Shown here: positions 1 to 64,000 of the stretch, piece by piece | Layout: the number at the start of each line of letters is the position of its first letter | Numbering within the stretch: position 1 is the stretch's first letter | DNA from: an uncultured Acidobacteriota bacterium | GTDB taxonomy: Bacteria; Acidobacteriota; Thermoanaerobaculia; UBA5066; Gp7-AA6 | DNA length: 64,000 nucleotides | Direction of reading: 5' to 3' | NCBI GenBank assembly: GCA_963810205.1 | Contig: CAWEMP010000013.1 | Location: 14,573 to 78,572, forward strand | Translations under genes and position numbers: made by a program | The notes under the pieces: generated by a model | The model's database searches: none | What the model was told of the DNA's origin: nothing | What the model saw: only the letters and a program-made list of their open reading frames with translations

Positions 1-509
1 AGCAGCAGCCTTGACGGGGTGCGGACGACGACAGTGACTTGGTGGCCGGCGGCTAACGCTTGGCGAAGCACGTGGCTACCGAGGGATCCCGTCGCGCCAA
101 AGATGATGAGGCGAGCCATGTGGCGCCCGGTGGGCCTATGGACAATCGGCGGCACGCTCAATGCGGCCTAACGGGCGGCGCGTCAGCGGCGAGCGAAGAG
201 CCGGAAGTGAAATCGACGTTTCTGCCCTCCTTCGCGAGTTGAGGCACGAAAGACTCTATCGCTTCGTCGCGGTTTTCCTCGCTGCCGTGATCGCGGCCCG
301 AAGGCCCTTCTTCTCCCGGATCGCCGCCGGCGCCAACTAATTCGGCCGATTCGGCGAGTTTTTTCACCCCCTCGATATGCGGGGCGACCCTCTGGGCGGA
401 GCGGCTCGGTGGCGGAGGTCCGACCACCCCAGGGGGGTGGCTACTTCGGCCGGTGACGCTGGAGCATCGACGCCGTGCGGTGCCCGGAGAAGTCCATCAT
501 CGCCGCTGA

Positions 510-1289
510 CTAGTGCGGTGGCCGGGTCGGCTTCGGGGTATGAGTTGGCTTCGGCGTACGGGTCGGCCTCGGCGTGTTTGTCGGCGGCGGCACCGGAGTG
601 TCAGTGGGGGTCGCTGTCGGCAACGGCGTGTCGGTCGGCAACGGCGTATTTGTCGGCAACGGCGTGTCCGTCGGTGTCGGCGTGGCCGTCGCCGTCGGCG
701 TCCGAGTGGGAGAAGGCGGTCCGATGGCCGTTGCTGTCGCCGTCGATGTCCGGGTTGGCGTGGCAGTCGGCGTCCGGCTCGCCGTGAACGTCGCGATCGG
801 GGAGGGCGTCGACGTGTGCGTGGGGGTGAACGTCAGAGTTCGACTCGGTGTGAGAGTCGACGTGGGCGGAGCAGACGGAATTGAGGTGACCGTCGGATTC
901 GCAGACGGCGTCCTCGTTGCCGACGACGCGGCCGTGGTCGTCGCCGTGGGCGCGCCGGGCGAGGCTGTAGGCGTTGCGCTCCCGGACGCGGGCGGTGCAG
1001 TTGCCGTGGCGGAGGGCGAAGTCGCCGGCGACACGGACACGAGCGGGGTCGGGCTGCCGGCGAGGGGCGTCGACGTCATGGACGGAGCTTGCGTCGGAGC
1101 CTCGGTACTCGTGAGCGGGGCGGTGGGGGGATCCTTGAAGCAGGCGATGCCGGGAAGCGCACTCAAGATGAGCAGGCAGGCCAACCCCGGCTGTACTCGC
1201 CCGCCTGTCGGGTGTTGGTTGCGCCCTCTTACCATGAGTCCGAGATCCACAGACGAGCCAACCAAAGCACCGCCAGCCGGGCCGGGCAA
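510..1289 (-). other. Pro/Thr-rich low-complexity ORF (possible secreted PT-repeat protein) over an imperfect tandem DNA repeat; the mirror + strand ORF is G/V-rich
   Basis: ORF table 510..1289(-) with an N-terminal hydrophobic stretch followed by long PT/PTAT runs. The DNA at 590-900 shows period ~18-21 repeats (ggcaacggcgtgtcggtc...). Cannot distinguish a real gene from a repeat artefact. Confidence 0.25.
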
Positions 1290-1741
1290 CGATGCGTTCG
1301 CATCGTTGGCCGATCCTACACCCCGGCATCCGCCCCCCGAAGATCACCTTCGGCTCGTCGCCGCTGCTGACGCGACCCCCGGTAAGCGGCAAACCGAAAG
1401 CTCTTGGGGCCCCGAGGTATTCGAGGCGACCCTTTGGGCGGAGCGGCTCGCTGGCGGAGGTTGGACCGCCCCCAGAGGTGTGGATGGGCTCGAGTCGATG
1501 ACTGTGCCCCTTTTTTGTGCCCCCTCTCGATCAAAAAGCATCGCACTCGGTAGTAGCGTCGGGAGAGCGGAAATCGCCGCAAGGTCCTTGAAAATCAACG
1601 TGTCTCGCACTCGGTAGCAGTCGGTAGCAAAACGCGGATTTCCTGCTGTTAACCGGTTAGCTCGCCAGCTTCTTCGCCGAGCGGAAGGTCGACTCAGGCT
1701 TGCGCGGCCGATTCTCGGCAGGTGACGAATGTCAGGCTCAG

Positions 1742-1773
1742 AAAAAAGGCCCTCTCCCGCGAGGGGAGAGGGC
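1742..1773 (-). terminator. Rho-independent terminator hairpin (GCCCTCTCCCCTCGCGGGAGAGGGC then U-tract on the minus strand)
   Basis: Seen in sequence: aaaaaaggccctctcccgcgaggggagagggc, about 75 nt downstream of the minus-strand transporter gene. Confidence 0.6.
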
Positions 1774-1847
1774 AGGATGAGGGACTCAACCCAGGCCTCC
1801 GAGTCGCGTTGCCACAACTTGCCGAGCAATGTATTGAGAAAGGACTG

Positions 1848-2693
1848 CTAGCCGGGCGACCCGGCGCCGGCTGCTCGCCCTCGCCACTTGAGGTAGGGGA
1901 TGGAGACGGCCGCCGAGGCGAGGGAATACGCGAGGACGAGGGCGACGGTCTTCGGCCCCGGCACCGTCGAGGCCGCCAGCATGGCGATCCCCACATGTCG
2001 CGAGGCGCAGGAGATGGCGAGCGCCGTGCGGTCGGAGGGGTCCGGTCCCCCGAGCACGTGCCCGATCGCCAGGGCCACCGCCGTCATTCCCGCGAGCGCG
2101 AGGAGCGGGCCCCAGCCGACCTCGACGAGCAGGCGCCAGTGAAGCGCGAGCAGGGTGAGGCCGGCCACGAGGAGGGCGGCGCCCGCCACGCCGAGGATTC
2201 GCTCGGACAGGCGCTCGGCGACCTTCGAGAGCGGCCACCGGAGGAGCATTCCCACGACGAGTGGAGCCAGGAAGGCCTTCGCGATGATGAGAGCCACGGC
2301 GCGGGGCTCCACGGACGCTTCCCGGCCGAATAGCGGGCCGAGAAGGGCCAGCCAGGCGGGCACGACCACGACGGCCAGGAGCGAGGACGTGACGACCAGG
2401 CTGAAGACGTAGCCCTCCCGGCCGATCTTCATCAGCTTCTTCGGCAGCAACGGCGCTCCGGCCGAGATGGCGAGGACGAGGATCGCGGTCTTCACGGCGA
2501 CCCCGAGTGGCAGCATCTTGGCGACGAGCAGGGCGACGAGAGGCACCGCCACGTACATCGCCAGGAGCGAACGCAGGAGCTCCTTCGGGCGCCGCCAGAG
2601 GTACATGAGGTCGGCGGGCGTCGACCCGAGGCCGACGGCGAAGATCAGCGTCACGATCGAAAGCTTGAGGACGAGGAGCAGGTTGGCCGTCAT
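1848..2693 (-). CDS. Polytopic membrane transporter, bile acid:sodium symporter (BASS)/SBF-like
   Basis: 281-aa ORF, about 9-10 hydrophobic helices, composition typical of the BASS/AEC superfamily. Intact. Confidence 0.6.
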   Translation of the reverse strand: MTANLLLVLKLSIVTLIFAVGLGSTPADLMYLWRRPKELLRSLLAMYVAVPLVALLVAKMLPLGVAVKTAILVLAISAGAPLLPKKLMKIGREGYVFSLVVTSSLLAVVVVPAWLALLGPLFGREASVEPRAVALIIAKAFLAPLVVGMLLRWPLSKVAERLSERILGVAGAALLVAGLTLLALHWRLLVEVGWGPLLALAGMTAVALAIGHVLGGPDPSDRTALAISCASRHVGIAMLAASTVPGPKTVALVLAYSLASAAVSIPYLKWRGRAAGAGSPG

Positions 2694-2750
2694 GGGCAGT
2701 TCCTCCGGATCAGTCCGCGATTCTCTTGGGCGTCGAAGGCCGGTGTCCCT

Positions 2751-4988
2751 CTACTTCTTCAAATAAGAAATCTTCGTCGTGCCGATCGTCCCGTTGAAGG
2801 CGAACGGTGCCTGGTCGAAGTAGTCGAGCGAGACCGGCGAATCCAGATCGCGACCGAGATCGAAGGTTGCGTTCGATGTGAAGTGGAGCGACATGGCGGC
2901 CGGCACCTGGCCCTGCCCCACCACTGCGCCATTCACCTTCAGGGTGACGTTCATCGGGCCGCCGATGCCTGCAACGAGCTTCGATTCGACCTCGACCTTG
3001 ACTTTGCCGGTCGGCAGCTTCTCCCGGGCCTTGATCTTCGTGCGTTGAACCTCGAACAGGTTGAACTCGTAACTGAGGATGCCGTCCTTGACGTAGCACG
3101 CGACGCCTCCGGAGAAGCCGGCCAGCGCGTACAACACGCCGTTGGCATTCGGCGGCACGTCCAAATCCATGGTCACGAGGCTGTCGACCTTTCCGAGCTT
3201 GGGGGCGGCGGACTCGGGCATTCGGGTCATTGGACCGTCGAACGTCCATTCGGTGAGGGACGAGGCGGGGGCGTCCTCCGGATGGAACATCGCCGTAGAC
3301 CACATGCCGCCGCCGATGGGGAGGTTCTTGTTCTTCGTGGACTCGAGAAGGAACAGGTCCTTCATCTCCTCGAGCTTCTGCGGATTCGCAGCGCCGAGGT
3401 CGTTCGCCTGGCTCCAATCCTCCGTGATGTTGTAGAGCTCCCACTTGTCGGTGAGGGGGGACCACTCTTTGATGCCTTTCGGCATGCCGCCCACCCACGG
3501 CTCACGCGGGCCCGGGGCGCTCGCGAACCAGCCGGCGTCGTAGATCCCGCGGCTGGCCATGATGTCGAAGAACTGGGTCTTCCGCGTCCCCGGCGCTTTG
3601 GGATCGCCGAACGCGTAGACCATGCTGACGCCGTCGATCGAGTCCTGCTCGAACCCGTTCACCACCCGGGGCGGAGTGATCTTCGTCAGCTCGTAAATCG
3701 TCGGAACGATGTCGATCACGTGGTGGAACTGCGGCCGGGCGGTCGGTTCGGCCTTGATGCGACTCGGCCAGGCGACGGCCATGGGCTGGCGGATGCCGCC
3801 GAAGTAGGCCCCCATGAGCTTGGTGCCCTTGTACGGGGTGCTGCCCGCCCACGCCCATCCGGCGTGGAACATGTTGTCGGTCTTGGGGCCGCCGAGCGCG
3901 TCGAGGCCGCCGAGCTCGTTCAACGCCTCGATGTGTTGCGAGATCCTTGTCGGAATCCCGTTCTGCGCCAGCTGCTCGCTGATGGTTCCGTTCAAGCCCT
4001 CGGAGGAGGATCCGTTGTCGCCCCAGATGTAGAAGATCAGCGTGTTGGCGAGCTTCCCCTGCTTCTCGATCTCGTCGATGACCCGGCCGGCGTTGTAGTC
4101 GGCGTGCGCGGTAAACCCCGCAAAGACCTCCATCAGACGGCGCTGGAACGGCCTTTCGGCCTCGGGGATCGAGTCCCAGGAAGCCATGGAAGCGGGGCGC
4201 GGCGTGAGCCGGGCGCCCTGGGGGATCCAGCCCTTGGCCTTGGCCCGCGCGAAGACGCGCTCGCGGTACTTGTCCCAGCCGTCGTCGAACTTGCCCTTGT
4301 ACTTGTCGGCCCATGCCTTCATGACCTGGTGCGGGCCGTGCGATGCGCCCGGCGCCCAGTACATGAAGAACGGCTTGTCCGGTGAAAAGGCCTTCTGTTC
4401 GCGCAGCCAGTGGATCGCGTCGGACGCGATGTCGTCGGTCAAGTGGTAACCCTTGGCGAGCTCCTCGGTGACCTGGGTGGTGTTACGTGTCAGGGTCGGC
4501 TCGTACTGGGAGGCCTCGCCGGCCAGGAACCCGTAGAAGTACTCGAAGCCGTAGCCGGTCGGCCAGTAGTCGAACGGACCCTTGGACGTGATCTGCTCCT
4601 CGGGCGTGTTGTGCCACTTGCCCCAGGCCCCGGTGTTGTAGCCGTAGTCCTTGAGCACTTCGGCGACGGTCGCCGACGACTTCGGGATGGTCCCGCTGAA
4701 TCCGTCGAAGTCGTTGGCAATGGCCGAGATCTGGCCATTGCCGACCCGGGTGTGGTTCCGTCCGGTCAGGAGGGCGGCTCGCGTGGGCGAGCACATGCCC
4801 GTGGAGTGGAAGCGATTGAAGGAGATGCCCATCTTCGCCACGCGATCGAGCGTCGGCGTGTCGATCTCACCGCCGTAGGTCGAAGGCGTGCCCGGTCCCA
4901 CGTCGTCCATCAGGATGATCAGGATGTTCGGAGCTCCATCGGCGAGATGCTTCGGTTCGACCCGCTTCTTGTAGGTGGAATCCTTCAT
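2751..4988 (-). CDS. Arylsulfatase (alkaline-phosphatase superfamily) with long C-terminal extension
   Basis: 745 aa; has the signature CSPTRAALLTGR (formylglycine target) and the LIILMDDxG sulfatase N-domain. The C-terminal ~150 aa is shared with the other sulfatase copy in the window. Confidence 0.9.
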   Translation of the reverse strand: MKDSTYKKRVEPKHLADGAPNILIILMDDVGPGTPSTYGGEIDTPTLDRVAKMGISFNRFHSTGMCSPTRAALLTGRNHTRVGNGQISAIANDFDGFSGTIPKSSATVAEVLKDYGYNTGAWGKWHNTPEEQITSKGPFDYWPTGYGFEYFYGFLAGEASQYEPTLTRNTTQVTEELAKGYHLTDDIASDAIHWLREQKAFSPDKPFFMYWAPGASHGPHQVMKAWADKYKGKFDDGWDKYRERVFARAKAKGWIPQGARLTPRPASMASWDSIPEAERPFQRRLMEVFAGFTAHADYNAGRVIDEIEKQGKLANTLIFYIWGDNGSSSEGLNGTISEQLAQNGIPTRISQHIEALNELGGLDALGGPKTDNMFHAGWAWAGSTPYKGTKLMGAYFGGIRQPMAVAWPSRIKAEPTARPQFHHVIDIVPTIYELTKITPPRVVNGFEQDSIDGVSMVYAFGDPKAPGTRKTQFFDIMASRGIYDAGWFASAPGPREPWVGGMPKGIKEWSPLTDKWELYNITEDWSQANDLGAANPQKLEEMKDLFLLESTKNKNLPIGGGMWSTAMFHPEDAPASSLTEWTFDGPMTRMPESAAPKLGKVDSLVTMDLDVPPNANGVLYALAGFSGGVACYVKDGILSYEFNLFEVQRTKIKAREKLPTGKVKVEVESKLVAGIGGPMNVTLKVNGAVVGQGQVPAAMSLHFTSNATFDLGRDLDSPVSLDYFDQAPFAFNGTIGTTKISYLKK

Positions 4989-5173
4989 CGTCAGCCCCGC
5001 GGTGGAGCCGGACGGCGCGGGCGCGAAGGGCAGAACCTCCTGCGCCTGTGCCAGCTAAGGCGCTCAGCGCGAAGCCGAGAACGGTCAACGGGACCCCCGT
5101 CATGGCTTTCGTCATCGCTCGATCTCCAATCGTCTCGACCCGCGGGTCGACCTCGTCGGCTTTCGGTGCTTCG

Positions 5174-6092
5174 TCACTCGGAAAGAATCAGGATCTCGAC
5201 CCGCCGGTTCTGGCCCCGGCCCTGCTCCGTCGAGTTGTCTCCGACGGGGTCGGATTCTCCGCGCCCCGAGGTCTGGATCCGGGCGGCATCGACGCCGTGT
5301 CGCCACGAGGTATCCCTTCACGGCTTCGGCCCTCTTCTCCGAGAGGGCCTGGTTGTACGCGTCGCTGCCGATGCTGTCGGTATAGCCAACGAGGGAGATC
5401 TCGTAGCCCGAGTACTTCTTGACGAAGTCGATGGCCTTCTGCAGGTCCGCGTCGTCCGGCTTTCTCACGGTCGCCTTGTTGAAGTCGAAATTGACGTGGA
5501 GCGTCAGGCGATCGACGACCGTGGCGGCCACGGTGACCGTCGCGGATGCATCGCGGGATCCGCCCGCGCCGAGCGCGGCGATGCGGTATTGCGTCGTGCG
5601 ATCGGGGCAGACCTGCCGGGAGCCGTTCAGATCCACCTTTCCGACTCCCTGGTCGATCGAGACGCTCGAGGCGTTCGACGAAGACCACGTCAGCGTCGCG
5701 CACTGGCCTTGCTGGATCGAGGCCGGGCTCGCCGAGAGGGACAGCGTCGGCGCAGGCGCCGGCGGCTGGACGGGAGCCGGTGCAGGCGCGGGCCGGGCTT
5801 CGGCGACGACCCTGGGCGGGCACAGGCCGTTGGCCTTGTCGATTGCCTCCTTGGCCAGGGCGATCGCCTTCGTCGTATCGCAGGACTTGCAGAGTGCGTA
5901 CGCCTCGTCCTTGAGCTGCTCCGCCGCCCTGAAATCGTCCGGGCACAGCTTGTCCTTGCCGGCCTGCCTGGCGGACTCGACGGCCTGGTTCGCGTTGATC
6001 ACCTCCGTCGGATAGGAACATCCGACGAAAGCGCTCACGAGAACGGCACAAGCCATCGTCAGCAGCGAGCGCAGCGTCTTGAGTTTCGGCAT
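5174..6092 (-). CDS. OmpA-family lipoprotein, paralog 1 (frameshifted near C-terminus)
   Basis: Lipobox LVGC, a Cys-rich helical domain, a PAPAPAP linker, an Ig-like domain and an OmpA_C domain. The true C-terminus (GVDAARIQTSGRGESDPVGDNSTEQGRGQNRRVEILILSE) is in the third frame, so there is one indel near 5290. The ORF table splits it as 5112..6092. Confidence 0.7.
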
Positions 6093-6119
6093 CCTCGACT
6101 CCTTATCGTTTCCTGCGGC

Positions 6120-6551
6120 TCACTTCATCCCGAACACGGTCACGTCCGCCTTGCCCTTCCCGGATCCCTTCGTGTCGTACCAGAAGTCGATCCGGCGGAT
6201 GCTGCGCGTGCCGACGCCCTTGAGGTCGATCACGCGGCTCTCCCCGCCCTGGGGAATGTTCTGTCGCACGTCGATCTTGTCGGGCTGGCCGTTGTCGTAG
6301 GTGACGACCATGTGCTGCATGTTCAGGGGCGCGTCGGTCACCTTGAACTTGATCCGGCGGAAGTTGTCGAACGGTCCCTCCACGACGATCCCGTCGTGGT
6401 CCGCCGAGTGGCTGGCGTGCGTGGTTCCGATCATGACCCAGGATCCGGCGGGCGCGGCGTTGGGCTGGACGTGCTTTTGCGCGAGGACGGGGGCGACCCA
6501 GGCCAGGGCGAGCGTCGCCGCGGCCGCCAGGATCTTGATTGTTCTCTTCAT
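6120..6551 (-). CDS. Small secreted protein (signal peptide; DUF2541-like all-beta fold suggested)
   Basis: ATG at 6551 preceded by GGGAGGAAACA. Signal peptide MKRTIKILAAAATLALAWVAPVLA. 143 aa. Confidence 0.6.
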   Translation of the reverse strand: MKRTIKILAAAATLALAWVAPVLAQKHVQPNAAPAGSWVMIGTTHASHSADHDGIVVEGPFDNFRRIKFKVTDAPLNMQHMVVTYDNGQPDKIDVRQNIPQGGESRVIDLKGVGTRSIRRIDFWYDTKGSGKGKADVTVFGMK

Positions 6552-6564
6552 TGTTTCCTCCCTG

Positions 6565-7092
6565 CTACGGATGGCCGACGACCATGTAGGTGACCGAGGT
6601 CCCGGCGTACTGCGGCTGATACCAGGTCGAGCCGCACTGCTGATAGGCGATGCCATTGATGACGGTCGTCATGCAGCCCACCGGGGGCGTGTTGACGATG
6701 GAGCCGATGACGGCCGCGGTGACCATCGTCGTCGCGGTGATGGCGGCGGCGGTGGCGATCGGGTTGTCGTTGAAGCAGCAACCGTTGTTGTAGCCGTAGC
6801 CATGGTGGTGGTCGACGTCCACGTCGATGTCGATGTCCCGGTCGACGTTGACGTTGGTGTTCCGATTGACGTTCTTGTTCTGGTTGACGTTGACGTTCTT
6901 GTTCTGGTTGACGTTGGTGTTTCGGTTCTTGTTGTCGTTGCGGCTGCCGGCGTTGTTGACGCTCGACTTGGCCTGGCTGCGAGAGCCTCCGCCCCCGCCG
7001 CCCGGCTTGTTCGGAAGGGCGAGACCGGTCGCTGCCGCGAGAAGAGCCGTCAGGAAGGCTGCGATCGTCTGTCGAAAAATGACTTTGTTCAT
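6565..7092 (-). CDS. Secreted low-complexity protein with N/V/K repeats (NKNVNVNQ...), a DIDIDVDVD acidic run, a HHH motif and a Cys-containing C-terminal domain
   Basis: ATG at 7092 preceded by GGAG. Signal peptide MNKVIFRQTIAAFLTALLAAATGLA. The DNA carries a 24-bp tandem repeat, gttcttgttctggttgacgttgac, on the + strand. Confidence 0.5.
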   Translation of the reverse strand: MNKVIFRQTIAAFLTALLAAATGLALPNKPGGGGGGSRSQAKSSVNNAGSRNDNKNRNTNVNQNKNVNVNQNKNVNRNTNVNVDRDIDIDVDVDHHHGYGYNNGCCFNDNPIATAAAITATTMVTAAVIGSIVNTPPVGCMTTVINGIAYQQCGSTWYQPQYAGTSVTYMVVGHP

Positions 7093-7102
7093 GTCGCTCC
7101 TC

Positions 7103-7878
7103 TCAGTTCGCGCCGGCCGTGCCGGTGACATTCGCGAAAACGATGCGTTTGGCGTCGGGGGGGGCGTCGAAGGTGAACGCCGCCTCGTTGAAGGACGGCG
7201 CGAGGTCCCAGGTGTAGACGGCCGAGTACTGCGGCCGCGCCTCGTCGGTCGTCGTCGTGATGACGAGCTTGCGCGGCAGCGGGAAATCTCCACGCTGGAT
7301 CCAGATCTGCCAGTCGAGACCCTCCTGGCGGAACGCGTAGTGCTCGCACGTGGTGCCCTGCACGTCGCTCGGGCCGGCGTTCGCCGCCGCGACAATGGCG
7401 CTCGAGTTCACCCTCTCGGTGCCCCACCAGAAGAGATCTTCGAGGGGAAGCTCGATGTCGTACTTGTCGGCGAGCACGCCGGCGAGCTGACCGATCGTCG
7501 CGGGCGCCGGAACCGTGGCGTAGTACTGGATCGCCTGGCCGTAGAGCGTGAAGGTCTTGCCGTCGTAGAGATAGAGCCGCTGCTTCTCGCCGTTCACGGT
7601 GTCGATCCTGCAGGTGCGAGGGGAACTGGGCGAGGATGTCGACCTTCCCGTCGCGCTGGACGAGCAGCCCGTCGTCGAGCACCTTGTCCCGTGTGGTCTT
7701 CGCCGTCACCCGGAAGGTCTTGACGGTCCGCAGGTACGCTCCCATCCGGTCGAGCGCCGCGACCGCTCCGGGGTCGATACCGGCGCGACGACGTCGCGGC
7801 CTGCTGCGCCGAAGCCGTGCCCGCGAGCGCCATCAGAAGCGCGGCGGCAAGCGCTGCCTTGTATTTGCCGGAGTTCAT
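7103..7878 (-). pseudogene. LolA-like/DUF2092-type periplasmic protein, disrupted by two frameshifts
   Basis: The signal peptide MNSGKYKAALAAALLMALAGTASA (ATG 7878), the middle (MGAYLRTVKTFRVTAKTTRDKVLDDGLLVQRDGKVDILAQF) and the C-terminal 164 aa (7103..7597) lie in three different frames. Confidence 0.5.
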
Positions 7879-7974
7879 GACGTTCTCCTCATGGATTCCT
7901 TCATTGCCAGTCCTCCTCCGTGCGCGTCCCGCCCCGTTCCGAGCGGTTTGCGCGTCCAACCGTTTCGATTCACT

Positions 7975-8920
7975 TCAGAATGCGTATGTCATTCGGGCCC
8001 GCCACATGTTTCCGCGGGCGTTTCCGCTCTTGGCGAAGATGGTTCCGTAGGTGACCTGGAGCCCGAGGGGCCGGCTGAGCTGAATGCCGAGGGTCCCGCC
8101 GCCGCCCAGCTGCTCGATCCTGTTGTCGTCGTAGACGCCGTCGGAGGTCGTCGCGCCGCCGTACTGGCCGCGCAGATCGAACGAGAGCCAGAACATCTTG
8201 CGTGAGGTTGTGCGAGAGGTGAGTCTCGAGGACCCACAGCGGATTCTGGCTTCGCACGGTCCCCGGTCCGGACACGTCCGTGTTGTCGGTGTAGAGGTAG
8301 ACGTTCGGGTTCGCTTCGAGCCAGAACGGATCCCTGGGGTCCCCGAACGGCACCACGATCGGCGCCCCCACCCGGAACATCCATCGGTTCGTGCCGAGGT
8401 TGATGAGCCGGTCGCTGTCGTAGTCGCCGAGCGGCGGCATGACCCCGACCAGTCCGTAGACCTGGAACGTCTGCCGGTGCTTCACGAACTCGGCAGGTTC
8501 GAGGGCGGGCGCTCCGAACAGGCCCACTCGGAGGGCCACGTAAGGATCCGCGAATCCGGAATGCGGCCTCACGTTGACCGTTGGAACCCGCCTCGGGGGT
8601 GGGCAGATCGAGGGTGCCGCTGACGCTGCCGAAGATCGGGCTCGCCCAGAGCTCGGCGATTTGCCCACCGATGCAGAAGAAGTGGAGGTAGCTCAAGACG
8701 CCGATCTGGCTCCGGATGTTCGAGTTGCGGATCTGGATGCTCTGGGTGAAGTTGTAGTTGCTCGAGATGTCCATGTAGGTGGGAACGAGGAGGTTCGTGC
8801 CCGCCGGGGCCGGCAGGTAGGTGTGAGCGCCTTCGCCCTGGGCGAGGATCCGGCCGGGCAGCAGCAGTCCGAGACCGAGCAGCGAGCAAAACCGGAACGG
8901 GAACGCGACGATGCATCATC
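7975..8920 (-). pseudogene. Outer-membrane beta-barrel of the MetA/phenol-degradation-pathway transporter family; at least 2 frameshifts
   Basis: Fragments across frames are homologous to the intact paralog at 62382..63329 (LINLGTNRWMF..., C-terminal ...RMTYAF). Adjacent to a sulfatase, like that paralog. Confidence 0.5.
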
Positions 8921-8968
8921 ACTCCCGTTCATCCCCTCTTCCTGGGCAGCCGCTGGCTGAGCACTACT

Positions 8969-11315
8969 TCAGCTCGACGCGAACCGCCCGATCCGGCCGT
9001 CGAACCGGAACGGCCGCCGGTCGAAGTAGTCGAGCGAGACCGGCGAGCCGAGATCGACGCCGACGTCGAAGGTCTCGCTGGCGGTGAAGGCCGCCGGCAC
9101 CGTGCGCTGGACGGTCGTGCGGGCGACCTCGGCGCCGTCGACCGAGAGCACGACCTCCGCCGGCGCGCCGGGCTTCGCGATGGTCGTGTCCACCTCGATC
9201 CGGTGCTTGCCGGGCGCGAGCCTGCCCGTCGAGCGCGCGGTGTAGCGCTCGATGATCATCATGTTGTACTCGTAGACGAGCTGGCCCTTGTCCATGTAGA
9301 GAGCGAGGCCGCCGGATGCGCCGCCGAGCGCGTAGAGGACGCCCGATGCGTTCTCGGGAAGCTCGACCTCGACGATGACGCGGTTGCTCTCGCGGCCCAG
9401 GCCGGGCGCGGTGAACTCCGGCATGCGGGTCGTCGTCGCGTCGAACTGCCAGCTCGTGTAAGGCGTCTTGACGCGATCTTCCGGGTGGATGCGCAGCCAG
9501 ATCCCGGCGCCGATCGGGAAGGCCTTGTTCTATTCGGCTTCTTCAGGAACAACGCCTGGAGGTCGTTGAGCCGCTTCGGGTCTCTGGCGGCGAGGTCGTT
9601 CGCCTGGGAGAAGTCGGTCCGGGTGTCGTAGAGCTCCCAGACGTCCTTGTTCGAATCCCACGTCGCCAGCCCCGGGCTCACCGTGAGCCAGGGCGTCAGG
9701 GGCCCGAAAGTGCAGGCATACCAGCCGTCCTGGTAGATGCCGCGGCTGCCGTTGTTGTCGAAGTACTGCGTGCGCTTGCGCCCGGGACCTTCGCATCCGC
9801 GAACGTGTAGACCATGCTCACGCCGTCGATCGGGTCCTGCGCGAAGCCGTCGACGACCTTCGGCGGAGTGATGCCGAGGACGTCGTAGATTGTCGGCACG
9901 ATGTCGTTGACGTGGTGGAATTGCGCGCGCGGCGTCTTGTCGGGTCGGATACGCGCCGGCCACGAGACCGCCATCGGGTTGCGCGTGCCGCCGAAATGCG
10001 AGGCGATGAGCTTCGTGTACCGCAGGGGTGTGTCGCCCGCCCACGCCCAGCCGGCGTGGTACATGTTGTCGGTCTTGGGGCCGCCGATCGCATCGAGCCC
10101 GCCGAGCTTCTCGAGAGCGGCGAGCTGCTGCTCCATCGTGTTCGGGATCTGGTTCTGGGCCAGCAGCTCGCTGATGGTGCCGTTCTGGCCTTCGGCGCTC
10201 GAGCCGTTGTCGCCCCAGATGTAGAAGACGATCGTGTTCTCGCGCAGGCCGAGCTGGTCGAGTCCGTCGATGACCCTGCCGGCCTGGGCGTCGACGTGCT
10301 CGACGAAGCCCGCGTAGACCTCCATCAAGCGCCGCTGGAACGGCCGCTCCGACTCGGGGATGCTGGCCCAGGCGGCCATCGACTCGGGCCGCGGCGTCAG
10401 CTTCGTTCCGGCCGGGATCCAGCCGAGATCCTTCTGGCGCTTGAAGATCCTCTCGCGCAGGACGTCCCAGCCTTCGTCGAACCGGCCCTTGTACTTGTCG
10501 GCCCATTCCTTGAAGACGTGGTGCGGGCCGTGACCGGCGCCGGGGGCCCAGTACATGAAGAAGGGCTTGTCGGGCGCGTACGCCTGGTGGCGCTTCATCC
10601 ACTCGACGGCCCGATCCGCCAGGTCCTCGCTCAGGTGGTAGGTCTCGCTGTGCGGAGGCTCGATCGGGTTGAGGTTCTCGTAGAGCCGCGGCTCCCACTG
10701 CGAGGTCTCACCCGCGAGGAATCCATAGAAGTAGTCGAAGCCGATCCCCTCTCCGGTCGGCCAGAGGGTGAACGGCCCCATCGCCGTGGTCTCGGTCGCG
10801 GGAGTGTTGTGCCACTTGCCGAAGGCGGCGGTCTTGTAGCCATAGGCCCCCAGCACCTTCGCCAGGGTCGCCGAGGTCCGCGGAATGACACCCGTGTAGC
10901 CGTCCCAGTCCACGGCGCGCTCGGCGATCGTGCCCGAGCCCACGCGCTGGTGGTTGCGGCCGGTCAGGAGCGCCGCCCGCGTCGGCGAGCAGATGGCGGT
11001 GGTGTGGAACGAGTTGTAGCTGACGCCATTGTTGGCGATGCGCGTGAGCGTGGGCGTGTGAATCGGGCCGCCGTAAGTTTCGGGCAAACCGAAGCCGACA
11101 TCGTCGAGCAGGATGATGAGAACGTTCGGAGCGTCCTTCGGCAAATGGTCCGGCTGGGCGCGATTGGCGAGCTTCGACTCCTGCAGCGTCGGCCGGGCGA
11201 CGCTCGCCGACGGCACCGGCGGAAACGGAAGCACGGAGCCGTCGGACGGGGCCGCCTGTTGCGCCGAGGCCCGCGCGGCGCCGACGACGAGAAGGACGCC
11301 GAGAATCCCTGGCAA
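8969..11315 (-). pseudogene. Arylsulfatase paralog 2; at least 2 frameshifts between about 9430 and 9800
   Basis: N-terminal 539-aa ORF with CSPTRAALLTGR. The middle (9259..10698 frame) and the C-terminal 151 aa (8969..9424) match the 2751..4988 sulfatase in other frames. Confidence 0.7.
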
Positions 11316-11363
11316 TGTCTTGCGCCTGGGATTCGTCGTTGCTCGGGATCACCGGGTTCGAGC

Positions 11364-11711
11364 TCATGCGTCGGCCTCCTGGTCGTTCCAGAGTCGATGG
11401 ATCGCGACCATCGTTTCGGTGAGCGGCCCCGAGGTCGGTCCGATGATCGTCATCCGGTTCGGCCGAGCGAGGACCCTCAGGGCGCCCTGCAGGACGCCGA
11501 ACGCCTCCGAGCGCAGGTGGGCGTCCAGCGCCGCCGCCGTCTGCCACCCGGTGACCAGGCCGAACGTGGCCGGGACCTCGAGGTCTTCGTAGACGTCTCC
11601 GAACTGGAGGGCGGCGTCCTGTCGGGCCGCGGCCAGCCAGGCGAGAAGCGCCTGGGAGAACTCGCGGCGTTCGGCCGGGCGGGCGACGATGCGGGCAGTG
11701 AGCACGATCAT
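11364..11711 (-). CDS. ABM (antibiotic biosynthesis monooxygenase)-like small protein
   Basis: Start MIVLTARI with AAGGAA RBS. About 115 aa, composition consistent with a ferredoxin-like ABM fold. Confidence 0.45.
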   Translation of the reverse strand: MIVLTARIVARPAERREFSQALLAWLAAARQDAALQFGDVYEDLEVPATFGLVTGWQTAAALDAHLRSEAFGVLQGALRVLARPNRMTIIGPTSGPLTETMVAIHRLWNDQEADA

Positions 11712-11918
11712 TCCTTGTTCAACTCGATCACTTCGACTCTTCCGGAGAGCAAGAGCCGGGCCCGGTTCGGTCACGGGCCCTCGAGGCCCTGGGGCCGTTT
11801 GGAATCAGAGTGTTGCGAGTTCGACGGAGCCGCGAAGCACGGCTGCGGACCGCGACATCTCGCCAAACCGCGACATTTCGCGGGCGCGGAAAGCTCGGAG
11901 AACTATGATCCGGGCATC

Positions 11919-14528
11919 ATGGGGATGGCGCGGCCGGCTTCGCGGAAGGGGGCCGCTCTCCGTCTGATCGTTCCGGTCCTCGCGATGTCCGCGCTCGCGG
12001 CCGCGCCAGACGACCCGGAAGTCCGTCCGCGCTCCGTTCTCCTTCTCTTCTCGTTGCGGAGCACGGCGGCCTCAGTCGCACCCCTGGAGTCCGCTTTTCG
12101 AACGACGCTCGAGAAGACTCTGGACGCGCCCGTCGACTTTCACGTCGAGTATCTCGATCTTCCGGACTCCGCGAACGTTCCCTACGGCCGGCGGCTCACC
12201 GAGCTCCTGCGAGAAAAGTACGCCGGCCGGCGGATCGACGTGGTGGTGACCGCGCGCATGGAAGCCCTGAACTACCTGCTCCAGAATCGCAAGGCCCTCT
12301 TTCCGGGAGTCCCGCTGGTCTTCACGGACATCGCGCGGCAAGACGTCGCCGACAAGCCGCTGCCTCCGGACGCGACGGGCGCTTTCCTGGTCATGGAAGG
12401 TCAGAAGACGGTCGATGTCGCCCTCGACCTCCATCCGGATGCGGCGCGCATGGTCATCGTGGGCGGCGCCTCGCCGTCGGACCGCAGTACGGAGCCTTTC
12501 GCGCGGCGCCTCATCGAAAAGCGCGCTCCCGACCTGGAGGTCGTTTCGCTCATCGGCCGGCCGCTCGCGGAGCAGCTCGACCGGCTCGCGAACCTGCCCG
12601 AAAAGAGCGTGGTCCTCTTCACGAGTTATCGAGCCGACGCGCAGGGCCGGTCGACGATCGCTCGCGACGTGCTCCGCCGGCTGGCCGCGGTCTCGAATTC
12701 GCCGATCTACGGGGCCTCCGAAACGTTTCTCGGCTACGGAATCGTCGGGGGCGACCTGATTCGGTTCGGGCCGCTCGGGGAGCGGGCCGGTGAGCTCGCA
12801 GCCCGGATCCTGAAGGGCGAATCGGCCTCGGCCATTCCACCGATCGAGCAGTCCTCGAGCCGCCTGATGTTCGACTGGAGGCAGCTCCAGCGCTGGAAGA
12901 TCGACGAGGCCAAGTTGCCGGCAAGAAGCGTCGTGCTCTACCGCGAGAAGACTCTGTGGTCCGAGTACAAGGGACGCATCCTGGGGCTGTTCGCGCTGCT
13001 CGTTGCGCAGACGTTCGTGATCCTCGCTTTGCTTCGGGCGCAGCGCAACCGCCGCCGGGCGGAGGCGGACCTGCGCGCGGCCGAGGCGCGCTACCGCACC
13101 GTCGCGGACTTCACGCACGACTGGGAATACTGGAAGCGGCCGGACGGCTCCTTTGCCTACGTGTCGCCCTCGTGTCTTCGGACGACCGGCTACGAGGCCG
13201 AAGAGCTCTACCGCCGGCCGTCGCTGCCCTCCGAGCTGGTCCTGGAGGAAGACCGCGAGGCCTGGGAGGCGCATCGTTTGGAGGCCCAGGCGGGAAGAGC
13301 TCCGCAGGGTCTCGAGTTCCGCATCCGGGACAAGGACGGACAGGTCCGCTGGATCGAGCACGTCTGCTCGAAGGTCACAGGCGAGGGAGGTGAGTTTCTC
13401 GGTGTCCGGGGGTCGAACCGGGACATATCCCGCCGCAAGCAGTCGGAGGAGGAGCTCCGGCATGCTCTTTCGGAGATCGAGCGGCTCAAGGACCGCCTCG
13501 AAACGGACAATACGTACCTTCGGGAGCAGCTGCAGCCGGAAAAGGGCTTCGAGGGAATCGTTGGAACGAGCGACGCCATGCGCTACGTGATCTCGAAGGC
13601 CCAGCTGGTCGCTCCGACTTCGAGCACGGTACTGCTTCTCGGCGAGACGGGCGTGGGCAAGGACATGGTCGCCCGCGCCATCCATGCGCTGAGTCCTCGG
13701 AGCGCGCGCCCTCTCGTCAAGCTCAACTGCGCCGCGCTGCCAGCCTCGCTCGTCGAGAGCGAGCTCTTCGGACACGAGAGGGGAGCCTTCACCGGGGCCG
13801 TGTTCCTGCGCAAGGGGCGTTTCGAGATCGCCGACGGCAGTACGCTCTTCCTCGACGAGGTGGGCGAGCTGCCGATGGACCTGCAGGCGAAGCTCCTGCG
13901 CGTGGTCCAGGACGGGGAGTTCGAGCGCGTGGGCGGCACCGCCACCCTGAAGGCGGACGTCCGGCTGATCGCGGCGACGAATCGTCACCTCGACGAGGAG
14001 GTCCGCGCTGGCCGCTTCCGCGCGGACCTCTGGTACCGGCTGAACGTGTTTCCGATCACGGTTCCGCCCCTGCGGCAGCGTCGCGAGGACATTCCGCTCC
14101 TGGTCCGTTTCTTCGTCGAGAAGCACTGTCGCCGGATGGGGAAGCAGCCCCTCGAGGTGTCGCGCGGCGTCATGAAGGAACTCGAGGCCCAGGACTGGGC
14201 GGGCAACGTTCGCGAGCTCGAAAGCGTCGTGGAGCGGGCGGTGATCTCGAGCGCCGGGCCGTCGCTCCGCCTCGGTTCCGAGTTCTCACCGGCGCGCCCG
14301 GCCGCGGCGCCGGACGCGGCGGATTCGAACGGCTCGAAGACCCTGACGCAGCTCGAGCGCGACCACATCGTGGCGACCCTGGAGCAGACCTACTGGCGCC
14401 TCGAGGGCGAAGGCGGAGCGGCCGAGCGGCTCGGCATGAACGCGAGCACGCTCCGCAGCCGCATGCGCAAGTACGGGATCCGGCGGCCGGGCAGCCGCCC
14501 GATCGAGATCACGATCCCCAAGCCCTAG
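11919..14528 (+). CDS. Sigma-54-dependent transcriptional activator with periplasmic ABC-substrate-binding-like sensor domain, TM, PAS, AAA+ (GETGVGKD...GAFTGA) and Fis-type HTH
   Basis: C-terminal 869 aa of the 9912..14528 ORF. Start MGMARP with signal/TM; ESELFGHERGAFTGA and the HTH are conserved. Intact. Confidence 0.85.
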   Translation: MGMARPASRKGAALRLIVPVLAMSALAAAPDDPEVRPRSVLLLFSLRSTAASVAPLESAFRTTLEKTLDAPVDFHVEYLDLPDSANVPYGRRLTELLREKYAGRRIDVVVTARMEALNYLLQNRKALFPGVPLVFTDIARQDVADKPLPPDATGAFLVMEGQKTVDVALDLHPDAARMVIVGGASPSDRSTEPFARRLIEKRAPDLEVVSLIGRPLAEQLDRLANLPEKSVVLFTSYRADAQGRSTIARDVLRRLAAVSNSPIYGASETFLGYGIVGGDLIRFGPLGERAGELAARILKGESASAIPPIEQSSSRLMFDWRQLQRWKIDEAKLPARSVVLYREKTLWSEYKGRILGLFALLVAQTFVILALLRAQRNRRRAEADLRAAEARYRTVADFTHDWEYWKRPDGSFAYVSPSCLRTTGYEAEELYRRPSLPSELVLEEDREAWEAHRLEAQAGRAPQGLEFRIRDKDGQVRWIEHVCSKVTGEGGEFLGVRGSNRDISRRKQSEEELRHALSEIERLKDRLETDNTYLREQLQPEKGFEGIVGTSDAMRYVISKAQLVAPTSSTVLLLGETGVGKDMVARAIHALSPRSARPLVKLNCAALPASLVESELFGHERGAFTGAVFLRKGRFEIADGSTLFLDEVGELPMDLQAKLLRVVQDGEFERVGGTATLKADVRLIAATNRHLDEEVRAGRFRADLWYRLNVFPITVPPLRQRREDIPLLVRFFVEKHCRRMGKQPLEVSRGVMKELEAQDWAGNVRELESVVERAVISSAGPSLRLGSEFSPARPAAAPDAADSNGSKTLTQLERDHIVATLEQTYWRLEGEGGAAERLGMNASTLRSRMRKYGIRRPGSRPIEITIPKP

Positions 14529-14624
14529 GACGCGATCGTCGACCGCCACGATCGGGTTTCGCGGCCGGAGGCACGGCGCCCCTTTCGGGGCGCCGTTTTC
14601 TCGAGGGACCGGTGGAGTTGAGGC

Positions 14625-15545
14625 CTAGGTCGCTTCGGACAGGATCAGGATCTCCACCCGCCGGTTTTCGGCGCGACCCTTCTCGGTCGCGTTGTCTCCG
14701 ATCGGGTCGGCCTTTCCGCGTCCCTCGGTCTGGATCCGGGAGGCGTTGGCGCCGTGCTTCACGAGATAGTCCTTGACCGATTCGGCCCGCTTTTCGGAGA
14801 GCTTCAGGTTGTACGCGTCGCTGCCGACGCTGTCGGTGTATCCGACGAGGGAGACCTGAGAGCCGGAGTACTTGTCGATGAAGGCGATGGCCTTCTTCAG
14901 GTCGGCGTCGTCGGCCTTTCGGATGGTGGCCTTGTTGAAGTCGAAGTTGACATGCAGGGTCAGCCGGTCGACGACCTTGTTCACGGTCACCGTCGTGGAA
15001 GCCGAGCGGGATCCGCCGGGGCCGGTCGCGGTGACGCCGTACTGCGTGGTGCGATCGGGGCAGACGCGCTTGGAACCGTTGAGGTCGACACTCCCGACAC
15101 CCTGGTCGATCGCGACGCTCGTGGCGTCCGAGGTGGTCCAGGTCAGCGTCGCGCACTGGCCCTGCTGAACCGTGGACGGGCTCGCCGAGGCCGATACGCT
15201 GGCGGCTCTGGCCGGCGGGGGCGGGGGCGCGGGCGCCGGCCTCTCGGCCACGACCACGGGTTTGGCCGGGCAGAGTCCCTTGCTCTTTGCGAGCGATTGA
15301 TTGGCCAGCTCGATCGCCTTCTTCGTGTCGCACGGCTGGCACACCGCATAGGCCTCGTTCTTCAGGTTCTCGGCGGCAAAGAACTCATCGGGGCACTCCT
15401 TGTCCTTTCCATCCCGACGCGCGTTCTCGATCGCCTCGTTCGCCATGACCAGTTCCTTCGGAGGGGCGCAACCCACCAGCCCGCTCACCAACGCGAGGCA
15501 GGCAGCCAACAGAAACAGAGATTTCCGGACCTCGAGCTTCGGCAT
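14625..15545 (-). CDS. OmpA-family lipoprotein, paralog 2
   Basis: AAGGAG RBS then ATG (MPKLEV...). Lipobox LVGC. Same four-part architecture as paralogs 1 and 3. C-terminus ...NRRVEILILSEAT. Confidence 0.8.
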   Translation of the reverse strand: MPKLEVRKSLFLLAACLALVSGLVGCAPPKELVMANEAIENARRDGKDKECPDEFFAAENLKNEAYAVCQPCDTKKAIELANQSLAKSKGLCPAKPVVVAERPAPAPPPPPARAASVSASASPSTVQQGQCATLTWTTSDATSVAIDQGVGSVDLNGSKRVCPDRTTQYGVTATGPGGSRSASTTVTVNKVVDRLTLHVNFDFNKATIRKADDADLKKAIAFIDKYSGSQVSLVGYTDSVGSDAYNLKLSEKRAESVKDYLVKHGANASRIQTEGRGKADPIGDNATEKGRAENRRVEILILSEAT

Positions 15546-15764
15546 CTTCACGCTCCTTCTTGGGCGCATTCTTTCCCTGACGGAGTTTAGACAATATGAA
15601 GTTTCCGAGGAGTCTTTTCGGTGCGGCCGCGTAGTCGATTTGCGTCGATCAGGCTCGTTTCCGTCACTGCGGATGCGAGGTCCCGGCCCGGCCAGGGGAG
15701 GGAGTCCGCCGGACCGGCGGCCGGCACCTCCCGACCCGGCTGAGCGATGCTCCTCCTGCGGGTC

Positions 15765-17462
15765 TCACACGCGGCTCGGCGTCGTGAACCGCTCGAGCGC
15801 ATAGCGCGCCATCGCGTCGGCGAGCTCGCTTTCGCCCATGACGGCCTTGCCGACGTTCTTGCCCTCGAGGTACTCGCGTTCGCCGTCGCTGTGCGTGCGG
15901 ACGACGATGTCGATCCCGGGGTTGATCCGCCGGGCGAGGTCGATGACGGCGCGGGCCTGGAAGGGATCCGGCGCCGTGACGACGAGCAGACGTGCGTCGC
16001 GCAGGCCGGCGTGCTCGAGGACCCCGGGCCGGGCGGCGTCGCCGTAGACGACGGGAATGGCCCGGCGGCGCAGGGAGGCCGCGGCGTCGTGATCGTGCTC
16101 GATGACGATGTACGGAATCCCGCGGGCCCCGAGCGCCACGCCGACCCGTCCGCCGACCCGCCCGAATCCGACGAGGACGGCGTGGTCGCGGAGGCGGCCC
16201 GTGTCGAGACCCGCCGGCGATTCCGGGAGGTCCGGGGCGGACCCGGCGAGCCTGGCGATGCGCGGGTGGGAACGAAGCCAGCGGTCGAGCGGCTCGATCG
16301 TCCGGAACACCAGCGGATTGAGCGTGATCGACAGCAGGGCCCCGGCAACGATGAGGCTCTGGGCGGCGGGCGGGAGCAGGCCGAGGGACATCCCGAGCGC
16401 CGCGAGGATGAAGGAAAACTCGCCGATTTGCGCAAGGCTCGCCGAGATCGTCAGCGCGGTGCGGAGCGGCTGGCGGAAGGCGATGACGATCACGGCGGCT
16501 GCGATCGACTTCCCGACCATGACGATCAGGACGACGGCGACGACCTGGAGCGGCGCGCGAATGAGGATCGTCGGATCGAAGAGCATTCCGACGGCCACGA
16601 AGAAGAGGACTGCGAAGGCATCCTGGAGGGGCAGGGCGTCCGACGCCGCCTTGGTCGCGAGGTCGGACTCGCTGATGACCATGCCGGCGAAGAACGCGCC
16701 GAGGGCGAAGGAAACGCCGAACAGCGAGGCCGCACCGACGGCGATTCCGAGAGCGATGGCGAGCACGGCAAGCGTGAAGAGCTCGCGGGAGCCCGTGCGG
16801 GCGACCCGCTCGAGGAGCCACGGCACGACTCGCCGGCCGACGACCAGCATGAAGACGATGAAGGCCGCGACCTTCGCGAGGGTCCACCCGATCGCGACGG
16901 CGAGGCTCGGTCCGCCGTCCGGGGCGGCGGCCCCGCCGAGCGGCACGGCGAGCGCCGGCAGGAGGACGAGGACGAGGACCGTGACGAGGTCCTCGACGAT
17001 GAGCCATCCCACGGCGATGCGGCCGTCACCGGTCTCGAGCGCGCCGCGATCCTCGAGCGCGCGCAGGAGCACCACGGTGCTCGCGACCGAGAGGGAGACG
17101 CCGAAGACGATGCCGGAGCCCCAGGTCCAGCCCCAGACGCGCGCGACGAGGGCGCCGAGCGCCGTGGCGGCGAGGATCTGGACGATCGCGCCCGGCACCG
17201 CGATGCGTCGAACCGCCAGAAGATCCCCGGGCGAGAAGTGCAGTCCCACGCCGAACATGAGGAGGATGACGCCGATCTCGGCGAGCTGCGAGGCGAGGCC
17301 CGCGTCCGCGACGAAGCCCGGCGTGAACGGGCCGACCGCGACGCCGGCGAGCAGGTAGCCGACGAGGGGCGGCAGCCGCAGGCGGACGGCGAGCAATCCG
17401 AGCGCGAACGCCAGGGCGAAGCCGCCGGCGATCGTCGCGATCAGTGCGGTTTCATGTGGCAT
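15765..17462 (-). CDS. kefB: CPA2 monovalent cation:proton antiporter with C-terminal RCK/TrkA-N domain (KefB/YbaL-like)
   Basis: 12-TM Na_H_Exchanger core plus the VLVGFGRVGG NAD-binding motif. Start MPHETAL. Confidence 0.85.
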   Translation of the reverse strand: MPHETALIATIAGGFALAFALGLLAVRLRLPPLVGYLLAGVAVGPFTPGFVADAGLASQLAEIGVILLMFGVGLHFSPGDLLAVRRIAVPGAIVQILAATALGALVARVWGWTWGSGIVFGVSLSVASTVVLLRALEDRGALETGDGRIAVGWLIVEDLVTVLVLVLLPALAVPLGGAAAPDGGPSLAVAIGWTLAKVAAFIVFMLVVGRRVVPWLLERVARTGSRELFTLAVLAIALGIAVGAASLFGVSFALGAFFAGMVISESDLATKAASDALPLQDAFAVLFFVAVGMLFDPTILIRAPLQVVAVVLIVMVGKSIAAAVIVIAFRQPLRTALTISASLAQIGEFSFILAALGMSLGLLPPAAQSLIVAGALLSITLNPLVFRTIEPLDRWLRSHPRIARLAGSAPDLPESPAGLDTGRLRDHAVLVGFGRVGGRVGVALGARGIPYIVIEHDHDAAASLRRRAIPVVYGDAARPGVLEHAGLRDARLLVVTAPDPFQARAVIDLARRINPGIDIVVRTHSDGEREYLEGKNVGKAVMGESELADAMARYALERFTTPSRV

Positions 17463-17585
17463 CGAGAGCGCCGCCTCGCATTCCGTTTCTCGGCAGGTCC
17501 TGAGGCCGGCGGCGCGCCCGAGCGGGCTCGAGCCGGCCACCGTGGCCGCTGGCTCGCCCGCCCGGGCCTCTCTCCGCCTAGGCGA

Positions 17586-18536
17586 TCATTTGGACAGGAT
17601 GAGTATTTCGACTCGCCTGTTCTGGAACCGGCCCTCGGGCGTCGAGTTGGAGGCGACGGGATCCGATTCCCCGTGGCCGCTGGTCTTCATTCTGGAATCC
17701 GCGGCGCCATGCGACTCGAGGTACGCCTTCACCGCCGCGGCGCGCTTCTCCGAGAGCTTCTGGTTGTAGGCCTCGCTGCCGATGCTGTCGGTGTAGCCCT
17801 CGATCGAAACCTCGTAACCCGGGTACTTCCGGACGAAATCGATCGCCTTCTGCAGCTCGGCCTCGTCCGCCCTTCGGACCGCGGACTTGTTGAAGTCGAA
17901 GTTGACGTGAATGGTGAGCTTGTCCACGGCCCGGGGTCTCACGACCACCGTCGTCGACGCCGTGCGCGACTCGCCTGCGCCGGCGGCGGTCGCCGTGTAT
18001 TGCGTCGTGCTCCCGGGGCAGACCTGGCGGGAGCCGTTGGGCTCCACCCTTCCGACACCGGGCTCGATCGACACGCTCGAAGCCTGGCTCGACGACCACG
18101 TCAGAGACGCGCACTGGCCCTGGATGACGGAGTCCGGGCTCGCGGTGAGAGACACGGTCGGCGCGGGAGCGGGGGCAGGTGCCGGAGCGGGCGCCGGCCG
18201 GGGCTCGGCGACGACTCTCGGCGGGCACGGCGCCGCCGCCTTGCTTGCCGCCTCGAGGGCGAGGGCGATGCTCTCGTCACCATGGCAGCGCCGGTACTTG
18301 GCCCAGGCTTCGTCCTTGAGCGCTTCGGCGGCCTTGAACTGTTCCGGGCACTCCCGGTCCTTGCCGGCCTGCCGCGCGGCCTCGACGGCCCGATCGGCGT
18401 CGGGCAGCTCCTTCGGGAACCACGCCCCGCCGTGGTTGCTATCCCACTCCCACGACGAACACCCGACCAGCAAGCTCAGGGGTAAGAAACAAACGGCCGC
18501 AAGCAGCGGCACCTTCCGGGCCTTGAAGGGAAGCAT
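17586..18536 (-). CDS. OmpA-family lipoprotein, paralog 3
   Basis: AAGGAGG RBS. MLPFKARK... LVGCSS lipobox. A PAPAPAPAPAP linker. C-terminus ...NRRVEILILSK. Confidence 0.8.
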   Translation of the reverse strand: MLPFKARKVPLLAAVCFLPLSLLVGCSSWEWDSNHGGAWFPKELPDADRAVEAARQAGKDRECPEQFKAAEALKDEAWAKYRRCHGDESIALALEAASKAAAPCPPRVVAEPRPAPAPAPAPAPAPTVSLTASPDSVIQGQCASLTWSSSQASSVSIEPGVGRVEPNGSRQVCPGSTTQYTATAAGAGESRTASTTVVVRPRAVDKLTIHVNFDFNKSAVRRADEAELQKAIDFVRKYPGYEVSIEGYTDSIGSEAYNQKLSEKRAAAVKAYLESHGAADSRMKTSGHGESDPVASNSTPEGRFQNRRVEILILSK

Positions 18537-18656
18537 CGCGGCCTCCTTGTTGCCGGGTACTTCATCACAGGTGGTCGGGGTCATCAACCGAGGAACTCAC
18601 TGCCCCGGGGTTCCCAGGGGCCGGCACCGGCCCGGGGGCCTCGCGAGGGAGGGCGC

Positions 18657-19604
18657 CTAGCGCCCCGGGCGCAGGCTCAGGGCCTCGATGCCGACCGAGT
18701 AGATGTCGCCGAGGCCGTTGCCGGGCGAGCGGATCGCCTCGAGGAACTTCGCGTAGGACATGGGGGCGATCGGCGGCCGGTCGAAAACGCCCTGGACGCT
18801 GGTGAAGTAGAAGGCCTTCCCATCCGGGGAGATGAGCGGCGTGTAGGGCGAGTACTCGGCGTTCAGTTTCGCTCCCAGCGACTCCGGGCTCGACCATGAA
18901 CCGTTCTCGAAGTACGAGACGTAGAGCGCGGACTCGGCGCCCGGACGCTTCGACAGGAAGATCATGAAGCGGCCGTCGGGGGAGACGTACTGGTTGGAGT
19001 CCTCCTCGCCGGCGTCGATCGGCGCGGGCAGCGGCTCGGGCGCCTGGTACTTCCCGTCGACGAGCTTCGATCGGTAGAGCCGCCGGCCGGTGCGCGGGCC
19101 GCCTTCGCGGCCGCTCGCCCCGATGTAGAGCGTGCCGTCGGCCGTCACGGACGTCGTCGTCTCGGAGCCGGCGCTGTTGACGGGCGCCCCGAGGTTCCGC
19201 GGCTCGCTCCACCCCGTGCCCGTGCGATCCATCACCCACAGGTCGAAGTCTTTCTTCGGCTCCGTCCCCTCGGTCGGGCGCGTCGAAGCGAAGAAGAGTT
19301 TCTTCCCGTCCGGCGACAGGGTCGGATCGATGTCCGAGTAGCGCCCCGAGAAAGGGGCGATCTCGGGCGTGGTCCAGGCGCCGTTCTCGAGTTTCGAGAC
19401 GACGATCCACATGACGCGCTTGTTGCCGGGGCTGCCCTTGCTGAAGTAGAGCGTCTTCCCGTCGGGCGACAGGGCCGGGCCGAACTCGATGTCGCCGGTC
19501 GAGATCACGCCGGGCGCGAGGAGCCGCGGCGCCGGGGTCGTCTGGGCGAGGGCGGGCCGCGCCAGAATCGCGGCGACGAGTGCGATCCCGATTCGAGCGT
19601 GCAT
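18657..19604 (-). CDS. Secreted TolB-like beta-propeller (PD40/WD40-like repeats) protein
   Basis: Signal peptide, then repeated SPDGK..LYF/ SPDGR.. motifs typical of PD40 blades. Confidence 0.75.
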   Translation of the reverse strand: MHARIGIALVAAILARPALAQTTPAPRLLAPGVISTGDIEFGPALSPDGKTLYFSKGSPGNKRVMWIVVSKLENGAWTTPEIAPFSGRYSDIDPTLSPDGKKLFFASTRPTEGTEPKKDFDLWVMDRTGTGWSEPRNLGAPVNSAGSETTTSVTADGTLYIGASGREGGPRTGRRLYRSKLVDGKYQAPEPLPAPIDAGEEDSNQYVSPDGRFMIFLSKRPGAESALYVSYFENGSWSSPESLGAKLNAEYSPYTPLISPDGKAFYFTSVQGVFDRPPIAPMSYAKFLEAIRSPGNGLGDIYSVGIEALSLRPGR

Positions 19605-19633
19605 GGCCGCTCGAAACTATAGCCGAGGCGCCC

Positions 19634-20041
19634 TCAGCGGCCGGGCGTGACCTGGTCCATCGCCGCCTTGCGCTCCGCGACGGCCCAGAGTCCCAGGTGG
19701 CTCCGCCAGGCGCCGGCGGAGGCCGGAGCGAGGACGAACTCCAGCTCGTCGCCGCTCGAACGCGTAAAACGGAGGACCTCCTGCCGAAGCAGCCTCCGTC
19801 CGCTCGCGAGCTTGTGTCCCGTAGCGATCTTCTGGATGCGGGAGGTCGGCAGGAGCTCGGTCTCTCCGAAGAGTCCCTGGAACGACACGGCGTCTTCGGT
19901 CAGGCCGAGGATTCCCGGCACGCGCCGGTACGCGCCGGCCACGCGCTCGGCTCGCGTCAGAAGCTTGAAGCCCGCGCCGGGTTCGGCGAGAAGCCTCGCC
20001 GCCAGCCGATCCTGCGCCCGGCGAAGCAGGAGGCGAGGCAT
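19634..20041 (-). CDS. Hypothetical protein, possible bacterial PH/GRAM-like domain
   Basis: 135-aa ORF in a gene-sized gap. Only a weak fold resemblance. Confidence 0.3.
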   Translation of the reverse strand: MPRLLLRRAQDRLAARLLAEPGAGFKLLTRAERVAGAYRRVPGILGLTEDAVSFQGLFGETELLPTSRIQKIATGHKLASGRRLLRQEVLRFTRSSGDELEFVLAPASAGAWRSHLGLWAVAERKAAMDQVTPGR

Positions 20042-20139
20042 CGCGACGAGCAGCGGCGGCCGTCACGACGGCGGCCGCGATCGAGATGGCGAGCGGGCTC
20101 ACGGTGCCAGAGCCGCGGACGCAGGCGCCGACTCCCGCC

Positions 20140-21831
20140 TCATGGGGGACCGATCCCGTAGAGGAGGAGCGAGAAGGTCTTGACCAGGAAAACCGCCATC
20201 TCCCCGCGGTTGCTGGGACGGTCCGGGCAGTAGAGAGCGGGAGACGCCAGGCAACCGCCGGTGATCTGACGGTCGTAAAGCTCTTCGATCCAGTCCGAGA
20301 AGCCGATCCCCGGGGTGCACGGCACGTCGTCGAAGACGCCGGTGCAGTCGGGCGGAGCGTACCCGGAGCCCTCGAAGGTCTTCAGGAGGAGGACGGCCAT
20401 CTGCCCGCGCGTGACCGCGTCGTCCGGGCAGTAATTGTTGCTACCGCAGCCGCCCGTGATGCCGAGCGAGAAGAGCTCCTCGATCGAGGGGTCGTAGGGG
20501 CTGCCCGTGCACGGCACGTCGTCGAATACGTCGCCCGTGCAGGCAGGAGGGGAGTGGCCGGAGCCGAAGCTCGCCTTCAGAAGGAACACCGCCATCTGCG
20601 CGCGCGTGACGGGATTGCCGGGGCAATAGGTGCGGTCGCCGCAGCCTCCCGTGACTGCCGTTGTGGAAGAGGTTCTCGATGAACCGATAGAACGGATGCG
20701 CGCGAGGCGGTGTCGGTGAAACTGTCGCCGAGGTGGAGCGTCCAGGTCTTCAGGCCGCCGTTGCTCAGGATCTCGTCGACGCTGGCGTCCCAGTGCAGCG
20801 CGGGGCGGTTGATCGCGTCGGCGAACACCCGGTAGCAGTCGGAATCGGCGTCGCACGGCTTCGTTTCCGACGGCAGCAGCACACCGTAGTAGGCGGCGCT
20901 GTCGCTCGTCATGTAGAACGGGAAAAACGGGGAAGCCGTCCACGGTCCCGTGAAGTTCGCGATCTGAGCCCGGACCTCCAGGTTGCCGGGGTCGCCGTTG
21001 TTCCACGCCGGCTCGATCCTCACGCTTTCGCCCGGCTCGAAGACGCCGTTGACGTCGGACGTCGCGGGCACGTTCGGCGTGACGTCCACCAGAAGGCCCG
21101 CCGGAGCCAGGGGCGCCGGCTCCGGGTGACAGATCGAAGAGCAGCCGTCACCGTCGGCCGTGTTGTCGTCGTCGCAGCCTTCGAGCCCTTCCAGGGTTCC
21201 GTTGCCGCAGGTGGCCGGCGGCCTCGTCCCGAAGTCGAGCATGTTGTTGGTGGGTTGCGGGCTCGCCGTGATGAAGTCGTTCTCGCCGTCGTCGGTGTCG
21301 TCGCACGCGTCGAGGTTCTCGATGCCCATGCAGATGTCGAGCCGGCGCCGCGCGGCGTAGCCGGGGATCAGGCCGACGTCCCCGTTGTACGGGGTTCCCA
21401 CCCCCGTCGCGCTGCCCGTGTAGTTGCCCCAGGCAAAGCAATCGTCGGGCGTCGAGCCCTCCCAGCAGACCTTTCCTCCTGCCGGCGAGAGGACGGCGGT
21501 CATCGCCAGATCGGCCGTGAGGTTGAAGATCGTCGCGGCGTCCGCCGTCGCGACGAAAATCATCATCTCGTTAGCGGGGTTGTCGACGTCGTCCAGGAAC
21601 GTGAACGTGCCTGTCGGCATGCCGGCGGCGTCGAACGTCAGGACGCTATGACCGTTGACGAGGTTCTGGATCGCCCGAATAGGCCTGGAGGAGGACGTAC
21701 TGCGCGTTCGGGTGAGCGGCACTTCCCGCGAAGATCTCCTTGACTTTGATCTCGTGGAAGGCCGCAGCGGCCGGCTTCGACCCCACGACGACGAGCAAGA
21801 GTCCGAGCGCGAGACGTGTAGTGGATCGCAT
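20140..21831 (-). CDS. Secreted protein with Cys-rich repeat (CGNGTLEGLEGCDDDNTADGDGCSSIC) and three C-terminal SLH domains; 2 frameshifts
   Basis: Signal peptide MRSTTRLALGLLLVVVGSKPAAA at 21831. Body lies in the 20577..25697 frame. The SLH repeats (ITGGCG...YCP...VTRAQMAVFLLK) are in the 20140..21006 frame. Confidence 0.55.
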
Positions 21832-21946
21832 CGCGGCTTCTTCCTTACCGAAGGGCGTTCTGAATCCCATCCTAACGAAAGGGGGCTGCCTGCGCGGGCT
21901 TTTGGCTGAGTCTTAGGGTCGTTCAGGTCCTCCGAGGCGGGCAGCC

Positions 21947-23032
21947 CTAGTGCAGGAACTTCTTCCGGTTGCGGATGTAGTCCGTGAACAGGAACTCCGC
22001 CAGGTTGTACGGCGACGCGTAGTACGCCCGTCCGCGATTGATCTTGGTCAGCTTGTCGACGAACTCGACGAGGTACGTGTCCGTGGCGATCATGAAGGTC
22101 GTGATCGTGATGCCGTCGCGGCGGCAGGCGTCGGCCTCCTCGAGCGTGCGGTTGACGATCTTGAGGTCGAGGCCGAACGGGTTCTTGTAGAGCCGGCCGC
22201 GCTCCCAGATCGCCGAGGGCTTGCCGTCGGTGATCAGGAAGACCTGCTTGTTGGGGTTCTTGCGGTGGACGAGGAGCTTGCGCGCGAGCGCGAGCCCGGC
22301 CTTGGTGTTGGTGTGGAACGGCCCGACCTGCGTCTTCGAGATCTCCGAGATCGGCACGCGCTTCGCGTCGTCGCCGAACAGAAGCACGTCGATCGAATCC
22401 TTGGGGTACTTCGACTGGATGAGCTCGACCATCGCGAGGGCGACCTTCTTCGCCGGCGTGAAGCGGTCCTCGCCGTAGAGGATCATCGAGTGGGAGATGT
22501 CGATCGCGAGCACCGTGGCGCAGGAGGTCAGGTGCTCCTCCTCGTGGACCTCGAAGTCGTCGGCGGTCAGCGCGATGTCGTCGGCGTCGCGGCGCACGGC
22601 GTTGCCGATCGAGCGGATGCCGTCGATCGCGCTGGGGTTGTCGCCGAATTCGTACGCGCGCGTCTCGGGCAGCAGCTCGCCGCCCGACCCCGAGCGCGGG
22701 ACCGCATGGTAGCCGGAGCCCGCCTTGGTCAGGGACGTGAAGATCTCCTCGAGCGCGGAGCGGCGGATGCGCCGCTCGCCGGCCGCCGAAAGGGTGAGCT
22801 GCCCGCCGCGCTCCTCGACCATCTCGCTCTTCTGGAGCTCGTTGCGGAACTCCTCGAGGTCGATGCCCGGGTCGATCATGCCGCGCTCCTGGAGGTACTT
22901 CATCCACCGGAGCGCCTCCTCGACGTCGCCGCCCGACTGCAGCACGAGCTGGAGGAAGAGCTTGACGAGCTCCTGCTGGGTGAGGAGCTCCCGGAGCAGG
23001 TCGAGCGGAAAGTCCGTGTAACGGTAGCGCAC
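21947..23032 (-). CDS. vWA (von Willebrand factor A) domain protein, partner of the upstream AAA+ ATPase
   Basis: 361 aa; VLAIDISHSM MIDAS-like motif. Confidence 0.8.
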   Translation of the reverse strand: MRYRYTDFPLDLLRELLTQQELVKLFLQLVLQSGGDVEEALRWMKYLQERGMIDPGIDLEEFRNELQKSEMVEERGGQLTLSAAGERRIRRSALEEIFTSLTKAGSGYHAVPRSGSGGELLPETRAYEFGDNPSAIDGIRSIGNAVRRDADDIALTADDFEVHEEEHLTSCATVLAIDISHSMILYGEDRFTPAKKVALAMVELIQSKYPKDSIDVLLFGDDAKRVPISEISKTQVGPFHTNTKAGLALARKLLVHRKNPNKQVFLITDGKPSAIWERGRLYKNPFGLDLKIVNRTLEEADACRRDGITITTFMIATDTYLVEFVDKLTKINRGRAYYASPYNLAEFLFTDYIRNRKKFLH

Positions 23033-23037
23033 GGCGT

Positions 23038-23804
23038 CTATCCGCGCCCCAGAGCCGCGCGCCAGGAGGCGGCGGACTGCGCCAGGAGCGATCGGTCGCT
23101 CGTCGTGAAGACCGTGTAGCCGAGCGCGGCCAGCGCGGGAATCTGGTCGACCGTGCGAAGCATGATGCCGGCCGCCTTGCCATGCTCGCGCGCGACGGCG
23201 CCGACGCGCTCGACGGCGGCGCGATAGCGCGGCTCGTCGTAACGGCCGGGGACGCCGAGGGCCTGCGAGAGGTCGTTGGGCCCGACGAAGAGGACGTCGC
23301 AGTCCTTCTCGGCCGCGATCTCGGAGAGCGCGTTGACGGCGCCGGCGGTCTCGATCTGGATGACCACGGCCGTGGAGGCGTTCGCCTCGAGCACCCAGTG
23401 GTCGAAGGGAAGCGTCCCGTAGCGGTTGGCGCGCACTCCCGCGAGGCCGCGTTTCCCGACCGGCGCGTACTTGACGCTCTCGACGGCGGCGCGGACCGCC
23501 GCGATGCCGTCGGCCCTCGGGAAGAGCGTCCCGGCCGCGCCCGAGTCGAGCGCGCGGCCCGCGTCGGCCGAGGCCTGGCAGTTCGGCACCCGGACGATCG
23601 CCGGGATGCGGGCGCCGTCGGCCGCGCGGACCATGGCCTCGACGGACTCCGGGCCGAAGTTGCCGTGCTCGGTGTCGAGAACGAGAAAGTCGAACCTCGG
23701 CAGATCGCCAGCAACTCCGCGAGCCCGGCGGTCGGCCACGTCAGGAAGCAGCCGAGAACGGGCTCCCGCGCGAGGAGGCGCGAGCGCAGCGCGCCCTCCG
23801 CCAT
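23038..23804 (-). CDS. HpcH/HpaI-family aldolase (class II aldolase/citrate-lyase beta-like); N-terminal frameshift
   Basis: 233-aa ORF with the DFLVLDTEHG motif. The N-terminus MAEGALRSRLLAREPVLGCFLTWP is found in another frame, with its ATG 2 nt after the AAA+ gene stop. Confidence 0.65.
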
Positions 23805-23806
23805 CC

Positions 23807-25393
23807 TCAGTTCACCCGGTTCCGGACCAGGTTGAACTTCAGCATCTCGGTGTAGGAGATGCGGGAGTCGAGATCCTCGCGGGCGATTTTCAGGTGCTGG
23901 GTCAGGCCCTCGAGGACGAGCTCCATGCCGATCGCGAGCTCCTCCGTCGAAGCCGGAGAGAAATGCTCCTCGACGGCCTTCTTCAGGCTCGGGACCGACT
24001 GGAGCGCGGCGAGGTGCTCGGAAAACGGCGCGTCGTCGGAGAGGGTGATCCGGTTGCCCGCGGCGAACCAGGCGACGATCGGCTCGTAGAGCGGGTTCAC
24101 CTTCTCGGGCGGCGGCGGGGCCGGGCGGCGCCGCTGCGGCCCGCCGGTCTCCTCGTCCTCCTCCGCCTCCAGGCGGCGCCGCTCCGAGGGCCGGCCGGAG
24201 TCGGGCGGCGGGAACTTGGCGTCGAAGAGCTTCTTGACGGCGGTGCCGATGAGCTTCTTCGCGATGACCTCCGCGCCCTGCTGCTCGCCCTCGTACACCA
24301 TCTCGACTTTTCCGGTGATCGCGGGCAGCGTCGCCGGCAGGTCGCAGAGCCGCGGCGACACCCGCGTCTCGCCGTTGACGAGGCCGCGCCGCTCGAGGTT
24401 CGACGCGAGGATTTCGATCGCGGAGATCGGCATGCGCGCCGAGACGCCCGAGGACTGGTCGACGAACTCGGAGGCGCGCGCGGCGAAGGCGATCTCCTCG
24501 ACGAGCTCGCGGAAGAGGTCGGGGATCTCGATCTTCGGCCCGCCGTCGCGCTCGACCCAGGCCTCCTGCGCCGTGATTTTCGCCGCGGTCTTCACGTCCT
24601 CGGGATAGTGCGTGAAGATCTGCGAGGAGATGCGGTCCTTCAGCGGCGTGATGATGTTGCCGCGGTTGGTGTAGTCCTCCGGGTTCGCCGAGAAGACGAG
24701 CAGGATGTCGAGGGGGATCCGCACCGGGAAGCCTCGGATCTGCAGGTCCCGCTCCTCGAGGATGTTCAAGAGCCCGACCTGGATGCGGGGCTGGAGGTCC
24801 GGCAGCTCGTTGATCGCGAAGATGCCGCGGTTCGTGCGCGGGACGATGCCGAAGTGGATGACCTCCTCGTCCGAGTAGGCGCGCCGCTCGGTGGCGGCCT
24901 TGATCGGGTCGATGTCGCCGATGAGGTCCGCGATCGTCACGTCGGGCGTCGCGAGCTTCTCGCGGTAACGCTCCTCGCGGCCGATCCAGACGATCGGCGT
25001 CGCGTCGCCCTTCTCGGCGGTGATGCGCCTGCCGTACTTGGTGATGGGCGCGAAGGGATCCTCGTTGAGCTCGCTTCCGGCGATCGCCGGGATCTCGGCG
25101 TCGAGCAGGTGGACGAGCAGGCGGAGCAGCCGCGTCTTGGCCTGGCCGCGCAGGCCCAGCAGCAGCATGTCGTGCTTGGAGAGGATCGCGTTGTGGAGCG
25201 CGGGCAGGACCGTGCGCTCGTACCCGTGGATGCCGGCGAAGGGATTCTCGCCCTGGGTCAGCGCGCGGCAGAGGTTGCCGCGGAGCTCTTCCTTGATGCC
25301 TCGCGAAACGTAGCCGGACGACTTCAGATCTCCGAGGGTCTGGGGCTTCTGGGGTCAGGCCTTGATTCTGTACTCCCCGGCCGCCCTGGTCAT
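23807..25393 (-). CDS. AAA+ ATPase of Mg-chelatase ChlI/sigma-54-interaction-like type (Walker A GLRGQAKT); in-frame TGA at codon 13
   Basis: 453-aa ORF. The N-terminal domain upstream (..FAGIHGYERTVLPALHNAILSKHD) is in frame back to ATG 25393, but interrupted by a TGA inside an inverted repeat. Confidence 0.65.
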
Positions 25394-25472
25394 CCGCTCT
25401 TTTGCTCATCTGATTAATCCAACTTTCTGCCAACTTGCGGCTCATGAGTACAGAATCAAGGCCTGACCCCAG
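25344..25472. repeat. Perfect 27-bp inverted repeat (arms about 25344-25370 and 25446-25472) around a 75-nt relatively AT-rich loop holding the RBS and ATG of the AAA+ gene
   Basis: Seen in sequence: cttctggggtcaggccttgattctgtactc ... gagtacagaatcaaggcctgaccccagc. Confidence 0.8.
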
Positions 25473-25506
25473 CTTTCTCCGGCTACCTGCCGGCGTTGCG
25501 GGACTC

Positions 25507-25992
25507 TCAACCCGGTTTGAAGGAGGGGGCCTGGTCGGAGGGCGCAAAGAGCGTCGGGGCGGGCTTGTGGGCGAGGGCGGCCGCCCGGCCGGCGAGCGCC
25601 TGCATGCGCGCCCGGTCGAAACCGACGACCGTCTCGGCGATCTTGCCGTCGGCGCCGACCCGGAAGAGCGTCGGAACGTTCGCCACGCCGAGCGCATCCG
25701 ACGCCGGCCAGGGCTCGCGGTCGTAGAGGGTCTCGAGCCGCGTCTTCAGCCGGGCGCCGAAGGCCTTCGTCTTGGCGGCGTCGTCCTGCGTGATCGCGAC
25801 GACCGAGAATGTCCCGCCCTCGGCGATCTGCCGGATCCTCTCGAGGAACGGCCAGGTCAGCTCGCAGGTCGGGCAGGTCGTCTTGAAGACCGCGTAGAGA
25901 GTCTCGCCGCCGCGCCTGGGATCGGCCGCCGCACCGGACTGGTCGCGCAAAGTGATCTTCGGGAACGGAGCTCCCGGGTCGAGGGCGGCCAC
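25507..25992 (-). CDS. Thioredoxin-fold protein (TlpA/AhpC-TSA-like, CPTC active site)
   Basis: 161 aa with FKTTCPTCELTWPF. Confidence 0.7.
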   Translation of the reverse strand: MAALDPGAPFPKITLRDQSGAAADPRRGGETLYAVFKTTCPTCELTWPFLERIRQIAEGGTFSVVAITQDDAAKTKAFGARLKTRLETLYDREPWPASDALGVANVPTLFRVGADGKIAETVVGFDRARMQALAGRAAALAHKPAPTLFAPSDQAPSFKPG

Positions 25993-26063
25993 GACTCGGG
26001 ATTATAGACTTCGACCCGAGCGCGCCGGCGCTACGTCGAGGTCGGCGGGGAGGACACGCGTCG

Positions 26064-27407
26064 ATGAGTCGGAAGCAGCGCGGCCGGATCTCGCGGCGCG
26101 GGTTCCTGAAGGCGGCCGGGACGGCGATCGCCGCGGGGGCGGTGCCCGCGCTTTCGTGCTCGCCGTCGGAGAAGACCTCGTCGGCGGCCGGCAAGACCCT
26201 CCGCATCCTGCAGTGGAGCCACTTCGTGCCCGGCTACGACGCCTGGTTCGACGGCGTCTACACGAAGGAGTGGGGCGCGAAGCACGGCACTCGGGTCATC
26301 GTCGATCACATGGCCGCGACGGAGATCAACGCGCGCGGCGCCTCCGAGGCCGCGGCGAAGAAGGGGCACGATCTGTTCCTCTTCATCTCGCCCCCGGCCG
26401 CCTACGAGAAGCAGGTCATCGACCACCGGGAGATCGTCGACGAGGTCGAGCGGCGGCACGGCAAGATGATTCCGCTGGCGCAGAAGTCGACGCTCAATCC
26501 GAAGACCGGCAAGTACTTCGCCTTCTCCGATTCCTTCGTGCCGGACCCCGGGAACTACCGCATCGACCTGTGGAGCCAGGTCGGCTATCCCGCGGGACCG
26601 AGCACCTGGGAGGATCTGCGCTCGGGCGGGCGGCAGATCCGAGAGAAGTTCGGCAACCCGGTCGGCCTCGGCCTTTCGCAGGAGATGGACTCGAACATGG
26701 CCCTGCGCGGCGTGCTGTGGTCCTTCGGCGGGGCCGTGCAGGACGAAGAGGGCCGCCCGATTCTCCGGTCGAACGAGACGGTCGAGGCCGTGAAGTTCGT
26801 TCGCGCGCTCTACCAGGAGGCAATGACACCGGAGGTCTTCACCTGGGACCCGGCATCGAACAACCGGATGATGCTCGCGGGACGCGCGTCCTTCGTGTGC
26901 AACGCCATCTCGGTCACGCGGACCGCGGAAAAGGACAATCCGGAGCTCGCCCGGAAGATCGGCCTCGTGCCGGCCCTGCAGGGCCCCGTCCGCCGCATCG
27001 CCGCCGAGCACGTCATGAACTGTTACGTGATCTGGAAGTTCGCCGACAACATCGACGGCGCGAAACAGTTCCTGGTCGACCTCGTCGACCACTTCGCGGA
27101 GGTGTTTTCGAAGAGCGAGTTCTACAACTTCCCGTGCTACCCCACGACCGTTCCGAACATGGCGGAGGTCCTCGCGAAAGACCCCGTGGCCGATCCGCCC
27201 GGCAAGTACTCCGCGCTCTCGGGCGTCCTCGACTGGGCCACGAACGTGGGGTTTCCGGGGTATGCGACGGCGGCGATCGACGAGGTTTTCAACACCTTCG
27301 TCATCCCCACCATGTTCGCCCGAGTCGCGCGCGGCGAGGTCCGGCCGGAGGCCGCGGTCGACGCGGCGCAGCAGGACGTGGAGCGGATTTTCAAGAAGTG
27401 GGCGTAG
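26064..27407 (+). CDS. ABC transporter periplasmic substrate-binding protein (family 1, sugar-type) with Tat signal
   Basis: SRRGFLKAAGTAIAAGA twin-arginine motif. 447 aa. Confidence 0.85.
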   Translation: MSRKQRGRISRRGFLKAAGTAIAAGAVPALSCSPSEKTSSAAGKTLRILQWSHFVPGYDAWFDGVYTKEWGAKHGTRVIVDHMAATEINARGASEAAAKKGHDLFLFISPPAAYEKQVIDHREIVDEVERRHGKMIPLAQKSTLNPKTGKYFAFSDSFVPDPGNYRIDLWSQVGYPAGPSTWEDLRSGGRQIREKFGNPVGLGLSQEMDSNMALRGVLWSFGGAVQDEEGRPILRSNETVEAVKFVRALYQEAMTPEVFTWDPASNNRMMLAGRASFVCNAISVTRTAEKDNPELARKIGLVPALQGPVRRIAAEHVMNCYVIWKFADNIDGAKQFLVDLVDHFAEVFSKSEFYNFPCYPTTVPNMAEVLAKDPVADPPGKYSALSGVLDWATNVGFPGYATAAIDEVFNTFVIPTMFARVARGEVRPEAAVDAAQQDVERIFKKWA

Positions 27408-27413
27408 GGGCGC

Positions 27414-27713
27414 GCGGCGCGCGCTCCCTACGCCCATCCCGAGGGCCGGAGGCCCGAGGGATCCCGGACTCGATTTGCAGTGCCCGCTCAAGCCCGGGAT
27501 CCCTCGGCGCTCCGCGCCTCGGGATGACCCGCGATGGCGTTGCGCGCCGCGGCGCGCGCTCCCTGCGCCCATCCCGAGGTCCGGAGGACCGAGGGATCCC
27601 GGACTTCACTTGCGACCATGCCCGTCAAGCCCGGGATCCCTCGTCGCGATGCTCCTCGGGATGACGGGCTCCTTGCCCTCGGGATGACCCGCGATGGCGC
27701 TGCGCGCTGCGCG
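27414..27713. repeat. Two tandem copies (period ~134 bp) of a hairpin-forming intergenic element with nested inverted repeats (cgagggatcccgg...cccgggatccctcg; catcccgagg...cctcgggatg)
   Basis: Seen in sequence. Further GGGATCC-containing direct repeats follow to about 27870; seven GGGATCC sites in about 450 bp. Confidence 0.75.
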
Positions 27714-28076
27714 GGTCAAAAGAAGGGCGGCCTCGGCGGCCGCCCCGGAAGGATGGGTTGGGCGGGATCCAGCGCCCGCCCGGGACTCTCTGCGCCGCCG
27801 GCGGATGGGATCCATCGCCCACCCGCAAAACCCGCGACCGGGATCCAGCGCCCGGCCGCGAAGAGTTTCCGAAACCTCAGAAGTCGCGAATTCCGCTGCC
27901 CGTTGCGACGAATGCTCGTCCAGGCCGTCGTCGCGGTGTCTCCATGGCTTTACAAGAAATCATCGACTGGCCCTTACAGTCAACAACTAACGCCATTGCA
28001 ATCAGTTAGCCTGTAAACGCTTGCAAAGTATTAATTGTAAATCAGTAGATGCAGTAAAGTCGCGAGAGGTTTCCGC

Positions 28077-29513
28077 ATGGCAGAGAGCAAGTTCGGCCCG
28101 AAAATCCGTGCCTTGCGCCGACGCCACGGCCTCCGCCAGGTCGACCTGGCGGAGAAGCTGGCAATCTCACCGTCCTACCTGAACCTCATCGAGCACGACC
28201 AGCGGGCACTGACCGCGCCCCTGCTCCTGAAGCTCGCCGAGCTCTACCCGCAGGAATTGCAGCGTTTCGCGCCGGACGACCACGCGCGGCTCATCTCCGA
28301 CCTCCACGAGGTCTTCGGCGACACGCTCTTCGAAACCCACGACGTCACCACGACGGACCTGCGCGAGACGGCCTCGAACGAGTCGGTGTCGCGGGCGATC
28401 GTGAAGCTCTACCACGCCTACCGCGACGCGCTCGAGTCGATCCAGGCGGTGGCTTCCAAGGTCTCGGACGGCGGCGACCTCACCGGGATCGACCCGGCGC
28501 GCCTGCCCTCCGAGGAAGTCTCGGACGTCCTGCAGGAGAACCAGAACTACTTTCCGACGCTCGAGGAGGCGGCCGAGCGGCTCGCGGAGGAAGCCGGACT
28601 CGAGAGGCCCGACGCCTACCCGGGTCTCGTGCGCCTCCTGACCCGGGAGGGCATCGCCGTCGAGATCGTGACGCACCCCGGCCCCCGCGCCGCCATGCGA
28701 TCCTACGATCGGGAGGCGAAGCGGCTCTATCTCTCCGAGATCCTGTCGCCGCACGCGCGGAATTTTCAGATCGCGCACCAGATCGGCCTCCTGCGCCTGA
28801 CGGGGGAGTTCGACCGCATCCTCGAGAAATGCCGGCTGACGACACCCGACTCCGTGACCCTCTGCCGGGTCGCTCTCGCCAACTACTTCGCCGCGGCGCT
28901 CCTGATGCCGTACGGCCCGTTTCTCGAAGCCGCCCGGACGTTCCGCTACGACATCGAGCTGCTCGAGCGTCGCTTCGGCGTCAGCTTCGAACAGGTCTGC
29001 CACCGGCTGACGACGATGCGGCGGCCGGGACACGAGGGCGTGCCCTTCCACTTCATCCGCGTCGACATCGCGGGGAACATCTCCAAGCGCTACTCGGCTT
29101 CCGGGATCCGGTTCGCGCGCTTCTCGGGCCTCTGTCCCCGCTGGAACGTCCACAGCGCGTTCATGACGCCCGGAATCGTGCGCACGCAGATCTCGCGCAT
29201 GCCCGACGGGACGACGTACCTCTGCGTCGCCCGCACGGTGCGCCAGAGCATGGGCGGCTTCGGGGCGGCGCACCCGCTCCTGGCGATCTCGCTCGGCTGC
29301 GAGGTCGGCCATGCCCGGCACCTCGTCTACGGGGACAGCGTCGACGTGAACAACGCCAACGCCGCCGTGCCGATCGGGATCACCTGCCGGCTGTGCGAGC
29401 GGATGGACTGCGACCAGCGGGCGTTCCCGCCGATCCACCGGAAGCTCGGCATCGACGAGAACGTCCGCGGGACGTCCTTCTACACGCCGGCCCGGCCCGA
29501 CCGAACCGCATAG
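28077..29513 (+). CDS. XRE-family transcriptional regulator with ImmA/IrrE-like metallopeptidase (DUF955) and DUF2083 domains (ScfR/RamB-like short-chain acyl-CoA regulator family)
   Basis: N-terminal HTH (LRRRHGLRQVDLAEKLAISPSYLNLIEHDQR), conserved middle, Cys-rich C-terminus. Confidence 0.8.
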   Translation: MAESKFGPKIRALRRRHGLRQVDLAEKLAISPSYLNLIEHDQRALTAPLLLKLAELYPQELQRFAPDDHARLISDLHEVFGDTLFETHDVTTTDLRETASNESVSRAIVKLYHAYRDALESIQAVASKVSDGGDLTGIDPARLPSEEVSDVLQENQNYFPTLEEAAERLAEEAGLERPDAYPGLVRLLTREGIAVEIVTHPGPRAAMRSYDREAKRLYLSEILSPHARNFQIAHQIGLLRLTGEFDRILEKCRLTTPDSVTLCRVALANYFAAALLMPYGPFLEAARTFRYDIELLERRFGVSFEQVCHRLTTMRRPGHEGVPFHFIRVDIAGNISKRYSASGIRFARFSGLCPRWNVHSAFMTPGIVRTQISRMPDGTTYLCVARTVRQSMGGFGAAHPLLAISLGCEVGHARHLVYGDSVDVNNANAAVPIGITCRLCERMDCDQRAFPPIHRKLGIDENVRGTSFYTPARPDRTA

Positions 29514-29525
29514 AATCCCGCCCGC

Positions 29526-30548
29526 ATGGCGATCGTCGCGACGCGCGCGCTGACCAAGCGGTTCGGCGCCGGAGAGAATGCCGTCGACGGCGTCGACATC
29601 GAGACGCGGGACGGGGAATTCCTGGTGCTGCTCGGCCCGTCGGGCTCCGGCAAGACCACCGTGCTGCGGATGATCGCGGGCCTCGAGGAGCCGACCTCGG
29701 GCGAGATCCTGATCGGGGGCGCGGTCGTCAACGACCTGACCCCGCGCGAACGCGGCATCGCGATGGTCTTCCAGAGCTACGCGCTCTACCCGCACCTCAC
29801 GGTCTACGACAACATCGCGTTTCCGCTGAAGGCCCAGGGCGTCCCGCGCGGCGAGCACGAGGCCAAGATCGGCTGGGCCGCCGAAACGTTCGGCATCCTG
29901 CGACTGCTGGCCCGCAAGCCGCGCGAGCTCTCCGGCGGCGAGCGGCAGCGGGTGGCGCTCGCGCGCGCCCTCGTGCGCGAGCCGCGGGTCTTCCTGCTGG
30001 ATGAGCCGCTTTCGAACCTCGACGCGAAGCTGCGGGCCTCGGCGCGCGAGGAGCTCCAGAAGTTCCAGAAGCAGATCGGGACGACCGCCGTGTACGTGAC
30101 GCACGACCAGGTCGAGGCGATGGCGCTCGGCGACCGCGTCGTCATCATGGACCACGGCCGCATCCGCCAGGTCGGGACGCCCGCCGAGGTCTACGACGAT
30201 CCCGCGGACACGTTCGTCGCGACGTTTCTGGGCTCGCCGCCGATGAATCTGCTCGAAAAGGGCGGCGAGGTCCTGGGCTTTCGGCCCGAGCACGTGCGGG
30301 GCGGCGCGGGGCCGGTCGGGGCTGCGCGGTTCCGGTTCCGCTGCGAGCTGACCGAGTATCTCGGCTCCGAACGGCTCGCCTTCGGCACGCTCGAGGGCTG
30401 GGAGGGCCGCGAGGTCGTCTGGCGCTTTCCGTCCTGGGAATCGGCCCCGGAAGTGGGCTCGATCCAGGATGTCTTCGTGGAGAAGTCGCGGCTGCGGTTT
30501 TTCGATGCCGCCTCCGGTCTCCGGCGGCCGACGGCGCAGGTTCCTTGA
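29526..30548 (+). CDS. ABC transporter ATP-binding protein (MalK/UgpC type)
   Basis: Walker A GPSGSGKTT, LSGGERQRVALARAL, and a C-terminal TOBE-like domain. Confidence 0.9.
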   Translation: MAIVATRALTKRFGAGENAVDGVDIETRDGEFLVLLGPSGSGKTTVLRMIAGLEEPTSGEILIGGAVVNDLTPRERGIAMVFQSYALYPHLTVYDNIAFPLKAQGVPRGEHEAKIGWAAETFGILRLLARKPRELSGGERQRVALARALVREPRVFLLDEPLSNLDAKLRASAREELQKFQKQIGTTAVYVTHDQVEAMALGDRVVIMDHGRIRQVGTPAEVYDDPADTFVATFLGSPPMNLLEKGGEVLGFRPEHVRGGAGPVGAARFRFRCELTEYLGSERLAFGTLEGWEGREVVWRFPSWESAPEVGSIQDVFVEKSRLRFFDAASGLRRPTAQVP

Positions 30549-31435
30549 CCGGCCGCTCGCGCGGGGGACGCTGGCTCGGTCCGGCGCTCGTGGCGCCGGC
30601 CTTCGCCTACATCGCGCTTCTCGTCGGCCTGCCGGTCGTTCTCTCGCTCTTCCTGGCCGTGAGCGACGCGCGCGTCGGTTCCGACGAGCTGCATTTCGCG
30701 GGCCTCGCGAATTTTGCCGGCGCGGTCCGAACGCCGTCCTTCCGGGCGGCGCTCGCCCATTCGTTCCTCTTCACGGTGGCCTCCCAGGTGCTGGTGCTCG
30801 CCGGGGCGACGCTCCTCGCCCTTTCGCTCAAGGAAGCCTTCCGCGGCCGGGGGCTCGTGCGGTTCCTGGTGCTGCTGCCCTGGGTCGCCCCGATCTCTCT
30901 CGGCGCGATCGGCTGGAAGTGGCTGCTCGACTCGATCTACAGCGTCGTCAACTGGGGGCTCGCCGCGGCGCACCTGGTCGACCCGTGGAATCCGCCGATG
31001 TGGCTCGGGCAGCCGCGCCTGGCGATGCTGTCGGTGATCCTCGTCCACACGTGGCGCACGCTGCCTTTCGCGACGGTGATCCTGCTGGCCGGGCTGACGT
31101 CGATCCCGCGCGACATCCCCGAGGCGGCGGCGGTCGACGGAGGAGGGTTCTGGCGGACGCACTTCACGATCACGCTGCCCATGATCCGCCCGATCGTCCT
31201 GGTGGCGCTGCTCTTCGGCGTCGTCTTCACGTTCACCGACATGACGGCCGTCTACATCCTGACGCGCGGCGGTCCGGCCGACGCGACGCAGGTCCTGCCG
31301 TCGCTCGCGTTCTTCACGGGGATCCTCGGCGGGGACCTCGCGGGAGGGGCCGCGATCTCGCTCTTCCTCTTTCCGCTCCTGCTGGCGGCGGCGATCGTGC
31401 TGCTGAGGATCGCGCGCCGCTCGGAGGTGACCTGA
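30545..31435 (+). CDS. ABC transporter permease (MalF/UgpA-like)
   Basis: 6 TM and an EAA-like loop. Overlaps the upstream stop by 4 bp. Confidence 0.85.
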   Translation: MTGRSRGGRWLGPALVAPAFAYIALLVGLPVVLSLFLAVSDARVGSDELHFAGLANFAGAVRTPSFRAALAHSFLFTVASQVLVLAGATLLALSLKEAFRGRGLVRFLVLLPWVAPISLGAIGWKWLLDSIYSVVNWGLAAAHLVDPWNPPMWLGQPRLAMLSVILVHTWRTLPFATVILLAGLTSIPRDIPEAAAVDGGGFWRTHFTITLPMIRPIVLVALLFGVVFTFTDMTAVYILTRGGPADATQVLPSLAFFTGILGGDLAGGAAISLFLFPLLLAAAIVLLRIARRSEVT

Positions 31436-31436
31436 G

Positions 31437-32270
31437 ATGCGCCGGCGGAGCGCGCGTCGAATCCTGCGCCTCGTGGTCGCCGCGTTCGCGCTCGTGCTGT
31501 CCTTCCCGTTTTACTGGATGCTCCTGACGTCCCTGAAGCGCACGAGCGACCTCTACGACGTCGCGAACAACCCGCTCCTCTTCAACGAATCCCCGACGCT
31601 CGAGCACTGGAGATTCCTCTTCGCCGAGACGCTCTACCCGCGCTGGCTCGCCAACACCACGCTCGTGGGACTCGCCGTCGTGGCGATCACGCTCCTCTTC
31701 GCCGTGCCGGCGGCCTACGCCCTGGCGCGCCTGTCGGGGCGCTGGGGCGAACGGGCGGGCATCGGGATGTTCCTCATGTACCTGGTCCCTCCGACCCTCC
31801 TCTTCATCCCGATGTCGCGCGTCGTCGCGGTCCTGGGTCTGCAGGACTCGCTCTGGTCTCTCGTCGTCGTCTACCCGACCTTCACCGTGCCGTTCGCGAC
31901 CTGGCTCCTGATGGGCTTCTTCAAGTCGATCCCGAAGGACCTCGAGGACGCGGCGATGGTCGACGGCCTGTCCCGCTTCGCGGCCTTCGCGAAGGTCGTC
32001 GTCCCGATCTCCTTCTCCGGGCTCGTGACGGTCTCCATTTTCGCCTTCACCCTCGTCCTTCAGGAGTTCGTCTACGCGCTGACCTTCATCTCCTCGGCCT
32101 CGCTCCAGACCGTCGGCGTCGGCGTGCCGATCTACCTCGTCCGCGGCGACGTCTACTACTGGGGCGAGCTGATGGCCGCCTGCCTCTTCGCATCCGTCCC
32201 GGTGGCGATCGTGTACAACCTGTTTCTCGACCGGCTGATCCAGGGATTCACGGTCGGGGCGGTGAAGTGA
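31437..32270 (+). CDS. ABC transporter permease (MalG/UgpE-like)
   Basis: 277 aa with the DLEDAAMVDG EAA motif. Confidence 0.85.
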   Translation: MRRRSARRILRLVVAAFALVLSFPFYWMLLTSLKRTSDLYDVANNPLLFNESPTLEHWRFLFAETLYPRWLANTTLVGLAVVAITLLFAVPAAYALARLSGRWGERAGIGMFLMYLVPPTLLFIPMSRVVAVLGLQDSLWSLVVVYPTFTVPFATWLLMGFFKSIPKDLEDAAMVDGLSRFAAFAKVVVPISFSGLVTVSIFAFTLVLQEFVYALTFISSASLQTVGVGVPIYLVRGDVYYWGELMAACLFASVPVAIVYNLFLDRLIQGFTVGAVK

Positions 32271-32276
32271 CCGGCG

Positions 32277-32702
32277 TCAGGCGTCGGCGCGCGGGACGAA
32301 GAGCTCGAGCGGCAGGTGCCGCGAATAGGCCTCGAACGCGCTGTCGACGGTGAAGATCGACGCGCTCAGCCTTTCTGCGACGGCGCAGAGCAGGATGTCG
32401 ATCGCCGCGGACTGGATTCCCCGACTTCGACACAGATTCGACATCTCGGCCGCGCGAACGTGATCGGCCGTGTGCAACGGCTCGTCGGAAAAGGCGGCGA
32501 ATCGATCCCGCAGCTCGGCAAACCTGCGCGGGTCGCCGACGCCGGAGAGGAGCTCCTGTCGGACCAGGCCGACGACCACGACGCGTCCCTCGCGGATGAG
32601 GACGGCCAGGGCTGCCGCGTGAGCCTCTTCGACCCGGGAGAGGCTGGACGGGTGGCGGCGAAGCGCGAGAGACCAGACGTTGGTATCGACGAGGACTCTC
32701 AC
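32277..32702 (-). CDS. vapC: VapC PIN-domain toxin
   Basis: GTG start overlapping the vapB stop (GTGA). LVDTNVW...D...D PIN acidic residues. 141 aa. Confidence 0.75.
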
Positions 32703-32899
32703 CGCTTGAGCCGGTTCTTCTTGTAGTCGTAGTCCGGATCGAACTCGACCTTGCCGAAAAGGTCGAGAATCTCGAGCTGCTTGCGCCGCTGGACGAATTC
32801 CTCGAGAGCGGCGGTCACGGCTTCGCGCTTGGTGGCGAAGTTGCCGAGGCGTTTGGCTTCGAGGATGAGTTGGTCGTCGAGCTCGAGGTTCGTGGCCAT
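32699..32899 (-). CDS. vapB: VapB-type antitoxin (66 aa)
   Basis: GGAGG RBS then [43 protein letters not shown]. Confidence 0.7.
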
Positions 32900-33004
32900 G
32901 AGACCTCCGCCACACATTATAGTGTGTGGAGCAATGTGTGGCCAGTAGCTTTGATTTCCGGTCGCGCGCCACTCCAGTATTGTCGCGAGGCTCCCGGAGG
33001 ACGC

Positions 33005-34975
33005 TTGAAGAACTCGAAACCCGACAATCGGACCCGGACCCTCGAAGCCCTCCTCCTCGAGAAGCGCCGCTTCCCGCCGCCGAAGGCGTTCGCAAAGGCG
33101 GCGCACGTCTCGAGCGAGGCGGTGTACCGCAGGGCCGACCGCGACTTCGAGAAGTTCTGGGCGGGCTTCGCGAAGGAGCTCGACTGGTTCAAGCCCTGGA
33201 AGAAGGTCCTCGACTGGAAGCCGCCGAGGGCGAAGTGGTTCGTCGGCGGCAAGCTCAACGTTTCGGTCAACTGCCTCGACCGGCACCTCTCGGGCCCTCG
33301 AGGCAACAAGGCCGCGCTCGTCTGGGAAGGCGAGCCGGGGGACCAGCGCACCCTCACCTACCGCGACCTCCACCGCGAGGTCGGCAAGTTCGCCAACGTC
33401 CTGAAGTCGCTCGGCGTGAAGAAGGGCGACCGCGTCACGCTCTATCTGCCGATGATCCCGGAGCTTCCCGTGGCGATGCTGGCGTGCGCGCGGATCGGCG
33501 CGATCCACTCGGTCGTCTTCGGCGGCTTCTCGGCCGAGTCGCTGCGGGACCGGATCAACGACCAGGGAGCCAGGGTCCTCGTCACGGCCGACGGCGGCTG
33601 GCGGCGCGGCCACGTGGTGCCCCTGAAGCAGATCGCCGACGAAGCGCTCGCCGATGCGCCTTCGATCGAGCACGTCGTCGTCGTGCGGCGGACCGGCGCG
33701 GACGTGGCCTATCACTCCGGGCGCGACCGGTGGTGGCACGACCTGATGAAGGACGCCCCGATTCGCTGCGCACCGGAGAAGATGGACGCCGAGGACCCGC
33801 TCTACATCCTCTACACCTCCGGCACGACGGGCAAGCCCAAGGGAATCCTCCACACCACGGGCGGCTACCTCGTGGGCGCATACGCGACGTCGAAGTGGAT
33901 CTTCGACCTGAAGGACGAGGACGTGTACTGGTGCACGGCCGACATCGGCTGGGTGACCGGGCACTCCTACGTCGTGTACGGGCCGCTCGCCAACGGCGCG
34001 ACCTGCCTCATGTACGAGGGCGCGCCCGACACGCCCACGCGCGCGCGCTTCTGGGAGCTCATCGAGCGGCACGGCGTCACGATCCTCTACACGGCGCCCA
34101 CGGCGATCCGCGCGTTCATGAAGTGGGGCACGGAGTGGCCGGCGAAACACGACCTGACGACGCTGCGCCTCCTCGGCTCCGTCGGCGAGCCGATCAACCC
34201 CGAGGCCTGGATCTGGTACCAGAAGCACATCGGCGGCGGCCGATGCCCCGTCGTCGACACGTGGTGGCAGACGGAGACCGGGATGATCCTGATCTCGCCC
34301 CTGCCGGGTGTGACCACGACGCGCCCCGGCTCCGCGACCAGGCCCTTCCCCGGGATCGAGGCGAAGATCCTCGACGCCGACGGCCGGGAAGTGAAAGTCG
34401 GCGGCGGCTACCTCGCCATCACGCGGCCCTGGCCGGCGATGCTCCGCGGAATCTGGGGCGACGACGAGCGCTACGTGAAGACCTACTGGTCGCGCTGGGG
34501 CCAGGACGTCTACTTTCCGGGAGACGGCGCCAAGCGCGACGCGGACGGCAACTTCTGGCTGCTCGGCCGCGTCGACGACGTCATGAACGTGGCCGGGCAC
34601 CGGATCGGCACGATGGAGGTCGAGTCGGCTCTCGTGGACCACCCGGCCGTCGCCGAGGCGGCGGTCGTCGGCGTCGCGGACGAGCTCAAGGGAACGGCGA
34701 TCGCGGCCTTCTGCATCCTGAGGGAATCGGCCCGGGCGGGCGATGGGGATCTGAACGCGGAGATCCGCGGCCACGTCGGCAAGAAGATCGGCGCAATCGC
34801 GCGGCCGGACAAGCTCTTCTTCGTCGCGGACCTGCCCAAGACCCGTTCCGGCAAGATCATGCGGCGGCTGCTGCGGGACCTCGCCGAGGGCCGCGTGCTG
34901 GGCGACACGACCACGCTCGCCGACTCGGGCGTCGTGGCGGCGCTCAAGCAGAAGTACGAGGATCGCGACGCGTGA
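33005..34975 (+). CDS. acs: Acetyl-CoA synthetase (AMP-forming)
   Basis: TTG start with GGAGG 4 nt upstream. [11 protein letters not shown] and the full Acs signature. 656 aa. Confidence 0.9.
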
Positions 34976-36506
34976 GGCCGGCGGGCGACCGGCTCTACGC
35001 CGGCGTGTGGATCGTCGCGGCCGTCAAGCTCCTGGCCCACCTGGCGACGACAGGCCGCTTCGGGTACGAGTACTTCGTCGACGAGCTCTACTTCAACGCC
35101 TGCGCGAAGCACCTGGCCTGGGGCTACATCGACATGCCGCCCTTCCACCCGGCCGTCACGGCCGTGGTGACGGCGGTCGCGCCCGGGTCGCTCTTCGCGA
35201 TCCGGCTGCTGCCGACCCTGGCCGGCGCGGCGCTCGTCCTGTTGACCGGCCTTCTCGCGCGCGAGCTCGGGGGCGGTAAGTCCGCCCAGCTTCTCTCGGC
35301 GATCTGCGTGGCGGTCGCGCCGATCTTCCTCATCGCGCACAGCTTCTCCTCGATGAACGCGTGGGAGCCGCTCCTGTGGACCGGCTGCGCGATTCTGCTC
35401 GTGCGCCTCCTCGACGGCGCGGACCCGCGGCTCTGGCTCGCTTTCGGCCTGCTCGCCGGGATCGGTCTCCTGAACAAGCACACGATGGGGCTTTACGGGG
35501 TCGGTGTCGTCGTGGGCCTCGCCTCGAGCGCCCGCGGGCGCGCCCTTTTCCGGAGCCGGTGGATCTGGGTTGGAGCGGCGGCGGCGTTTTTCGTGTTTCT
35601 TCCGAACCTCGTCTGGAACGTCCGCGAGGGCTTCCCGTTCTTCGAGCTCCAGGCCGCGATCCGCGCCAACCGGCGCAACGTCGAGCTATCGCCGCTCGCG
35701 TTCCTCGGCCAGCAGGCGATCATGCTGCTCCCGTTCACGGCGCCGGTCTGGCTGGGAGGGCTTGGCTGGCTCCTCGTCGATCGCGAGGGGCGTCGCTACC
35801 GCGCGCTCGGCGTCGTCTACCTGACGATCCTCGCCGCGCTCCTCGCCCTGAACGGCCGCGTCTACTATCTGGCGCCGGCCTACCCGATGCTCTTCGCCGG
35901 GGGCGGCGTCGCCGCGGAGCGCCTGCTCGCCGGGCGCAGGCTCGCGTGGCTCGGGCCCGTCTACGCCGCCGTCCTCGTCGCAGCCGGGATCTTCTTCGCG
36001 CCGATGGCGTTGCCTTGTTTGCCACCCGACCTGTACGTCCGGTATTCGCGCGCCATCGGCATGCAGCCGCCGCGATCGAGACCCATCGCATGGGCCCGCT
36101 GCCGCAGCTTCTCGCCGACCGTTTCGGCTGGAAGGAGATGGCGGAGAAGGCCGCGGCGGTCTACCGCGCGCTGCCCGAGGCCGAGCGCGCCGGGGCGCGG
36201 GTCTACGGCCAGAATTACGGCCAGGCGGGGGCGATCGACATGTACGGCCCGGGGCTCGGTCTTCCGCCTGCGCTCTCGGGCCACCTGGCGTACCACGACT
36301 GGGGACCGCCCCCGGTCGACCCGACGGTCCTCATCGTCTTCGACGACGACCGCCCGACGCTCGAGGGCCTCTTCGGCGAGGTCGAGCCCGCGGGTCAGGT
36401 GACCCATCCCTATTCGATGCCGTACCAGCACTTCGACGTCTGGGTCTGCCGGAAACCGAAAGTCTCCCTGCGCGCGATCTGGCCGCGCCTGCGCGAGCTC
36501 GGGTGA
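34972..36506 (+). CDS. GT39/GT83-type (ArnT/PMT-like) membrane glycosyltransferase; 1 frameshift near 36060
   Basis: GTG overlapping the acs stop. N-terminal multi-TM domain in the 32926 frame. The C-terminus (...[14 protein letters not shown]...) is in the 35361..36506 frame. Confidence 0.6.
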
Positions 36507-36554
36507 GGCGAGAAAGAGCTTCCCAGCAGCCCTCCAGCACGTACAATCGAAGCG

Positions 36555-37664
36555 GTGAAAGCAACCGGAAGCGTTCTGGACGGCCAGATCCTTGGCCGGC
36601 TTGATCGCTGGCGGAAGGCGCGCGCGGTGTTCGTTCGGCCCGACGGCGTCGAGGCCGAGCGCGCGGTGGCCGCAGTGTTCGGCCGGAACTGGGTCCGAGC
36701 GCCGATGTACGGGCGAGCCCGGCGCCTCCTCGTCGAGCGCACCCCGCAACACTTCCTCGACGAGCTGACGAAGGCTCTGGGCCCTCTTGCCGAACGCGTC
36801 CGCGTGGCCCCCGAGGACATGCAGCAGACGAAGTGGGATGCGATGAGCCGCCTGACGCCTCTGTCCCGGGCGCGAATCGAGGTCGAGGCCCTCTGGCTCG
36901 CCGACGAGCTCTCGACCGGGGACTTCTTCGTCGAGTTCCAGCCGATCTTCGACCTGAAGTCCGGAGAGACCGTCGGGCAGGAGGGTCTGCTTCGGGCCCG
37001 CGGCCGCGCGGCGTCGCGGCTGGCGGCCGAGATCTTCCCGGCAGCCGAAGCGCTCCACCTCGCGCCGTCCTTCGAGTCCTTCTCATGGTCCTGCGTGCTC
37101 GAGGCGACGGCGCGGCTGCCGGAGGGCACGCTCGTTTTCTTGAACGTCAATCCGCGGCTGATCGGTCGGGCGGAGGACGCGCTCGCGGCCCTCGGCGCCG
37201 AGGCGGAGCGGCAGGGTGTCTCGTTTTCTCGCCTCGTGCTGGACCTCGTCGAGATCGAGACTCTGCCGGCCGCCCCCGAGCTCGCGACCGCGCTCATGGT
37301 GCCGCGCGACCTCGGCGCCGTGATCGCCCTCGACGACGTGACGTCCGGCTACGGCACGCTGCAGCTGTGCCACGCCCTCCAGCCCGAGTTCATCAAGGTC
37401 GACAGCGAGGTCACCCGCGGGATCGCGACGGACCCGCGCCGGCGGGCCATCCTGAGGTTCCTCGCCGACCTCTCGCGCGAGTTCGCCTTCCGTCTGGTCG
37501 CCGAGGGGATCGAGTCGGCGGACGACCTCGACGTGTGCGCGGCCGAGGGCGTCACCGCCGCGCAGGGCTACTTTCTCGCCAGACCCGCTGCGGAGCCGCC
37601 GCCGGCCTCTCCGGAGCTGCGCGCGTGGCTCGCGGCGCGGTCCGGGGCCTCGCGGAGCGCGTAG
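36555..37664 (+). CDS. EAL-domain protein (c-di-GMP phosphodiesterase-like, EGL variant of EAL motif)
   Basis: EFQPIFDL, DDVTSGYGTLQ and EFIKVDSE motifs. Confidence 0.7.
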   Translation: MKATGSVLDGQILGRLDRWRKARAVFVRPDGVEAERAVAAVFGRNWVRAPMYGRARRLLVERTPQHFLDELTKALGPLAERVRVAPEDMQQTKWDAMSRLTPLSRARIEVEALWLADELSTGDFFVEFQPIFDLKSGETVGQEGLLRARGRAASRLAAEIFPAAEALHLAPSFESFSWSCVLEATARLPEGTLVFLNVNPRLIGRAEDALAALGAEAERQGVSFSRLVLDLVEIETLPAAPELATALMVPRDLGAVIALDDVTSGYGTLQLCHALQPEFIKVDSEVTRGIATDPRRRAILRFLADLSREFAFRLVAEGIESADDLDVCAAEGVTAAQGYFLARPAAEPPPASPELRAWLAARSGASRSA

Positions 37665-37666
37665 GT

Positions 37667-38083
37667 TTGGCGCCGAAGGGCGACGACCCTTCCGGGCTCG
37701 CCTCCGTCCGCCTCGACGTCTGGCTGGACGTGGCCTGCGTCTTTCCCACGCGCACGCAGGCCAAGGACGCCTGCGAAGGCGGAAAGGTGGACGTCAACGG
37801 TGCGCGCGCGAAAGCCCATCGGGAGATCCGGCCAGGCGACCGGATCGGCCTTGCGTCCCGCGACGATTCCGGCTTCCGGCGGGAGCTCGTCGTGCGCGGC
37901 CTCGCGGACCGCTCGATTCCCAGGGCCGCCGCCCGCGCCCTTTACGAGGACGTGACGCCTGCCCCGCCGCCCGAGGTCGTGGAGGCCCGCCGGCTCGACC
38001 GATTGCTCGCTCCCCGCCGGGACGCGGGCCGTCCGGACAAGCGGACCCGCCGCGACCGGATCCGGCACAAACGCGGAGACTGA
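37667..38083 (+). CDS. S4-domain RNA-binding protein (Hsp15/HslR-like)
   Basis: VRLDVWLDVACVFPTRTQAKDACEGGKVDVNG S4 signature. The start codon is uncertain. Confidence 0.5.
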   Translation: MAPKGDDPSGLASVRLDVWLDVACVFPTRTQAKDACEGGKVDVNGARAKAHREIRPGDRIGLASRDDSGFRRELVVRGLADRSIPRAAARALYEDVTPAPPPEVVEARRLDRLLAPRRDAGRPDKRTRRDRIRHKRGD

Positions 38084-38099
38084 GAATAGACTTCGCTCC

Positions 38100-38387
38100 A
38101 TGGATTTCGACGTCCTCTGCCCCTGCTGCAACGCGCGGCTGAAGGTCGATCCGGACCTGAAGGCCGTGATCGCGCACGAAGCCCCGAAGACGCCGCGCAA
38201 GTTCGGCTCGGTGGACGACGCCATCGGGGCGCTGAAGGGCCAGGACGAGGAGCGCGAGAAGAAGTTCGCCGCCTCGATCGAGGCCGAGAAGTCCAAGAAG
38301 GACGTCCTGAACCGGAAGTTCCAGGAGCTCTTCGAGAAGACGAAGGGCGACACGTCCAAGCCCGTCCGCGACATCGACCTCGACTGA
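38100..38387 (+). CDS. Small zinc-ribbon (CxxC...) protein with Lys/Glu-rich tail
   Basis: MDFDVLCPCCNARLKV. 95 aa. Confidence 0.5.
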   Translation: MDFDVLCPCCNARLKVDPDLKAVIAHEAPKTPRKFGSVDDAIGALKGQDEEREKKFAASIEAEKSKKDVLNRKFQELFEKTKGDTSKPVRDIDLD

Positions 38388-38422
38388 GGGCCGGGCGGCC
38401 GACTGCCCACGCCCCGTGACGA

Positions 38423-39382
38423 CTACCCCGGGCCGGCCCCCTGGTACGCCATCTCTCGCAGCGCCGCGATCCGCTTCTCGATCGGAGGGTGCGTCGCGAA
38501 GAGGTCGGCGAAGAACCCCTCCCGGCCGTTGACCGGCCGCCCGCGAGGATCCTCGATGCAGAGGTGCGCGATGCCCTGCTTGATCGAGGGCGTCGGCTCG
38601 ACGGCGGCGGCGATCTTCTCGAGCGCCGAGGCCAGGCCGAGGGGGTTGCGCGTCAGCTCCGCGCCGGAGGCGTCGGCCAGATACTCGCGCTGGCGCGACA
38701 CGGCGAGCGAGACGATCCGGGCGATGATCGGCGCCAGCACGATCGAGACGACCCAGAGCGCGACGAAAAGGAGGCCGAGCCCGCCGCCCTTTTCCGAAGA
38801 GTCCCGGCGGCCGCCCCAGCGCAGGCCGCGCCGGCTCCAGTCCGAGAGAAGCAGGATCGCCCCGGCGAGCGCGGCGACGACGGTCATCAGCCGCACGTCG
38901 TAGTTCCGGACGTGCGACAGCTCGTGGGACACGACGCCCTGCAGCTCGTCGCGGTCGAGCTTCTCGAGGAGCCCCCGCGTCACCGCGATCGAGGCCCGTT
39001 CCGGCCCGATGCCGGTCGCGAAGGCGTTGGGGTCCCCGTCCGGGATGACGTAGATCGCGGGCCTCGGCAGGCCGCTCGCGATCGCCATTTCGTCGACGAC
39101 GTTCTCGAGCATCCGATGCCTCGGATCGGCGGGATCGAGGGGCACGGCGCGCGTCGACTCGATCACGGCGCGGTCGCCGCCCTGGAGCGACCACCAGGCC
39201 GAGAAGCCGCCGACGCAGAGGGCGCCGAGCGTCGCGATCGGCAGCCCGGGCGAGAAGCCGCCCGCGTACAGCATCCCGTCGGCGCCGAGGCCGATGAGGA
39301 CGAGCAACAGGACGAACCCCGCGATGAACATCCGCGTGTTCGCGATGTTGCGCCTCTGCTGGTCGTAGAGGTTGAGCGGCAT
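38423..39382 (-). CDS. htpX: HtpX-like M48 zinc metalloprotease
   Basis: HELSHV motif, 4 TM. Confidence 0.85.
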   Translation of the reverse strand: MPLNLYDQQRRNIANTRMFIAGFVLLLVLIGLGADGMLYAGGFSPGLPIATLGALCVGGFSAWWSLQGGDRAVIESTRAVPLDPADPRHRMLENVVDEMAIASGLPRPAIYVIPDGDPNAFATGIGPERASIAVTRGLLEKLDRDELQGVVSHELSHVRNYDVRLMTVVAALAGAILLLSDWSRRGLRWGGRRDSSEKGGGLGLLFVALWVVSIVLAPIIARIVSLAVSRQREYLADASGAELTRNPLGLASALEKIAAAVEPTPSIKQGIAHLCIEDPRGRPVNGREGFFADLFATHPPIEKRIAALREMAYQGAGPG

Positions 39383-39410
39383 CGGAGTCTCGCGTGCCGA
39401 GACTCGTTCG

Positions 39411-39995
39411 CTACTGCGGCGGTCGCAGGCTCAGGTCGACCTTCGGCACGGCGCGCTCGGCGGCGTCCTGGATCTCGAAGAGCTCGACCGGCTGGAACTT
39501 GAACGCCTGCGCGATCAGGTTGTCCGGGAAGACCTGCTGCGCGGTGTTGAAGCGCGTCGCGATGTCGTTGTAGAACTGGCGGGCGAAACCGATGCGGTTC
39601 TCGGTCGAGGAGAGCTCCTCCATGAGCGCCTTGACCGACTCGTTGGCCTTCAGGTTCGGGTAGTTTTCCGCCAGGGCGAAGAGGCGCGAGAGCGTCTGCG
39701 TCAGCGCGTTCTCCTTGTCGGCGGCGTCGGCGACGCCCCGGGCGGAGACGGCGGAGTTGCGGGCCTGGATCACCTTCTCGAGGGTGTCCTGCTCGAACTG
39801 CATCTCGCCCTTGACGGCCGAGACGAGGTTCGGGATGAGGTCGTGCCGGCGCTTCAACTGGACGTCGATCTGCTTCCAGCCGTTGGCGACCTGGTTGCGG
39901 AGCGAGACGAGGTTGTTGTAGCGCCAGATCGCCCAGATGGCGCAGAGCACCGCGCCGACGAGCAGGACGACCAGGCAACCTCCGATTGCGGCCAA
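39411..39995 (-). CDS. lemA: LemA family protein
   Basis: N-terminal TM, then a conserved LemA core (NLVSLRNQV...QFYNDIATRFN). Confidence 0.85.
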   Translation of the reverse strand: MAAIGGCLVVLLVGAVLCAIWAIWRYNNLVSLRNQVANGWKQIDVQLKRRHDLIPNLVSAVKGEMQFEQDTLEKVIQARNSAVSARGVADAADKENALTQTLSRLFALAENYPNLKANESVKALMEELSSTENRIGFARQFYNDIATRFNTAQQVFPDNLIAQAFKFQPVELFEIQDAAERAVPKVDLSLRPPQ

Positions 39996-40046
39996 AGCGT
40001 TCCTCCGCTTCCTAGTACGCTTTTCCGGCCCGAGAGTTCAGTGCGC

Positions 40047-41180
40047 TCAGGTGTTCAGGCCCTGGCGGAGCTCCCGCGCCAGGATCTCGACTGCCGAGCG
40101 GGTGCCGCCCGTCAGCTTCTCCTTCCAGACCGTCTCGGTCTCGAACCGCCGGTCACCGATCGCCTCGGCCCAGGGCCGGAGCGCCGCGTCGAGCTCGCCG
40201 GCGGACCAGACGTCGCCGCCGCGCTTCCTGACCATGGCGATGACGTACGGGACGATGCGGATGAAAGCGCGCAGCGACGTCGAGCTCTTGATCGAGTACT
40301 TGCGCCCGGCGAACGCCGCGGGGAAGGCCCGGGCGGCGGCCTTGAAGTAGTTGAGGAAGAAGCGGCGGGCATTCTCGCGAAACTCCCGGGCGACGCGTCC
40401 GCCGGCCGTGTCGATGGCGGCGAAGACGTCGCGCAGCTCGTCGGCGAGCGAGGCCTGCGTGACGGTGCCCTTGCCGATGCCGAGGACCTTGATCGATCCC
40501 CTCAGGGGCGAGCCCTCGTCCTCGTTCAGGGTGCGGATGACGTCGTGGGCGGCGGCCAGGTTGTCGTCGCGGTAGAGGCGGCGGCCGGCGAGCGAGATCA
40601 GGTGCGACGGGTTCAGCTTCGTGTGCTTGCTGTTGATCGTGACGAAGAGCTCGACGACCTGGTCGGCCGTGAGGCTGTCGAAGACGACGGCCGGCACCTG
40701 GAAGTCGCGCAGACTGTGCTTCTCGGCGAGCTGGTGCAGGGCGAGCAGGCGGTGCTGGCCGTCGAGCGCCCGGAGGATCCCGGACTCCTCGGGGAGCTTG
40801 AGCGAGCCGGCGTCGGCCCGGCCCCCCGAAGGCGCGAACTCCAGGCGCTTCTCCGAAACGAGCAGGACGCTGCCCGGGATGGCCGGAAGGGTCCCGGAGT
40901 CGGCGCACTGGAGGTAGTACGCCACGAGCTCGTCGATCTTCCTCTTGATGATCGGCCTCTGGAAGGCATGTTCCGAGGCGGCGATCCGCTTCTCCAGGAA
41001 CTCCCAGTTGACCCGTCCGGGGGCCGCTTTCGACTTGCCGCGGGTCGTTTCGCTGCCGGGGCCGAAGGAAAGCACCTCGAAGCCGACCAGGGACTGCAGG
41101 TCCGCGCCCGAGAGCAAAGCCTCGTAGAACCGCACTCCAAACTGGTTCAGCCGAAGCGAGGGCACCGAGACCATTGTCAC
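40047..41180 (-). CDS. DGQHR-domain protein (ParB-like nuclease superfamily; DndB/DpdB-like)
   Basis: LRALDGQHRLLAL motif and the ...VTINSKHTKL region. 377 aa. Confidence 0.8.
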   Translation of the reverse strand: MTMVSVPSLRLNQFGVRFYEALLSGADLQSLVGFEVLSFGPGSETTRGKSKAAPGRVNWEFLEKRIAASEHAFQRPIIKRKIDELVAYYLQCADSGTLPAIPGSVLLVSEKRLEFAPSGGRADAGSLKLPEESGILRALDGQHRLLALHQLAEKHSLRDFQVPAVVFDSLTADQVVELFVTINSKHTKLNPSHLISLAGRRLYRDDNLAAAHDVIRTLNEDEGSPLRGSIKVLGIGKGTVTQASLADELRDVFAAIDTAGGRVAREFRENARRFFLNYFKAAARAFPAAFAGRKYSIKSSTSLRAFIRIVPYVIAMVRKRGGDVWSAGELDAALRPWAEAIGDRRFETETVWKEKLTGGTRSAVEILARELRQGLNT

Positions 41181-41294
41181 CTCCTGGCCGTCCGGGTCGC
41201 CCGGGGGGTCGGATTCCCGTTCCGGGCGGCGAAAGCGTATACCGCCGTCAGGGGGTTTGGAGCCTAGAGAAATGACTCCCGGGCAGGTGGTCTT

Positions 41295-41639
41295 TCAGGG
41301 CGGCGAGACGGTCTTCCAGTCCTGGCCGGCCACCATCTGGTCGTAGATCGCGCTCGCGCCGGTCAGGATCCCGGTCAGCTCGACGGTCAGGATGGCCGCC
41401 AGGTCGGGGAGGGCCTCCGGCCGGGCCACCGGGACCGAGCACTCGACGGTGGACTGGCCGAGCGAGGCGAAAAAGGGCGAGGGCCGGCGGGTCCAGTCCG
41501 AGTCGCTGCGCCGGTGCTTGGTCATGAGGAAGGCGGCCAGCCGGCGCTCGTCCCAGGGCTCGGACATCGTCCAGGAGAAATTCGCCCGCAGGCCCTTTTG
41601 CTCGATGGACGGGGCTTCGCTCGCCAGGGTAATCGACAT
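41295..41639 (-). CDS. Hypothetical 114-aa protein immediately upstream of the DGQHR gene
   Basis: ORF only; no recognisable motif. Confidence 0.35.
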   Translation of the reverse strand: MSITLASEAPSIEQKGLRANFSWTMSEPWDERRLAAFLMTKHRRSDSDWTRRPSPFFASLGQSTVECSVPVARPEALPDLAAILTVELTGILTGASAIYDQMVAGQDWKTVSPP

Positions 41640-41681
41640 GGGACTGGCTAAACGATAGCATCACCGCGTTCTTCCAGGACC

Positions 41682-42434
41682 GTGAAAAGAGCGCTGCCGC
41701 TGTCTCTTCTGCTGCTCGCCGGCGCCGCCGCCCGCGGCGTGCCCGCCGACGAGAACGTCTATGCCTCGCATCTGATGGTCGACCAGGACGTCGTGGTCTC
41801 GGCGCGCATCACGGGCATCGTCGAGTCGATCGCGGTCGACCGGGGCACCGCGGTCGCGCAGGGCCAGACGCTGGCGACGCTCGACACCCGCGCCCTCGAT
41901 GCCGACGTGCGCGAGGCCAAGGAAGACATGGACCTGAAAAAGGCCGTGTACGACCGGGCGCAGGCCCTGGCGAGCTCGAAGGTGATGAGCGTCCAGGACC
42001 TCGACGAGAAGAAGGCCCAGTACGCCGTCGCGGTCGCCCGCTGGGAGAAGACGAAGACGCAGCGCGACTACGCCGTGATCCGGGCGCCGTTTGCGGGCGT
42101 CGTCACCGAGAAGTACGCCCGGATCGGCCAGAAGGTCGTCGAGGACGGCAGCGAGCCGCTCTTCAAGATCACCGCGACCGAGCCGCTGCTCGCCCGCATC
42201 TACCTGCCGGAGGACCGGCTGCTCCAGGTCCGGGTCGGCGACCGGGTCGAAGTCGTCCCGGAGCGGTTCCCCGACGCGAAGACGACCGGGGAGATCCAGT
42301 TCATCAGTCCCACCGTCGACGCCGCGAGCGGGACCTTCCAGGTCGTCGTGCGCGTCCGGCGCGAACCGGGCAAGACGGTGTTGCGACCCGGGACGGCGGT
42401 CAAGGTGCGCTTCCAGGCGCCCGCGGCGCATTAG
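41682..42434 (+). CDS. HlyD/RND membrane-fusion-protein family periplasmic adaptor
   Basis: Signal peptide, coiled coil, and IRAPFAGVV lipoyl-like motif. Confidence 0.75.
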   Translation: MKRALPLSLLLLAGAAARGVPADENVYASHLMVDQDVVVSARITGIVESIAVDRGTAVAQGQTLATLDTRALDADVREAKEDMDLKKAVYDRAQALASSKVMSVQDLDEKKAQYAVAVARWEKTKTQRDYAVIRAPFAGVVTEKYARIGQKVVEDGSEPLFKITATEPLLARIYLPEDRLLQVRVGDRVEVVPERFPDAKTTGEIQFISPTVDAASGTFQVVVRVRREPGKTVLRPGTAVKVRFQAPAAH

Positions 42435-42465
42435 GGCGCGCCGGGACGACGCCGGCGCGACGCCC

Positions 42466-43176
42466 ATGGCGCCGAGACCCTCCCGCTCCACGGCGCGCCT
42501 GCGCTCGGCGCTCGACCGGATGCTGGTCCACGACGTGAAGAACGTGTCGTTCCGGCTGCGGCTCCTCCTCTCGAACATCGACGAGCACTGGGAGGACGCC
42601 GAGTTCCGGAAGACCGTGCGGGAACTGCTGGCGTCGACGGTCGAGCGTCTGGAGGGCCTCGCCGGCCGGTTCGTCGAGCGCCAGGACGCGGTGCTCGTCA
42701 AGATCGAGCTCGACGTCAACGAGCTCCTGCGCAAGGTGGCGGACAAGCCGACCCGCCGCGGCCACCGGTCGACGGGAGCCGGGCCCTCGCTCTCGTTCGC
42801 GCTCGGCGCCGTTCCTCGCATCTGGGGCGACCCCTTCTACCTCGGCGATGCCTTCGGAAGCCTCCTCGAAAACGCCTGGGAGGCGGCGATCCCCGAGGGC
42901 AAGGTCGTTCTCCGGAGCTACACCGGGGGCACGACGCGCCGGCCCCGCGCCGTCGTGGAGTTCATCGACAACGGCGCCGGAATGACGCCCGAGTTCCTCC
43001 GGGACCGCCTCTTCCAGCCCTACGAGACGACCAAGCCCCAGGGCGTGGGCCTGGGGCTCGCGACCGCCGGCCAGATCGTGAAGTTTCACCGGGGCTCGAT
43101 CCGCATCCTCTCGCAGTCGGGCGGGGGGACGCTCATTCGCCTCTCGCTGCCGGGAATTCCGGGAGGACCGGGTTGA
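42466..43176 (+). CDS. Soluble histidine kinase-like protein (H-box LVHDVKN; HATPase_c with DNGAGM, GLGL)
   Basis: C-terminal 236 aa of the 42091..43176 ORF. Confidence 0.65.
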   Translation: MAPRPSRSTARLRSALDRMLVHDVKNVSFRLRLLLSNIDEHWEDAEFRKTVRELLASTVERLEGLAGRFVERQDAVLVKIELDVNELLRKVADKPTRRGHRSTGAGPSLSFALGAVPRIWGDPFYLGDAFGSLLENAWEAAIPEGKVVLRSYTGGTTRRPRAVVEFIDNGAGMTPEFLRDRLFQPYETTKPQGVGLGLATAGQIVKFHRGSIRILSQSGGGTLIRLSLPGIPGGPG

Positions 43177-44558
43177 GCGAGACGGCCGCGCGGCCTTCCG
43201 GGCGGATCGTGATCGTCGAGGACGATGCCGACCTGCTCGAGCAACTGACGTGGGCCCTCAAGGGAAAGTTCGCCGTCTCGGCGGCCCGCGACGCGACGCA
43301 CGGCCGCGTGCTCTGCGAGTCGGAGCCCGATCTCTACCTCTTCGACCTGCGCCTGCCGCCCTCCGGGCAGGTGCAGGAGGGCCTCGATCTGCTGCGCCAC
43401 GTGCGCCAGCGCGATCCGGAGGCGACGGTCGTGATGATGTCGGGCGAGGGCGAGCGGCGATACGCGCTGCAGGCGATTGCGCTCGGCGCCTTCGACTTCT
43501 TCCAGAAGCCGATCGATACGGCCGAGCTCCTGCTGATCCTGAATCGCGCGCTCGAGCGCCGGCGGCTCCTCGCCGAGAACCGGGAGCTGCGGCAGGCCGC
43601 GCAGCCGGCGAGGCCTCTCGACCGCCTCGTGGGCCGCAGCGCCGCCGATGCGTGCCCTGGCGCGGGACATCGAGAGGGTCGCGGGAAGCGACGCCACGGT
43701 GCTCATCTTCGGCGAGAGCGGCACGGGCAAGGACCTCGTCGCGCAGTCGATCCACGCCGCCGGCCCCCGGCGCGACCGGGCGTTCGTGCCGGTCAACGCC
43801 TCGGCGCTTCCGGAATCGCTCGCCGAGGCCGAGCTCTTCGGTCACGAGAAGGGCGCGTTCACCGGCGCGATCGCGTCGCGGCCGGGCCGGTTCGAGCTCG
43901 CCCAGGGCGGCACGCTCTTTCTGGACGAGATCGGCACGCTCTCGCCGGCGGTCCAGTCGAAGCTGCTGCGCGTTCTCGAGAGCCGCGAGGTCGAGCGCGT
44001 CGGCGGCCGGCGGCCGATCCCGGTCGACTTCCGGCTGATCTCGGCGACCAACGAGGACCTCGAGGCGCGCGTCGCCGCGGGCACGTTCCGGGAGGACCTC
44101 TTCTATCGCATTCACACGGTGCCGCTTCGCATCGCGCCGCTGCGCGAGCGGGGCGAGGACATCGCGCTCCTCTCCGAGCACTTTCTCGCGCTCTTCGGGC
44201 AGCGGCACGGGAAGGTCGACCTGCGCCTGTCCGCGGGTGCCCTCGCGCGGCTCCAGGCTCATGCCTGGAAGGGAAACGTGCGCGAGCTGCAGCACGTCAT
44301 CGAGATGCTCGTCCTCTTCTCGCGACGCCCCCGAGATCGGCGAGGAGGAGCTGCCGAGGGCCCTCCGGGAGGGGCCGGCGGCGGTCGGGACGCGCCGCGG
44401 CGCCGGCGAAGGACTTCGCGTCGGCCGTCGAGGAGTTCGAGCGCCGGACGCTCTCGGCGGCGATCGCGGCGGCCGGGGGCGTGAAGGCGGAGGCGGCTCG
44501 ACGGCTCGGGCTCGACGCGAACCAGATCAAGTACCTGTGCCGGAAGTACGGGCTCTAG
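43173..44558 (+). CDS. Sigma-54-dependent response regulator (REC + AAA+ + Fis HTH); two compensating frameshifts
   Basis: The REC domain and HTH lie in the 43173 frame. The AAA+ core (GESGTGKD, GAFTGA) lies in the 43648..44484 frame. Confidence 0.7.
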   Translation: MSETAARPSGRIVIVEDDADLLEQLTWALKGKFAVSAARDATHGRVLCESEPDLYLFDLRLPPSGQVQEGLDLLRHVRQRDPEATVVMMSGEGERRYALQAIALGAFDFFQKPIDTAELLLILNRALERRRLLAENRELRQAAQPARPLDRLVGRSAADACPGAGHREGRGKRRHGAHLRRERHGQGPRRAVDPRRRPPARPGVRAGQRLGASGIARRGRALRSREGRVHRRDRVAAGPVRARPGRHALSGRDRHALAGGPVEAAARSREPRGRARRRPAADPGRLPADLGDQRGPRGARRRGHVPGGPLLSHSHGAASHRAAARAGRGHRAPLRALSRALRAAAREGRPAPVRGCPRAAPGSCLEGKRARAAARHRDARPLLATPPRSARRSCRGPSGRGRRRSGRAAAPAKDFASAVEEFERRTLSAAIAAAGGVKAEAARRLGLDANQIKYLCRKYGL

Positions 44559-44682
44559 TCGGTTGATAAATTCACCCTCCGGTGGGACAAAATTTCAACC
44601 AAACGGGCTTTTGCCGTTTGCGTCTAAATTCGCAAGCCCTTTTGCGACAGTGTTTAGTCGTTTTCTGCTGGGATCCGAATTC

Positions 44683-44699
44683 TGGCCTTCTTCTTGCCT
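44683..44699 (+). promoter_or_regulatory. Candidate sigma-54 (-24/-12) promoter TGGCCttcttcTTGCC
   Basis: GG and GC spaced exactly as in the TGGCAC-N5-TTGC consensus, about 30 nt before ATG 44730. Confidence 0.45.
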
Positions 44700-44729
44700 C
44701 TTCTATTCGGCAACAGAAGGAGGATCAAC

Positions 44730-45160
44730 ATGGGTAATGAAGTCAAGATCAAGCTGACGGACGCTCAGAAATCCAAGATCAAGGAAGCCACGGGCAAGGA
44801 CCTCCCGGAGATCCGCGTCGAGACGTTCGGCTCGAGCCCGGCCTCGATGTCGGCGAGCTCCCCGCTGAAGGCCACCCGCGCCATGCGCGCCGCCAAGTCG
44901 CTGCGTGCCGCGAAGTCGTTGCGCGCCGCGAAGTCGCTGCGTGCCGCGAAGTCGCTGCGTGCCGCGCAAGTCGCTGCGTGCCGCGCAAGTCCCTGCGCGC
45001 CGCGAAGTCCCTGCGCGCCGCGAAGTCGCTGCGTGCCGCGAAGTCCCTGCGCGCCGCGAAGTCCCTGCGTGCCGCGAAATCGCTGCGTGCCGCGAAGTCC
45101 CTGCGCGCGGCCAAGTCGCTGCGTGCCGCCAAGTCCCTGCGCGCCGCGAAGTCCCTCTAG
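44730..45160 (+). CDS. Small protein: 55-aa Lys-rich N-terminal region followed by about 16 tandem KSLRAA hexapeptide repeats; two indels in the repeat array
   Basis: GAAGGAGGA RBS. MGNEVKIKLTDAQKSKIKEATGKDLPEIRVETF... The 44978..45160 ORF reads (KSLRAA)n to the TAG. Confidence 0.55.
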
Positions 45161-46062
45161 GAGTCGTCCCTTCCCCGGGAACGCCCCGCTTCGGCGGGGC
45201 GTTTCTTTTTCACCACCAGACGAGGGTCTGGATCCAGTGGCCGACGACCCGGCCACGTGCGCCAGAGGAACGACTTGCGCCCCAGCCGGATCTTGGCCTG
45301 CCCGCTCATCCCGGGCAGGTCTCGCCCGTCGGCGTTGTCGAACTGCACCACCGCGATGAATCGCTCCGGCGACTCCGACGGCCGCATCGTGGTCTTCGAG
45401 CCGTCGGACGGTCCGGGGACGGTCTCCGCGGCCGCGCCGATGCGCACGATCTTTCCGTGCAGGATCGAGGCCGGCCGCGCCGACAGCTGCAGGGACACGG
45501 GCGAGCCGACCCGAAGATAGGAAAGGAGCCGCTCGCTGACGGGGATCTCGGCCTTGAGCCGGTCCGACCTCGCCGACTTCGGCGATCAGATCTCCGGTCC
45601 TGAGGAAACGTCCCTGGAGGTCCTGGACGCGGGGCGTCAGGAGGCGGCCGTCGATCGGGCTGGCCACCGAGAGCCGGCGGAGGCGGTCCTCGTCCCGTGC
45701 GAGGGCGAGCGCCGAGGCAGCCTCGCGCTGCTCGGCGCGGTACACGCCGGAGGCGTCGCCGGCCTGGCGCTGGCGGCTGGCCTGCTTCAGGAGGCCTTCC
45801 CGCTCGGCCGTCGCGCCCGCGATTCCTCGAGGCGACGGCGGGGCTCGCCATGAGCGCAACGGCTTCTCCGGCTCGCACCGGGTCGCCCTCCCCGGCCTTC
45901 ACGGAGACGACGATCCCGTCTTCCGGAGCCTCGAGCCGCACCGACGTCCACGGCGCGAGGATGGCCGTCGTTTCGAAGCGTCCACGGCGCCCAGGGCACC
46001 GCGACGAGCAGGAGGACGGCGGCTGCGATGGACAGGACGGCGACACGGGCGCGTCGCGACAT
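45157..46062 (-). CDS. HlyD-family secretion protein (copy b); at least 3 frameshifts
   Basis: N-terminal TM MSRRARVAVLSIAAAVLLLV. Fragments SPIDGRLL, LPGMSGQAKIRL in other frames. Confidence 0.45.
45181..45210 (+). terminator. Rho-independent terminator (acgccccgc ttcg gcggggcgt + TTTCTTTTT)
   Basis: Seen in sequence, 20 nt after the TAG. Confidence 0.7.
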
Positions 46063-47424
46063 GAGCAGCTCCTTCTTGTCGAGGTAGACGAGGCGGACGC
46101 CCTGCAGAACCGTGCGGACGCTGCTTGCGAAACAGGCGGAGCAGGGTCAGGGCGAGCAGGACGCCGGCGACGTTGGGAAAGTACTTCGCATAGAAGTTGT
46201 AGAAGAGGTGCGCCGATGAACAGCATGATCACAACGACGAAACCGAGCGCCAGCGGCCCGTAGATCGAGGAAGATCCGGCGCTTGCGGCGCGAGAGCACG
46301 GGGACCTCGACGTTGAGCCGCAGGACGTGCTTCTTGAAGAGGGCGGCGAGGTACTCGAACGAATCCTCGCGCAGCTCCGGGATCTCGAGGACGCTCGCAA
46401 GGGCGTAGTAGCCGTCGATCTTGATCGAAGGGGATTGATGTTGAAGAAGAGCGTCGAGATCCCGGTGAAGAGCATCAGCTTGTACGACAGCTCGTGGAGA
46501 AGCGTGTCCGGGTAGGAGACGACCCAGAGCGCGACCGCGAAGCAGCAGATGATGGCCTCGATGTACATGCCGGCGAGCATGACCCAGAGCCGGTGCCACT
46601 TGCTTCTCGAAGAGAAGGGCGTCGGTCGTGTCGCAGTAGAAGGCCGGCATGAAGTAGAGCAACGCGACGCCGATGTCGTGCACCTCGCCGCCGTAAAACT
46701 TGCACGACGTAGCCGTGCGCGAGCTCGTGGATCAGGCCGATGAAGCAGAGAATGAAGAAGAACTGGACCGCGTCCCAGAAGGGCTTGCGCAGGAACGCGT
46801 AGAGCTCGAGGGTCTGCTCCCAGATGGGCGTCGAAGTGGCTGACGATGACCCCGGTCATCATCGCGATCAGGACGAGCGAGATCGCGACCGTCGGGGGCC
46901 GCCAGATCCAGCGGACGTACTTCTGCGTGCGGTCGAGGAAGCGGTTCGGGTCGAAGACGTGGAACGGGATGAGGAAGATGTCGAACCCCTCGGCCTTTTG
47001 CTCCGCCGTCCGCCGTCGGGCGTCCTTGATCCGGGCGAACTCCTGGAGGTTGCGCTCCGCGGCGGACTGCTCGAGCAGGTCCATGCCGTGCAGCATCTCC
47101 TCGTATTCGGGGACGAGGGAGGTCTCGATGACTTCGTTCGGGAACTGGGCCTGGTAGACGGCGTGGATCTCGGACAGCGTCCGCGTCCCGTCGAAGAGGC
47201 TCGATCAGGCCCCAGGTGCCCTCGTCGAAGCTGTAGTACTTGGTGGTGTCCGGGTTCTTGACGACCCACTGAACCTCGCCCATCTGGACGATGCGGCGCG
47301 CGATGAGGTTCTTCTTGAGCGCCGGCCGGTCTCCGGCCCGGCCGTGCTTCGCCGCGAGCGCGGCGGCGCCCTTCTCGAGGGGCGCCGCGGAGACGAGGGT
47401 CGACGCGCGCGCGACGGCGCTCAC
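46060..47424 (-). CDS. Peptidase M50 (site-2-protease-like) family membrane protein with HELAH motif; at least 2 frameshifts; C-terminal boundary unresolved
   Basis: GTG start overlapping the upstream stop (GTGA). FFILCFIGLIHELAHGYV...FYGGEVHDIGVALLYFMPAFYCDTTDA. Lower-coordinate boundary approximate. Confidence 0.45.
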
Positions 47425-48330
47425 GGGAGGAGCGGCCAGATCTTGTGCCAGAGGTAACGCAGGGGCTTGCGAAAGAGCACCGCGCCGAGCCGGCGCGTCC
47501 CGACGGAGACCTTGCCTTGCCCGAGCATGCCGGACTTCGGAGCGCCTCCGCGGGATTCTCGACGCGGACCTCGGCGATGACGAAGCGCTCTTCGCCCTCC
47601 TCGCGCAGGGCGGCGCCGACGCGCTGCGACCTGGCCTCGGAAGACGCGTGTCGGGAAGGGATTCATCTTGAGCGCCACCGGCTGCCCGGCCTTGAGCAGC
47701 GCCGACGTCGGCCTCGGGGACCGCGACCTCGGCCGTGACGCTGTCGACGTCGGCGACGACCGCACAGCTCGGCGCCCGCGACGAGCGCCTGTCCGACGCG
47801 CTGCTCGATGTGGGGCGTGACGAGGATGCCGGCGATCGGCGCGCGGAGGACGGTCTTCGCGAGCTGTTCCGTCTCGAAGGCGAGTCGTGCCGCGGCCTCG
47901 TCGCGGCGGGAGCGCGCCTCGAACATCGACGCGGCGTCGCCGGCTTCCGTGTGCCGCGCGATGTCGCTCTGGGCGATCCCCAGCGTCGCCCGCGCCTCCG
48001 CCATCGACGCCAGGTAGCTTCTCGTCCTTGAGCATGGCGATCGACGTCGCCGGCGGCGACATGGTCGCCTTCCCGGTGCTTCACTTCGCGGACGATCCCT
48101 TCGACGCCGGCCGTGACGGAGGCCCGGCGCCCGGGCAGCACGCGTGCCGGCCCGTCGACCTTAGGGGCCACGGCAGAACGACGAGGGCGAGGATCGCCGC
48201 CAGCGTTCCGATGAGCCCAGGACTGGCGCCGGCGCTTCGGGATCCCCTGGAGCTTTCGGCGCTTCTCGAGCAGCGGCTCCCAGAAGCCGGCGAGCGGGAC
48301 GTGCTTGTAGAGCTGGGCGTTGCGGACGGC
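47421..48330 (-). CDS. HlyD-family secretion protein (copy a); frameshifted
   Basis: C-terminus ...GMLGQGKVSVGTRRLGAVLFRKPLRYLWHKIWPLLP. Lipoyl-like VTAGVEGIVREVKHREGDHV upstream. Upper-coordinate boundary approximate. Confidence 0.4.
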
Positions 48331-49867
48331 GACGGTCGCCTGGTTGACGAGGATGGAGAGCAGGTCCCGCGTCTCCTCGTCGAAGATCAGGGCCTCCTGG
48401 CTCTCGAACCCGAGCACGCCGAGCTTGCCTTCCTCGTCCTTGAGCAGCACGCCGAAGAAGGAGCGCAACCCCGTTTCCGCGAAGATCGCGCGGAACTTCT
48501 CCTCGGTCTCGGGCCGGTCCGCGGTGATGGCTCCGTCCTCGGTCTGGGTGACGATCGCGTCGCGTCCCCGAGAGGAACACCCACTGGAGGAGGTCGTCCA
48601 TGCGGCGCACGCCGGCGTCCTTGCGGTCGATTTCGGCCGCGCCCGAGACGGCGCCCAGGCGCAGCTTTCCCTTGGCGTGGATGGCGATGGCGCAGCGGTC
48701 GTACGCGACGAGCGCCGCGGTCGCGTTGACGATCGTCTGCATGACCTTGTCGAGGTCCAGCGTCGCGGTGATCTCGCGGCTGACGGCGAGGAGCGCGTCG
48801 AGCTCTTCGACCTTCTTCTCGGCCTCGTGCTGGCGGGCGATACGCAGGGCCCGGACGGCCTGGCGGGCGATGTCGTGCGAGCAGCTCCTCGTCCTCCGCC
48901 GAGAACTCGGGATGCCGGCCGCGCTTGTTCGCGACGACGAGCGCGCCGATCGAAATCTCGTCTTCCACGAGGGGACGCGGCGAGCACGGAGCGGACGGGG
49001 TAGAGCGGGTTTTCCGTGGAGACGGGATCGGACTCGGGGATGCGGTTGCGGCGCATCGGGTTCTGGTCGGCGATGACGTCGCCGACGACCGTGCTGCCGA
49101 CGTGGTCGGGGGGCGATTCGACCTCGTAGTTCTCGTTGATCGCCATGGCCGCGACGGTGACGTCGTCTTCGCCCTCGAGGATCCAGAGGCAGGCCGCCTC
49201 GCCCGTGACGAAGTCCGCGGCCTTGCGAACGATCAGCTCCGACAGCTCGTCCGACGTCGATCGTCGAGCCGAAGGCCTTGGACAGGTCGTAGAGGTTCGT
49301 GAGCCTCTCGATCGCGTGGAGCATGCCGACCGTCTTGCGCTCGGACCGGAGGGCCCGTCCGAGGGCCGGCGCGGCCTGCTCGAGGAAGGCCTCGAGGCGG
49401 GCGAGCGCGACCTCGGCGTCGGGCATCTCGGTGAAGAAGATGGCCAGCAGCCCGACGACCAGTCCCTCGGCCTCGAGCGGCACCGCGATGCACGCCCGAT
49501 AGCCGGGGAGGCCGCGCACGAAGGGGTCGCTGGTGGCGAGCTCTTCGCCGGTCAGCACGATCGGCTGACGGTCGCGAACCAGGTCGCGGATGTAGCCGGA
49601 GTCCCGCGGCGCCGACCGCCTCAGGAACTTCTCGACGCCCTCGCCTTCGGCGCCGATGCAGAGGAAGAGGGGATGGACCGTGTCGGGCGCCCAGAGCAGC
49701 GTCGCGTCCGCGCCCGCCATCGACGCGCTCCAGCGCGCGGCCCAGCCGGAGGTCTGGGCGAGGTTCTCGCAGAGGGCGAGCTCCGCCAGGGCCGAGACCT
49801 GCGCGTCGGCCCGGTCCTTCTCGGTCTCGACCGGCTCGTCGTCCGGTCCCTGGGGTTCGTCCGCCAA
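48330..49867 (-). CDS. Multi-GAF-domain protein (at least 3 GAF-like segments across frames); several frameshifts
   Basis: Start MADEPQG...; GAF-like blocks in three frames. Lower-coordinate boundary approximate. Confidence 0.45.
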
Positions 49868-49904
49868 CGGTCTCCTTCCGGAAACGACAACCGGAGCTCC
49901 GGGA

Positions 49905-50240
49905 TCAGAAGCTCGAGAGGGCGGCCTCCATGTCCTCGTGGATCTCGAAAACCGAATCGAGCTTGGTCATCTGAAGGAGCTTGCGAATCTGGGGGCCGGC
50001 GTTCAGGAGCTTCGTCTGCCCGCCTTCCTTCTGCGAATTGGTCAGCGCCCGCACCAGAGCGCCCAGTCCCGAGCTGTCGAGGAACCCGACCGCCGAGAGG
50101 TCGACCAGCAGGTTCACGCGCCCCTCTTCGAGGAGCCTCGTGACCGTCTTCTTGAAGTTGGTCTCGGCGTCGCCGATGACCAGGTCTCCCGTGACCGTGA
50201 CGATGGTCACGCTTCCGTCGTCTCGCGTCTCCAGATCCAT
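49905..50240 (-). CDS. STAS-domain anti-sigma-factor antagonist (SpoIIAA-like)
   Basis: 111 aa with VDLSAVGFLDSSGLGAL. Confidence 0.75.
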   Translation of the reverse strand: MDLETRDDGSVTIVTVTGDLVIGDAETNFKKTVTRLLEEGRVNLLVDLSAVGFLDSSGLGALVRALTNSQKEGGQTKLLNAGPQIRKLLQMTKLDSVFEIHEDMEAALSSF

Positions 50241-50392
50241 AGAAGTGGGCGGATTATGTCAAACAATCGGATTTGCAAGACCGGGAGCGTGAAACCCGGC
50301 CATGGCGGCGGCATCGAAGGTGCGGGAGTGAAGCTGTGAGCCCTTTTGGCCGGATTCGGACGGGACGGGGAAAGATCCGCCCGGGCCCCGGA

Positions 50393-50640
50393 ATGAGCGC
50401 CGGCGAGCGCCCGTACATCACTACTTCCTCTACCTCTATCTCGAGGGCGAGCTGCCCGAGGACCGCCGCCGCGAGTTCGAGCGCCACCTCGGGGTCTGCG
50501 ATCCGTGCCGGTACATCCGCCAGTACCGCGAGTCGATCGAGCTGGGCCGGGCGGCCTTCCGCGGCGACGACCTTCCGCGGACGAGGCGGCCCCCGAGGAG
50601 CTCGTCCAGGCCATCCTGCGCGCACGGATGAAGGGGTAGG
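50393..50640 (+). CDS. Possible zf-HC2 anti-sigma-factor-like small protein (H-x3-C-x2-C); frameshifted
   Basis: HHYFLYLYLEGELPEDRRREFERHLGVCDPCR in a frame offset from the ATG. Very tentative. Confidence 0.3.
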
Positions 50641-50680
50641 TTGGCCCGTTCCGTACGCGAGCGTGGATAGAATTCGGGCC

Positions 50681-51684
50681 ATGCCGATCGATCGCCGGAC
50701 CCTCCTGTCCCTGGCCGCCGCCTCGCTCGCACACTCCGGGTTCACATCCGCGCGGCCGGGCCCGACGAAGACCTCCGAGGTCAAGACCGCCGGGATCCGC
50801 CTGATCCCGGTCGACGGCAGGTACAAGGTCTGGACGAAGAAGCTCGGCAAGGGCCCCATCCAGATGCTCACGCTTCACGGCGGGCCGGGCGTCACCCACG
50901 AATACTTCGAGTGCTTCGAGGACTTTCTTCCGCAGGCTGGCGTCGAGTTCTACTACTACGACCAGCTCGGCTCCTTCTACTCCGACCAGCCCGACGACCC
51001 GTCCCTCTGGACGATCGACCGTTTTCGCGAGGAGGTCGAGCAGGTGCGCGCGGCACTCGGCCTGGAGAACTTCATACCTCTACGGCCAGTCATGGGGCAG
51101 CATGCTCGCGATCGAGTACGCGCTGAAGTACCAGAAGCACCTGAAGGGCCTGGTGCTCTCGAGCATGACGGCCTCGATCCCGTCCTACATGGCCTACGTC
51201 GCGAAGCTCCGCGCCGCGTTGCCGAAGCCGATGCTCGCCACACTCGAGAAGTACGAAGCCGAGGGCAAGTACGACGCGCCCGAGTACCAGGAAGCGATGT
51301 ACGAGGGCGTCTACAAGCGCCACGTCTGCCGTCTCGACCCGTGGCCGGATCCCGTGGCGCGCGCCTTCAAGCACATCAACAACCAGGTCTACGGAACGAT
51401 GCAGGGACCCAACGAATTCGTCGTGACCGGGACCTTCAAGGACTGGGACCGCTGGAACGACCTCGCGAAGATCAAGGTTCCCGACGCTCGTCGTCGGCGC
51501 GACGTACGACGAGATGAACCCGGACGACATTCGCCGGATGGGGACGCTCTTGCCGCGCTCCCGGGTCGCGATCTGCGAGAACGGCAGCCATCTGGCCATG
51601 TGGGACGACCAGGAAGCCTACTTCCGGCATCTCGTGGCTTTCCTGCAGGACGTCCAGGCCGGCCGGTTCCCGTCCCGGGCTTAA
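50681..51684 (+). CDS. Proline iminopeptidase-like alpha/beta hydrolase (S33) with Tat signal; 2 frameshifts
   Basis: MPIDRRTLLSLAAAS..., LTLHGGPGV, GQSWG nucleophile elbow. C-terminus in a third frame. Confidence 0.7.
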
Positions 51685-52008
51685 CCATTTCTTGAGAATC
51701 GCGGGGCTGGGGCGCACGAAACCTCTGCCGACCGGGTGCATCGAAGCGTCGTGAGATCCGACTCCGGGGGTACCCGCGTACTCCGCGGGAGACCGGGGGG
51801 GCCCCGGCTCCCATTCCGGGTGCGGGGCGAGGGCGCCGGAGACCCGGGGGATGTGCCGGGCGCGCTTTCCGGCGATAGAATTTGCGGCTCGAGTCGCTCG
51901 AGTCGCTCGAGCGACGCGATCCGGAAAAACGAGGGTATCTCGCGGTAGCCATGTCGGCTGCAGCGGTGGTGGGTGGAACCCCGAAACGGGGAGCGAAAGG
52001 AGACAGGG

Positions 52009-52428
52009 ATGAAGAAGGGCGATCTGACGGTGAAGGCGATCGGTCTCGCGGTGGCCGGTGTTCTCGCGGGCTCGCAGCTGCTCTCGGCTCTGCCGAAGAA
52101 CGAGTCGAAGGCCGGCGGCAAGAACGGCAACGCGAGCCAGGACGCCAAGGACAAGACGGCCGCTTCCTCCGACAAGCACGTCTGCAAGGGCATGAACTCG
52201 TGCAAGGGGAAGGGCGGTTGTAAGAGCGGCGACGCCGGCTGCGCGGGCAAGAACTCCTGCAAGGGCAAGGGCGGCTGCGCTTCGGCCGACATGAAGCACT
52301 CCTGCAAGGGCATGAACGCGTGCAAGGGCCAGGGCGGCTGCAAGAGCGGCGAGAACGGCTGCGCCGGCAAGAACTCCTGCAAGGGCAAGGGCGGCTGCGC
52401 GGTTCCGGTCGCGAAGAAGGCGGCCTAG
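52009..52428 (+). CDS. Cys-rich RiPP precursor candidate: Sec signal peptide plus two near-identical 6-Cys modules (12 Cys), bufferin/BUF_6/12Cys-like
   Basis: AAAGGAGACAGGG RBS. MKKGDLTVKAIGLAVAGVLAGSQLLSALP. Modules HVCKGMNSCKGKGGCKSGDAGCAGKNSCKGKGGCA and HSCKGMNACKGQGGCKSGENGCAGKNSCKGKGGCA. Confidence 0.7.
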   Translation: MKKGDLTVKAIGLAVAGVLAGSQLLSALPKNESKAGGKNGNASQDAKDKTAASSDKHVCKGMNSCKGKGGCKSGDAGCAGKNSCKGKGGCASADMKHSCKGMNACKGQGGCKSGENGCAGKNSCKGKGGCAVPVAKKAA

Positions 52429-52445
52429 TTTCATCGTCAGAAGAC

Positions 52446-52478
52446 GGGGGGACGCGGCCAGACCGCGCCCCCCGTTTT
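52446..52478 (+). terminator. GC-rich hairpin plus short U-tract between precursor and MNIO gene (putative attenuator/partial terminator)
   Basis: ggggggacgcgg ccagac cgcgcccccc gtttt. Confidence 0.4.
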
Positions 52479-52502
52479 GATTTCCCGAGACCCGAAGACA
52501 CC

Positions 52503-53363
52503 TTGAGACCCGAGAACCGAAACCGCTGGAGCTTCCCCGACCTCGGCGTCGGCGTGGGCCTGCGCACGGTCCACTACGCGCACATCCTCGAGCAGAAGCC
52601 CGAGGTCGATTTCTTCGAGGTTCTGTCGGAGAACTACCTCGACACGGGCGGCCGGCCCGCCTGGGTGCTCGACCAGGTCGCCGAACGGTACCCCGTCGTT
52701 CTGCACGGCGTTTCGATGTCGATCGGCTCGACCGATCCGCTCGACCGCGCCTACCTCTCGAAACTGAAAGCCCTCGCCGCCCGCACCCGCGCCCTCTGGG
52801 TTTCGGACCATCTGTGCTGGACCGGCGTTTCCGGACGGAATACCCACGACCTGCTCCCGATGCCGCTGACCGAGGAGGCGCTCGCGCACGTCGTCGCCCG
52901 CGTGAAGATCGTGTCGGACATCCTCGAGCGGCCGCTGATCCTCGAGAACGCCTCGACGTACGCGGAGTTCGCCGCGTCGAGCATGACGGAGTGGGAGTTC
53001 TTCGGCCGGCTGATGGAGGAGGCGGACTGCGGGATGCTCCTCGACGTCAACAACGTCTACGTCAGCGCCTTCAACCACGGATTCGACCCGAAGGCCTACC
53101 TCGACGCGATCGATCCGTCGCGCGTGGCGCAGTACCACCTCGCGGGCCACACGAACAAGGGAACGCACATCCTCGACACGCACAGCGACCACGCCATCCC
53201 GGAGGTCTGGGAGCTCTACCGCCGCTCGGTCGCGCGCACGGGCAACGTGGCCACGCTGTTCGAGTGGGACGGCGACATCCCGGCCTTCGAGGTGGTGCAC
53301 GCCGAAGCCCTGAAGGCCCGGAAGTTCCGGGACGAGGAGAACAAGGTTGCCGCGGCCTCTTGA
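52503..53363 (+). CDS. DUF692/UPF0276 enzyme = multinuclear non-haem iron oxidase (MNIO; MbnB/BufB-like)
   Basis: GVGLR...DFFEVLSENY...HGVSMSIGS...SDHLCW...LENASTY...LLDVNNVYVSAFNHG...YHLAGH...LFEWD. TTG start is inferred. Confidence 0.8.
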   Translation: MRPENRNRWSFPDLGVGVGLRTVHYAHILEQKPEVDFFEVLSENYLDTGGRPAWVLDQVAERYPVVLHGVSMSIGSTDPLDRAYLSKLKALAARTRALWVSDHLCWTGVSGRNTHDLLPMPLTEEALAHVVARVKIVSDILERPLILENASTYAEFAASSMTEWEFFGRLMEEADCGMLLDVNNVYVSAFNHGFDPKAYLDAIDPSRVAQYHLAGHTNKGTHILDTHSDHAIPEVWELYRRSVARTGNVATLFEWDGDIPAFEVVHAEALKARKFRDEENKVAAAS

Positions 53364-54198
53364 GCTGCCGCTTCCGCGCCTCCAGCGCTGGATGCAGGCG
53401 GTCATCGAGCAGCCCGGAACGGCGGAGGAAGCCGTCGCGGCCGAGGCGGCGCGGGCCGAGCTCGATCCCGCGTCGATCGCCGGCGTGATCCTCCCGTCGA
53501 AGACACTGTCGCCGGTCGAGCGAATCGGCGTCTACCAGGGCATGTACCTGCTGCGGATGGTCGAGGCGCTCGAAAACGATTTCCCGGCCGTCGCGCACTT
53601 CCTCGGGGCCGAGCGCTTCGCGGAGCTCGTCACGCGATACGTCGCGGCTCATCCGTCGAGGAGCTACACGTTCAACCGCCTGGGCGACAGTTTCCCCGGG
53701 TTCATTAGGACGTCGTACAGGGTCCGCCGGAAGGCCTTCGTCGCCGAGCTCGCGCGCCTCGAGAGTCTGGTGACCGAGGTGTTCGACGCGCCGCCGTCGC
53801 CAGCCTGGCCCGCCGAGGAGATCGCGGAGATCCCGGAAGCGGCCTGGCCGGGCGCCGTGCTCGTGCCGTCGGCGGCCCTGCGGGTCGGGTCGTTCGCCTA
53901 CCCGGTCAACGCCTACCTGCAGTCGGTCAAGGACGAGAACCACGACCATCCGGCGACCGGCCGGCAACCCACGTGGATCGCGGTTTATCGGAAGAACTAC
54001 GAGGTCTGGCGGCTCGATCTCTCGAAGCCGGCCCACGACTTCCTCGCCGCCCTCGTGAAGGGCCGGCCGTTCGGCAAGGCCGTCGTCGCGGCCACACGCG
54101 GGCTCCAGGGCGCGCCTGGCGAGCCGCTCTTCCGCTGGCTGCGCGACTGGGTGGCCGAGGGCTTCTTCCAGAGCGTCGTCCTCCCGACTCCTCGCTGA
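53347..54198 (+). CDS. DUF2063 protein (MbnC/BufC-like MNIO partner)
   Basis: Overlaps the MNIO gene by 17 nt. N-terminal LQRWMQAVI motif region. 283 aa. Confidence 0.75.
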   Translation: MPRPLELPLPRLQRWMQAVIEQPGTAEEAVAAEAARAELDPASIAGVILPSKTLSPVERIGVYQGMYLLRMVEALENDFPAVAHFLGAERFAELVTRYVAAHPSRSYTFNRLGDSFPGFIRTSYRVRRKAFVAELARLESLVTEVFDAPPSPAWPAEEIAEIPEAAWPGAVLVPSAALRVGSFAYPVNAYLQSVKDENHDHPATGRQPTWIAVYRKNYEVWRLDLSKPAHDFLAALVKGRPFGKAVVAATRGLQGAPGEPLFRWLRDWVAEGFFQSVVLPTPR

Positions 54199-54225
54199 GG
54201 AGCGCCCGCCTATAATCCCGGCCGC

Positions 54226-56520
54226 GTGCTTCCGGACTCGGGAATTCTTTCGCTGTCGAACGGGCGCAGGTGGCTCGCCCTCGGCGCGCTCTTCGCCCTC
54301 CAGCGCGCGCTCGCTCTCGCCGGCACACCCGCGAACGCGGCGCGCTTCGTCGCGATCCTGGCTCTCGGTCTCGCCTGCGCCGGGTCGGCGCTCGCGTTCG
54401 AAGGCCGCGTCGTCCTGAAGGGGTCCCTCGACCCGGTCGTCGGCGCGGAGGTCGTGGTCCTCGGGTCCAACGTCACGCAGATCACCGGCCCCGGGGGCTT
54501 CTTCCGCTGGGAGCCGACGCCCGTCGCGCCCTTCGAGGTTCTCGTCGTGCTGCCGGGCGGCCGTTACATGCGGCCGTTCACCGTCGCGAGCCTTCCCGCC
54601 GACGGCCCGGTGACGATCACCGTGGAGCCGATCGCCGAAGAGAGCGTGCTCGTGACGGCCGGAGCGGCGCCGACGATCGAGGCGACGCCGGTCAACGGGA
54701 CGACCATCGTCCCGAAACAGGACATCGAGTCGCGCCAGCCGTTCAACCTGACGCAGTCGGTGGAGAACGTGGCGGGCGTGTCGTCGGTTTCGGAGGGCCA
54801 GGCGGCGGTCCCGGCGATTCGCGGCCTCGCGCGCGGGAGGAGCCTCATCCTCCTCGACGGCGCGCGGGTGTCGTCGGAGCGGCGCGTAGGCCCGAGCGCG
54901 ACGTACGTCGACCCGTTCGTGCTCGATGGCGTCGAAGTGGCGCGCGGTCCGGGCTCGGTGGCCTACGGGTCGGACGCGTTCGGCGGCGTGATCGCGGCGC
55001 GCACGCTCGCCGTGGCGCCCGGCGGGCCGCTCCACGTCGAGGCGACCGGCGACTACGGCGTCGGAATCCCGGGCGGCAGCGTCGGCGCCTCGGTCTCCTC
55101 GCCTCTCGGCGCGGACGGGGGCATCCTCGTCGCCGGGCACTACCGCTCCTACGGGAACTGGGACAGCCCCGACGGCGAGGTGATCAACTCGGGCTTCCGC
55201 GACAGCGGCGTGCTCGTGCGCGCTTCCTACCTGCTGGGTCCCGGGACTCTGACCGCGGGCTGGCAGGGCGACTACGGCCGGGACATCGACCGTCCGCGCA
55301 ACAACTCGGACGTCGTGCGCTTCTTCTATCCCGAGGAGAACTCGAGCCGGTTCACGCTGTCGTACGACAGCCAGCCGTTCGCCGGGTTCTCGCGCGTCGG
55401 CTTCGTCGGGCTCATCGGCTCCTACGACCAGATCACGGACCAGTACCGGTACGCGACGCCGGCGACGGTCGCGTCGGTCGAGCGGGCCGACGTCTCGGCC
55501 AACGACTTCCAGGCCCGCGGCTTCGCGGAGCGGTTCTTCGGCCCCGTGCGGGTCGAGCTCGGAGTCGACGTCAACGGCCGCTACGACCTGCACGCCCTCG
55601 ACGTCGCCGTCCGGTACACGGACCCGATCGAAGAGCGGGTCAACGTGTCCGTCGACGACGCGCACCGCACGGACGCCGCCGGTTACCTGACGGCGGAGGC
55701 GGCGCTTCTGAAGCAGCTGACGCTCTCCGGCGGCGTGCGCTACGACAGCGTGACGACGGTCAACCAGGGCGGCTACTTCGGCGACCAGTCCACTTCGAAC
55801 GGCGCCGTGTCGGGCTCGGTCGCGCTGACCGCGGGCTCCTTCGGCGGTTTCTCCGCGACCGGGCAGTTCTCGCACGGGTTCCGCGATCCGGTCTTGTCGG
55901 ACCGGTACTTTCGAGGCCCTTCGGGCCGCGGTTTCATCACCGGCAACCCGGATCTCGAGCCGGAGACGGCGGACCAGTGGGACGTCGCCCTGCGCTACAA
56001 CGGATCCGGCTTCCGCACGGCGTTCTACATGTACGACTACACGATCACGAACCTCATCGAGCGGTACGCGGGCGAGCTCCCGGACGACTTCTTCTTCCGC
56101 AACCGGGGCGAAGCCCACCTGCAGGGGCTCGAGCTCGAGGTGCAGGTGGACCTTCCCGAGGGATTCGCCGTGGCGCTGGCCGGGCAGATCGAGCGCGGCG
56201 TCACCGTGGACGACGACCGGCCGATCGACGACATACCGCCGGAGTCGCTGAATCTCCAGCTGCGCAAGGCCTTCGGGCCGGCGTTCGTCCAGGCGCGCGG
56301 CGTCGTATACGCGGGCGACGCCAACCCCGGGCCCAACGAGCGGGCGAGGCCGGGCTACGGGTTGCTCGACCTCGGCGGCGGGTACCGCTTCGCGGAGCAC
56401 TTCGAGCTCCAGGCGTACGTGCGGAACGTGCTCGACAAGCTCTACCTGGTCAGTCCCGACGCGCGCGCCGTGCCGGCGCCGGGGATCTCGGCGACGTTCA
56501 CGGGCTTCGTTCGGTTCTAG
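54226..56520 (+). CDS. TonB-dependent outer-membrane receptor with N-terminal carboxypeptidase-regulatory-like domain
   Basis: Plug region (IRGLARGRSLILLDGARV), a 22-strand barrel, terminal F. Confidence 0.85.
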   Translation: MLPDSGILSLSNGRRWLALGALFALQRALALAGTPANAARFVAILALGLACAGSALAFEGRVVLKGSLDPVVGAEVVVLGSNVTQITGPGGFFRWEPTPVAPFEVLVVLPGGRYMRPFTVASLPADGPVTITVEPIAEESVLVTAGAAPTIEATPVNGTTIVPKQDIESRQPFNLTQSVENVAGVSSVSEGQAAVPAIRGLARGRSLILLDGARVSSERRVGPSATYVDPFVLDGVEVARGPGSVAYGSDAFGGVIAARTLAVAPGGPLHVEATGDYGVGIPGGSVGASVSSPLGADGGILVAGHYRSYGNWDSPDGEVINSGFRDSGVLVRASYLLGPGTLTAGWQGDYGRDIDRPRNNSDVVRFFYPEENSSRFTLSYDSQPFAGFSRVGFVGLIGSYDQITDQYRYATPATVASVERADVSANDFQARGFAERFFGPVRVELGVDVNGRYDLHALDVAVRYTDPIEERVNVSVDDAHRTDAAGYLTAEAALLKQLTLSGGVRYDSVTTVNQGGYFGDQSTSNGAVSGSVALTAGSFGGFSATGQFSHGFRDPVLSDRYFRGPSGRGFITGNPDLEPETADQWDVALRYNGSGFRTAFYMYDYTITNLIERYAGELPDDFFFRNRGEAHLQGLELEVQVDLPEGFAVALAGQIERGVTVDDDRPIDDIPPESLNLQLRKAFGPAFVQARGVVYAGDANPGPNERARPGYGLLDLGGGYRFAEHFELQAYVRNVLDKLYLVSPDARAVPAPGISATFTGFVRF

Positions 56521-56562
56521 GACGGCCGGGCGCGGGAAGTCAGGAGCCCGGAGGCAACGATC

Positions 56563-57655
56563 GGGGTCAGCCCTGAAGGTCTGACGATTGGGGTCTGACC
56601 TGAAAGTCTGAAGGTTCGTGCCCGAGCGCGGACGCGACCCGCTCGACGCGTCTTGCGAGAGCCGGATCGCGAACCATCGCCCTCTCCAGCCGGCGCAGGC
56701 CGTGGGCGAACGCGGATTCGTCTCGCCCGAAGCAGCCGGCCAGCGCAGCAGCCGCGATCCCATGGTCCCGCCGCCCGACATAAGCGGTGATCAGACGTGC
56801 CTGTGACTCCGCTCGGCCCTGCGACGGCCCCTTCAGCCAACCGAGCGAGAAGCCCTGCAGCGTGCATGCTGCAGTCGCGAATGTCGACGGCGTCCAGCGG
56901 CTCTCCTTTGGCAAGGCCAACCGCGCCTCGTGCAACGAGCGCCGCGCGAACTCCTCCCCACCCTTGACGACGCGCCCGAGCGGTTCGACGTCGTCGTAGG
57001 ATTCAGGCTCGGCGGATCCCATCCAGTGCCGATACGCCGCGCGCGCTCGTGGCCGAGTCGACGCGAGCCGCTGCAGCACGAAATCGACATCGAGCCAGCT
57101 CGGTCCTCCTCCCTCGCGGTACCACCGATCGCTTGACCAGGGGAAGACCTCGGGTCGGTCCACGATCCCGGCCTTGACCGGATTGAGGTGAATGTACCGG
57201 ACGAGCGTCGCCAGGTAGCGCTCATGCTCCACGAGGAAGGCCTTGTACCGGCCCTGAAAGAGATGGCCGACGCGATCGTGCCGGACGTTGAACTTCTGGC
57301 TGTAGTAGAAATGCAGCGCCAGCATGACCTTCGAGAGGAGGACGGGACCTCGCTCGATCGCCAGATGGACGTGGTTCGGCATGAGGCAATAGGCGAGCAC
57401 GCCGAACCCATATCGATCGCGGCATTCGGCGAGTCGCGAGAGGTACAGTCGCCGATCTGCGTCGTCGCGGAAGAGGTCACGCCGCTCGTTTCCGCGGGCG
57501 ATGACGTGATAAACGCCCCCGGCGATCTCGACTCGCGGCGCGCGCGACATCGCTTCCGATTTCGCTCCTCTATCCCTACTATTGTCGCAAGCGGGCCCTG
57601 AAGTGTCATACCTTCAGGGCTGACCCCAAGTGTCAGACTTTCAGGGCTGACCCCC
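56563..57655. mobile_element. REP-associated tyrosine transposase (RAYT) unit flanked by inverted doublets of REP-like hairpin sequences
   Basis: Left GGGGTCAGCCCTGAAGGTCTGAC and GGGGTCTGACCTGAAAGTCTGAAGG. Right GTCATACCTTCAGGGCTGACCCC and GTCAGACTTTCAGGGCTGACCCCC (reverse complements, 1 mismatch). Confidence 0.7.
56567..57550 (-). CDS. tnpA: IS200/IS605-like Y1 (HuH) transposase, REP-associated (RAYT/TnpA_REP)
   Basis: VYHVIARGNERRDLF...LMPNHVHLAIE...HLFQGRYKA (HuH and catalytic Y). The ORF tail reads into the REP. Confidence 0.8.
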   Translation of the reverse strand: MSRAPRVEIAGGVYHVIARGNERRDLFRDDADRRLYLSRLAECRDRYGFGVLAYCLMPNHVHLAIERGPVLLSKVMLALHFYYSQKFNVRHDRVGHLFQGRYKAFLVEHERYLATLVRYIHLNPVKAGIVDRPEVFPWSSDRWYREGGGPSWLDVDFVLQRLASTRPRARAAYRHWMGSAEPESYDDVEPLGRVVKGGEEFARRSLHEARLALPKESRWTPSTFATAACTLQGFSLGWLKGPSQGRAESQARLITAYVGRRDHGIAAAALAGCFGRDESAFAHGLRRLERAMVRDPALARRVERVASALGHEPSDFQVRPQSSDLQG

Positions 57656-57680
57656 ATCGGGGAAAGGATAGCCTCTGCCC

Positions 57681-59661
57681 GTGAGAGACGCCCTGACGCG
57701 GGAGTGGCTCGAAGCGGACGGGCTCGGCGGCTTCGCCTCGGGGACGGTCGCGGGGATCCGGACCCGCCGGTATCACGCGCTCCTCCTGACCGCGACGACG
57801 CCGCCGACGGGACGCGTCGTGCTCGTGAACGGGTTCGACGCCTGGGTCACGACCTCCGCAGGCCGCTACGCCATCACGTCGCAGTCCTACGGGCCGGATG
57901 TGACCTACCCGGACGGTGGCTCCCGCGCCGACGCCTTCACGCTCGAGCCCTGGCCGCGCTGGACGTTCACGCTCCCGGACGGGACGCGCGTCGCACAGGA
58001 GATCTTCGTGCCGAAGGGCGCCTCGGCCGCGGCCGTTGCCTGGAAGCTCGTCTCCGGGACGGGCGCCGTGGCCCTCGAGGTCCGGCCGTTTCTTTCCGGG
58101 CGCGATTACCACTCCCTCCATCACGAGAACCCGTCCTTTCACTTCGAGGCCGCGGCGGCCGGCGACGGGAGCCTGCGCTTCCAGACGTACGCGGACCTTC
58201 CCGCGATCGCGATGCGTGCCAACGGCACATGGGCGCCCGGGCCCGAGTGGTACCGCAACTTCGTCTATGCCGAGGAGCGCGCCCGCGGTCTCGACTTCGC
58301 GGAAGACCTCGCGTCGCCGGGAACGCTCCGCTTCGACCTTTCCCGCGGCGAGGGGATCTGGCTCATGGCGGCGGAGGGGCACGAGGCGGCCCTCGGCACG
58401 GACAGCCCCGAGGCCGCCCTCGAGGCACTCCGCACCGCCGAGCGCGCGCGCCGCGCCGCCTTCGCCACGGGGCTCGAGCGCTCCGCCGACGCCTATCTCG
58501 TCCGCCGCGGCCAGGGGAAGACCGTCGTCGCCGGCTACCCATGGTTCACCGATTGGGGCCGCGACACTTTCATCGCCCTGCGCGGACTGTGTCTGGCCAC
58601 CGGCCGCCTCGACGAGGCGGGCGAGATCCTCGTCCAGTGGGCGGGCGCCGTCTCGGAGGGCATGCTGCCGAATCTCTTTCCGGACGGAAAGGTTCAGCCG
58701 GAGTTCAACTCCGTCGACGCCTCCCTCTGGTATCTCGTCGTCATGGCCGAGTACTTCCAGGCCCGCGCCGCCGCGGGCCGCCGCGTCGCGGGGGCCGAAC
58801 GGCAGAAGCTGCAGACCGCCTTCGGCGAGATCCTCTACGGGCTACGCGACGGGAACGCGCTACGGGATCCGCGCCGACTCGGATGGACTGCTCGCCGCGG
58901 GCGAGCCGGGCGTGCAGTTGACGTGGATGGACGCGAAAGTCGGCGACTGGGTCGTCACGCCGCGCATCGGAAAGCCCGTCGAGATCCAGGCCCTCTGGAT
59001 CAACGCTCTCAAGATCGCCGACGCCTTCACCGACGCTTTCCGCGGTCTCCTCGCGAAGGCCACCGAGTCCTTCGAGAAGCGCTTCTGGAACGAGGCCGAA
59101 GGCTGCCTCCACGACGTCGTCGACGTCGACCACCGTCCCGGTACCGCCGACCCGACCCTGCGGCCGAACCAGGTTTTCGCCGTCGGCGGACTGCCCGTTC
59201 CGCTCGTGACGGGAGAGCGCGCGCGGCGGATCGTCGACGCCGTGGAGTCTCGGCTCGCGACGCCATTGGGCCTTCGCACCCTCCCGCCGGGACACCCGGA
59301 CTACCACCCCCGCTACGTCGGCGGCCCACTCGAGCGCGACGGCGCCTACCACCAGGGCACCGTCTGGCCGTACCTGCAGGGCGCATTCGTCGACGCCTGG
59401 GTCCGCGTGCGCGGGGGAGGCGCGGACGTCGTCCGTCAGGCCCGCGAGCGGTTCCTCGCTCCGCTCCTCGCCCACCTCGACGAGGCGGGCGTCGGCCACG
59501 TCTCCGAGATCGCGGACGCCGACCCGCCCCACACGCCCCGCGGCTGCCCCTTCCAGGCCTGGTCGCTCGGCGAGCTCCTGCGTCTCGACCGGGTGATCCT
59601 GGCCCTCCCGCTCGGCGCCCGACACGCCGGGCGCGGGGCGGCATCCAAGGTCCGGGCATGA
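57681..59661 (+). CDS. Glycogen-debranching-enzyme-like (amylo-alpha-1,6-glucosidase family) protein; 1 frameshift near 58860
   Basis: [30 protein letters not shown]-domain. The C-terminal catalytic (alpha/alpha)6 region is in the 57916..59661 frame. Confidence 0.7.
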
Positions 59662-62322
59662 CCGACAAGAAAGCCCCGCTCGATCCCGAGCGCCTGCGCC
59701 TCGACGAGGACGTCAAGCGCGTGAAGAACTGGAAGCGCTGGGGGCCCTACCTTTCCGAGCGCCAGTGGGGGACCGTGCGCGAGGACTACAGCCCGCACGG
59801 CACCGCCTGGGACTCGTTCCCGCACGAGCACGCGCGCTCCCGGACCTACCGCTGGGGCGAGGACGGCCTCATGGGGATCTCCGACCGCCACCAGTACGTC
59901 TGCTTCGCGATCGCGCTCTGGAACGGGAAGGACCCGATCCTCAAGGAGCGGCTCTTCGGCCTGACGGGCCCCCAGGGCAACCACGGCGAGGACGTCAAGG
60001 AGTGCTACTACTACCTCGACTCGACGCCGACGCACTCCTACATGAAGGCGCTGTACAAGTACCCGCAGCGCGAGTTCCCCTACCAGCGGCTCCTCGACGA
60101 GAACCGCAACCGTTCGCGCCGCGACCCGGAGTTCGAGCTCCTCGACACGGGCCTCTTCGACGACGATCGCTACTTCGACGTCTTCACCGAGTACGCCAAG
60201 GCCTCGCCCGACGACATCCTGATCCGCGTCCGCGTTTTCAACCGCGGGCCCGAGGCGGCCACGGTCCACGTGCTCCCGACGATCTGGTTCCGCAACACCT
60301 GGTCCTGGGGCCTCGGCACGCGCCGCCAGCGCCTGCGCGCCGGCGAAGCGCATTCGGGCTTCGCCACGATCGACGTCGACAGCGAGTACTACGGCCGTCT
60401 CGCCCTCCAGTGCGAGGGAACGCCGGAGCTGCTCTTCACCGAGAACGAGTCGAACTCGAGACGACTCTGGAATGCCGACAACGACTCGCGCGCACGTCAA
60501 GGACGGCATCCACGACTACGTCGTCCACGGCGTGAAGGATGCCGTCAACGCGGACTGCGTGGGCTCCAAGGGCTCGGCCCGCTACGTCCTGACGATCCCG
60601 GGCGGGGAGTCGGCGGTCGTGCGCCTGCGACTCTCCCGCGACGCGGCTCCCGACCGGCCCTTCGGCCCGGAGTTCGACGCGCTCTTCGATGATCGCGTGC
60701 GGGAGGCCAACACCTTCTACGACGCTCTCGCGACGCCGGATCTCTCCGAGGACGCCCGCGCCGTCCAGCGCCAGGCGTTCGCCGGCATGCTCTGGTCGAA
60801 GCAGTTCTACCACTACGACGTCGCCCGCTGGCTGCGCGGCGACCCGGCCGGGCCGGAGCCCCCGAAGGAGCGCCTCCACGGCCGGAACGCCGACTGGACG
60901 CATCTCTTCAACGCCGACGTGGTCTCGATGCCGGACAAGTGGGAGTACCCCTGGTACGCCGCGTGGGACCTGGCCTTCCACTGCATCCCGCTCGCGCTCG
61001 TCGACCCCGACTTCGCGAAGCAACAGCTCGTGCTGCTGCTGCGCGAGTGGTACATGCACCCCAACGGGCAGCTCCCCGCTTACGAGTGGGCCATGGGCGA
61101 CGTGAACCCGCCCGTGCACGCCTGGTCGGCCTGGCGCGTCTACAAGATCGACAGGAAGCGCACGGGCAAGGGCGACCGCAAGTTCCTCGAGCGCGTGTTT
61201 CACAAGCTGCTTCTCAACTTCACCTGGTGGATCAACCGCAAGGACGCCCAGGGCAAGAATGTCTTCCAGGGCGGGTTCCTGGGGCTCGACAACATCGGCG
61301 TCTTCGACCGCTCGGCTCCGCTGCCGACGGGCGGCAACATCGAACAGTCCGACGCCACGAGCTGGATGGGCATGTACTGCCTCAACATGCTCGTGATCGC
61401 CCTCGAGCTCGCGAAGGAGGACTCCGCTTACGAGGACGTCGCGTCCAAGTTCTTCGAGCACTTCGTCTACATCTGCCGGGCGATGAACAACATCGGCGGC
61501 GCGGGCATCGAGCTCTGGAACCGCGAGGACGGCTTCTTCTACGACGTGCTCGATCTTCCCGACGGCCGCAAGTTCCCGATGAAGGTCCGGTCGATGGTGG
61601 GCCTGATCCCGCTCTTCGCCGTCGAGACGCTCTCCTCCGAGACGATTGACCGGCTGCCGGGCTTCAAGCGCCGCATGCAGTGGTTCCTGGAGAACCGGCC
61701 GGACTTCGCGCAGCACGTCGAGACGGAGACGACGCCGAACGGACAGGTCCGCCGCTTCTTCTCGCTCGTCAACCGGCAACGCCTGAAGCAGATCTGCCGG
61801 TACCTCCTCGACGAGAGCGAGTTCCTGGCGCCCCACGGCATCCGCTCCGTGTCGCGGTACCACAAGGAGAACCCCTACGTCGTCGACGTGATGGGCATGG
61901 AGCACCGCGTCGACTACGAGCCGGCGGAGGCCTCGACGGGCCTCTTCGGCGGCAACTCCAACTGGCGCGGGCCGGTGTGGTTTCCCGTCAACTACCTGAT
62001 CATCGAGTCGCTCCAGAAGTTCCACTTCTACCTGGGCGACGCCTACAAGGTCGAGCTTCCCTGGGGATCCGGCCAGCTCAGGAGTCTCTGGGAGGTCGCG
62101 GGGGAGCTTTCGCGGAGGTTGAACCGCATCTTCCTGCGCGACGAGGACGGGCGGCGCCCGGTCTTCGGCGGCGCGCACAAGCTGCAGACCGATCCGCACT
62201 TTCAGGATCACGTTCTCTTCCACGAGTACTTCCACGGCGACAACGGCGCCGGCATCGGCGCGAGCCACCAGACGGGCTGGACGGGGCTCGTGGCGAAGCT
62301 CATCCAGCAGAGCGGCCAGTAG
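59658..62322 (+). CDS. GH63-like (processing alpha-glucosidase/MGH-type) glycoside hydrolase; 1 frameshift near 60470
   Basis: ATGA overlap with the upstream gene. The 60472..62322 segment has a conserved six-hairpin glycosidase core (..WDLAFH.., ..GWTG..). Confidence 0.7.
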
Positions 62323-62381
62323 GGCACGAGCGGCCGACGTCGTCGTCGACGACCCGAGCCTCGAGCCGGAGGCGTGACGCT

Positions 62382-63329
62382 TCAGCGATCGAACCAGAGA
62401 ATCTGGTACGACACGCTGTAGATCGTGAAGTCGGCCCCGATGGACGTCGTCGCGCCCCTCGACCAGAAGAGCTTGATCGACTGCCGCCGCCCGAGCGGCA
62501 CGGACCCGGTCAGGCTGACGCGGGCGTTCTTGAACAGGTCCCCGCGGGGTTGGCCGTCGAGGCTCGTCTCGCCGCCCGTGTAGTAGGTGGCGCTGGCCGC
62601 GAGCCACAGGCGCGGCAGAAACGTGTAACTGACGTGGCCCTGGAAGGCCCAGATGGGTTCCTGCGTCCGGACCTGGCCGCCGAAGAAGTCGTCGTTCGTG
62701 GTGAAGAACCAGATGCCGGCGTAGGCTTCGAACGTCCACTTCTCGAGAGGCTGCAACAGCCCGAGCTCGGTCTTGAAAGCCCAGCGATTGCCGCCGATGT
62801 TGATCAGCTTGTCGGGGAGGTACTGTCCGGTCGGTGCCACGGTGACCAGGTTGAAGCCCAGGGTCGTCGACGGCGGGCGGGCCACGAACTCGGCCGGTGG
62901 CAGCGCGGGGGCTCCCAGCAGGTTCACGGTCAGCCGAGACTGCAGGTCGGCGAAGCCCGAGCGGGTGATGCGGCGCGCCTCCTCGTTGACTTCGCCCTCG
63001 ATGGAGCCCCACACGTAGGGCACCGCGAGGCCGGCGCTCGCGGACCGGCCGAAAAGGCTGAACGTGCGAAGGTAAACGAGGGTGCCGGAGTTGATCTTCG
63101 CCGTGACGTTCGAGAAGGGGAGCGAGGCGTCGAAAACGATCCCGCCCGTCTGGTAGCCGTAGTTGGCGATCGCGAAGTTGGCGCCGACGGGGTTGGGCGA
63201 GAAGGCCCGGGGCTCGAGGGACTGCGCGGCGGCGGAGGCCGCTCCAAAGGCCGCGAGAAGCCCCGCGGCCAGAGGCGGCAAGGCTCGGGTCGAGGCGGAC
63301 CGGGTCTTGCGCCAGCGCATGCGAACCAC
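62382..63329 (-). CDS. Outer-membrane beta-barrel, MetA/phenol-degradation-pathway transporter family (intact paralog)
   Basis: Signal peptide, alternating amphipathic strands, C-terminal ...ILWFDR. Confidence 0.8.
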   Translation of the reverse strand: MVRMRWRKTRSASTRALPPLAAGLLAAFGAASAAAQSLEPRAFSPNPVGANFAIANYGYQTGGIVFDASLPFSNVTAKINSGTLVYLRTFSLFGRSASAGLAVPYVWGSIEGEVNEEARRITRSGFADLQSRLTVNLLGAPALPPAEFVARPPSTTLGFNLVTVAPTGQYLPDKLINIGGNRWAFKTELGLLQPLEKWTFEAYAGIWFFTTNDDFFGGQVRTQEPIWAFQGHVSYTFLPRLWLAASATYYTGGETSLDGQPRGDLFKNARVSLTGSVPLGRRQSIKLFWSRGATTSIGADFTIYSVSYQILWFDR

Positions 63330-63457
63330 CGCAAGTTATCAGAGCCCGTTGTGATCCCGCCCCGGGGCGTGATTTCATGCGCCCAACGCTCGGGATCGGC
63401 CCCCGCACGTCGTCCAGGCCTCCCACTGGCCGAACCATCGAGAACCGAGGAGTGTCC

Positions 63458-64000
63458 GATGAAACGAGTCCTCTCGGGAGGCTTGCCGATCGCCGTCCTG
63501 ATGGCCGTCGCGCCTCTGTCCGCGCAGCAGGTCACGGGCGAGCTGGGCTCGCCCAGCGCCACGACATCGATCAACGGCCAGCAGCTCCCGCCGCCGCCCC
63601 CGAAGTTCGGCGGCGTCATCAAAGAGAGCGCCAAGGACTCCAAGCCCTGGTGGCCGCCCCGCGTCGTGCCGCCGAAGGGCGCGCCCAACGTGCTCCTGAT
63701 CATGACGGACGACCAGGGCTACGGCGTCAGCGGCACGTTCGGCGGCGTCATCCCGACGCCGGCGCTCGACCGCGTCGCGAAGGCCGGCCTGCGCTACACG
63801 CATTTCAACTCCACCGCGCTCTGCTCGCCGACGCGGGCCGCGCTGATTACGGGTCGCAACCACCATTCAGTCGGCTTCGGCGTGATCTCGGAGCTGTCGA
63901 CGGGCTATCCGGGGTATGACTCGATCATCGGGGTGGAGAACGCGACCATCGGCCGGATCCTTTCCGACAACGGGTACGCCACGTCGTGGTTCGGCAAGAA
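63458..64000 (+). CDS. Arylsulfatase paralog 3 (5-prime partial; runs off the window)
   Basis: AGGAG RBS. Signal peptide. NVLLIMTDDQGYG and CSPTRAALITGRNHH. Confidence 0.85.

Follow-up and report, generated by a model that had tools for sequence, protein, structure and literature searches.

Does the hairpin-forming repeat of 120 bases in the start region of an AAA+ gene of a soil acidobacterium control the translation of this gene and of its operon, or is it a mobile element that has landed there? In the window (the whole stretch of 64 kb analysed here), the perfect 27-bp inverted repeat reported in the initial annotation was recovered at 25349–25375 / 25446–25472, and it stretches to 36 nt at 89% complementarity. 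On the minus strand, the distal (mRNA-5') arm (25446–25472) reads CTGGGGTCAGGCCTTGATTCTGTACTC and the proximal (mRNA-3') arm (25349–25375) reads GAGTACAGAATCAAGGCCTGACCCCAG; between them lies a unique, AT-rich loop (25376–25445, minus strand), whose length is 70 nt instead of the 75 nt first given. The loop is indeed AT-richer than its surroundings (GC 0.40–0.53 vs about 0.68), and the distal arm is intergenic, as had been described, sitting 35 nt past the stop codon (25509–25507) of the preceding redoxin/thioredoxin-like gene. The palindrome region folds at -87.5 kcal/mol (z = -7.4 vs shuffles), while a single arm, as read from the sequence, pairs only over GTCAG...CTG(T)AC, which amounts to 5 bp with a bulge. 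Within the 64 kb the 27-mer occurs in these two places only, even with 3 mismatches allowed (0 of 100 shuffles gave a match), so that the suggested search for further copies gave nothing more in the window, although a 20-mer of the arm did find some elsewhere, as described below. The loop sequence has no match in those other copies, in the window or in the loci compared.

The redoxin gene (25507–25992, minus strand; 161 aa, intact) is located upstream of the AAA+ frame (Mg-chelatase/MoxR-like, PF07728; 23807–25354, minus strand), which runs for 515 codons from a TGA to its stop and is 94% identical to P0001. The same operon holds an HpcH/HpaI aldolase gene (23038–23804, minus strand), frameshifted as assembled by an extra AT at 23705–23704, and an intact vWA gene (21947–23032, minus strand; 96.7% amino acid identity to the orthologous locus L001). 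Outside this operon, the window has a frame change in a GDE gene, too. The proximal arm holds a TGA (25357–25355, minus strand) in frame with the AAA+ body, as the initial annotation had noted, and the loop contains ATG 25445 (ATGAGCCGCAAG), ATG 25409 and ATG 25393. The last of these, with the 12 codons that follow it, had been taken for the beginning of the AAA+ gene; it is in frame with the TGA of the arm, but the comparison with orthologues, presented next, indicates that it is not the gene's own start. The first ATG, GTG or TTG in the AAA+ frame is found at 25168 (Met-64), which leaves 62 codons without a start as assembled, and the public annotation of the source contig accordingly lists a truncated AAA+ product of 453 aa.

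Whether the element belongs to this locus was examined in two orthologous loci, L001 and L002, which are syntenic with the window for SBP, redoxin, AAA+ and aldolase (L001 also for vWA). Both lack the palindrome, and the spacer between redoxin and AAA+ is 40 bp in each. In the window, 14 bp with the native GTG start have given way to 123 bp, so that GAAAGC-GTCCCGTGAGCCCC-AAGCCCCAG of L001 aligns with GAAAGC-(123 bp)-AAGCCCCAG of the window, and the blastn homology to the orthologous loci ends exactly at 25348 and 25472, which are the outer edges of the arms. Since the orthologous loci are without it and homology breaks at the arm edges, the palindrome is an insertion into the 40-bp redoxin/AAA+ spacer in the source lineage. 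The orthologous N-termini (M/V-S-P-K-P-Q-T-L...) align directly after the proximal arm, contrary to the case in which orthologues would share the same uninterrupted N-terminus, and none of the orthologues has anything corresponding to the 12 codons 5' of the TGA. Judging from these alignments, the 12 codons after ATG 25393 are element sequence and not a native N-terminus. The use of ATG 25393 as the native start (MTRAAG|KPQTL, resembling L002) was considered and dropped, the similarity not being significant (p = 0.29), and recoding of the UGA as selenocysteine or by read-through was rejected, as nothing is conserved upstream of it. A Shine-Dalgarno-like sequence, GGAGAAAG (25473–25480, minus strand), consists of columns which are invariant in the window, L001 and L002. 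It stands 6 nt before the start codon in the orthologues and abuts the hairpin base in the window; contrary to the first proposal, the hairpin does not enclose this ribosome-binding site, which immediately precedes the distal arm.

These observations bear on the proposal that the stem sequesters the start of the operon, i.e. that the hairpin evolved as a translational riboregulator or attenuator which hides or exposes the start of AAA+. A very stable hairpin between two co-transcribed genes would suit such a function, as would the finding that, between orthologous copies of the element, the arms have diverged less than the coding DNA around them. L001 and L002 however lack the structure at the corresponding position, the ATG inside the hairpin is not the native start of AAA+, and arms of this sequence are found around unrelated loops at other, unrelated loci, for the most part at gene 3' ends. 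An Rfam scan of 24500–26500 at E <= 1 returned two chance-level matches, both elsewhere, and nothing for the hairpin; a sigma-70 promoter and terminator scan found no promoter-like or terminator-like site. We consider a riboregulator to be highly improbable, and the element would have no dedicated regulatory function at the AAA+ locus.

Copies of the arm elsewhere point to a different origin. An exact 20-mer of the arm was found at 6 loci, all in one GTDB genome, the related Acidobacteriota MAG MFD09730.bin.2.99, and arm matches were found on 20 JGI soil or sediment metagenome contigs, 12 of which carry both arms. The arms occur as inverted pairs with the consensus GGGGTCAGGCCTTGA[T/A]TCTGTACTC; in the distal arm of the window this core begins with GGGG at 25470. 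Each of the 18 copies with paired arms folds into one hairpin. Their length ranges from 60 to 120 nt with a mode of 63 nt, and their loops, of about 10 to 70 nt, are unrelated in sequence from one copy to another. The existence of this family also excludes a misassembled palindrome, which had been named as a refuting case. Very probably, the palindrome is a member of a palindromic repeat family that is dispersed in Acidobacteriota of the Thermoanaerobaculia type and that we did not find described in Rfam or in the REP/RAYT literature searched. A comparison of two orthologous copies (L011 and L022) gave 49 of 50 identical positions in the arms against 57% identity in the loop and 76–79% in the flanks, and in another copy (L012) the same change is present in both arms, a pattern which suggests that the arms are maintained while the loops are free to vary. 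The copies are intergenic or extend into the ends of genes, mostly the 3' ends, and one of them (L004) has its end 1 nt ahead of the ATG of a gene that is intact. Of 13 genes that read into an adjacent copy, 11 take their stop codon from the arm (binomial p about 2e-4), in one fixed frame, GGG GTC AGG CCT TGA.

The initial annotation had also offered an inserted REP- or MITE-like element as an explanation, of which the REP form is retained here, while the form of a MITE moved by a DDE transposase is not. A small, multi-copy element with terminal inverted repeats of 25–27 bp starting with GGGG is what could be expected of the latter, for instance of a miniature element of the Tn3 type. The flanks of the 18 copies show no target-site duplication, the interior is not conserved, and the homologues of the arms are repeats beside Y1/RAYT genes, not beside DDE transposases, which makes this origin most improbable; the Tn3-like variant was rejected on account of the missing 5-bp duplication. 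The Correia elements of Neisseria are MITEs with a TA duplication and a conserved interior. The window family resembles them in being small and non-autonomous, with inverted repeats of some 26 bp at its ends, and in that both can land beside genes and alter their expression or add coding sequence, but it has neither the TA duplication nor the conserved interior.

The variable loops could also mean that two single REPs inserted separately on either side of the native start, in which case part of the loop would be host DNA. Over its first 12 nt (ATGAGCCGCAAG, 25445–25434), the loop matches the native GTGAGCCCCAAG of L001 at 10 of 11 positions (p = 0.0025 vs shuffled loops), AAG recurs directly after the proximal arm, and the loops differ in every copy. 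This test was however made post hoc, nothing in the orthologues or the flanks corresponds to the other 58 nt of the loop (p = 0.22–0.76), and the modal length of 63 nt implies that the element is a unit, so that we regard two insertions as very unlikely. A loop copied from the flanks was likewise tried, and was not significant (p = 0.22–0.99).

A RAYT gene of the window (56567–57550, minus strand) was identified with the REP-associated tyrosine transposase model NF047646 (84.7 bits, cut-off 80) and with PF01797, and it also occurs in Microflora Danica Illumina data (ERR12036778 and ERR12035935). In the window, it is flanked on one side by two tandem REPs, GGGGTCAGCCCTGAAGGTCTGAC and GGGGTCTGACCTGAAAGTCTGA (56563–56611, plus strand), and on the other by two more (57601–57654, minus strand), which are inverted relative to the first pair. 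The resemblance of the arm to these GGGGTCAG... repeats had already been remarked upon, and the comparison bears it out: they are identical to the arm at 19–20 of 25 positions and have GGGGTCAGSCC in common with it, a motif found in the window only in the palindrome and in the RAYT-flanking repeats (5 matches vs 0.15 expected). The RAYT-flanking REPs (GTCAGCC..GGTCTGAC) do form a hairpin, while the single arm of the palindrome makes only a weak one. With the REP beside a RAYT of 62% identity in L036, the arm shares 21 of 25 positions, and the similarity extends to the part after GGGGTCA (p = 0.0005 vs shuffles). Repeats of the GGGGTCAG type flank the RAYT genes of the window, L030, L031–L035 and L036, and more distant RAYTs carry GGGGTCAATCGTG.ATTCCTGTA repeats. 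The window family thus appears, from these alignments, to belong to a graded series of RAYT-flanking repeats. Look-ups of RAYT homologues returned six loci with related flanks, and none of the RAYT loci compared is flanked by the exact arm; the metagenome contigs contain no RAYT either, and around the 6 MAG copies none was found up to a distance of 8 kb. The Y1 transposases with GGGGTCAG-type flanks have 317–327 aa and are longer than classical RAYTs. Repeats flanking Y1 transposases that share GGGGWSAS, often as dimers, have been described before, and a distinct Acidobacteria group of these transposases was defined (Di Nocera et al. 2013, PMC3733652), with examples from Terriglobus saanensis, Koribacter versatilis, Acidobacterium capsulatum and Granulicella mallensis and none from Thermoanaerobaculia. 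GGGGTCAG fits the GGGGWSAS tag, the comparison with the published repeats extending over this 8-nt motif only.

Because the element is absent from the orthologous loci, is multi-copy and without target duplication, and has arms homologous to RAYT-flanking repeats, the palindrome is very probably a REP doublet (REPIN-like element), that is, an ordinary mobile element and not a regulator. Each copy would consist of two REP-like units of about 25 nt, inverted head-out around a variable spacer, and a RAYT-type Y1/HUH transposase would presumably move the single-stranded hairpin DNA in trans. In REP doublets or REPINs (Bertels & Rainey 2011, PMC3116915; "HH dimers" in PMC3733652), inverted repeats with the tag outward likewise form one hairpin. 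In the copies found, the window family shares with them a dispersed and mostly extragenic distribution, often abutting or overlapping gene ends, the lack of target duplication seen in single-strand HUH transposition, arms that are kept while the surrounding DNA diverges, and the relation of these arms to the repeats around a Y1/HUH RAYT gene that the same genome has in single copy. It differs from classical REPs in its tag (GGGG vs GTAG) and in that the classical unit is an imperfect palindrome after the tag, while a single arm of the window makes a poor hairpin. REPIN populations usually share a spacer and replicate as a unit, whereas the spacers are unrelated in every copy of the window family, and where the unit of a REPIN is the RAYT-flanking repeat, the window arm is homologous and not identical to it (19–21 of 25 positions). 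The copy number seen is also low compared with REPINs, with 6 exact-seed loci in one MAG and one copy in the 64-kb window. The repeats of TIRtrons/TIRYTs, which have GGGGWSAS at their outer end and flank Y1 transposases, are similar to the window family in both respects, and they form dimers and clusters (PMC3733652); an Acidobacteria group was defined among them, its examples including no Thermoanaerobaculia.

What this insertion does to the AAA+ gene depends on how its edge is read. In the transcript, a hairpin of about -65 kcal/mol would stand between the conserved Shine-Dalgarno and the coding body, with the inserted element supplying an in-frame TGA and the AAA+ frame being without a start codon as assembled. 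Since the hairpin follows the Shine-Dalgarno, the TGA is in frame and there is no start for 62 codons, AAA+, and probably also aldolase and vWA downstream, would be expected to be silenced or strongly reduced, unless the assembly lost one base at the element edge. The window sequence is probably a Nanopore-only assembly, and the loss of the AAA+ start rests on such sequence; the related records are Nanopore-only Flye contigs with one round of Medaka polishing, and frameshifts are seen in them.

It may well be, although we would not yet call it probable, that the element is real and the AAA+ gene intact, the true sequence being ...CCTGACCCC ATG AAG CCC... with one T lost to a Nanopore assembly error. 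The palindrome would then lie exactly between Shine-Dalgarno and start, the hairpin base would bring Shine-Dalgarno and AUG together, and the product would be MKPQTLGDLK.... A short-read Logan contig (ERR12037368, 1002 bp), in which the redoxin protein is identical and the SBP start at contig position 208 corresponds to window position 26064, argues for this reading: the start of the next gene is called there +157 after the redoxin stop, which equals window position 25350, at the element edge. The window reads AGA at 25350, and if the upstream sequence is colinear, only the insertion of a T, A[T]G AAG CCC..., would give a start in the AAA+ frame. Moreover, N-termini beginning with MKP occur in the same 90% cluster (P0373, MKPRTFGELK), the L004 copy likewise stops 1 nt short of the ATG of an intact gene, the sister assemblies carry frameshifts, and the remaining AAA+ frame is intact across 515 codons. 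Against it, neither the 27-aa nor the 514-aa product predicted in this way had an exact match, although the absence of the former carries little weight: a 69-aa product read from the window at the place of the contig's partial SBP gene is missing too, and short partial products may be lacking from the collection. The site of the putative lost T is not a homopolymer, and two errors within 2.3 kb would be unusual, given that no frameshifting indel separates the window from a 98%-identical strain (ERZ25039602 contig_15512) over 3.8 kb of coding sequence; the redoxin protein of this strain differs. A search with the N-terminal 169 aa for an intact AAA+ of the same species returned nothing above 88% identity, the members of the 90% cluster are all from other species, and exact look-ups of the hypothetical starts MKPQ.., MSRKPQ.., MTRAAGKPQ.. 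and MSPKPQ.. found none.

The same lesions could instead be genuine. A true inactivation of the AAA+/aldolase/vWA operon by the insertion, now followed by decay, with both the start loss and the 2-nt frameshift of the aldolase being real, is a possibility that we hold only tentatively. Two disabling lesions are found inside 1.7 kb of one operon while redoxin, SBP and vWA beside them are undamaged, no frameshifting indel differences from the sister strain are seen elsewhere, and the truncated AAA+ product is the one publicly annotated. The AAA+ body and vWA are however without further damage (the latter at 96.7% to L001), so that decay, if any, can have begun only very recently, the gene call on the short-read contig argues for an intact AAA+ start, and the frame change in the GDE gene indicates that such lesions are not confined to this operon. 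If the insertion does silence the operon, it would represent a natural knockout in an uncultured lineage.

For annotation, the oddity of a 453-aa "truncated" AAA+ would be explained by a mobile palindrome and not by a regulator, and gene-disrupting calls beside such hairpins in Nanopore-only MAGs need checking at the level of reads. The family would add a REP-type repeat for Thermoanaerobaculia. It is also conceivable, if unlikely, that the family is more than a selfish repeat and acts as a tolerated or co-opted "punctuation" of very short intergenic spaces. One end of the element would supply a stop codon, while the other would abut the next start, as in L004 and, if the short-read call is right, in the window. 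Here the stem would join the Shine-Dalgarno on one side of its base to the AUG on the other, making a split ribosome-binding site of the type of phage T4 gene 38. The identity of the arms, at 98% compared with 76–79% for the flanks, is consistent with such a role.

The redoxin/thioredoxin-like gene and the AAA+ gene are separated by a palindrome, with all genes at the locus on the minus strand. The redoxin stop codon (TGA, 25509-25507) is followed after 26 nt by a Shine-Dalgarno-like GGAGAAAG (25480-25473), directly 5' of the distal arm (25472-25446); a 70-nt loop (25445-25376) and the proximal arm (25375-25349) complete the element, and directly 3' of it the sequence AAG CCC CAG ACC CTC GGA GAT CTG AAG... 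corresponds to the conserved AAA+ body. Complementarity of the arms is perfect across 27 bp and 89% when extended to 36 nt, and the predicted RNA fold of the region has an energy of -87.5 kcal/mol (z = -7.4). The initial annotation was largely right: the perfect 27-bp inverted repeat, the distal arm in intergenic DNA past the thioredoxin gene, the loop AT-richer than its surroundings (GC 0.40-0.53 compared to ~0.68) and the in-frame TGA, carried by a proximal arm reading GCC TGA CCC CAG in the AAA+ frame, were all recovered. The loop, described as 75 nt long, has 70, and of the ribosome binding site, ATG and first 12 AAA+ codons thought to be enclosed, the ATG (25393) and a 12-codon run ending at the proximal-arm TGA do lie inside, while the Shine-Dalgarno sequence lies outside. 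Judging from the alignment with orthologous loci, these codons are element sequence and not part of AAA+. After the TGA, no ATG, GTG or TTG is found in the AAA+ frame before 25168, 62 codons on.

The AAA+ protein (PF07728, Mg-chelatase/MoxR-like) has thousands of homologues, the closest ones coming from Thermoanaerobaculia MAGs and soil metagenomes. Their N-termini are short (M/V-S-P-K-P-Q-T-L-G-D-L-K or variants), and in the window the proximal arm is directly followed by KPQTLGDLK. The comparison was with two orthologous loci, L001 (94% amino acid identity) and L002 (90%), in which the genes are arranged as in the window: SBP, redoxin, AAA+ and HpcH aldolase, with vWA also present in L001. 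Both lack the element and have a redoxin-AAA+ spacer of 40 bp. L001 reads ...GGTAGCCGGAGAAAGC GTCCC GTG AGC CCC AAG CCC CAG..., and the window ...GGTAGCCGGAGAAAGC, then 123 bp, then AAG CCC CAG...; as blastn homology to the orthologous loci stops at 25472 and restarts at 25348, 14 bp including the native GTG have been replaced by the element. A palindrome of a RAYT-type (REP-associated tyrosine transposase) repeat family was inserted between the Shine-Dalgarno sequence and the AAA+ body, and the insertion took away the native AAA+ start and brought in an in-frame TGA. The arms could also have been inserted one by one, flanking the native start, considering that the start of the loop, ATGAGCCGCAAG (25434-25445), is identical at 10 of 11 positions to the native GTGAGCCCCAAG of L001 (p = 0.0025, shuffled loops) and that AAG recurs after the proximal arm; however, no match exists for the remaining 58 loop nucleotides, and the copies of the family cluster clearly around one unit length. 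The likeness is treated as a curiosity.

The inserted palindrome belongs to a dispersed family. While the 27-mer has no further occurrence in the window with 3 mismatches allowed (nor did shuffles give a match), a search for copies elsewhere was successful with a 20-mer of the arm: exact matches in the GTDB genome collection fall in six 8-kb loci of a single genome (MAG 'uncultured Acidobacteriota bacterium MFD09730.bin.2.99'), and with one degenerate position 20 JGI metagenome contigs were matched. Inverted arm pairs with GGGG outward occur in 18 non-redundant cases, window copy included, most commonly with a length of 63 nt (25 + 13 + 25); the others range over 60-102 nt, and the window copy is the longest (120 nt). 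No target-site duplication was found in the 18 paired copies, and nothing in common between any of the loops compared. L011 and L022, two contigs from diverged strains that have the element at one shared locus, are identical at 49/50 arm positions, compared to 57% in the loop and 76-79% in the flanks, and L012 has an identical substitution in both arms, which indicates that the arms are held constant while the loop drifts; this constancy would be maintained through pairing selection or homogenisation. Most copies are positioned at gene ends. Among the 13 neighbour genes running into a copy (L003-L028), 11 read the arm as GGG GTC AGG CCT TGA and stop at this TGA (arm positions 13-15), resulting in a ...GVRP tail; the binomial p is 2e-4 with all three frames taken as equally likely. 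Six other neighbour genes stop 3-18 nt outside the element. In L004, one 63-nt copy (6297-6363) occupies a whole intergenic space: read by eye, the upstream gene apparently stops within one arm, and the ATG (MRIGILGTRGIPARYGGFE...) of the next, intact gene lies 1 nt past the other, leaving no space for a free Shine-Dalgarno sequence.

The resemblance previously noticed between the arm and the REP of the RAYT at ~56.5 kb was borne out, since GGGGTCAGSCC occurs in the window only in the palindrome and the RAYT-flanking REPs, and the arm is identical to these at 19-20 of 25 positions. The RAYT gene (57550-56567, minus strand; NF047646 84.7 bits with a cut-off of 80, PF01797) has two tandem GGGGTCAGCCCTGAAGGTCTGAC-like REPs per side, the sides being mutually inverted. 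Repeats beside its homologues form a graded series, with GGGGTCAGCCCTGCAAGTCTGA in L030 (79% identity to the window RAYT), GGGGTCAGCCCTGAATCTCTGACTCTT in L036 (62%) and GGGGTCAATCGTG[T/C]ATTCCTGTA in L031-L035 (52-57%). The arm, GGGGTCAGGCCTTGATTCTGTACTC, matches the L036 REP at 21/25 positions (p = 0.0005 against shuffles for the portion past GGGGTCA). No RAYT bounded by the exact arm was found among the element-copy and RAYT-homologue loci, so the cognate enzyme is a presumed one. An orphan repeat in L035 (GGGGTCAGTCCTGATTCCTGAC, ~1466-1492) and a related, distinct palindrome in L008 (GGGGTCAGGTCTGAAATCTTCGG...CCGAAGAATCGAGACCTGACCCC, 7574-7637) indicate that several sub-families coexist. 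The RAYT gene and its REPs (56560-57660) are 100% identical to those of L029 (1390-2500), a 98%-identical strain, amid flanks differing by 2-4%, and in L029 a stretch of 10 bp (TCCCCGATGG) is duplicated in tandem immediately beyond the outer REP, which suggests that the cassette recently moved, was exchanged or underwent a sweep.

REPs are frequently found as head-head dimers, with the two units 20-100 bp apart and foldable as one stem-loop; Y1 transposases may have flanking inverted repeats sharing GGGGWSAS, also as dimers, and a separate group of such transposases has been defined in Acidobacteria (Di Nocera et al. 2013, PMC3733652). The element's GGGGTCAG matches this motif of TIRtron-type repeats, and the element joins an already known kind of repeat. 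By analogy with IS200/IS605-type and RAYT Y1/HUH enzymes, it would be mobilised as single-stranded hairpin DNA, without target duplication, by a transposase provided in trans. The initial annotation had proposed either a REP/MITE-like insertion or a translational riboregulator. The first is right in its REP form, in view of the insertion relative to L001 and L002, the multi-copy family and the RAYT-REP homology; the second is not supported, the element being absent at this locus in L001 and L002 and the loops being unrelated among copies. The RNA hairpin, with a predicted energy of about -65 kcal/mol for the element by itself, would shield the 3' end of the redoxin message. With the conserved Shine-Dalgarno sequence now beyond the stem, it would also keep ribosomes from loading on the genes downstream.

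In the sequence as assembled, the AAA+ gene is broken, and exactly this 453-aa AAA+ product, starting at Met-64, is annotated in the public record of the source contig (378,698 bp). In the HpcH aldolase gene, two additional bases compared to L001 and L002 (AT, 23705-23704, minus strand) cause a frameshift that splits it into ATG 23804..~23705 and 23703..23041, and the vWA gene is intact. Real inactivation of AAA+ and the loss of one base at the element edge by assembly error, with the start intact, are about equally probable, and the element's identity is unaffected by either outcome. The naming and accessions of the sister records ERZ250394xx-395xx ('contig_N') fit the Microflora Danica long-read project, from which we infer that they and the window derive; its assemblies are Nanopore-only Flye with one Medaka polishing round (PMC12313526). 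An assembly error is consistent with a frameshift in one sister record, where P0369 (ERZ25039463 contig_95699, 693 aa) is a redoxin-AAA+ fusion, shifted near the redoxin 3' end and with the native spacer translated as ...GESTLVSPKPQTL, and with a frame change near 58.84 kb in the window's GDE (glycogen-debranching) gene (start 57681). The latter is located at TACGGGCTAC (58827-58880), where L029 (ERZ25039602:contig_15512) has no gap, so that it is common to two assemblies. Further, the Logan short-read contig ERR12037368 (1002 bp) codes for a redoxin identical to the window's, its SBP gene start maps to that of the window (contig position 208, window 26064), and its next gene is called +157 past the redoxin stop, corresponding to window 25350, where the window has AGA. 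If the part upstream of this position is colinear, one extra T (CCCC ATG AAG CCC) is the only change giving an AAA+-frame start through to the contig end; the product would begin MKPQTLGDLK..., an N-terminus present in P0373. Exact look-ups of the predicted products of an intact start gave no match. The window has no frameshifting indel relative to L029 over 3.8 kb of coding sequence, which argues against an assembly error. Self-blast of the window also gave tandem direct repeats at 44884-45156 and 52146-52400, with offsets of 54 bp (90% over 221 bp) and ~114 bp (85% over 141 bp).

Follow-up and report, generated by a model that had tools for sequence, protein, structure and literature searches.

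A solo, strongly constrained DGQHR-domain gene among housekeeping genes of Thermoanaerobaculia

Introduction

DGQHR-domain and DndB-like proteins are usually read as markers of DNA phosphorothioation, 7-deazaguanine DNA modification or defence islands, and DNA-modification systems are typically patchy and island-borne in their distribution. The hallmarks of the DGQHR domain are a QR pair, a nearly invariant DGQHR pentapeptide and an FxxxN motif (PMC4619093). Among the characterised relatives, DndB is an ATP-modulated DNA-binding autorepressor (PMC4507180). DpdB, a ParB-fold ATPase that acts on DNA together with DpdA, forms homodimers and has a helical domain at its C-terminus (PMC10164549). 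DpdB, SspE and a DndB-like protein are known to bind or hydrolyse NTPs (PMC10164549, PMC12704722). Stand-alone (orphan) ParB homologues proved widespread in a survey, and the DndB-like protein binds both ATP and GTP (PMC12704722). Here we analyse a DGQHR-domain gene located in a 64-kb stretch of DNA (hereafter, the window, meaning the whole stretch), together with its orthologues in related loci.

A bona fide DGQHR-domain protein

A first-pass annotation of the window had noted, at 40047-41639, an orphan DndB/DpdB-like DGQHR gene with a 114-aa gene upstream of it. Both ORFs are present on the minus strand, at 40047..41180 and 41295..41639 (114 aa), but the start of the DGQHR gene had to be corrected: the alignment of 19 orthologues and the conserved AGGAGG-N5-ATG arrangement place it at the ATG at 41174, yielding a protein of 375 aa, and rule out the GTG at 41180. 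The features of the locus are as follows, with T1 denoting the closest Thermoanaerobaculia clade:

38423..39382, minus strand: M48 (HtpX-like) peptidase gene (PF01435, 113.5 bits), context only
39411..39995, minus strand: LemA-family gene (PF04011, 188 bits), 51 bp downstream of the DGQHR gene, context only
40047..41174, minus strand: DGQHR-domain (DndB/DpdB-like, ParB/Srx-superfamily) gene, 375 aa (TIGR03187, PF14072), start fixed by orthologues
41180..41185, minus strand: Shine-Dalgarno sequence AGGAGG, 5 nt upstream of the DGQHR ATG, read from the sequence
41236..41243, minus strand: GGTATACG, putative -10 box of the DGQHR promoter, from the alignment of 19 T1 intergenic regions
41295..41639, minus strand: gene for a T1-specific acidic protein of 114 aa, with 279 homologues, nearly all of 114 aa
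41682..42434, plus strand: divergent HlyD-type membrane-fusion protein gene (PF16576, PF13437), context only

The family assignment was borne out by profile searches, in which the 375-aa protein matched both TIGR03187 (DGQHR; 119.9 bits, cut-off 58.85, E 1.6e-34) and PF14072 (DndB; 52.4 bits, cut-off 29.1); all 12 diverse family members that were compared (12/12) also match TIGR03187. These scores identify the product as a bona fide DGQHR-domain protein, far beyond a chance match, and it is a real, already recognised kind of protein. The window protein has no exact match on record in public assemblies. The QR (residues 72-73), DGQHR (138-142) and FVTIN (FxxxN; 177-181) motifs all lie in the N-terminal half, and their residues are invariant in both alignments of relatives (A4 and A5). 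The C-terminal half, from about residue 200 to 375, forms a domain that is basic, all-helical and specific to the family, and the pI of the protein is 9.67. The C-terminal 180 aa have no Pfam match at E<=10, this domain contains no Rx4-6H (HEPN-type) motif, and the protein contains no EHxxP (SspE) motif; on these sequence features, the protein is not a nuclease of a known type.

The AF2 model comprises a beta/alpha N-domain and a helical C-domain (mean pLDDT 70.7, pTM 0.51); residues 182-202, the most conserved segment of the protein, are modelled with low confidence. A Foldseek search of the PDB with this moderate-confidence model yielded nothing significant (best E 0.26), and a profile search of PDB sequences detected no relative, its sole match, a MotA/ExbB-family protein, being spurious.

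Comparison with the described relatives further delimits the position of the protein. It shares with DndB the families PF14072 and TIGR03187, the three motifs and a length of about 360-380 aa and, by analogy, probably also works as an NTP-modulated DNA-binding protein. It differs from DndB, however, in reaching 28.4 bits against the 328-bit equivalog cut-off of TIGR03233, in having a C-terminal domain free of the HEPN-type motif and in the absence of dndCDE nearby in any of 84 loci; moreover, the Salmonella DndB operator TACGN10CGTA is absent anywhere in the window, although another operator is conceivable. Similarity to DpdB (NF041060) lies in overlapping top structural neighbours, PadC and pNOB8 ParB, whereas the score is 43.6 bits against a cut-off of 300 (42.5 bits for the PADLOC DpdB model), the pentapeptide is DGQHR rather than the DGQQR reported for DpdB, and neither dpdA (TGT-like) nor dpdC lies near the gene. 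The model of the DNA phosphorothioation-associated DGQHR protein 1 (TIGR04172, DGQHR_dnd_1) gives 44.2 bits, against a cut-off of 450. With GmrSD, SspE and BrxU (DUF262/GmrS-type), the protein has in common the related DGQ(H/Q)R NTP-binding motif, and the GmrSD_N Pfam model matches weakly around FxxxN, at 19.8-22.4 bits with a cut-off of 33.2, but, unlike these proteins, it contains neither a DUF1524/HNH nuclease domain nor the SspE motif and is not found in a defence island. Finally, like the orphan ParB-CTPase-fold proteins PadC and Noc, it is a stand-alone chromosomal protein without ParA, of putative ParB fold, with PadC and pNOB8 ParB ranking among the top Foldseek neighbours at a similarity that is not statistically significant with the present model. 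In contrast to these proteins, it shows no Pfam ParBc match, GERRxRA box or recognisable HTH. By the criteria for canonical ParB of ParABS systems, there is no PF02195 match and no ParA-type neighbour in the annotated loci.

Conservation and genomic neighbourhood

Across 19 related Thermoanaerobaculia loci, the DGQHR gene is the most conserved gene of its block, at 85-96% identity, compared to 78-92% for LemA, 64-83% for M48, 61-76% for HlyD and 59-88% for the 114-aa protein across T1. Its dN/dS is 0.04-0.15 and is the lowest in every pair among the four genes compared (DGQHR, 114-aa, LemA and M48). The DGQHR gene is intact and under strong purifying selection. In T2, the sister clade of T1, the protein is retained at 74% identity, and Binatia, Methylomirabilota/Rokubacteria, Myxococcota-type and Vicinamibacterales MAGs encode full-length relatives with 50-61% identity. 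In total, at least 80 species-representative genomes, drawn from several phyla, encode a full-length orthologue at 50-96% identity, always as a solo gene. A second DGQHR group, about 28% identical and ~370 aa long, is represented in bacteria and Thermoplasmatota and is likewise solo. In viral contigs, the subfamily is absent, the only matches being partial relatives of 23-38% identity. Base composition is flat around the locus, and no mobile-element, integrase or tRNA signatures were found there. The DGQHR gene is best explained as a vertically inherited, stand-alone gene.

As originally described, the flanking genes are of the housekeeping kind (LemA, M48/HtpX-like and HlyD-type). The HlyD-type gene and the 114-aa gene diverge, with 42 bp between their starts, and a promoter scan places a promoter-like site before the HlyD-type gene on the plus strand (41633-41661). 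Synteny of LemA and M48 with the DGQHR gene is confined to T1. When all ORFs within 6 kb were clustered across 84 loci, no neighbour family was common to different lineages, save for overlapping alternative frames of the DGQHR gene itself. The neighbour sets, all of a housekeeping kind, include LemA/M48/HlyD, acyltransferase/LamB-YcsF/OsmC, GreA/DAO/EamA/PpiD, Ser/Thr kinases and rnc/era/der, and at least four distinct lineages keep a solo DGQHR gene, each with its own synteny. For instance, in four MAGs (L029, L030, L031 and L057), the gene is located between rnc and era-der on the same strand, overlapping the rnc stop codon by 4 bp in L029. In loci of the Binatia/Rokubacteria type, GreA is often among the neighbours. 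In T2, the DGQHR gene is followed by kinases matching PD-T4-6 models.

The description of the gene as an orphan holds in the window and in the related loci. Dnd and Dpd models matched none of the 50 window ORFs at E<=1e-5, and PADLOC detected no DndB-E, Dpd or restriction enzymes among these ORFs and 119-121 representatives of recurrent neighbours. The recurrent neighbours of 83 related loci include no dnd, dpd or restriction gene, the flanks of 0 of 87 loci (L001-L087) contain a linked modification gene, and the Pfam lists for L001-L003 and L084-L087 include no adjacent dpdA or dpdC. Several candidate links were discarded. The SspA/DndA match returned by PADLOC among the neighbours proved to be a desulfurase of the IscS type that accompanies MnmA in three loci and serves housekeeping tRNA thiolation, and the QueA gene located 9 kb away in L002 and L003 belongs to the tRNA queuosine pathway. 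Matches to PD-T4-6, PglW and mad came from Ser/Thr kinases, from a sigma54 activator and from further generic domains and were judged not specific, with generic Hanks-kinase similarity being the simplest explanation for the T2 kinases. As far as the window and the flanks of the related loci show, the DGQHR locus does not belong to any phosphorothioation, 7-deazaguanine or restriction system.

Expression signals

The (A/G)GG(A/G)GG core of the Shine-Dalgarno sequence is kept in all 19 T1 loci. Between the 114-aa gene and the DGQHR gene, the sole conserved element in the 19 T1 intergenic regions is a TATA box, 62 nt upstream of the DGQHR ATG, which reads TATA(C/A)(C/T) in all T1 loci and TATAAT in half of them. 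We infer that this element is the -10 box of a promoter of the DGQHR gene's own; a consensus promoter scan of the window did not call the box at 41236..41243. The intergenic region upstream of the gene contains no inverted repeat or palindromic operator, its predicted RNA folding is no better than that of shuffled sequence (z -1.13), and no RNA family near the gene was detected with Rfam in the window or in two related loci.

Proposed function and alternatives

The best overall explanation, to which we assign slightly better than even confidence, is that the gene encodes a solo, NTP-gated DNA-binding regulator of the ParB/Srx fold, with its own promoter and, in one clade, an additional 114-aa protein; the suggestion of a stand-alone regulator made from the sequence at the outset is still the best reading. 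Given that the characterised relatives DndB, DpdB and the DndB-like protein serve as analogues, we propose the following mechanism. The gene would be transcribed from the promoter marked by the conserved TATA box, and the basic protein (pI 9.7) would bind a nucleoside triphosphate in a pocket formed by QR, DGQHR and FxxxN and, upon binding, dimerise via its N-terminal ParB-fold domain. This NTP-gated switch would govern its binding and release of nucleic acid, most likely DNA. The protein would act as a chromosomal regulator or a nucleoid-associated factor rather than as a nuclease. NTP binding, dimerisation and DNA binding are all predicted here by analogy with these relatives.

The first-pass annotation had also considered a fragment of a lost system; we took up this idea as a decaying, functionless remnant of a lost Dnd or Dpd system. 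The lack of dnd and dpd genes in the window and the identity of the closest named relatives (DndB, DpdB and a dnd-associated DGQHR protein) would fit such an origin, but the ORF is intact, the Shine-Dalgarno sequence is strong, all motif residues are invariant, purifying selection is stronger than on the LemA and HtpX-like housekeeping neighbours, and solo full-length orthologues persist in at least four lineages across several phyla. The data on selection and distribution effectively refute this reading and leave it a negligible probability. It is also unlikely, although conceivable, that the protein serves a DNA-modification system (Dnd, Dpd, Ssp or other), as its regulator or ATPase subunit, with the remaining genes of the system elsewhere in the genome. 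DndA often is unlinked from dndBCDE (PMC3632139), DpdB cooperates with DpdA on DNA (PMC10164549), and the data on the source genome span only the 64-kb window. However, the scores fall far below the DndB, DpdB and DGQHR_dnd_1 equivalog cut-offs, none of the 87 loci has a linked modification gene, the sole DndA/SspA-like match being the desulfurase discussed above, and the fixed syntenic positions and high conservation of the gene contrast with the distribution of modification systems.

We consider it quite improbable that the two genes constitute a one- or two-gene anti-phage or toxin module, in which the DGQHR protein, as effector, would deplete NTPs or nick DNA, with the 114-aa protein as its inhibitor or sensor. 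ParB/Srx-fold DUF262/DGQHR domains are common in proteins of defence, among them GmrSD, SspE and BrxU (PMC4619093, PMC3632139), a small acidic protein adjoins a basic one in an antitoxin-toxin-like layout, and the T2 gene is followed by the PD-T4-6-like kinases. Yet, the 114-aa gene occurs in one lineage only, no nuclease domain or motif is present, PADLOC gives only weak, domain-level DpdB/DndB matches, and the locus shows neither mobile-element, integrase or tRNA signatures nor a shift in base composition. Furthermore, the housekeeping synteny is stable, including insertion into the rnc-era operon, and the subfamily is absent from viral contigs. A role in RNA metabolism or ribosome biogenesis, for example, as an NTP-gated RNA-binding factor, likewise has a small chance of being correct. 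The rnc-era-der placement fits such a role equally well, and the frequent association with GreA and the very basic nature of the protein also speak for it, but this placement is limited to four related MAGs, the neighbours in other lineages are unrelated, and every DGQHR or ParB-fold relative characterised so far acts on DNA (PMC4507180, PMC10164549, PMC12704722).

The family thus includes a sizeable branch, under strong constraint, that is chromosomal and solo and located among housekeeping genes in several phyla; the expectation that DGQHR proteins normally occur in dnd or dpd clusters or in defence islands does not hold for this subfamily, nor for the second, ~28% identical group. Therefore, annotators should not infer Dnd, Dpd or defence functions from a DGQHR match alone. 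More tentatively, and with a fair measure of doubt, both solo groups might represent a housekeeping branch of DndB/DpdB, independent of modification and defence, that serves, in many uncultured soil lineages, as an NTP-gated ParB-fold switch for either the chromosome or RNA, with a new chaperone-like 114-aa partner, of a type III secretion chaperone/YbjN-like fold, recruited in one Thermoanaerobaculia clade. If the protein is indeed an NTP-gated DNA or RNA switch, a conserved non-defence role would be added to the ParB/Srx fold, in agreement with recent surveys of ParB-fold orphans. As no cultured model organism with a gene of this subfamily was seen in the searches made, the practical consequences are modest at present.

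A clade-specific upstream gene

On sequence evidence, the 114-aa ORF is a real gene: its 279 homologues are almost all exactly 114 aa long and 65-95% identical, its GC3 is 0.95, and its dN/dS is 0.08 against the closest orthologue. It evolves faster than the DGQHR gene. An alternative plus-strand ORF of 88 aa (41392-41658) was rejected, as the homologues support the 114-aa frame. The protein (pI 5.3) has no Pfam match at E<=10 and none in NCBIfam, PADLOC or PHROG. Its AF2 model (mean pLDDT 87.1, pTM 0.79) shows a beta-beta-alpha-beta-beta-long-alpha topology, for which the best Foldseek match in the PDB is 1xkp_B (E 0.01, prob 0.99, TM 0.46-0.49); other chaperone matches are weak (E 0.06-0.4; TM 0.33-0.49 overall), and comparison with viral structures gave nothing meaningful. 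The closest PDB folds, all weak (E 0.01-0.3), are those of SycN/YscB, DR_1245, SycE, the AvrPphF chaperone and Spa15. The modelled fold thus weakly resembles class I type III secretion chaperones and YbjN/AmyR/DR_1245 proteins, which also are small, acidic and alpha/beta; unlike these, the 114-aa protein has no sequence-family match and is confined to one Thermoanaerobaculia clade, and no type III secretion genes were noted near its gene.

The first-pass annotation regarded this gene as a partner of the DGQHR gene. Adjacency is indeed consistent, the 114-aa gene being found upstream of the DGQHR gene in 18 of the 18 other T1 loci that include upstream DNA, but it is absent from T2 and all other lineages examined. 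Because of this restriction to T1, and because the DGQHR gene has a promoter-like box of its own, a functional partnership is only possible, and then clade-specific. The acidic protein is a clade-specific addition that the family as a whole does not need; it may bind the basic DGQHR protein as a chaperone-like partner. DR1245 reportedly partners DdrB, which binds DNA (PMC3575483), providing a precedent for the pairing of a YbjN-like protein with a basic DNA-binding one.

Identity of the DGQHR gene

The window has ~68% G+C throughout, with no break in composition at the DGQHR locus. The DGQHR-domain ORF, the 114-aa ORF upstream of it and the housekeeping flanks described in the first-pass annotation were all confirmed. 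Both ORFs show a GC3 of ~0.95, the value usual for genuine genes of the host genome, and the proposed HMM check placed the DGQHR protein above the cut-offs of both TIGR03187 and PF14072.

Genes of the DGQHR block
38423-39382, minus, M48/HtpX-like peptidase
39411-39995, minus, LemA
40047-41174, minus, DGQHR gene (called as 40047-41180 in the ORF scan)
41295-41639, minus, 114-aa gene (ORF scan)
41682-42434, plus, divergent HlyD-type gene

We place the predicted DGQHR start codon at 41174, yielding a protein of 375 aa, because of the orthologue alignment and a conserved AGGAGG-N5-ATG.

Profile HMM scores of the DGQHR protein (model; score; cut-off)
TIGR03187, DGQHR domain; 119.9 bits; 58.85 (E 1.6e-34, model positions 2-274 of 276)
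Pfam PF14072, DndB; 52.4 bits; 29.1
TIGR03233, DndB equivalog; 28.4 bits; 328
NF041060, DpdB equivalog; 43.6 bits; 300
TIGR04172, DGQHR_dnd_1 equivalog; 44.2 bits; 450

By these scores, the protein lies above the domain-level cut-offs and far under those of the three equivalogs; its PADLOC matches to DpdB and DndB are likewise weak and domain-level only. The hallmarks of the domain, a QR pair, DGQHR and FxxxN (PMC4619093), are found at Q72-R73, D138-R142 and F177-N181, and are invariant in aligned relatives, even at 25% identity. This kind of protein is already known, NCBI-type annotation naming the relatives 'DGQHR domain-containing protein'.

Distribution and gene neighbourhoods

The nearest proteins (74-96% identical) are from Thermoanaerobaculia (Acidobacteriota) MAGs. 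A scan seeded with the motif and covering a single genome of each GTDB species recovered at least 485 stretches encoding a relative; the best 80, every one full-length and sharing 50% or more identity with the window protein, were grouped by that identity. A library clustered at 50% identity contains 945 clusters with matches at E<=1e-3, few of them full-length. A second group of ~370-aa proteins, ~28% identical and aligning end to end, is found in bacteria and Thermoplasmatota archaea, and viral contigs encode only partial relatives (23-38% identity).

Groups of related loci, defined by identity to the window DGQHR protein, with their neighbours
T1, closest Thermoanaerobaculia clade, 85-96%: HlyD, 114-aa gene, DGQHR, LemA, M48
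T2, sister Thermoanaerobaculia clade, 74%: Big_2 protein upstream, three Ser/Thr kinases downstream
B, Binatia, Methylomirabilota/Rokubacteria, Myxococcota-type and Thermodesulfobacteriota, 54-61%: GreA, DAO, EamA, SBP_bac_5 and PpiD in differing subsets
V, Vicinamibacterales, 50-53%: acyltransferase, OsmC and FTR1 upstream, LamB/YcsF downstream

When all ORFs of 60 aa or longer lying up to 6 kb from the DGQHR gene were clustered for 84 loci, no neighbour family was common to the four groups, the only all-group clusters being alternative frames of the DGQHR gene itself. Synteny is stable within each lineage but differs between lineages, and four loci of the distant ~28%-identity group have contexts just as heterogeneous. 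Four Myxococcota-type MAGs (L029, L030, L031 and L057) share the housekeeping order iscS-mnmA-rnc-DGQHR-era-der (8898-13659 in L029, where DGQHR and rnc overlap by 4 bp at the rnc stop codon).

PADLOC, run on 50 ORFs of the window and on 119-121 proteins representing recurrent neighbours, detected no DndB-E, Dpd proteins or restriction enzymes among them, in agreement with the earlier reading of the gene as an orphan. Only generic matches were returned: MotB-like proteins, sigma54 AAA+ activators, Hanks-type kinases (the source of the PD-T4-6 and PglW model matches) and one IscS-type desulfurase. The latter, a DndA/SspA match, was rejected as a Dnd link, since it adjoins MnmA in three loci and is therefore assigned to tRNA thiolation. 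In two T2 loci (L002 and L003, 11159-19224), three genes for Ser/Thr kinases of ~890 aa with PD40/Tricorn propellers lie in tandem, starting 27 bp downstream of the DGQHR gene; their matches to the PD-T4-6 kinase models (~1e-95) probably reflect generic kinase similarity.

The 114-aa gene and expression signals

The 114-aa ORF is a real gene. Its product has 279 homologues, nearly all exactly 114 aa long, with a conserved core EPWDERRLAAFLMTKHRR..DWTRRPSPFFASLGQ, and no match in Pfam (to E<=10), NCBIfam, PADLOC or PHROGs. In the window, and in each of the 18 further T1 loci whose sequence covers this region, the gene sits 406-545 bp upstream of the DGQHR start; in L001 (a 2.86-Mb contig, 9582-9974), the orthologue is frameshifted into two conserved halves and was not called as a gene. 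The first-pass annotation had proposed it as a partner of the DGQHR gene: the adjacency holds in T1, but the gene is clade-specific, being absent from the T2, B and V loci, and the partnership is unproven. The confident AlphaFold2 model (mean pLDDT 87.1, pTM 0.79) predicts a beta-beta-alpha-beta-beta-long-alpha topology. Its best PDB matches, all weak (E 0.01-0.4, TM 0.33-0.49), are class I type III secretion chaperones (SycN/YscB, SycE, the AvrPphF chaperone, Spa15) and the YbjN-like DR_1245. DR1245 reportedly partners the DNA-binding protein DdrB (PMC3575483), a precedent for a chaperone-like partnership; by analogy, the 114-aa protein (acidic, pI 5.3) might be a chaperone-like partner of the DGQHR protein (basic, pI 9.67).

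Within the 120-bp spacer separating the two genes, the sole element kept in 19 of 19 T1 loci is TATA(C/A)(C/T), which is TATAAT in half of them and GGTATACG in the window (41243-41236, minus). Downstream of it come a leader that varies in length, AGGAGG and the ATG. We read it as a putative -10 box of the DGQHR gene's own promoter; a simple consensus promoter scan made no call there. The spacer RNA folds no better than shuffled sequence and matches no Rfam family, and neither a DndB-type operator (TACGN10CGTA) nor an inverted repeat was found upstream of the DGQHR gene. Four T1 loci (L015, L018, L019 and L020) share a longer, mutually conserved 5' leader from TATAAT to the Shine-Dalgarno, ~110 nt upstream of the DGQHR start, compared to 20-60 nt in the remaining T1 loci; that of L019 has no Rfam match.

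Selection, structure and possible function

DGQHR is the most conserved product of its block across T1 (85-96% identity to the window protein, versus 78-92% for LemA, 64-83% for M48, 61-76% for HlyD, 59-88% for the 114-aa protein and 54-79% for an EAL protein). Its dN/dS (Nei-Gojobori) is 0.04-0.15 within T1 and 0.22 against T2, the lowest in every pair among DGQHR, the 114-aa gene, LemA and M48; dS is probably near saturation, so that these ratios are more likely over- than underestimated. Such conservation rules out a decaying remnant, a reading that we regard as hardly credible, and refutes the earlier suggestion of a fragment of a lost system. What is out of the ordinary is the strength of conservation combined with a consistently housekeeping, solo context across phyla, which argues for a role outside defence and modification in a branch of the DndB/DpdB family.

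AlphaFold2 modelled the DGQHR protein with moderate confidence (mean pLDDT 70.7, pTM 0.51), showing a beta/alpha N-terminal domain holding the motifs, a basic loop of low confidence (residues 33-75) and an all-helical C-terminal domain. Residues 182-202 are extremely conserved, yet modelled with low confidence. DndB is a DNA-binding autorepressor (PMC4507180), described as ATP-dependent, and a DndB-like protein binds ATP and GTP (PMC12704722). DpdB is a ParB-fold ATPase that forms homodimers, has a helical C-terminal domain that is not a nuclease and has been proposed to act as a DNA clamp (PMC10164549), and orphan ParB-fold proteins are widespread (PMC12704722). By analogy with these proteins, the DGQHR protein would most likely be an NTP-gated dimeric switch that binds nucleic acid and serves a chromosomal, regulatory or nucleoid-associated function. 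Family identity and solo status are nearly certain and the mechanism is about evenly balanced; taken jointly, we consider this reading somewhat favoured.

Among the alternatives, the protein could belong, as a subunit, to a modification system with its remaining genes in another part of the genome, which appears unlikely; its similarity to DndB and DpdB is that of a shared domain. A role related to RNA or the ribosome, suggested by the rnc-era context of the four Myxococcota-type MAGs, is improbable to the same degree. A small defence or toxin module seems slightly more doubtful than either. Pfam gave no match for the C-terminal 180 residues, and a motif search found neither HEPN Rx4-6H nor SspE EHxxP in them.

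Other features of the window

In the sigma54-type response regulator at 43173-44558 (plus), the receiver and HTH ends share one frame and the AAA+ core lies in another (ORF 43648-44484), which implies two indels that compensate each other. Comparable jumps of frame are present elsewhere, including at 32926-36402 (plus), and suggest either indel errors of long-read assembly or pseudogenes. Both the DGQHR gene and the 114-aa gene are intact. A 95-aa ORF (38100-38387, plus; GC3 0.96, no Pfam match) is 79-89% identical across related Thermoanaerobaculia loci and therefore encodes a conserved small protein.

Several repeats were also identified. At 44884-45156, an 18-bp unit stands in ~15 tandem copies (88-90% matches); one of its frames reads (KSLRAA)n, and several long ORFs of both strands overlap the array. 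The 57/120-bp tandem repeats at 52174-52400 encode a low-complexity peptide rich in Cys, Lys and Gly (CKGKGGCKSG-like). A 27-bp unit with a common GTCAGACC core forms two short arrays (56557-56611 and 57601-57654) on either side of an ORF at 56567-57550 (minus); these may be REP-like or hairpin elements. Finally, a gap at 27413-27665 that is apparently intergenic holds 1.9 copies of a 135-bp unit (86% matches).

What the first reader, a model, noticed from the sequence alone, without database searches (positions are those of the whole stretch)
44616..45210. Sigma-54 promoter plus candidate UAS driving a small protein made of about 16 tandem KSLRAA hexapeptide repeats
The pattern TGGCC-N6-TTGCC has exact -24/-12 spacing, with a TTGCG-N8-CGCAA palindrome about 65 bp upstream. 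The adjacent gene is a sigma-54 response regulator with its kinase.

The ORF has a Lys-rich N-terminus followed by perfect 18-bp DNA repeats encoding (KSLRAA)n, then a strong terminator. It is a highly cationic protein with repetitive Ala/Leu content. It could be a nucleoid- or polyanion-binding protein, a disordered or amphipathic envelope-active protein, or a contingency (repeat-number-variable) locus.

Two 1-nt indels inside the array currently break the frame.
Basis: partly seen in the sequence, partly recalled or inferred. Interest (0 to 1): 0.75.

Follow-up and report, generated by a model that had tools for sequence, protein, structure and literature searches.

The report
Sigma-54-driven leader-plus-repeat precursor protein gene
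This is a real small gene, switched on by a sigma-54 promoter, that encodes a conserved 40-residue leader fused to a species-specific tandem-repeat tail. It sits next to a membrane protease with a leader-peptide-binding domain, so it looks like the cargo of an undescribed peptide processing or export system in soil Acidobacteria.

Summary
A TGGCC-N6-TTGCC sigma-54 promoter, a strong ribosome-binding site, an ORF with a Lys-rich N-terminus and 14.7 KSLRAA units, a strong terminator and two frame-breaking extra C's are all present.

The two C's lie in a patch of about 18 frameshifts (43.6-51.5 kb) that also breaks conserved neighbouring genes. All 17 nucleotide differences between units are synonymous in the KSLRAA frame, and the stop codon matches that of relatives. 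The breaks are therefore most likely consensus errors.

The gene belongs to an undescribed family, found at 135 loci, nearly all Thermoanaerobaculia/Acidobacteriota. Residues 1-40 are near-invariant. The tail is a tandem array whose unit differs between lineages (3-28 residues).

Every species-level locus keeps one module: adaptor, kinase, sigma-54 regulator, this gene, then a leader-binding-domain/intramembrane-protease/adaptor fusion, a GAF-adaptor protein and a STAS protein.

The promoter is conserved in 60 of 61 loci.

Best reading: a leader-guided precursor that is cleaved, and probably exported, by the adjacent protease. No tailoring enzyme is present. The product's function is unknown.

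The parts
41682..42434 (+). Small periplasmic membrane-fusion (HlyD/RND adaptor) protein with an N-terminal signal-like segment. First gene of the regulator operon.
   Evidence: Pfam HlyD_D23 1.9e-23 and NCBIfam RND_mfp 1.8e-43. Intact by tblastn, 74% identity to the L001 ortholog. Present in 54 of 55 species-level loci.
42466..43176 (+). Soluble histidine kinase of about 234 aa. No transmembrane or sensor domain. Resembles the PrsK C-terminus.
   Evidence: HATPase_c 1.5e-14; NCBIfam PEP_his_kin 6.9e-35, below cut-off. Intact. No hydrophobic segment in the L001 ortholog.
43173..44558 (+). Sigma-54-dependent response regulator (REC + AAA+ + Fis-type HTH). Broken by at least 3 frameshifts in this assembly.
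   Evidence: Response_reg 2.7e-18, Sigma54_activat 3.5e-66 and HTH_8 3.2e-08 are found in different frames. tblastn pieces lie in frames 3/1/2/3. The intact 460-aa ortholog scores 1.2e-128 against PEP_resp_reg, below cut-off.
44561..44600 (+). Conserved pair of TTGA-N7-TCAA-type sites (GGTTGATAAATTCACCC ... GTGGGACAAAATTTCAACC). Probable binding site of the response regulator (upstream activating sequence).
   Evidence: Visible in almost all loci. Conserved columns in the 35-sequence alignment A4. 91 of 113 distinct upstream regions have at least 1 site, against a background of 0.07 per 130 nt. The site pattern, with up to 2 mismatches, matches four places in the window (1.44 expected by chance); only this one lies beside the promoter motif.
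44618..44635 (.). Not conserved. It lies where relatives carry an A/T-rich 'TAAAnnACTGAAAAcA' stretch that could be an IHF-like bending site.
   Evidence: Present here only, in 1 of 113 upstream regions. Alignment A4 shows the mid-region consensus cAAAnnACTGAnAA. The IHF assignment is inference.
44683..44698 (+). Sigma-54 (-24/-12) promoter TGGCCTTCTTCTTGCC.
   Evidence: Motif conserved in 60 of 61 loci at the same distance from the start codon. TGG and TTGC columns are invariant in A4.
44730..45160 (+). Coding sequence of the leader + (KSLRAA)n protein, 142 aa once the two extra C's are removed. Leader residues 1-40 are 44730-44849. The ribosome-binding site AAGGAGG is at 44717-44723.
   Evidence: Homologs P0001-P0010. 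135 related loci. Leader column conservation.
44895..45160 (+). Tandem array: 14 units of 18 nt (KSLRAA) plus a terminal KSL and the stop codon.
   Evidence: Tandem Repeats Finder, period 18, 14.9 copies. Unit table. All 17 differences are synonymous.
44967..44967 (+). Extra C (first +1 insertion).
   Evidence: 19-nt unit 44949-44967.
44986..44986 (+). Extra C (second +1 insertion).
   Evidence: 19-nt unit 44968-44986.
45177..45210 (+). Intrinsic terminator (13-bp GC-rich stem, UUCG loop, T run), 17 nt after the stop codon.
   Evidence: The same hairpin follows the gene in L001 and L002.
45210..47433 (-). Convergent gene for an RRE (PqqD-like leader-binding domain) + M50 site-2-type intramembrane metalloprotease + membrane-fusion-domain fusion, about 733 aa. 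At least 5 frameshifts here.
47427..49867 (-). GAF-GAF + transmembrane segment + membrane-fusion-domain protein, about 814 aa. At least 6 frameshifts here.
49908..50240 (-). STAS-domain protein (anti-sigma-antagonist type). Intact.
   Evidence: tblastn 86% identity. STAS 2.7e-21 in the ortholog.

Best explanation
The locus is a monocistronic, sigma-54-dependent gene for a 142-aa precursor-like protein. A near-invariant 40-residue leader (MGNEVKIKLTDAQKSKIKEATGKDLPEIRVETFGSSPA...) is followed by a lineage-specific tandem-repeat tail, here (KSLRAA)14-KSL.

It is the variable cargo gene of a seven-gene module conserved in Thermoanaerobaculia: membrane-fusion adaptor, kinase, sigma-54 regulator | this gene | RRE-M50 protease-adaptor fusion, GAF-adaptor protein, STAS protein. 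RRE means RiPP recognition element, a PqqD-like leader-peptide-binding domain.

Proposed mechanism:
1. The phosphorylated regulator binds the paired TTGA-N7-TCAA sites at 44561-44600. It activates sigma-54 RNA polymerase at 44683-44698, possibly helped by a bend in the A/T-rich spacer. Transcription stops at the hairpin at 45177-45210.
2. The leader is captured by the RRE domain at the cytoplasmic N-terminus of the adjacent intramembrane metalloprotease.
3. The protease cuts near the conserved [FL]G-x-x-PA boundary (residues 33-38).
4. The repeat tail is released, probably across the envelope through the assembly of three membrane-fusion-domain proteins.

Status of each step:
- Shown by sequence and comparison: the gene, its reading frame, the promoter and upstream sites, the module and the domain architecture.
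- Inferred: regulator-site binding, leader-RRE binding, cleavage, export, and what the tail does.

The two extra C's are most likely consensus errors in a locally poor stretch of the assembly.
For: Coding and reading frame:
- All 17 inter-unit differences are synonymous, against 31% expected.
- Across 61 arrays there are 348 synonymous and 208 non-synonymous variant codons, 63% against 28% expected.
- The frame-2 stop gives the same ...AAKSL end as relatives L008 and L064.
- Short-read contigs carry intact ORFs.

Frameshift patch:
- The regulator (at least 3), protease (at least 5), GAF protein (at least 6) and a hydrolase outside the module (2) are all broken, yet each piece keeps high identity to its ortholog.
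- Ten flanking genes are intact.

Family:
- 55 species-level genome loci and 80 metagenome loci were found.
- 97 distinct leaders align without gaps over residues 1-40; conservation falls to about 25% after that.
- The repeat unit ranges from 3 to 28 residues.

Module:
- The protease fusion is found beside the gene in all 52 loci whose downstream flank was captured. The adaptor, kinase and regulator are found in 54 of 55 (L059 is the exception). The module persists where the outer flanks differ.

Regulation:
- The promoter motif is present in 60 of 61 loci.
- The paired upstream sites are conserved.
- No other such promoter or site cluster occurs at a fixed position in the module.

Protease:
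- HExxH and NxxPxxxxDG motifs are present.
- daptide_HExxH 1.3e-50 covers residues 52-428; the YydH/LiaK epipeptide maturation protease model scores 1e-09.
- JGI names it 'putative peptide zinc metalloprotease protein'.
- The N-terminal domain is predicted as three strands followed by three helices.
- Pfam PqqD is the only hit on the N-terminus.

Literature:
- The daptide protease is an RRE fused N-terminally to a site-2 protease, and is assigned the leader-removal step (10.1101/2023.03.08.531785).
- The M50 protease EpeP is thought to both cleave and export its peptide (PMC10885120).
Against: - No tailoring enzyme, ABC/RND/MFS pump or outer-membrane channel gene is part of the conserved module.
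- The protease gene is convergent with this gene, not co-transcribed.
- Tails of 50-190 residues made of low-complexity repeats are unlike known RiPP or bacteriocin cores.
- AlphaFold2 gives only a short confident leader (pLDDT 82-84 for residues 1-20) and an unconfident tail.
- Leader-RRE binding, cleavage and export are all untested.
- Site-2 proteases often release their products into the cytoplasm.
- All organisms are uncultured MAGs.
- The pseudogene alternative for this particular genome cannot be excluded without reads.
Confidence: 0.55

Rival explanations
1. Cytoplasmic polycation. The Ala/Lys/Arg-rich repeat tail acts inside the cell as a histone-H1-like nucleoid, polyphosphate or RNA binder, comparable to AlgP, Hc2 or BpH1. 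The leader would be a pro-sequence or membrane tether, removed by the protease as SpoIVFB does for pro-sigma-K.
For: - Tail composition is A 30%, K+R 23%, S+T 17%, P 4%, with no Cys or Trp.
- Net charge is +5 to +37 in 105 of 111 proteins.
- Repeat number varies between near-identical alleles. From my own knowledge, the same is known for AlgP and Hc2.
- Site-2 proteases usually release products to the cytoplasm (established knowledge).
Against: - One clade has acidic or neutral pentads (DLSAQ, DLTAQ, DLKAE) with net charge -7 to -21, while keeping the same leader and the same downstream protease, GAF-adaptor and STAS genes. The regulator operon was not found upstream in L059.
- Three membrane-fusion-type periplasmic domains in the module point to an envelope function.
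- There is no recognisable DNA-binding domain.
Confidence: 0.15
2. The module is a genuine pseudogene cluster in this genome. The two insertions and the neighbouring frameshifts are real, so the repeat gene is dead here.
For: - About 18 frameshifts are confined to 43.6-51.5 kb, and they hit four of the seven module genes.
- The two insertions are identical, occur in adjacent identical units, and are not in a homopolymer. One insertion followed by duplication of the unit would explain that.
Against: - Frameshifts also hit the hydrolase outside the module, while the adaptor, kinase and STAS genes are spared.
- The broken pieces are not visibly more diverged from their orthologs than the intact neighbouring genes, so there is no sign of excess substitution.
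- All variation within the array is synonymous, including the units after both insertions.
- Six of the long-contig MAG loci have frameshifted arrays, whereas nearly all the metagenome contigs that reach the stop codon carry intact ORFs.
Confidence: 0.12
3. Multi-core precursor. Each repeat unit is a product, and the array is cut into many copies of a short lineage-specific peptide that acts as a signal or an antimicrobial. This would be the bacterial counterpart of yeast alpha-factor or fungal ustiloxin-type precursors.
For: - Purifying selection acts on each unit within an array, while units turn over radically between lineages.
- The closest relative, L028 at 82.8% nucleotide identity, has 9-mers (GKSIAGRAA) and not 6-mers.
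- A dedicated two-component system sits next to the gene, as at peptide-pheromone loci (knowledge).
Against: - There is no conserved cleavage motif between units.
- Only one protease is present, and it is guided by the leader.
- Units as short as 3-5 residues, and units rich in Pro/Gly, make unlikely ligands.
- No membrane sensor kinase is present.
Confidence: 0.12
4. Phase-variable contingency gene, in which frameshifting inside the array switches expression on and off.
For: Two +1 insertions lie inside a tandem array. Unit number varies between strains.
Against: - The unit is 18 nt, so slippage preserves the frame.
- The insertions are not in a mononucleotide or short-unit tract.
- Equivalent breaks occur in non-repetitive neighbouring genes.
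Confidence: 0.04

Closest known systems
Daptide biosynthetic clusters (MpaA precursors with MpaP, an RRE fused to an intramembrane site-2 protease)
   Different: - No MpaB/C/D/M tailoring genes.
- No ELExMEAP leader motif, no hydrophobic core and no invariant C-terminal Thr.
- The protease carries an extra C-terminal membrane-fusion domain.
- The score is below the family cut-off (172.7 against 300 bits).
- The host is a diderm Acidobacteriota, and control is by sigma-54.
Epipeptide system YydF/EpeX with the M50 protease YydH/EpeP
   Same: An M50 membrane protease processes, and is thought also to export, a small ribosomal peptide (PMC10885120). The match to RiPP_HExxH_LiaK is 1e-09, and JGI uses the yydH-type name.
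   Different: There is no radical-SAM epimerase and no ABC transporter. The cargo is a long tandem-repeat polypeptide.
Unmodified (class II) bacteriocin and peptide-pheromone loci with a dedicated two-component system
   Same: A conserved leader, a hypervariable mature part, no tailoring enzyme, a dedicated processing and export machine, and an adjacent two-component regulator that drives the peptide gene (architecture only; from knowledge).
   Different: - No double-glycine leader and no C39-peptidase ABC transporter.
- The regulator is a sigma-54 enhancer-binding protein.
- The kinase is soluble.
- The mature part is 50-190 residues of repeats.
Bacterial histone-H1-like repeat proteins (AlgP, Chlamydia Hc2, Bordetella BpH1)
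   Same: Ala/Lys-rich short tandem repeats whose number varies between strains (from knowledge). The composition of most tails is similar.
   Different: Those proteins have no conserved cleavable leader and no linked protease and adaptor module. One clade here is acidic. Arg is as common as Lys.
ZraP/Spy/CpxP (LTXXQ-motif periplasmic proteins; zraP is driven by sigma-54 and ZraR)
   Same: A small gene next to a sigma-54 two-component system. The leader contains LTDAQK..IKE, which resembles an LTXXQ motif.
   Different: There is no signal peptide and only a single motif. Pfam LTXXQ is not significant. This is motif-level resemblance only.

Membership tests
Sigma-54-dependent promoter | GG at -24 and GC at -12, separated by exactly 10 nt, within a TGGCAC-N5-TTGCW-like context | tested here: met
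   TGGCCT-TCTTC-TTGCC at 44683-44698.
Sigma-54-dependent promoter | Conserved at the same position in orthologous loci | tested here: met
   Present in 60 of 61 loci, against a background of 0.01 per 130 nt. TGG and TTGC columns are invariant in A4.
Sigma-54-dependent promoter | A cognate enhancer-binding protein, with conserved binding sites about 80-150 bp upstream | tested here: met
   The adjacent gene encodes REC + Sigma54_activat + HTH_8. Paired TTGA-N7-TCAA sites lie at 44561-44600. Binding itself was not tested.
Sigma-54-dependent promoter | Transcript start that depends on rpoN | not testable with these tools
   Needs RNA data.
RRE-dependent ribosomal peptide precursor (RiPP-type logic) | Short ORF with a conserved leader and a hypervariable core | tested here: met
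   Residues 1-40 are near-invariant across 97 leaders, then conservation falls to about 25%. Tails differ radically.
RRE-dependent ribosomal peptide precursor (RiPP-type logic) | A protein with an RRE (PqqD-like winged-helix) domain is encoded next to it | tested here: met
RRE-dependent ribosomal peptide precursor (RiPP-type logic) | A post-translational tailoring enzyme in the cluster | tested here: not met
   The seven conserved genes contain none. The flanks of the distant locus L050 are unrelated.
RRE-dependent ribosomal peptide precursor (RiPP-type logic) | Leader removed by a cluster-encoded protease | not testable with these tools
   The protease has intact catalytic motifs. Cleavage is inferred.
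Daptides | ELExMEAP leader motif, aliphatic core, invariant C-terminal Thr, and MpaB/C/D/M genes | tested here: not met
   None of these is present. Criteria are taken from 10.1101/2023.03.08.531785.
Double-glycine-leader bacteriocins | GG/GA cleavage motif with a C39-peptidase ABC transporter | tested here: not met
   No ABC transporter or C39 domain is in the module. G34 is conserved, but not as a GG motif.
Histone-H1-like repeat proteins | Uniformly basic Lys/Ala-rich repeats that bind DNA | tested here: inconclusive
   105 of 111 tails are basic, and 6 are acidic. DNA binding cannot be tested here.
Phase-variable contingency locus | Repeat unit whose gain or loss shifts the reading frame, or a promoter spacer repeat | tested here: not met
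   The unit is 18 nt. Alleles differ by whole units.
Spy/CpxP/ZraP (LTXXQ) | Signal peptide plus paired LTXXQ helices; a Pfam LTXXQ or Metal_resist match | tested here: not met
   There is no signal peptide. Pfam gives no hit at E up to 10 for the family's own leaders; only P0076, a protein with two tandem leader-like motifs (not a typical family member), scores E = 2.
Known RNA families | Rfam model match at gathering score | tested here: not met
   Only terminator-like hits below threshold.

The most novel reading that the evidence does not exclude
This is a previously unrecognised kind of ribosomal peptide system. A sigma-54-induced, leader-guided tandem-repeat polypeptide is cleaved by an RRE-site-2-protease-adaptor fusion and moved out of the cell through a protease-based conduit of membrane-fusion proteins that has no ABC, RND or MFS pump. 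Its rapidly turning-over repeat unit would serve as a multi-copy, lineage-specific product: a signal, an antimicrobial or an envelope/matrix polycation. That would make it a bacterial analogue of eukaryotic multi-repeat propeptides.
Probability: 0.2. Interest if true: 0.85.

Novelty: new variant of a known kind. Interest (0 to 1): 0.68.

Why it matters
If the reading is right, three things follow.

1. It defines a new precursor family, with no Pfam or NCBIfam model, and a new protease architecture (RRE + M50 + membrane-fusion domain). Both occur in a widespread but uncultured class of soil Acidobacteria.
2. It extends leader-guided peptide processing to long, unmodified, hypervariable tandem-repeat cargos.
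3. It gives a clean, fully specified sigma-54 regulatory unit: regulator sites, promoter, one gene and a terminator. This unit can be rebuilt in a heterologous host.

The sharp contrast between an invariant leader and a repeat unit that changes even between relatives about 80% identical at the DNA level makes it a useful case for studying how repeat-encoded peptides evolve.

For genome annotation, it is also a warning. Frame breaks in such arrays in long-read MAGs are probably artefacts and hide the gene.

Tried and rejected
- Pfam and NCBIfam on the repaired protein and on seven leaders at E up to 10 gave nothing significant. The hits EntC/L23 and P0012/P0075 are low-complexity or LTDAQK-motif coincidences.
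- PADLOC showed no defence-system model on module proteins. Only the DndB/DpdB-like neighbour hit.
- Rfam returned only sub-threshold terminator look-alikes.
- phmmer against PDB with the protease N-terminus found nothing. The fold search was needed.
- AlphaFold2 on the small protein gave a short confident leader only and an uninformative tail.
- My first promoter pattern used N8 by mistake and missed the site. This was corrected.
- Literature searches found no description of this family or module. TMcin is unrelated.
- Exact look-up of window proteins to identify the source contig failed.
- I looked for further sigma-54 promoters or regulator sites in the window and the module. Nothing convincing turned up: the upstream-site pattern has three weak matches elsewhere, the strict promoter pattern has one (39884), and neither coincides with the other motif. 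Across related loci, further sigma-54-like motif clusters appeared at about -5000, +4500 and +250-500; I put these down to conserved coding or repeat sequence and did not examine them further.
- I rejected a ribbon-helix-helix or LTXXQ identity for the leader. The resemblance is at motif level only.
Full report
**1. What is in the sequence**

The window is 68% G+C. The interval 44616-45210 and its upstream spacer contain the following features.

- TGGCCTTCTTCTTGCC lies at 44683-44698 with the canonical GG-N10-GC spacing of sigma-54 promoters.
- AAGGAGG precedes an ATG at 44730 by 6 nt (bases 44724-44729).
- The ORF has a Lys-rich N-terminus.
- From 44895 there are 14 units of 18 nt, each encoding KSLRAA, followed by KSL and a TAG stop at 45158-45160.
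- A 13-bp GC-rich hairpin with a T run begins 17 nt after the stop (-25.9 kcal/mol, z = -3.1).

Two units are 19 nt long because of an extra C, at 44967 and at 44986. The reading frame therefore steps 0->1->2, and the stop codon is in frame 2.

The palindrome TTGCG-N8-CGCAA is at 44618-44635 and is rare by chance (0.02 expected per window). The repeats are not perfect at the DNA level. There are seven unit variants that differ at 17 positions, and every difference is synonymous in the KSLRAA frame, where 31% would be expected.

**2. The frame breaks are probably not biological**

I ran tblastn with intact orthologous proteins against the window. The result shows which genes are broken.

| Gene | Frameshifts in the window |
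|---|---|
| Response regulator | at least 3 |
| Protease fusion | at least 5 |
| GAF protein | at least 6 |
| Hydrolase outside the module | 2 |
| Ten flanking genes | 0 |

All the breaks lie between about 43.6 and 51.5 kb. Each broken piece keeps identity to its ortholog that is not visibly lower than for the intact neighbouring genes.

Three further points agree with this.
- The units after both insertions still show only synonymous variation.
- The frame-2 stop reproduces the ...AAKSL C-terminus of relatives that carry KS[LM]RAA units.
- Related arrays are frameshifted in six of the long-contig MAG loci, whereas nearly all the metagenome contigs that reach the stop codon carry intact ORFs.

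I conclude that the breaks are local consensus errors. A recently decayed module in this genome remains possible (about 0.12). The two insertions are identical and sit in adjacent identical units, which one insertion plus a unit duplication would also explain.

**3. The gene belongs to a family**

The repaired protein found ten homologs. They share a near-identical N-terminus and have quite different repeat tails.

Pattern scans recovered 55 species-level loci in genome contigs. All but one are titled Thermoanaerobaculia, Acidobacteriota or Acidobacteria; the exception is a bin labelled Acidithiobacillales. A further 80 metagenome loci were recovered.

Across 97 distinct leaders, residues 1-40 align without gaps. 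M1, V5, I7, L9, T10, Q13, K14, K16, I17, T21, G22, E27, V30 and G34 are each conserved in at least 94% of leaders, and A38 in 90%. Conservation falls to about 25% after position 40.

The tails are tandem arrays with unit lengths from 3 to 28 residues. Nine, six, eight and five residues are the commonest lengths. Examples of units:
- KSMRAA, KAMRAQ, ARNVQA, AAPRGA (6 residues)
- GKSIAGRAA (9 residues)
- TKAPLRAG (8 residues)
- ANTPR, KVAP, SARQ (4-5 residues)
- ARRATKAVLARKIT (14 residues)

Tail composition is A 30%, K+R 23% and S+T 17%, with no Cys or Trp. Net charge is +5 to +37, except in one clade with the pentads DLSAQ, DLTAQ or DLKAE, where it is -7 to -21.

Within arrays, variant codons are 63% synonymous against 28% expected. 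Each unit is therefore under purifying selection. The unit nevertheless changes between close relatives. The nearest locus, L028 (82.8% nucleotide identity over 9 kb), has GKSIAGRAA 9-mers where the window has KSLRAA.

Seven pairs of contigs with flanks at least 99% identical differ by whole units, for example 3 against 7 copies of KAPTRAGA. Collapse of repeats in short-read assemblies could contribute to these differences.

An exhaustive phmmer search with the leader against 1.8 billion cluster representatives found only 71 clusters, nearly all from this family. Pfam, NCBIfam, PADLOC and Rfam have no model for it.

**4. Regulation**

The relaxed promoter motif TGG[CT]-N7-[TA]TGC occurs within 130 nt of the start codon in 60 of 61 loci, against a background of 0.01. 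The remaining locus has N8 spacing.

What is conserved is a pair of sites of the form GGTTGAnAAAnTCAACC, separated by about 4-10 nt. They lie directly after the regulator's stop codon, at 44561-44600 in the window, roughly 85-125 bp upstream of -24.

Between these sites and the promoter, relatives carry an A/T-rich 'TAAAnnACTGAAAAcA' stretch. It approximates the IHF consensus on the opposite strand. That assignment is inference only.

No other convincing sigma-54 motif or site of this kind occurs in the window. The upstream-site pattern has three weak matches elsewhere, and the strict promoter pattern has one more, at 39884; neither coincides with the other motif. Across related loci, the only other clusters of sigma-54-like motifs lie at about -5000, +4500 and +250-500. 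I attribute these to conserved coding or repeat sequence, but I did not examine them further. The small gene therefore appears to be the regulator's only target within the module. The conserved terminator makes it monocistronic.

**5. The module**

tblastn with the proteins of locus L001 shows the same gene order in the species-level loci. The protease fusion lies beside the gene in all 52 loci whose downstream flank was captured. The adaptor, kinase and regulator are found in 54 of 55; L059 is the exception. The order also holds in the distant group, where the outer flanks differ.

| Position | Gene | Approximate size |
|---|---|---|
| 1 | Small adaptor (membrane-fusion type) | 250 aa |
| 2 | Soluble kinase | 234 aa |
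| 3 | Sigma-54 regulator | 460 aa |
| 4 | The repeat gene | 83-227 aa |
| 5 | Protease fusion (convergent strand) | 733 aa |
| 6 | GAF-GAF-transmembrane-adaptor protein (convergent strand) | 814 aa |
| 7 | STAS protein (convergent strand) | 111 aa |

The 733-aa protein has the following features.
- It carries HEFAH and NxxPxxxxDG motifs and about five hydrophobic segments.
- It matches the NCBIfam daptide intramembrane metalloprotease model at 1.3e-50 over residues 52-428. It matches the YydH/LiaK epipeptide protease model at 1e-09. Both scores are below the family cut-offs.
- It ends in a membrane-fusion domain.
- Its cytoplasmic N-terminus read like a PqqD-type leader-binding domain. Pfam PqqD was the only hit on it (E 0.0013, below threshold).
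- AlphaFold2 predicts three strands followed by three helices there, at pLDDT 70-86.

The daptide paper describes exactly such an RRE fused N-terminally to a site-2 protease and assigns it leader removal. A review notes that the M50 protease EpeP is thought to both cleave and export its peptide.

**6. Mechanism proposed**

- Shown: a sigma-54 promoter with conserved regulator-type sites drives one gene. That gene encodes an invariant leader and a variable repeat tail. A protease with a leader-binding domain and three proteins with membrane-fusion domains are always next to it.
- Inferred: the regulator binds the paired sites. The leader docks on the RRE as an added strand; AlphaFold2 gives an extended segment plus a helix at residues 11-21. 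The protease cuts near the conserved [FL]G-x-x-PA boundary. The tail is released, probably across the envelope.
- Unknown: what the tail then does.

**7. Comparison with known systems**

- The logic is that of leader-guided ribosomal peptides.
- The system fails the RiPP criterion of a tailoring enzyme, and it fails every daptide-specific feature. I do not file it as a daptide or as a RiPP in the strict sense.
- It differs from double-glycine bacteriocins: there is no GG motif and no C39 ABC transporter.
- It differs from H1-like repeat proteins: it has a leader and a module, and one clade is acidic.
- It differs from ZraP/Spy: the resemblance is at motif level only.

I found no description of the family or the module in the searchable literature.

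**8. Verdict**

The promoter is right. The upstream activating sequence is mis-assigned. The frame breaks are probably artefacts. The functional guesses are only partly apt.
- The locus is a new variant of a known kind of system. It is interesting mainly for three things: the invariant-leader / hypervariable-repeat architecture, the RRE-protease-adaptor fusion, and a sigma-54 unit that is clean enough to test directly.

Noticed in passing
window 52009-52410 (+); L001 15797-16354; L002 15133-15757: A BufA2-like bufferin precursor homolog lies here (NCBIfam Cu_RiPP_BufA2 1.7e-13 for the L001 protein; 74% identity in the window). In relatives it is followed by an MbnB/TglH/ChrH (DUF692) gene. This is a separate RiPP cluster about 7 kb downstream of the repeat gene.
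   Followed up: partly
window 43600-51500: About 18 frameshifts are confined to this 8-kb patch, and many sit next to CG dinucleotides. Genes on both sides are intact. This looks like a locally poor consensus, for example low coverage, strain mixture or a systematic long-read error.
   Followed up: partly
window 40053-41174 (-): A DndB/DpdB-like gene (PADLOC DpdB 1.8e-11 for the ortholog) has no visible dnd or dpd partner genes nearby. It is conserved next to the module only in the nearer group of relatives, together with LemA, an M48 peptidase and a 114-aa unknown.
   Followed up: no
window 9912-14528 (+), C-terminal part about 13100-14528: A second sigma-54 enhancer-binding protein (PAS + Sigma54_activat + HTH_8) is encoded in the same window. 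The long ORF is probably an over-extension typical of high G+C sequence.
   Followed up: no
L058, L059, L135-L140: A clade carries acidic or neutral pentad tails (DLSAQ, DLTAQ, DLKAE, DLTTQ) on a slightly divergent leader. In L059, no kinase or regulator was found within 6 kb upstream.
   Followed up: partly
P0076 (66 aa, from the representative search): This small protein has two tandem leader-like motifs (RLxIxLTDDQQKQIxDATGKSVT, twice). It gives weak, non-significant hits to ribbon-helix-helix antitoxins (ParD, TacA) and to RiPP leader models. The leader motif may therefore be a more widely used module.
   Followed up: no
L084 (Ga0207645_10189251) 219-758: The leader is fused to an unrelated tail of about 140 residues with a hydrophobic C-terminus. 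This is either a chimeric contig or a different cargo type.
   Followed up: no
L028, L029, L034, L035, L036, L049: Arrays in these long-contig MAG loci are also frameshifted or read through the stop. Repeat arrays of this family are a recurrent trouble spot in these MAG assemblies, and automatic annotation is likely to miss them or call them wrongly.
   Followed up: partly

Follow-up and report, generated by a model that had tools for sequence, protein, structure and literature searches.

What is the function of a minus-strand operon that combines a STAS-type regulator, GAF domains, HlyD-type adaptors and an M50 peptidase, and is it related to the gene of tandem KSLRAA repeats that runs towards it from the opposite strand? 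A sequence-only reading of this 64-kb stretch of DNA (hereafter the window) had proposed an undescribed processing or secretion system for the adjacent repeat protein. Here, the operon and its surroundings are compared with related loci, all of them from metagenome-assembled genomes.

Results

Pfam and NCBIfam searches with frame-stitched proteins recovered, on the minus strand between 45.2 and 50.2 kb, the domain order given by the sequence-only reading (STAS, three GAF domains, HlyD-type adaptor, M50 with HELAH, HlyD-type adaptor), but these domains are distributed over three genes and not five (Table 1). In an intact contig (L001), which is 96.7% identical to the window and served as reference for coordinates and indel mapping, as well as in about 30 other loci, the three GAF domains and the first adaptor form a single protein of 811-820 aa, and M50 and the second adaptor another one of 731-733 aa. 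Mapping onto L001 also moved the 3' end of the operon, previously placed at 45157, to 45210, since ORF 45157..45498 is a frameshift artefact. The GTGA overlap between a stop and a start codon is indeed present, and these four nucleotides suggest translational coupling of the GAF-HlyD and M50-HlyD genes. The operon is convergent with the repeat gene, as proposed, and their stop codons are separated by a G+C-rich hairpin; because the T-run follows it on the plus strand only, the predicted structure makes a convincing intrinsic terminator for the peptide gene, but a less convincing one on the operon side. Other parts of the system, comprising a small HlyD protein, a kinase, a σ54 activator, a σ54 promoter and the peptide gene itself, lie outside the region to which the module had been assigned.

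Table 1. Features of the locus, in order of position in the window.
Feature	Position	Strand	Description
Small HlyD-type periplasmic adaptor	41682..42434	+	~250 aa, N-terminal signal/anchor; from translation, RND_mfp on orthologue
Soluble histidine-kinase core (DHp + HATPase), PrsK-like	42466..43176	+	without membrane or sensor domain; from tblastn synteny
NtrC-family σ54-dependent response regulator, PrsR-like	43173..44558	+	from ORF translation; frameshifted in window
Two enhancer-like sites, GTTGA-N5/6-TCAAC	44562..44599	+	GTTGATAAATTCAC, GTGGGACAAAATTTCAAC; ~100 nt 5' of σ54 promoter
σ54 (-24/-12) promoter	44683..44697	+	TGGCCTTCTTCTTGC; 33 nt before peptide ATG
Candidate substrate/precursor peptide	44730..45160	+	conserved leader MGNEVKIKLTDAQKSKIKEATGKDLPEIRVETFGSSPA..., junction, 14.5 x KSLRAA; 142 aa corrected
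Hairpin and T-run	45180..45210	.	AACGCCCCGC-TTCG-GCGGGGCGTT then TCTTTTT; between two convergent stop codons
PqqD/RRE-like + 7-TM M50 + periplasmic adaptor, one gene	45210..47424	-	733 aa in L001; ~17 indels in window
GTGA stop/start overlap	47421..47424	-	4 nt
GAF×3 (cytoplasmic) + one TM + periplasmic adaptor, one gene	47421..49867	-	811 aa in L001; ~12 indels in window
STAS protein, anti-sigma-factor-antagonist type	49905..50240	-	111 aa, intact; motif FLDSSGLG (phosphorylatable serine)

The many frame changes in these 5 kb are accounted for by some 30 single-base insertions relative to L001. Such a density of frame-breaking indels would fit a decaying set of pseudogenes with real frameshifts, in which case the operon copy in the window would be dead. 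However, all ORFs are intact in the 96.7%-identical contig, the amino-acid sequence between indels is about 96% conserved, nearly all events are 1-nt insertions, and the neighbouring activator gene (indels at 44321 and 44382) and peptide gene (two additional Cs, in the 19-nt units at 44949 and 44968; its 142-aa orthologue in L001 is unbroken) are also broken, as are frames elsewhere in the window, a pattern which is that of an unpolished long-read assembly. Given the intact ORFs of L001, the insertions are probably assembly errors and decay is highly unlikely; the same contig contradicts the idea that the fragments are unrelated pseudogenes.

The M50-HlyD protein (574 homologues, about 731 aa long) carries at its N-terminus a PqqD/RRE-like domain (residues ~40-115) which the sequence-only reading had overlooked, followed by the M50 part with HELAH and NINPL..DG and by an adaptor with lipoyl, alpha-hairpin and beta-barrel domains. 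The residues of the HExxH and NxxPxxxxDG motifs (H232, E233, H236, N329, P330, D335 and G336) show no variation among 59 homologues. PqqD (PF05402, gathering score 23.4) matches residues ~50-100 of orthologues with 24.9 and 29.9 bits, and is sub-threshold in the closest clean orthologues (13.5 bits in P0018, no match in P0001). An AF2 model of residues 41-113 shows three strands followed by three helices, and the best PDB sequence matches of the domain profile, weak as they are (E 0.23), are the PqqD entries 3g2b and 5sxy. The closest similarity of the M50 part is to RiPP leader peptidases: its best HMM match is the daptide metalloprotease family NF041824 (E 9e-50), which extends over the N-terminal domain too, and it also matches YydH/LiaK NF058609 (E 5e-13), with scores far under the family cut-offs in both cases (170 vs 300 and 49 vs 225). 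The C-terminus matches MacA, MexA and AcrA in Foldseek (E ~1e-12 to 1e-13). NCBI names the homologues "HlyD family efflux transporter periplasmic adaptor subunit".

In the GAF-HlyD protein, the second GAF domain carries NKRGRHPEFSAEDE, that is, NK-X6-F-X3-DE. The STAS protein matches PF01740 with 70.1 bits and TIGR00377 with 73.6 bits (cut-off 53.45), its phosphorylatable-serine motif is kept in 26 of 29 homologous ORFs, and the operon opens with this gene in every Thermoanaerobaculia locus that reaches that far. The third adaptor is a small HlyD protein whose L042 orthologue reaches 148.5 bits with NCBIfam RND_mfp (cut-off 94.9), the best adaptor HMM. Its hairpin tip bears an R-x3-L-x6-S motif (RAQALASSKVMS), and R-x3-L-x6-S/T occupies an identical position in the small adaptor of Thermoanaerobaculia and Gemmatimonadota. 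In every Thermoanaerobaculia locus with sequence covering that region, this gene is located 5' of the peptide gene; in Pyrinomonadaceae and Gemmatimonadota it lies between GAF-HlyD and M50-HlyD. The conserved cassette of the related loci compared encodes neither an ABC, RND or MFS transporter nor an outer-membrane factor, so that the energy source and the exit duct are either missing or unlinked.

The candidate peptide has neither a signal peptide nor a transmembrane segment, and its matches in Pfam and NCBIfam are spurious low-complexity or below-cutoff ones. Leader homologues were found in 29 loci. In Thermoanaerobaculia, a conserved leader of about 45 aa precedes a hypervariable, species-specific tail which is always tandem-repeated, with units of 3 to 22 residues (KSLRAA in the window; KAT, GAPRA, AQDLT and others elsewhere). 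Differences between units are mostly synonymous (58 synonymous vs 7 amino-acid differences in L019, 38 vs 7 in L020, 30 vs 10 in L001). The charge of the tail ranges from +11 to +34 in most cases and is -20 for AQDLT/S arrays; as the tails share neither sequence nor sign of charge, no common activity can be proposed for them. Short relatives have a variable C-terminus of 5-10 aa after an invariant ELEERIAP, and some of them (P0383, P0402) carry two motif-plus-core modules. The Pyrinomonadaceae unit SARLEDRANP contains L-E-D-R-x-x-P, comparable to LEDRIAP, and KSLRAA-type units have no clear copy of the junction motif.

In all Thermoanaerobaculia loci, the genes of the small adaptor, the kinase and the σ54 activator lie upstream of the peptide gene and are read in its direction. 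The L042 kinase matches TIGR02916 (PrsK) through its C-terminal 200 residues only (145.9 bits, cut-off 300), and the L042 activator has Response_reg, Sigma54_activat and HTH_8 domains and scores 436 bits with TIGR02915 (cut-off 502.6). All 27 loci examined carry a TGGC-N7-TTGC-type motif 40-80 nt before the start of the peptide gene (off by one base in two of them), and it is retained although the intergenic DNA has diverged; in the window, both strands considered, it has only two matches. When the 27 loci were aligned on the promoter, paired TTGA...TCA(A/T)C sites could be seen by eye at equal distance in most of the Thermoanaerobaculia.

A convergent leader-bearing gene lies directly downstream of the operon in 23 of the 23 Thermoanaerobaculia loci with enough downstream sequence, and one more locus has the repeat tail only, at a contig end. 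The peptide gene is also present in three Pyrinomonadaceae loci with rearranged gene order. In Gemmatimonadota, homologous leaders sit on non-repeat peptides of about 50 aa, and all four reverse look-ups from such short peptides landed beside GAF-HlyD, HlyD and M50-HlyD genes. In a Bacteroidota locus, four small genes in tandem, whose short leader ends in the shared ELEERIAP motif, directly precede the M50-HlyD gene. The conservation of the neighbourhood, proposed as a check by the sequence-only reading, thus extends beyond the class: the regulators vary between phyla, and the peptide and the three adaptors remain together.

Discussion

Our preferred reading, with a probability of about 0.6, is that the locus encodes a cassette for leader-guided proteolytic maturation and export of the convergently encoded small protein. 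The earlier proposal of a processing or secretion system is supported by the co-occurrence of the peptide, the RRE-type domain and the similarity to RiPP leader peptidases. Motifs and gene order suggest that the soluble kinase and the σ54 activator would turn on the peptide gene through its own enhancer-dependent σ54 promoter. The PqqD/RRE-like domain, strictly co-occurring with a peptide devoid of Sec/Tat signal, could bind its leader in the cytoplasm, and the 7-TM M50 would cut close to the conserved G-x-(N/S)-P junction and perhaps also between repeat units. The freed repeat tail may then exit through a periplasmic conduit of three HlyD/MacA-type paralogues, fused to the protease, fused to the GAF sensor, and free in the case of the small protein, an assembly with which their domains and the tip motif are consistent. 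The R-L-S tip of the small adaptor is typical of docking to TolC-type channels, and the outer-membrane channel would be an unlinked one. The cytoplasmic GAF domains and STAS could control the machine upon a small ligand or phosphorylation. The product would be the species-specific repeat peptide or its units, probably acting extracellularly as a signal or as a polycationic/antagonistic peptide. Since no modifying enzyme is conserved near the peptide gene in the related loci compared, strictly speaking the peptide does not qualify as a RiPP. We found no Pfam or NCBIfam family for either the peptide or the cassette, and in the literature no paper on them or experimental test of any step. The membrane machine is widespread and so far uncharacterised.

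M50 proteases classically act in signalling (RseP, SpoIVFB), and regulatory parts are abundant here (STAS, three GAF domains, a kinase without sensor and a σ54 activator) in a cassette without transporter or outer-membrane factor. The locus could therefore be read as a module of regulated proteolysis and not of secretion, in which M50 destroys a cytoplasmic regulator, for instance of the σ54 activator or the kinase, once the adaptor-like, GAF or STAS parts detect a signal, in the manner of site-2 proteases acting on anti-sigma factors. We find this unlikely: the peptide has no membrane segment, unlike known S2P substrates; a regulator should retain a conserved functional part, whereas conservation here is confined to the leader and the larger part varies in unit, period and charge; the peptide and the three adaptors stay linked across phyla in which the regulators differ; and three MacA/MexA-like adaptors, one with an R-L-S tip, indicate a conduit. 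That the adaptors serve an unlinked metal or drug efflux pump, with the repeat gene an unrelated neighbour kept by inherited gene order, is in line with the NCBI naming, with RND_mfp as best HMM and with the origin of all close loci in one class, among which shared ancestry alone could give synteny. However, it is very improbable, as the association persists across phyla despite differing order and orientation, the promoter is kept amid diverged intergenic DNA, and drug efflux gives no role to an adaptor fused with a RiPP-type protease that bears an RRE-like domain.

Another possibility retains the export machine and makes the precursor a polyprotein, cut at every repeat into many identical short peptides (hexapeptides in this genome) that would act as a species-specific diffusible signal, with feedback through the adjacent two-component system. 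Purifying selection on unit identity, the variable C-termini after ELEERIAP, the double modules of P0383 and P0402, and the resemblance of SARLEDRANP to LEDRIAP would agree with it, as would the inducible promoter and the adjoining two-component genes, an arrangement analogous to ComC/ComDE and NisA/NisRK. Yet we consider it doubtful, since three-residue units (KAT) are improbable signals, KSLRAA-type units lack a clear junction motif, the kinase is soluble and without extracellular sensor, and the cleavage sites between units are putative.

Maturation and export as proposed here have partial counterparts in several known systems. Like our protein, the M50 proteases of RiPP pathways (daptide NF041824; YydH/EpeP/LiaK NF058609; TglG/TmoG of pearlins) are multi-pass, carry HExxH and NxxPxxxxDG, and have as gene neighbour a small precursor whose leader is conserved; according to a review (PMC10885120), EpeP is thought to cleave as well as export its peptide. 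In contrast, none of their partners (radical-SAM epimerase, daptide tailoring enzymes, PEARL/DUF692) is found in the conserved cassette, whose protease is fused to a periplasmic adaptor and belongs to a diderm host. Eep/RseP-type M50 proteases of Firmicutes make short, linear, unmodified peptide pheromones from small precursors, which are signal-peptide-like or membrane-inserted in the case of Eep and exported by a separate ABC transporter, whereas here an RRE-like domain is combined with a soluble leader. In cyanobactin, fungal ustiloxin-type and yeast alpha-factor precursors, one leader precedes many identical tandem short units, the flanking cleavage sites of which are defined and the proteases or modifying enzymes known; the units described here, of 3 to 22 residues, have no known boundary or modification.

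The STAS protein resembles SpoIIAA/RsbV in exceeding the TIGR00377 cut-off and in its DSSGLG phosphorylation motif, but the conserved cassette has no cognate anti-sigma kinase or PP2C phosphatase, and STAS is co-operonic with membrane machinery and not with a sigma factor. The adaptors have the same lipoyl, alpha-hairpin and beta-barrel domains as MacA, MexA, AcrA and EmrA, with the R-x3-L-x6-S tip in the small paralogue, but are fused to protease or GAF domains and are not encoded alongside a cognate inner-membrane pump. PCAT ABC transporters with an HlyD-type adaptor and TolC (ComAB, CvaAB-TolC) likewise couple a leader-dependent protease to envelope-spanning export, with the substrate gene adjacent and often beside a two-component system; in place of the ABC transporter, C39 cysteine protease and GG motif, the cassette has a zinc M50 and three adaptor paralogues. 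A peptide with partial similarity to the leader and a real GG motif (P0174) adjoins a PCAT system, which shows that the PCAT system and the M50-HlyD cassette are distinct.

Results

The window has a G+C content of about 68%, and between 44.3 and 49.3 kb its coding frame, as judged from third-position G+C, switches every 100-400 nt, so that ORF lists for this region consist of overlapping fragments. With the three minus-strand frames aligned side by side and the protein-like stretches stitched by eye, three products were obtained: a STAS protein of 111 aa, a protein in which three GAF domains are joined through one membrane segment to a HlyD domain, and a protein with an M50 domain, a membrane segment and another HlyD domain. 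Pfam and NCBIfam recovered the domains of all three, and the stitching was checked against P0001, the M50-HlyD protein of comparison contig L001 (96% identity). The whole of L001 (6.9 kb) aligns with positions 43874-50771 at 96.7% identity and 43 indels, and its genes, of 111, 811, 733 and 142 aa, are intact. From 49254 to 44321 nearly all differences from L001 are 1-nt insertions in the window, outside homopolymers and often creating strings that contain CG or GATC; insertions are also found in the adjacent activator and peptide genes, and frames are broken elsewhere in the window as well. This is the signature of unpolished long reads, and the frameshifts are thus probably assembly errors rather than gene decay. 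In some other regions a single frame persists over long distances (from 11.7 to 14.5 kb and from 53.3 to 56.5 kb, for example), so the error rate seems to be uneven along the window.

The sequence-only reading had described a convergent operon of five genes (STAS, multi-GAF, HlyD, M50 and HlyD) at 45157-50240. Its domains, their order, the convergence with the repeat-protein gene and the GTGA overlap (…CTC CCG TGA / GTG AGC…) are borne out; the genes are three rather than five, and the 3' coordinate and the extent had to be revised.

Features of the cassette and its surroundings in the window
Feature	Position	Strand	Remarks
STAS	49905-50240	-	111 aa, intact; L001 mapped onto window
GAF×3-HlyD	47421-49867	-	L001 mapped onto window
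M50-HlyD	45210-47424	-	L001 mapped onto window
Peptide gene	44730-45160	+	L001 mapped onto window
NtrC-family σ54 activator	43173-44558		co-directional with peptide gene, ends 172 nt before it
Soluble histidine-kinase core	~42466-43176		upstream of activator, co-directional with peptide gene
Small HlyD-type adaptor	41682-42434		signal sequence; co-directional with peptide gene
DUF692/MbnB_TglH_ChrH gene	~52488-53348	+	behind Cys-rich precursor
DUF2063/HvfC_N gene	~53383-54186	+	behind DUF692 gene

Once two surplus C bases (in 19-nt units at 44949 and 44968) are removed, the peptide gene encodes 142 aa, consisting of MGNEVKIKLTDAQKSKIKEATGKDLPEIRVETFGSSPASMSASSPLKATRAMRAA followed by 14.5 copies of KSLRAA, an organisation identical to that in L001. 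The peptide has no hydrophobic signal or membrane segment and no Pfam or NCBIfam family, and its stop codon is separated from that of the protease gene by 49 nt with a T-run and a hairpin rich in G+C. Homologues show strong conservation of the leader (M-x-N-E-V-[KR]-I-K-L-T-D-x-Q-K-A-K-I-K-E-A-T-G-…-E-I-R-V-…-G-x-[NS]-P). Every tail consists of tandem repeats, with a unit that depends on the lineage: KSLRAA, KSMRAA, KAMRAQ, KAMKAQ, KAMKAH, KAT, GAPRA, PRVAA, AQDLT/AQDLS, RKPTAKVAL, DRANPSAALA, one 18-mer and 22-mers were found, as was SVKSP in a metagenome peptide (P0154), with net charges from +34 to -21. Units of one and the same gene differ at synonymous sites while being identical, or almost so, as protein (58 synonymous against 7 amino-acid differences in locus L019, 38 against 7 in L020 and 30 against 10 in L001), the amino-acid differences falling mostly in the non-repeat junction. 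This synonymous excess indicates that the repeats are translated and that their amino-acid sequence is under purifying selection. With a conserved leader preceding a variable core, the peptide has the arrangement of a RiPP precursor; apart from the protease, the cassette shares no enzyme for post-translational modification across the compared loci and is therefore not a RiPP cluster in the strict sense.

The stitched protease retrieved 574 homologues, about 731-733 aa long and fused in the same way, P0001 being the best. Its HELAH and NINPL(R/I)K(V/I)DG motifs, a HExxH in a membrane helix with a downstream NxxPxxxxDG, are those expected of site-2-type M50 proteases, and H232, E233, H236, N329, P330, D335 and G336 are invariant among 59 homologues. 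Scores around the PF02163 gathering score of 27.2 (25.9 bits for the stitched window protein, 28.0 for P0001 and 29.1 for its homologue P0059) suggest a divergent M50 branch. The M50 part is closest to RiPP leader peptidases, with the daptide model NF041824 at 169.9 bits (E 9e-50). Membership of that family was rejected, the score lying far below the cut-off of 300 and daptide enzymes being absent beside L001, L002, L042 and L037, as was membership of the YydH/LiaK family (NF058609; 49.3 bits, again far below the cut-off of 225), the cassette having no radical-SAM gene.

The first membrane helix is preceded by a domain of about 80 aa. The PqqD family (PF05402, gathering score 23.4) matches it above threshold in several orthologues (P0059, 29.9 bits; P0056, 24.9), reaches 22.9 bits in P0045 and 13.5 in P0018, gives no match in P0001 and stays below threshold in the closest orthologues. 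Compared with the PDB, the domain profile places PqqD structures on top (3g2b first), weakly, at E 0.23. An AlphaFold2 model of the protein (mean pLDDT 76) predicts strands at 41-47, 50-57 and 62-67 followed by helices at 68-74, 83-93 and 103-113 (pLDDT about 70-85), and in this model the three strands and three helices have the fold of a RiPP recognition element (RRE). Such elements bind leader peptides. By our count this domain is separated from the adaptor by seven hydrophobic segments, so that the RRE-like domain would face the cytoplasm and the adaptor the periplasm. Foldseek aligns the C-terminal 260 residues, alpha-hairpin included, with MacA, MexA and AcrA (E ~1e-12 to 1e-13); with the whole model as query against the PDB, the 50 matches listed are adaptors only, a result that neither supports nor contradicts the RRE and M50 parts.

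Both large proteins score above the HlyD_3 and HlyD_D23 cut-offs and the small adaptor above that of RND_mfp (148.5 bits, cut-off 94.9), and they have the lipoyl, alpha-hairpin and beta-barrel organisation of adaptors on the periplasmic side of a membrane anchor. The small adaptor carries R-x3-L-x6-S/T at the same position in Thermoanaerobaculia and Gemmatimonadota, which we take, as a lead, to be the hairpin-tip motif that docks adaptors on TolC-type channels. We found no ABC, RND or MFS transporter or outer-membrane factor within ±10 kb in L002 and L042, and no transporter or outer-membrane factor in the flanks (7-8 kb requested) of L037, L043, L044 and L045. Divergent from the small adaptor gene is a hypothetical gene of 114 aa (41295-41639, minus strand) with no Pfam or NCBIfam match, syntenic in L002, L007, L020, L042 and apparently also L003.

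In the second GAF domain NKRGRHPEFSAEDE is present in the window and in 24 of the 30 loci checked. It follows the NK-Xn-F-X3-DE signature of the cyclic-nucleotide-binding GAF type (NK-X6-F-X3-DE in most orthologues), a motif that is by itself no proof of cNMP binding; Gemmatimonadota cassettes adjoin Crp-type and cyclase genes. The STAS protein matches TIGR00377 (73.6 bits, cut-off 53.45) and has the phosphorylatable-serine motif DS[ST]G[LI]G (FLDSSGLG in the window), kept in 26 of 29 homologous ORFs, as would be expected of an anti-sigma-factor antagonist. Neither a partner anti-sigma kinase nor a PP2C phosphatase was seen within the conserved cassette. A zf-HC2 anti-sigma ORF of 88 aa beside STAS in L001 was discarded as a cassette component, as it is not conserved in other loci. 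In the window this ORF (50379-50639) is disrupted by deletions of 15, 7, 5, 5, 4 and 3 nt, unlike the 1-nt insertions elsewhere.

The genes for the small adaptor, the kinase and the activator are present in every Thermoanaerobaculia locus whose sequence reaches that region. A σ54 promoter, TGGC-N7-TTGC, lies 40-80 nt upstream of the peptide start in 27/27 loci, two of them deviating by one base. In the 128 kb of strand searched (both strands of the window) this pattern has two matches, one of them at 44683-44697, 125 nt from the end of the activator gene. The other (39884-39898, plus strand) is probably due to chance, since it falls inside a LemA-like gene region. About 100 nt further upstream of the promoter, two GTTGA-N5/6-TCAAC-like sites were recognised by eye in most Thermoanaerobaculia loci (44562-44599 in the window). 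Promoter and sites together have the layout of an enhancer-dependent promoter, presumably used by the adjacent activator. Kinase and activator are relatives, not members, of the PrsK/PrsR (PEP-CTERM) pair, scoring 145.9 and 436.3 bits against cut-offs of 300 and 502.6, and the kinase lacks the membrane/GAF part that PrsK has. A second NtrC-family σ54 activator is encoded at 13422-14480, about 40-58% identical to the first over different segments.

A neighbourhood scan with one genome per GTDB species yielded 34 loci, all from metagenome-assembled genomes and most from Thermoanaerobaculia or other Acidobacteriota. The close subfamily (25 loci) keeps the order STAS, GAF×3-HlyD, M50-HlyD wherever the contig reaches, and in 23/23 of its loci with enough sequence the next gene downstream is a small convergent ORF whose leader is homologous. 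The earlier suggestion of a processing or secretion system, which lack of conservation of the neighbourhood elsewhere would have refuted, is supported by this. At L033 the contig ends inside an array of 15 repeats of 15 nt at the expected position of the peptide. An HMM built from the leaders of 26 loci gave no convincing match in L029 and L031-L036; their peptides came to light only through a scan for small ORFs preceded by ribosome-binding sites.

The leader profile matched 111 proteins, including Gemmatimonadota peptides of 45-55 aa whose N-terminus is homologous (…R-I-E-L-T-D-E-Q-K-x-K-I-R-E-A-T-G-K-D…), whose E-L-E-E-R-I-A-P motif is invariant and whose tail, of 5-10 aa, varies. A profile of these short peptides retrieved at least 3,708 clusters at 90% identity, all of them “hypothetical” or mislabelled; the JGI label “DUF1192 family” on some is probably spurious, arising from a common LSVEELEERIA string. 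All four look-ups from short peptides landed beside GAF×2-HlyD, small HlyD and M50-HlyD genes, with different regulators (a Crp-type protein and a cyclase, BTAD-AAA regulators, or Ser/Thr kinases). In a Bacteroidota locus four tandem small genes, with a short leader ending in EELEERIAP, stand directly upstream of M50-HlyD, and in a Gemmatimonadaceae locus a single gene of this type stands upstream of GAF-HlyD. The gene for the small adaptor stands between the two large ones in Pyrinomonadaceae and Gemmatimonadota. The core that is conserved is thus the peptide with three adaptor paralogues, one bearing the protease and one the GAF domains. The M50-HlyD profile matches 4,448 clusters at 50% identity (E ≤ 1e-30), some probably through HlyD or M50 alone; most of the best 150 are full length from the RRE-like domain onward.

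Discussion

Leader-dependent processing and export of peptides by an M50 protease and HlyD-type adaptors is of an already known kind. What appears to be new is the architecture of the cassette, for which we found no earlier description, and a hypervariable tandem-repeat substrate is unusual. Neither the cassette nor its leader nor the ELEERIAP motif came up in our literature search, for which many subscription papers were out of reach.

The domains, motifs, gene order and co-occurrence observed here most likely describe a route of leader-guided maturation and export, for which we infer leader binding, a cleavage site, export, a source of energy and a biological role of the tail. The σ54 promoter would induce the peptide, whose leader would be held by the cytoplasmic RRE-like domain; cleavage in the M50 active site would take place close to the conserved G-x-[NS]-P junction. 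The SREBP site-2 protease likewise needs an Asn-Pro helix breaker. The conduit formed by the adaptor domains could then pass the tail to an outer-membrane channel encoded elsewhere, and the GAF module and STAS are placed where they could gate the machine from its cytoplasmic side. There is precedent for a protease in the role of exporter: according to a review, the M50 protease EpeP is believed to carry out both cleavage and export of its epipeptide (PMC10885120).

The product of this route could be one long tail or, with a multi-core precursor, many unit peptides. The presence of two ELE(E/D)RIAP-plus-core modules in some short relatives (P0383, P0402), and of the same L-E-D-R-x-x-P pattern in the Pyrinomonadaceae unit SARLEDRANP, argues for multiple cores. 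However, units of three residues are improbable as signals and those of the KSLRAA type have no clear junction motif; both variants are therefore kept. A much wider reading, which we consider unlikely, would make the leader-guided route a new class of envelope-spanning peptide secretion machine of diderms, built of three periplasmic-adaptor paralogues, one with an RRE-guided M50 protease and one with a GAF sensor, and working with no ABC, RND or MFS motor. The Acidobacteriota precursors would be of polyprotein type, cut into many identical, short, unmodified peptides that serve under σ54 control as lineage-specific, rapidly diversifying extracellular signals or antagonists. If true, such precursors would be the bacterial equivalent of those of alpha-factor or neuropeptides.

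If leader-guided maturation and export is the right reading, thousands of small “hypothetical” peptides, and with them the large unannotated M50-HlyD family, would gain a maturation and export route in Acidobacteriota, Gemmatimonadota and Bacteroidota of soils, for which next to nothing is known of peptide signalling or bacteriocins. It would also imply the passage of peptides across the Gram-negative envelope with no recognisable transporter, and tails fixed as protein with lineage-specific units would be an unusual case of repeat-encoded peptide diversity in bacteria. The leader and the RRE-like domain offer a direct handle for genome mining and heterologous production.

Related elements occur in other settings. 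L035 encodes a distant RRE-M50-HlyD relative of 825 aa whose hairpin is a long coiled coil; behind it, a 250-nt tandem duplication (10920-11419) carries in each copy a good ribosome-binding site and a 10-codon ORF (MSNPSAILWL), possibly mini-precursor genes of another subfamily. In L040 the peptide P0174 (7952-8128), with a GG motif (…LDKVVGG), adjoins a C39-peptidase ABC transporter (PCAT), an AprE-type adaptor, an outer-membrane factor and a cNMP-binding protein; we take it to belong to a different system rather than to the family. Its N-terminal motif resembles the peptide leader, and the VKIKLTDxQ…ATGK module may be common to two different export systems.

The DUF692/DUF2063 pair near the cassette was considered as a source of tailoring enzymes for the repeat peptide and rejected, as it has a Cys-rich precursor of its own and does not accompany the cassette in more distant loci, adjoining it in closer relatives only. 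It belongs to a separate RiPP-like cluster (51973-54186, plus strand), resembling bufferin/MNIO-type systems, whose signal-peptide protein has repeated CKGxNxCKGKGGC motifs (two modules in the window, one in L042). On the other side of the cassette, a DndB-domain gene (40050-41186, minus strand) is unusually conserved for its neighbourhood, with 95% protein identity to its counterparts in L002 and L007, against 65-85% for the genes around it.
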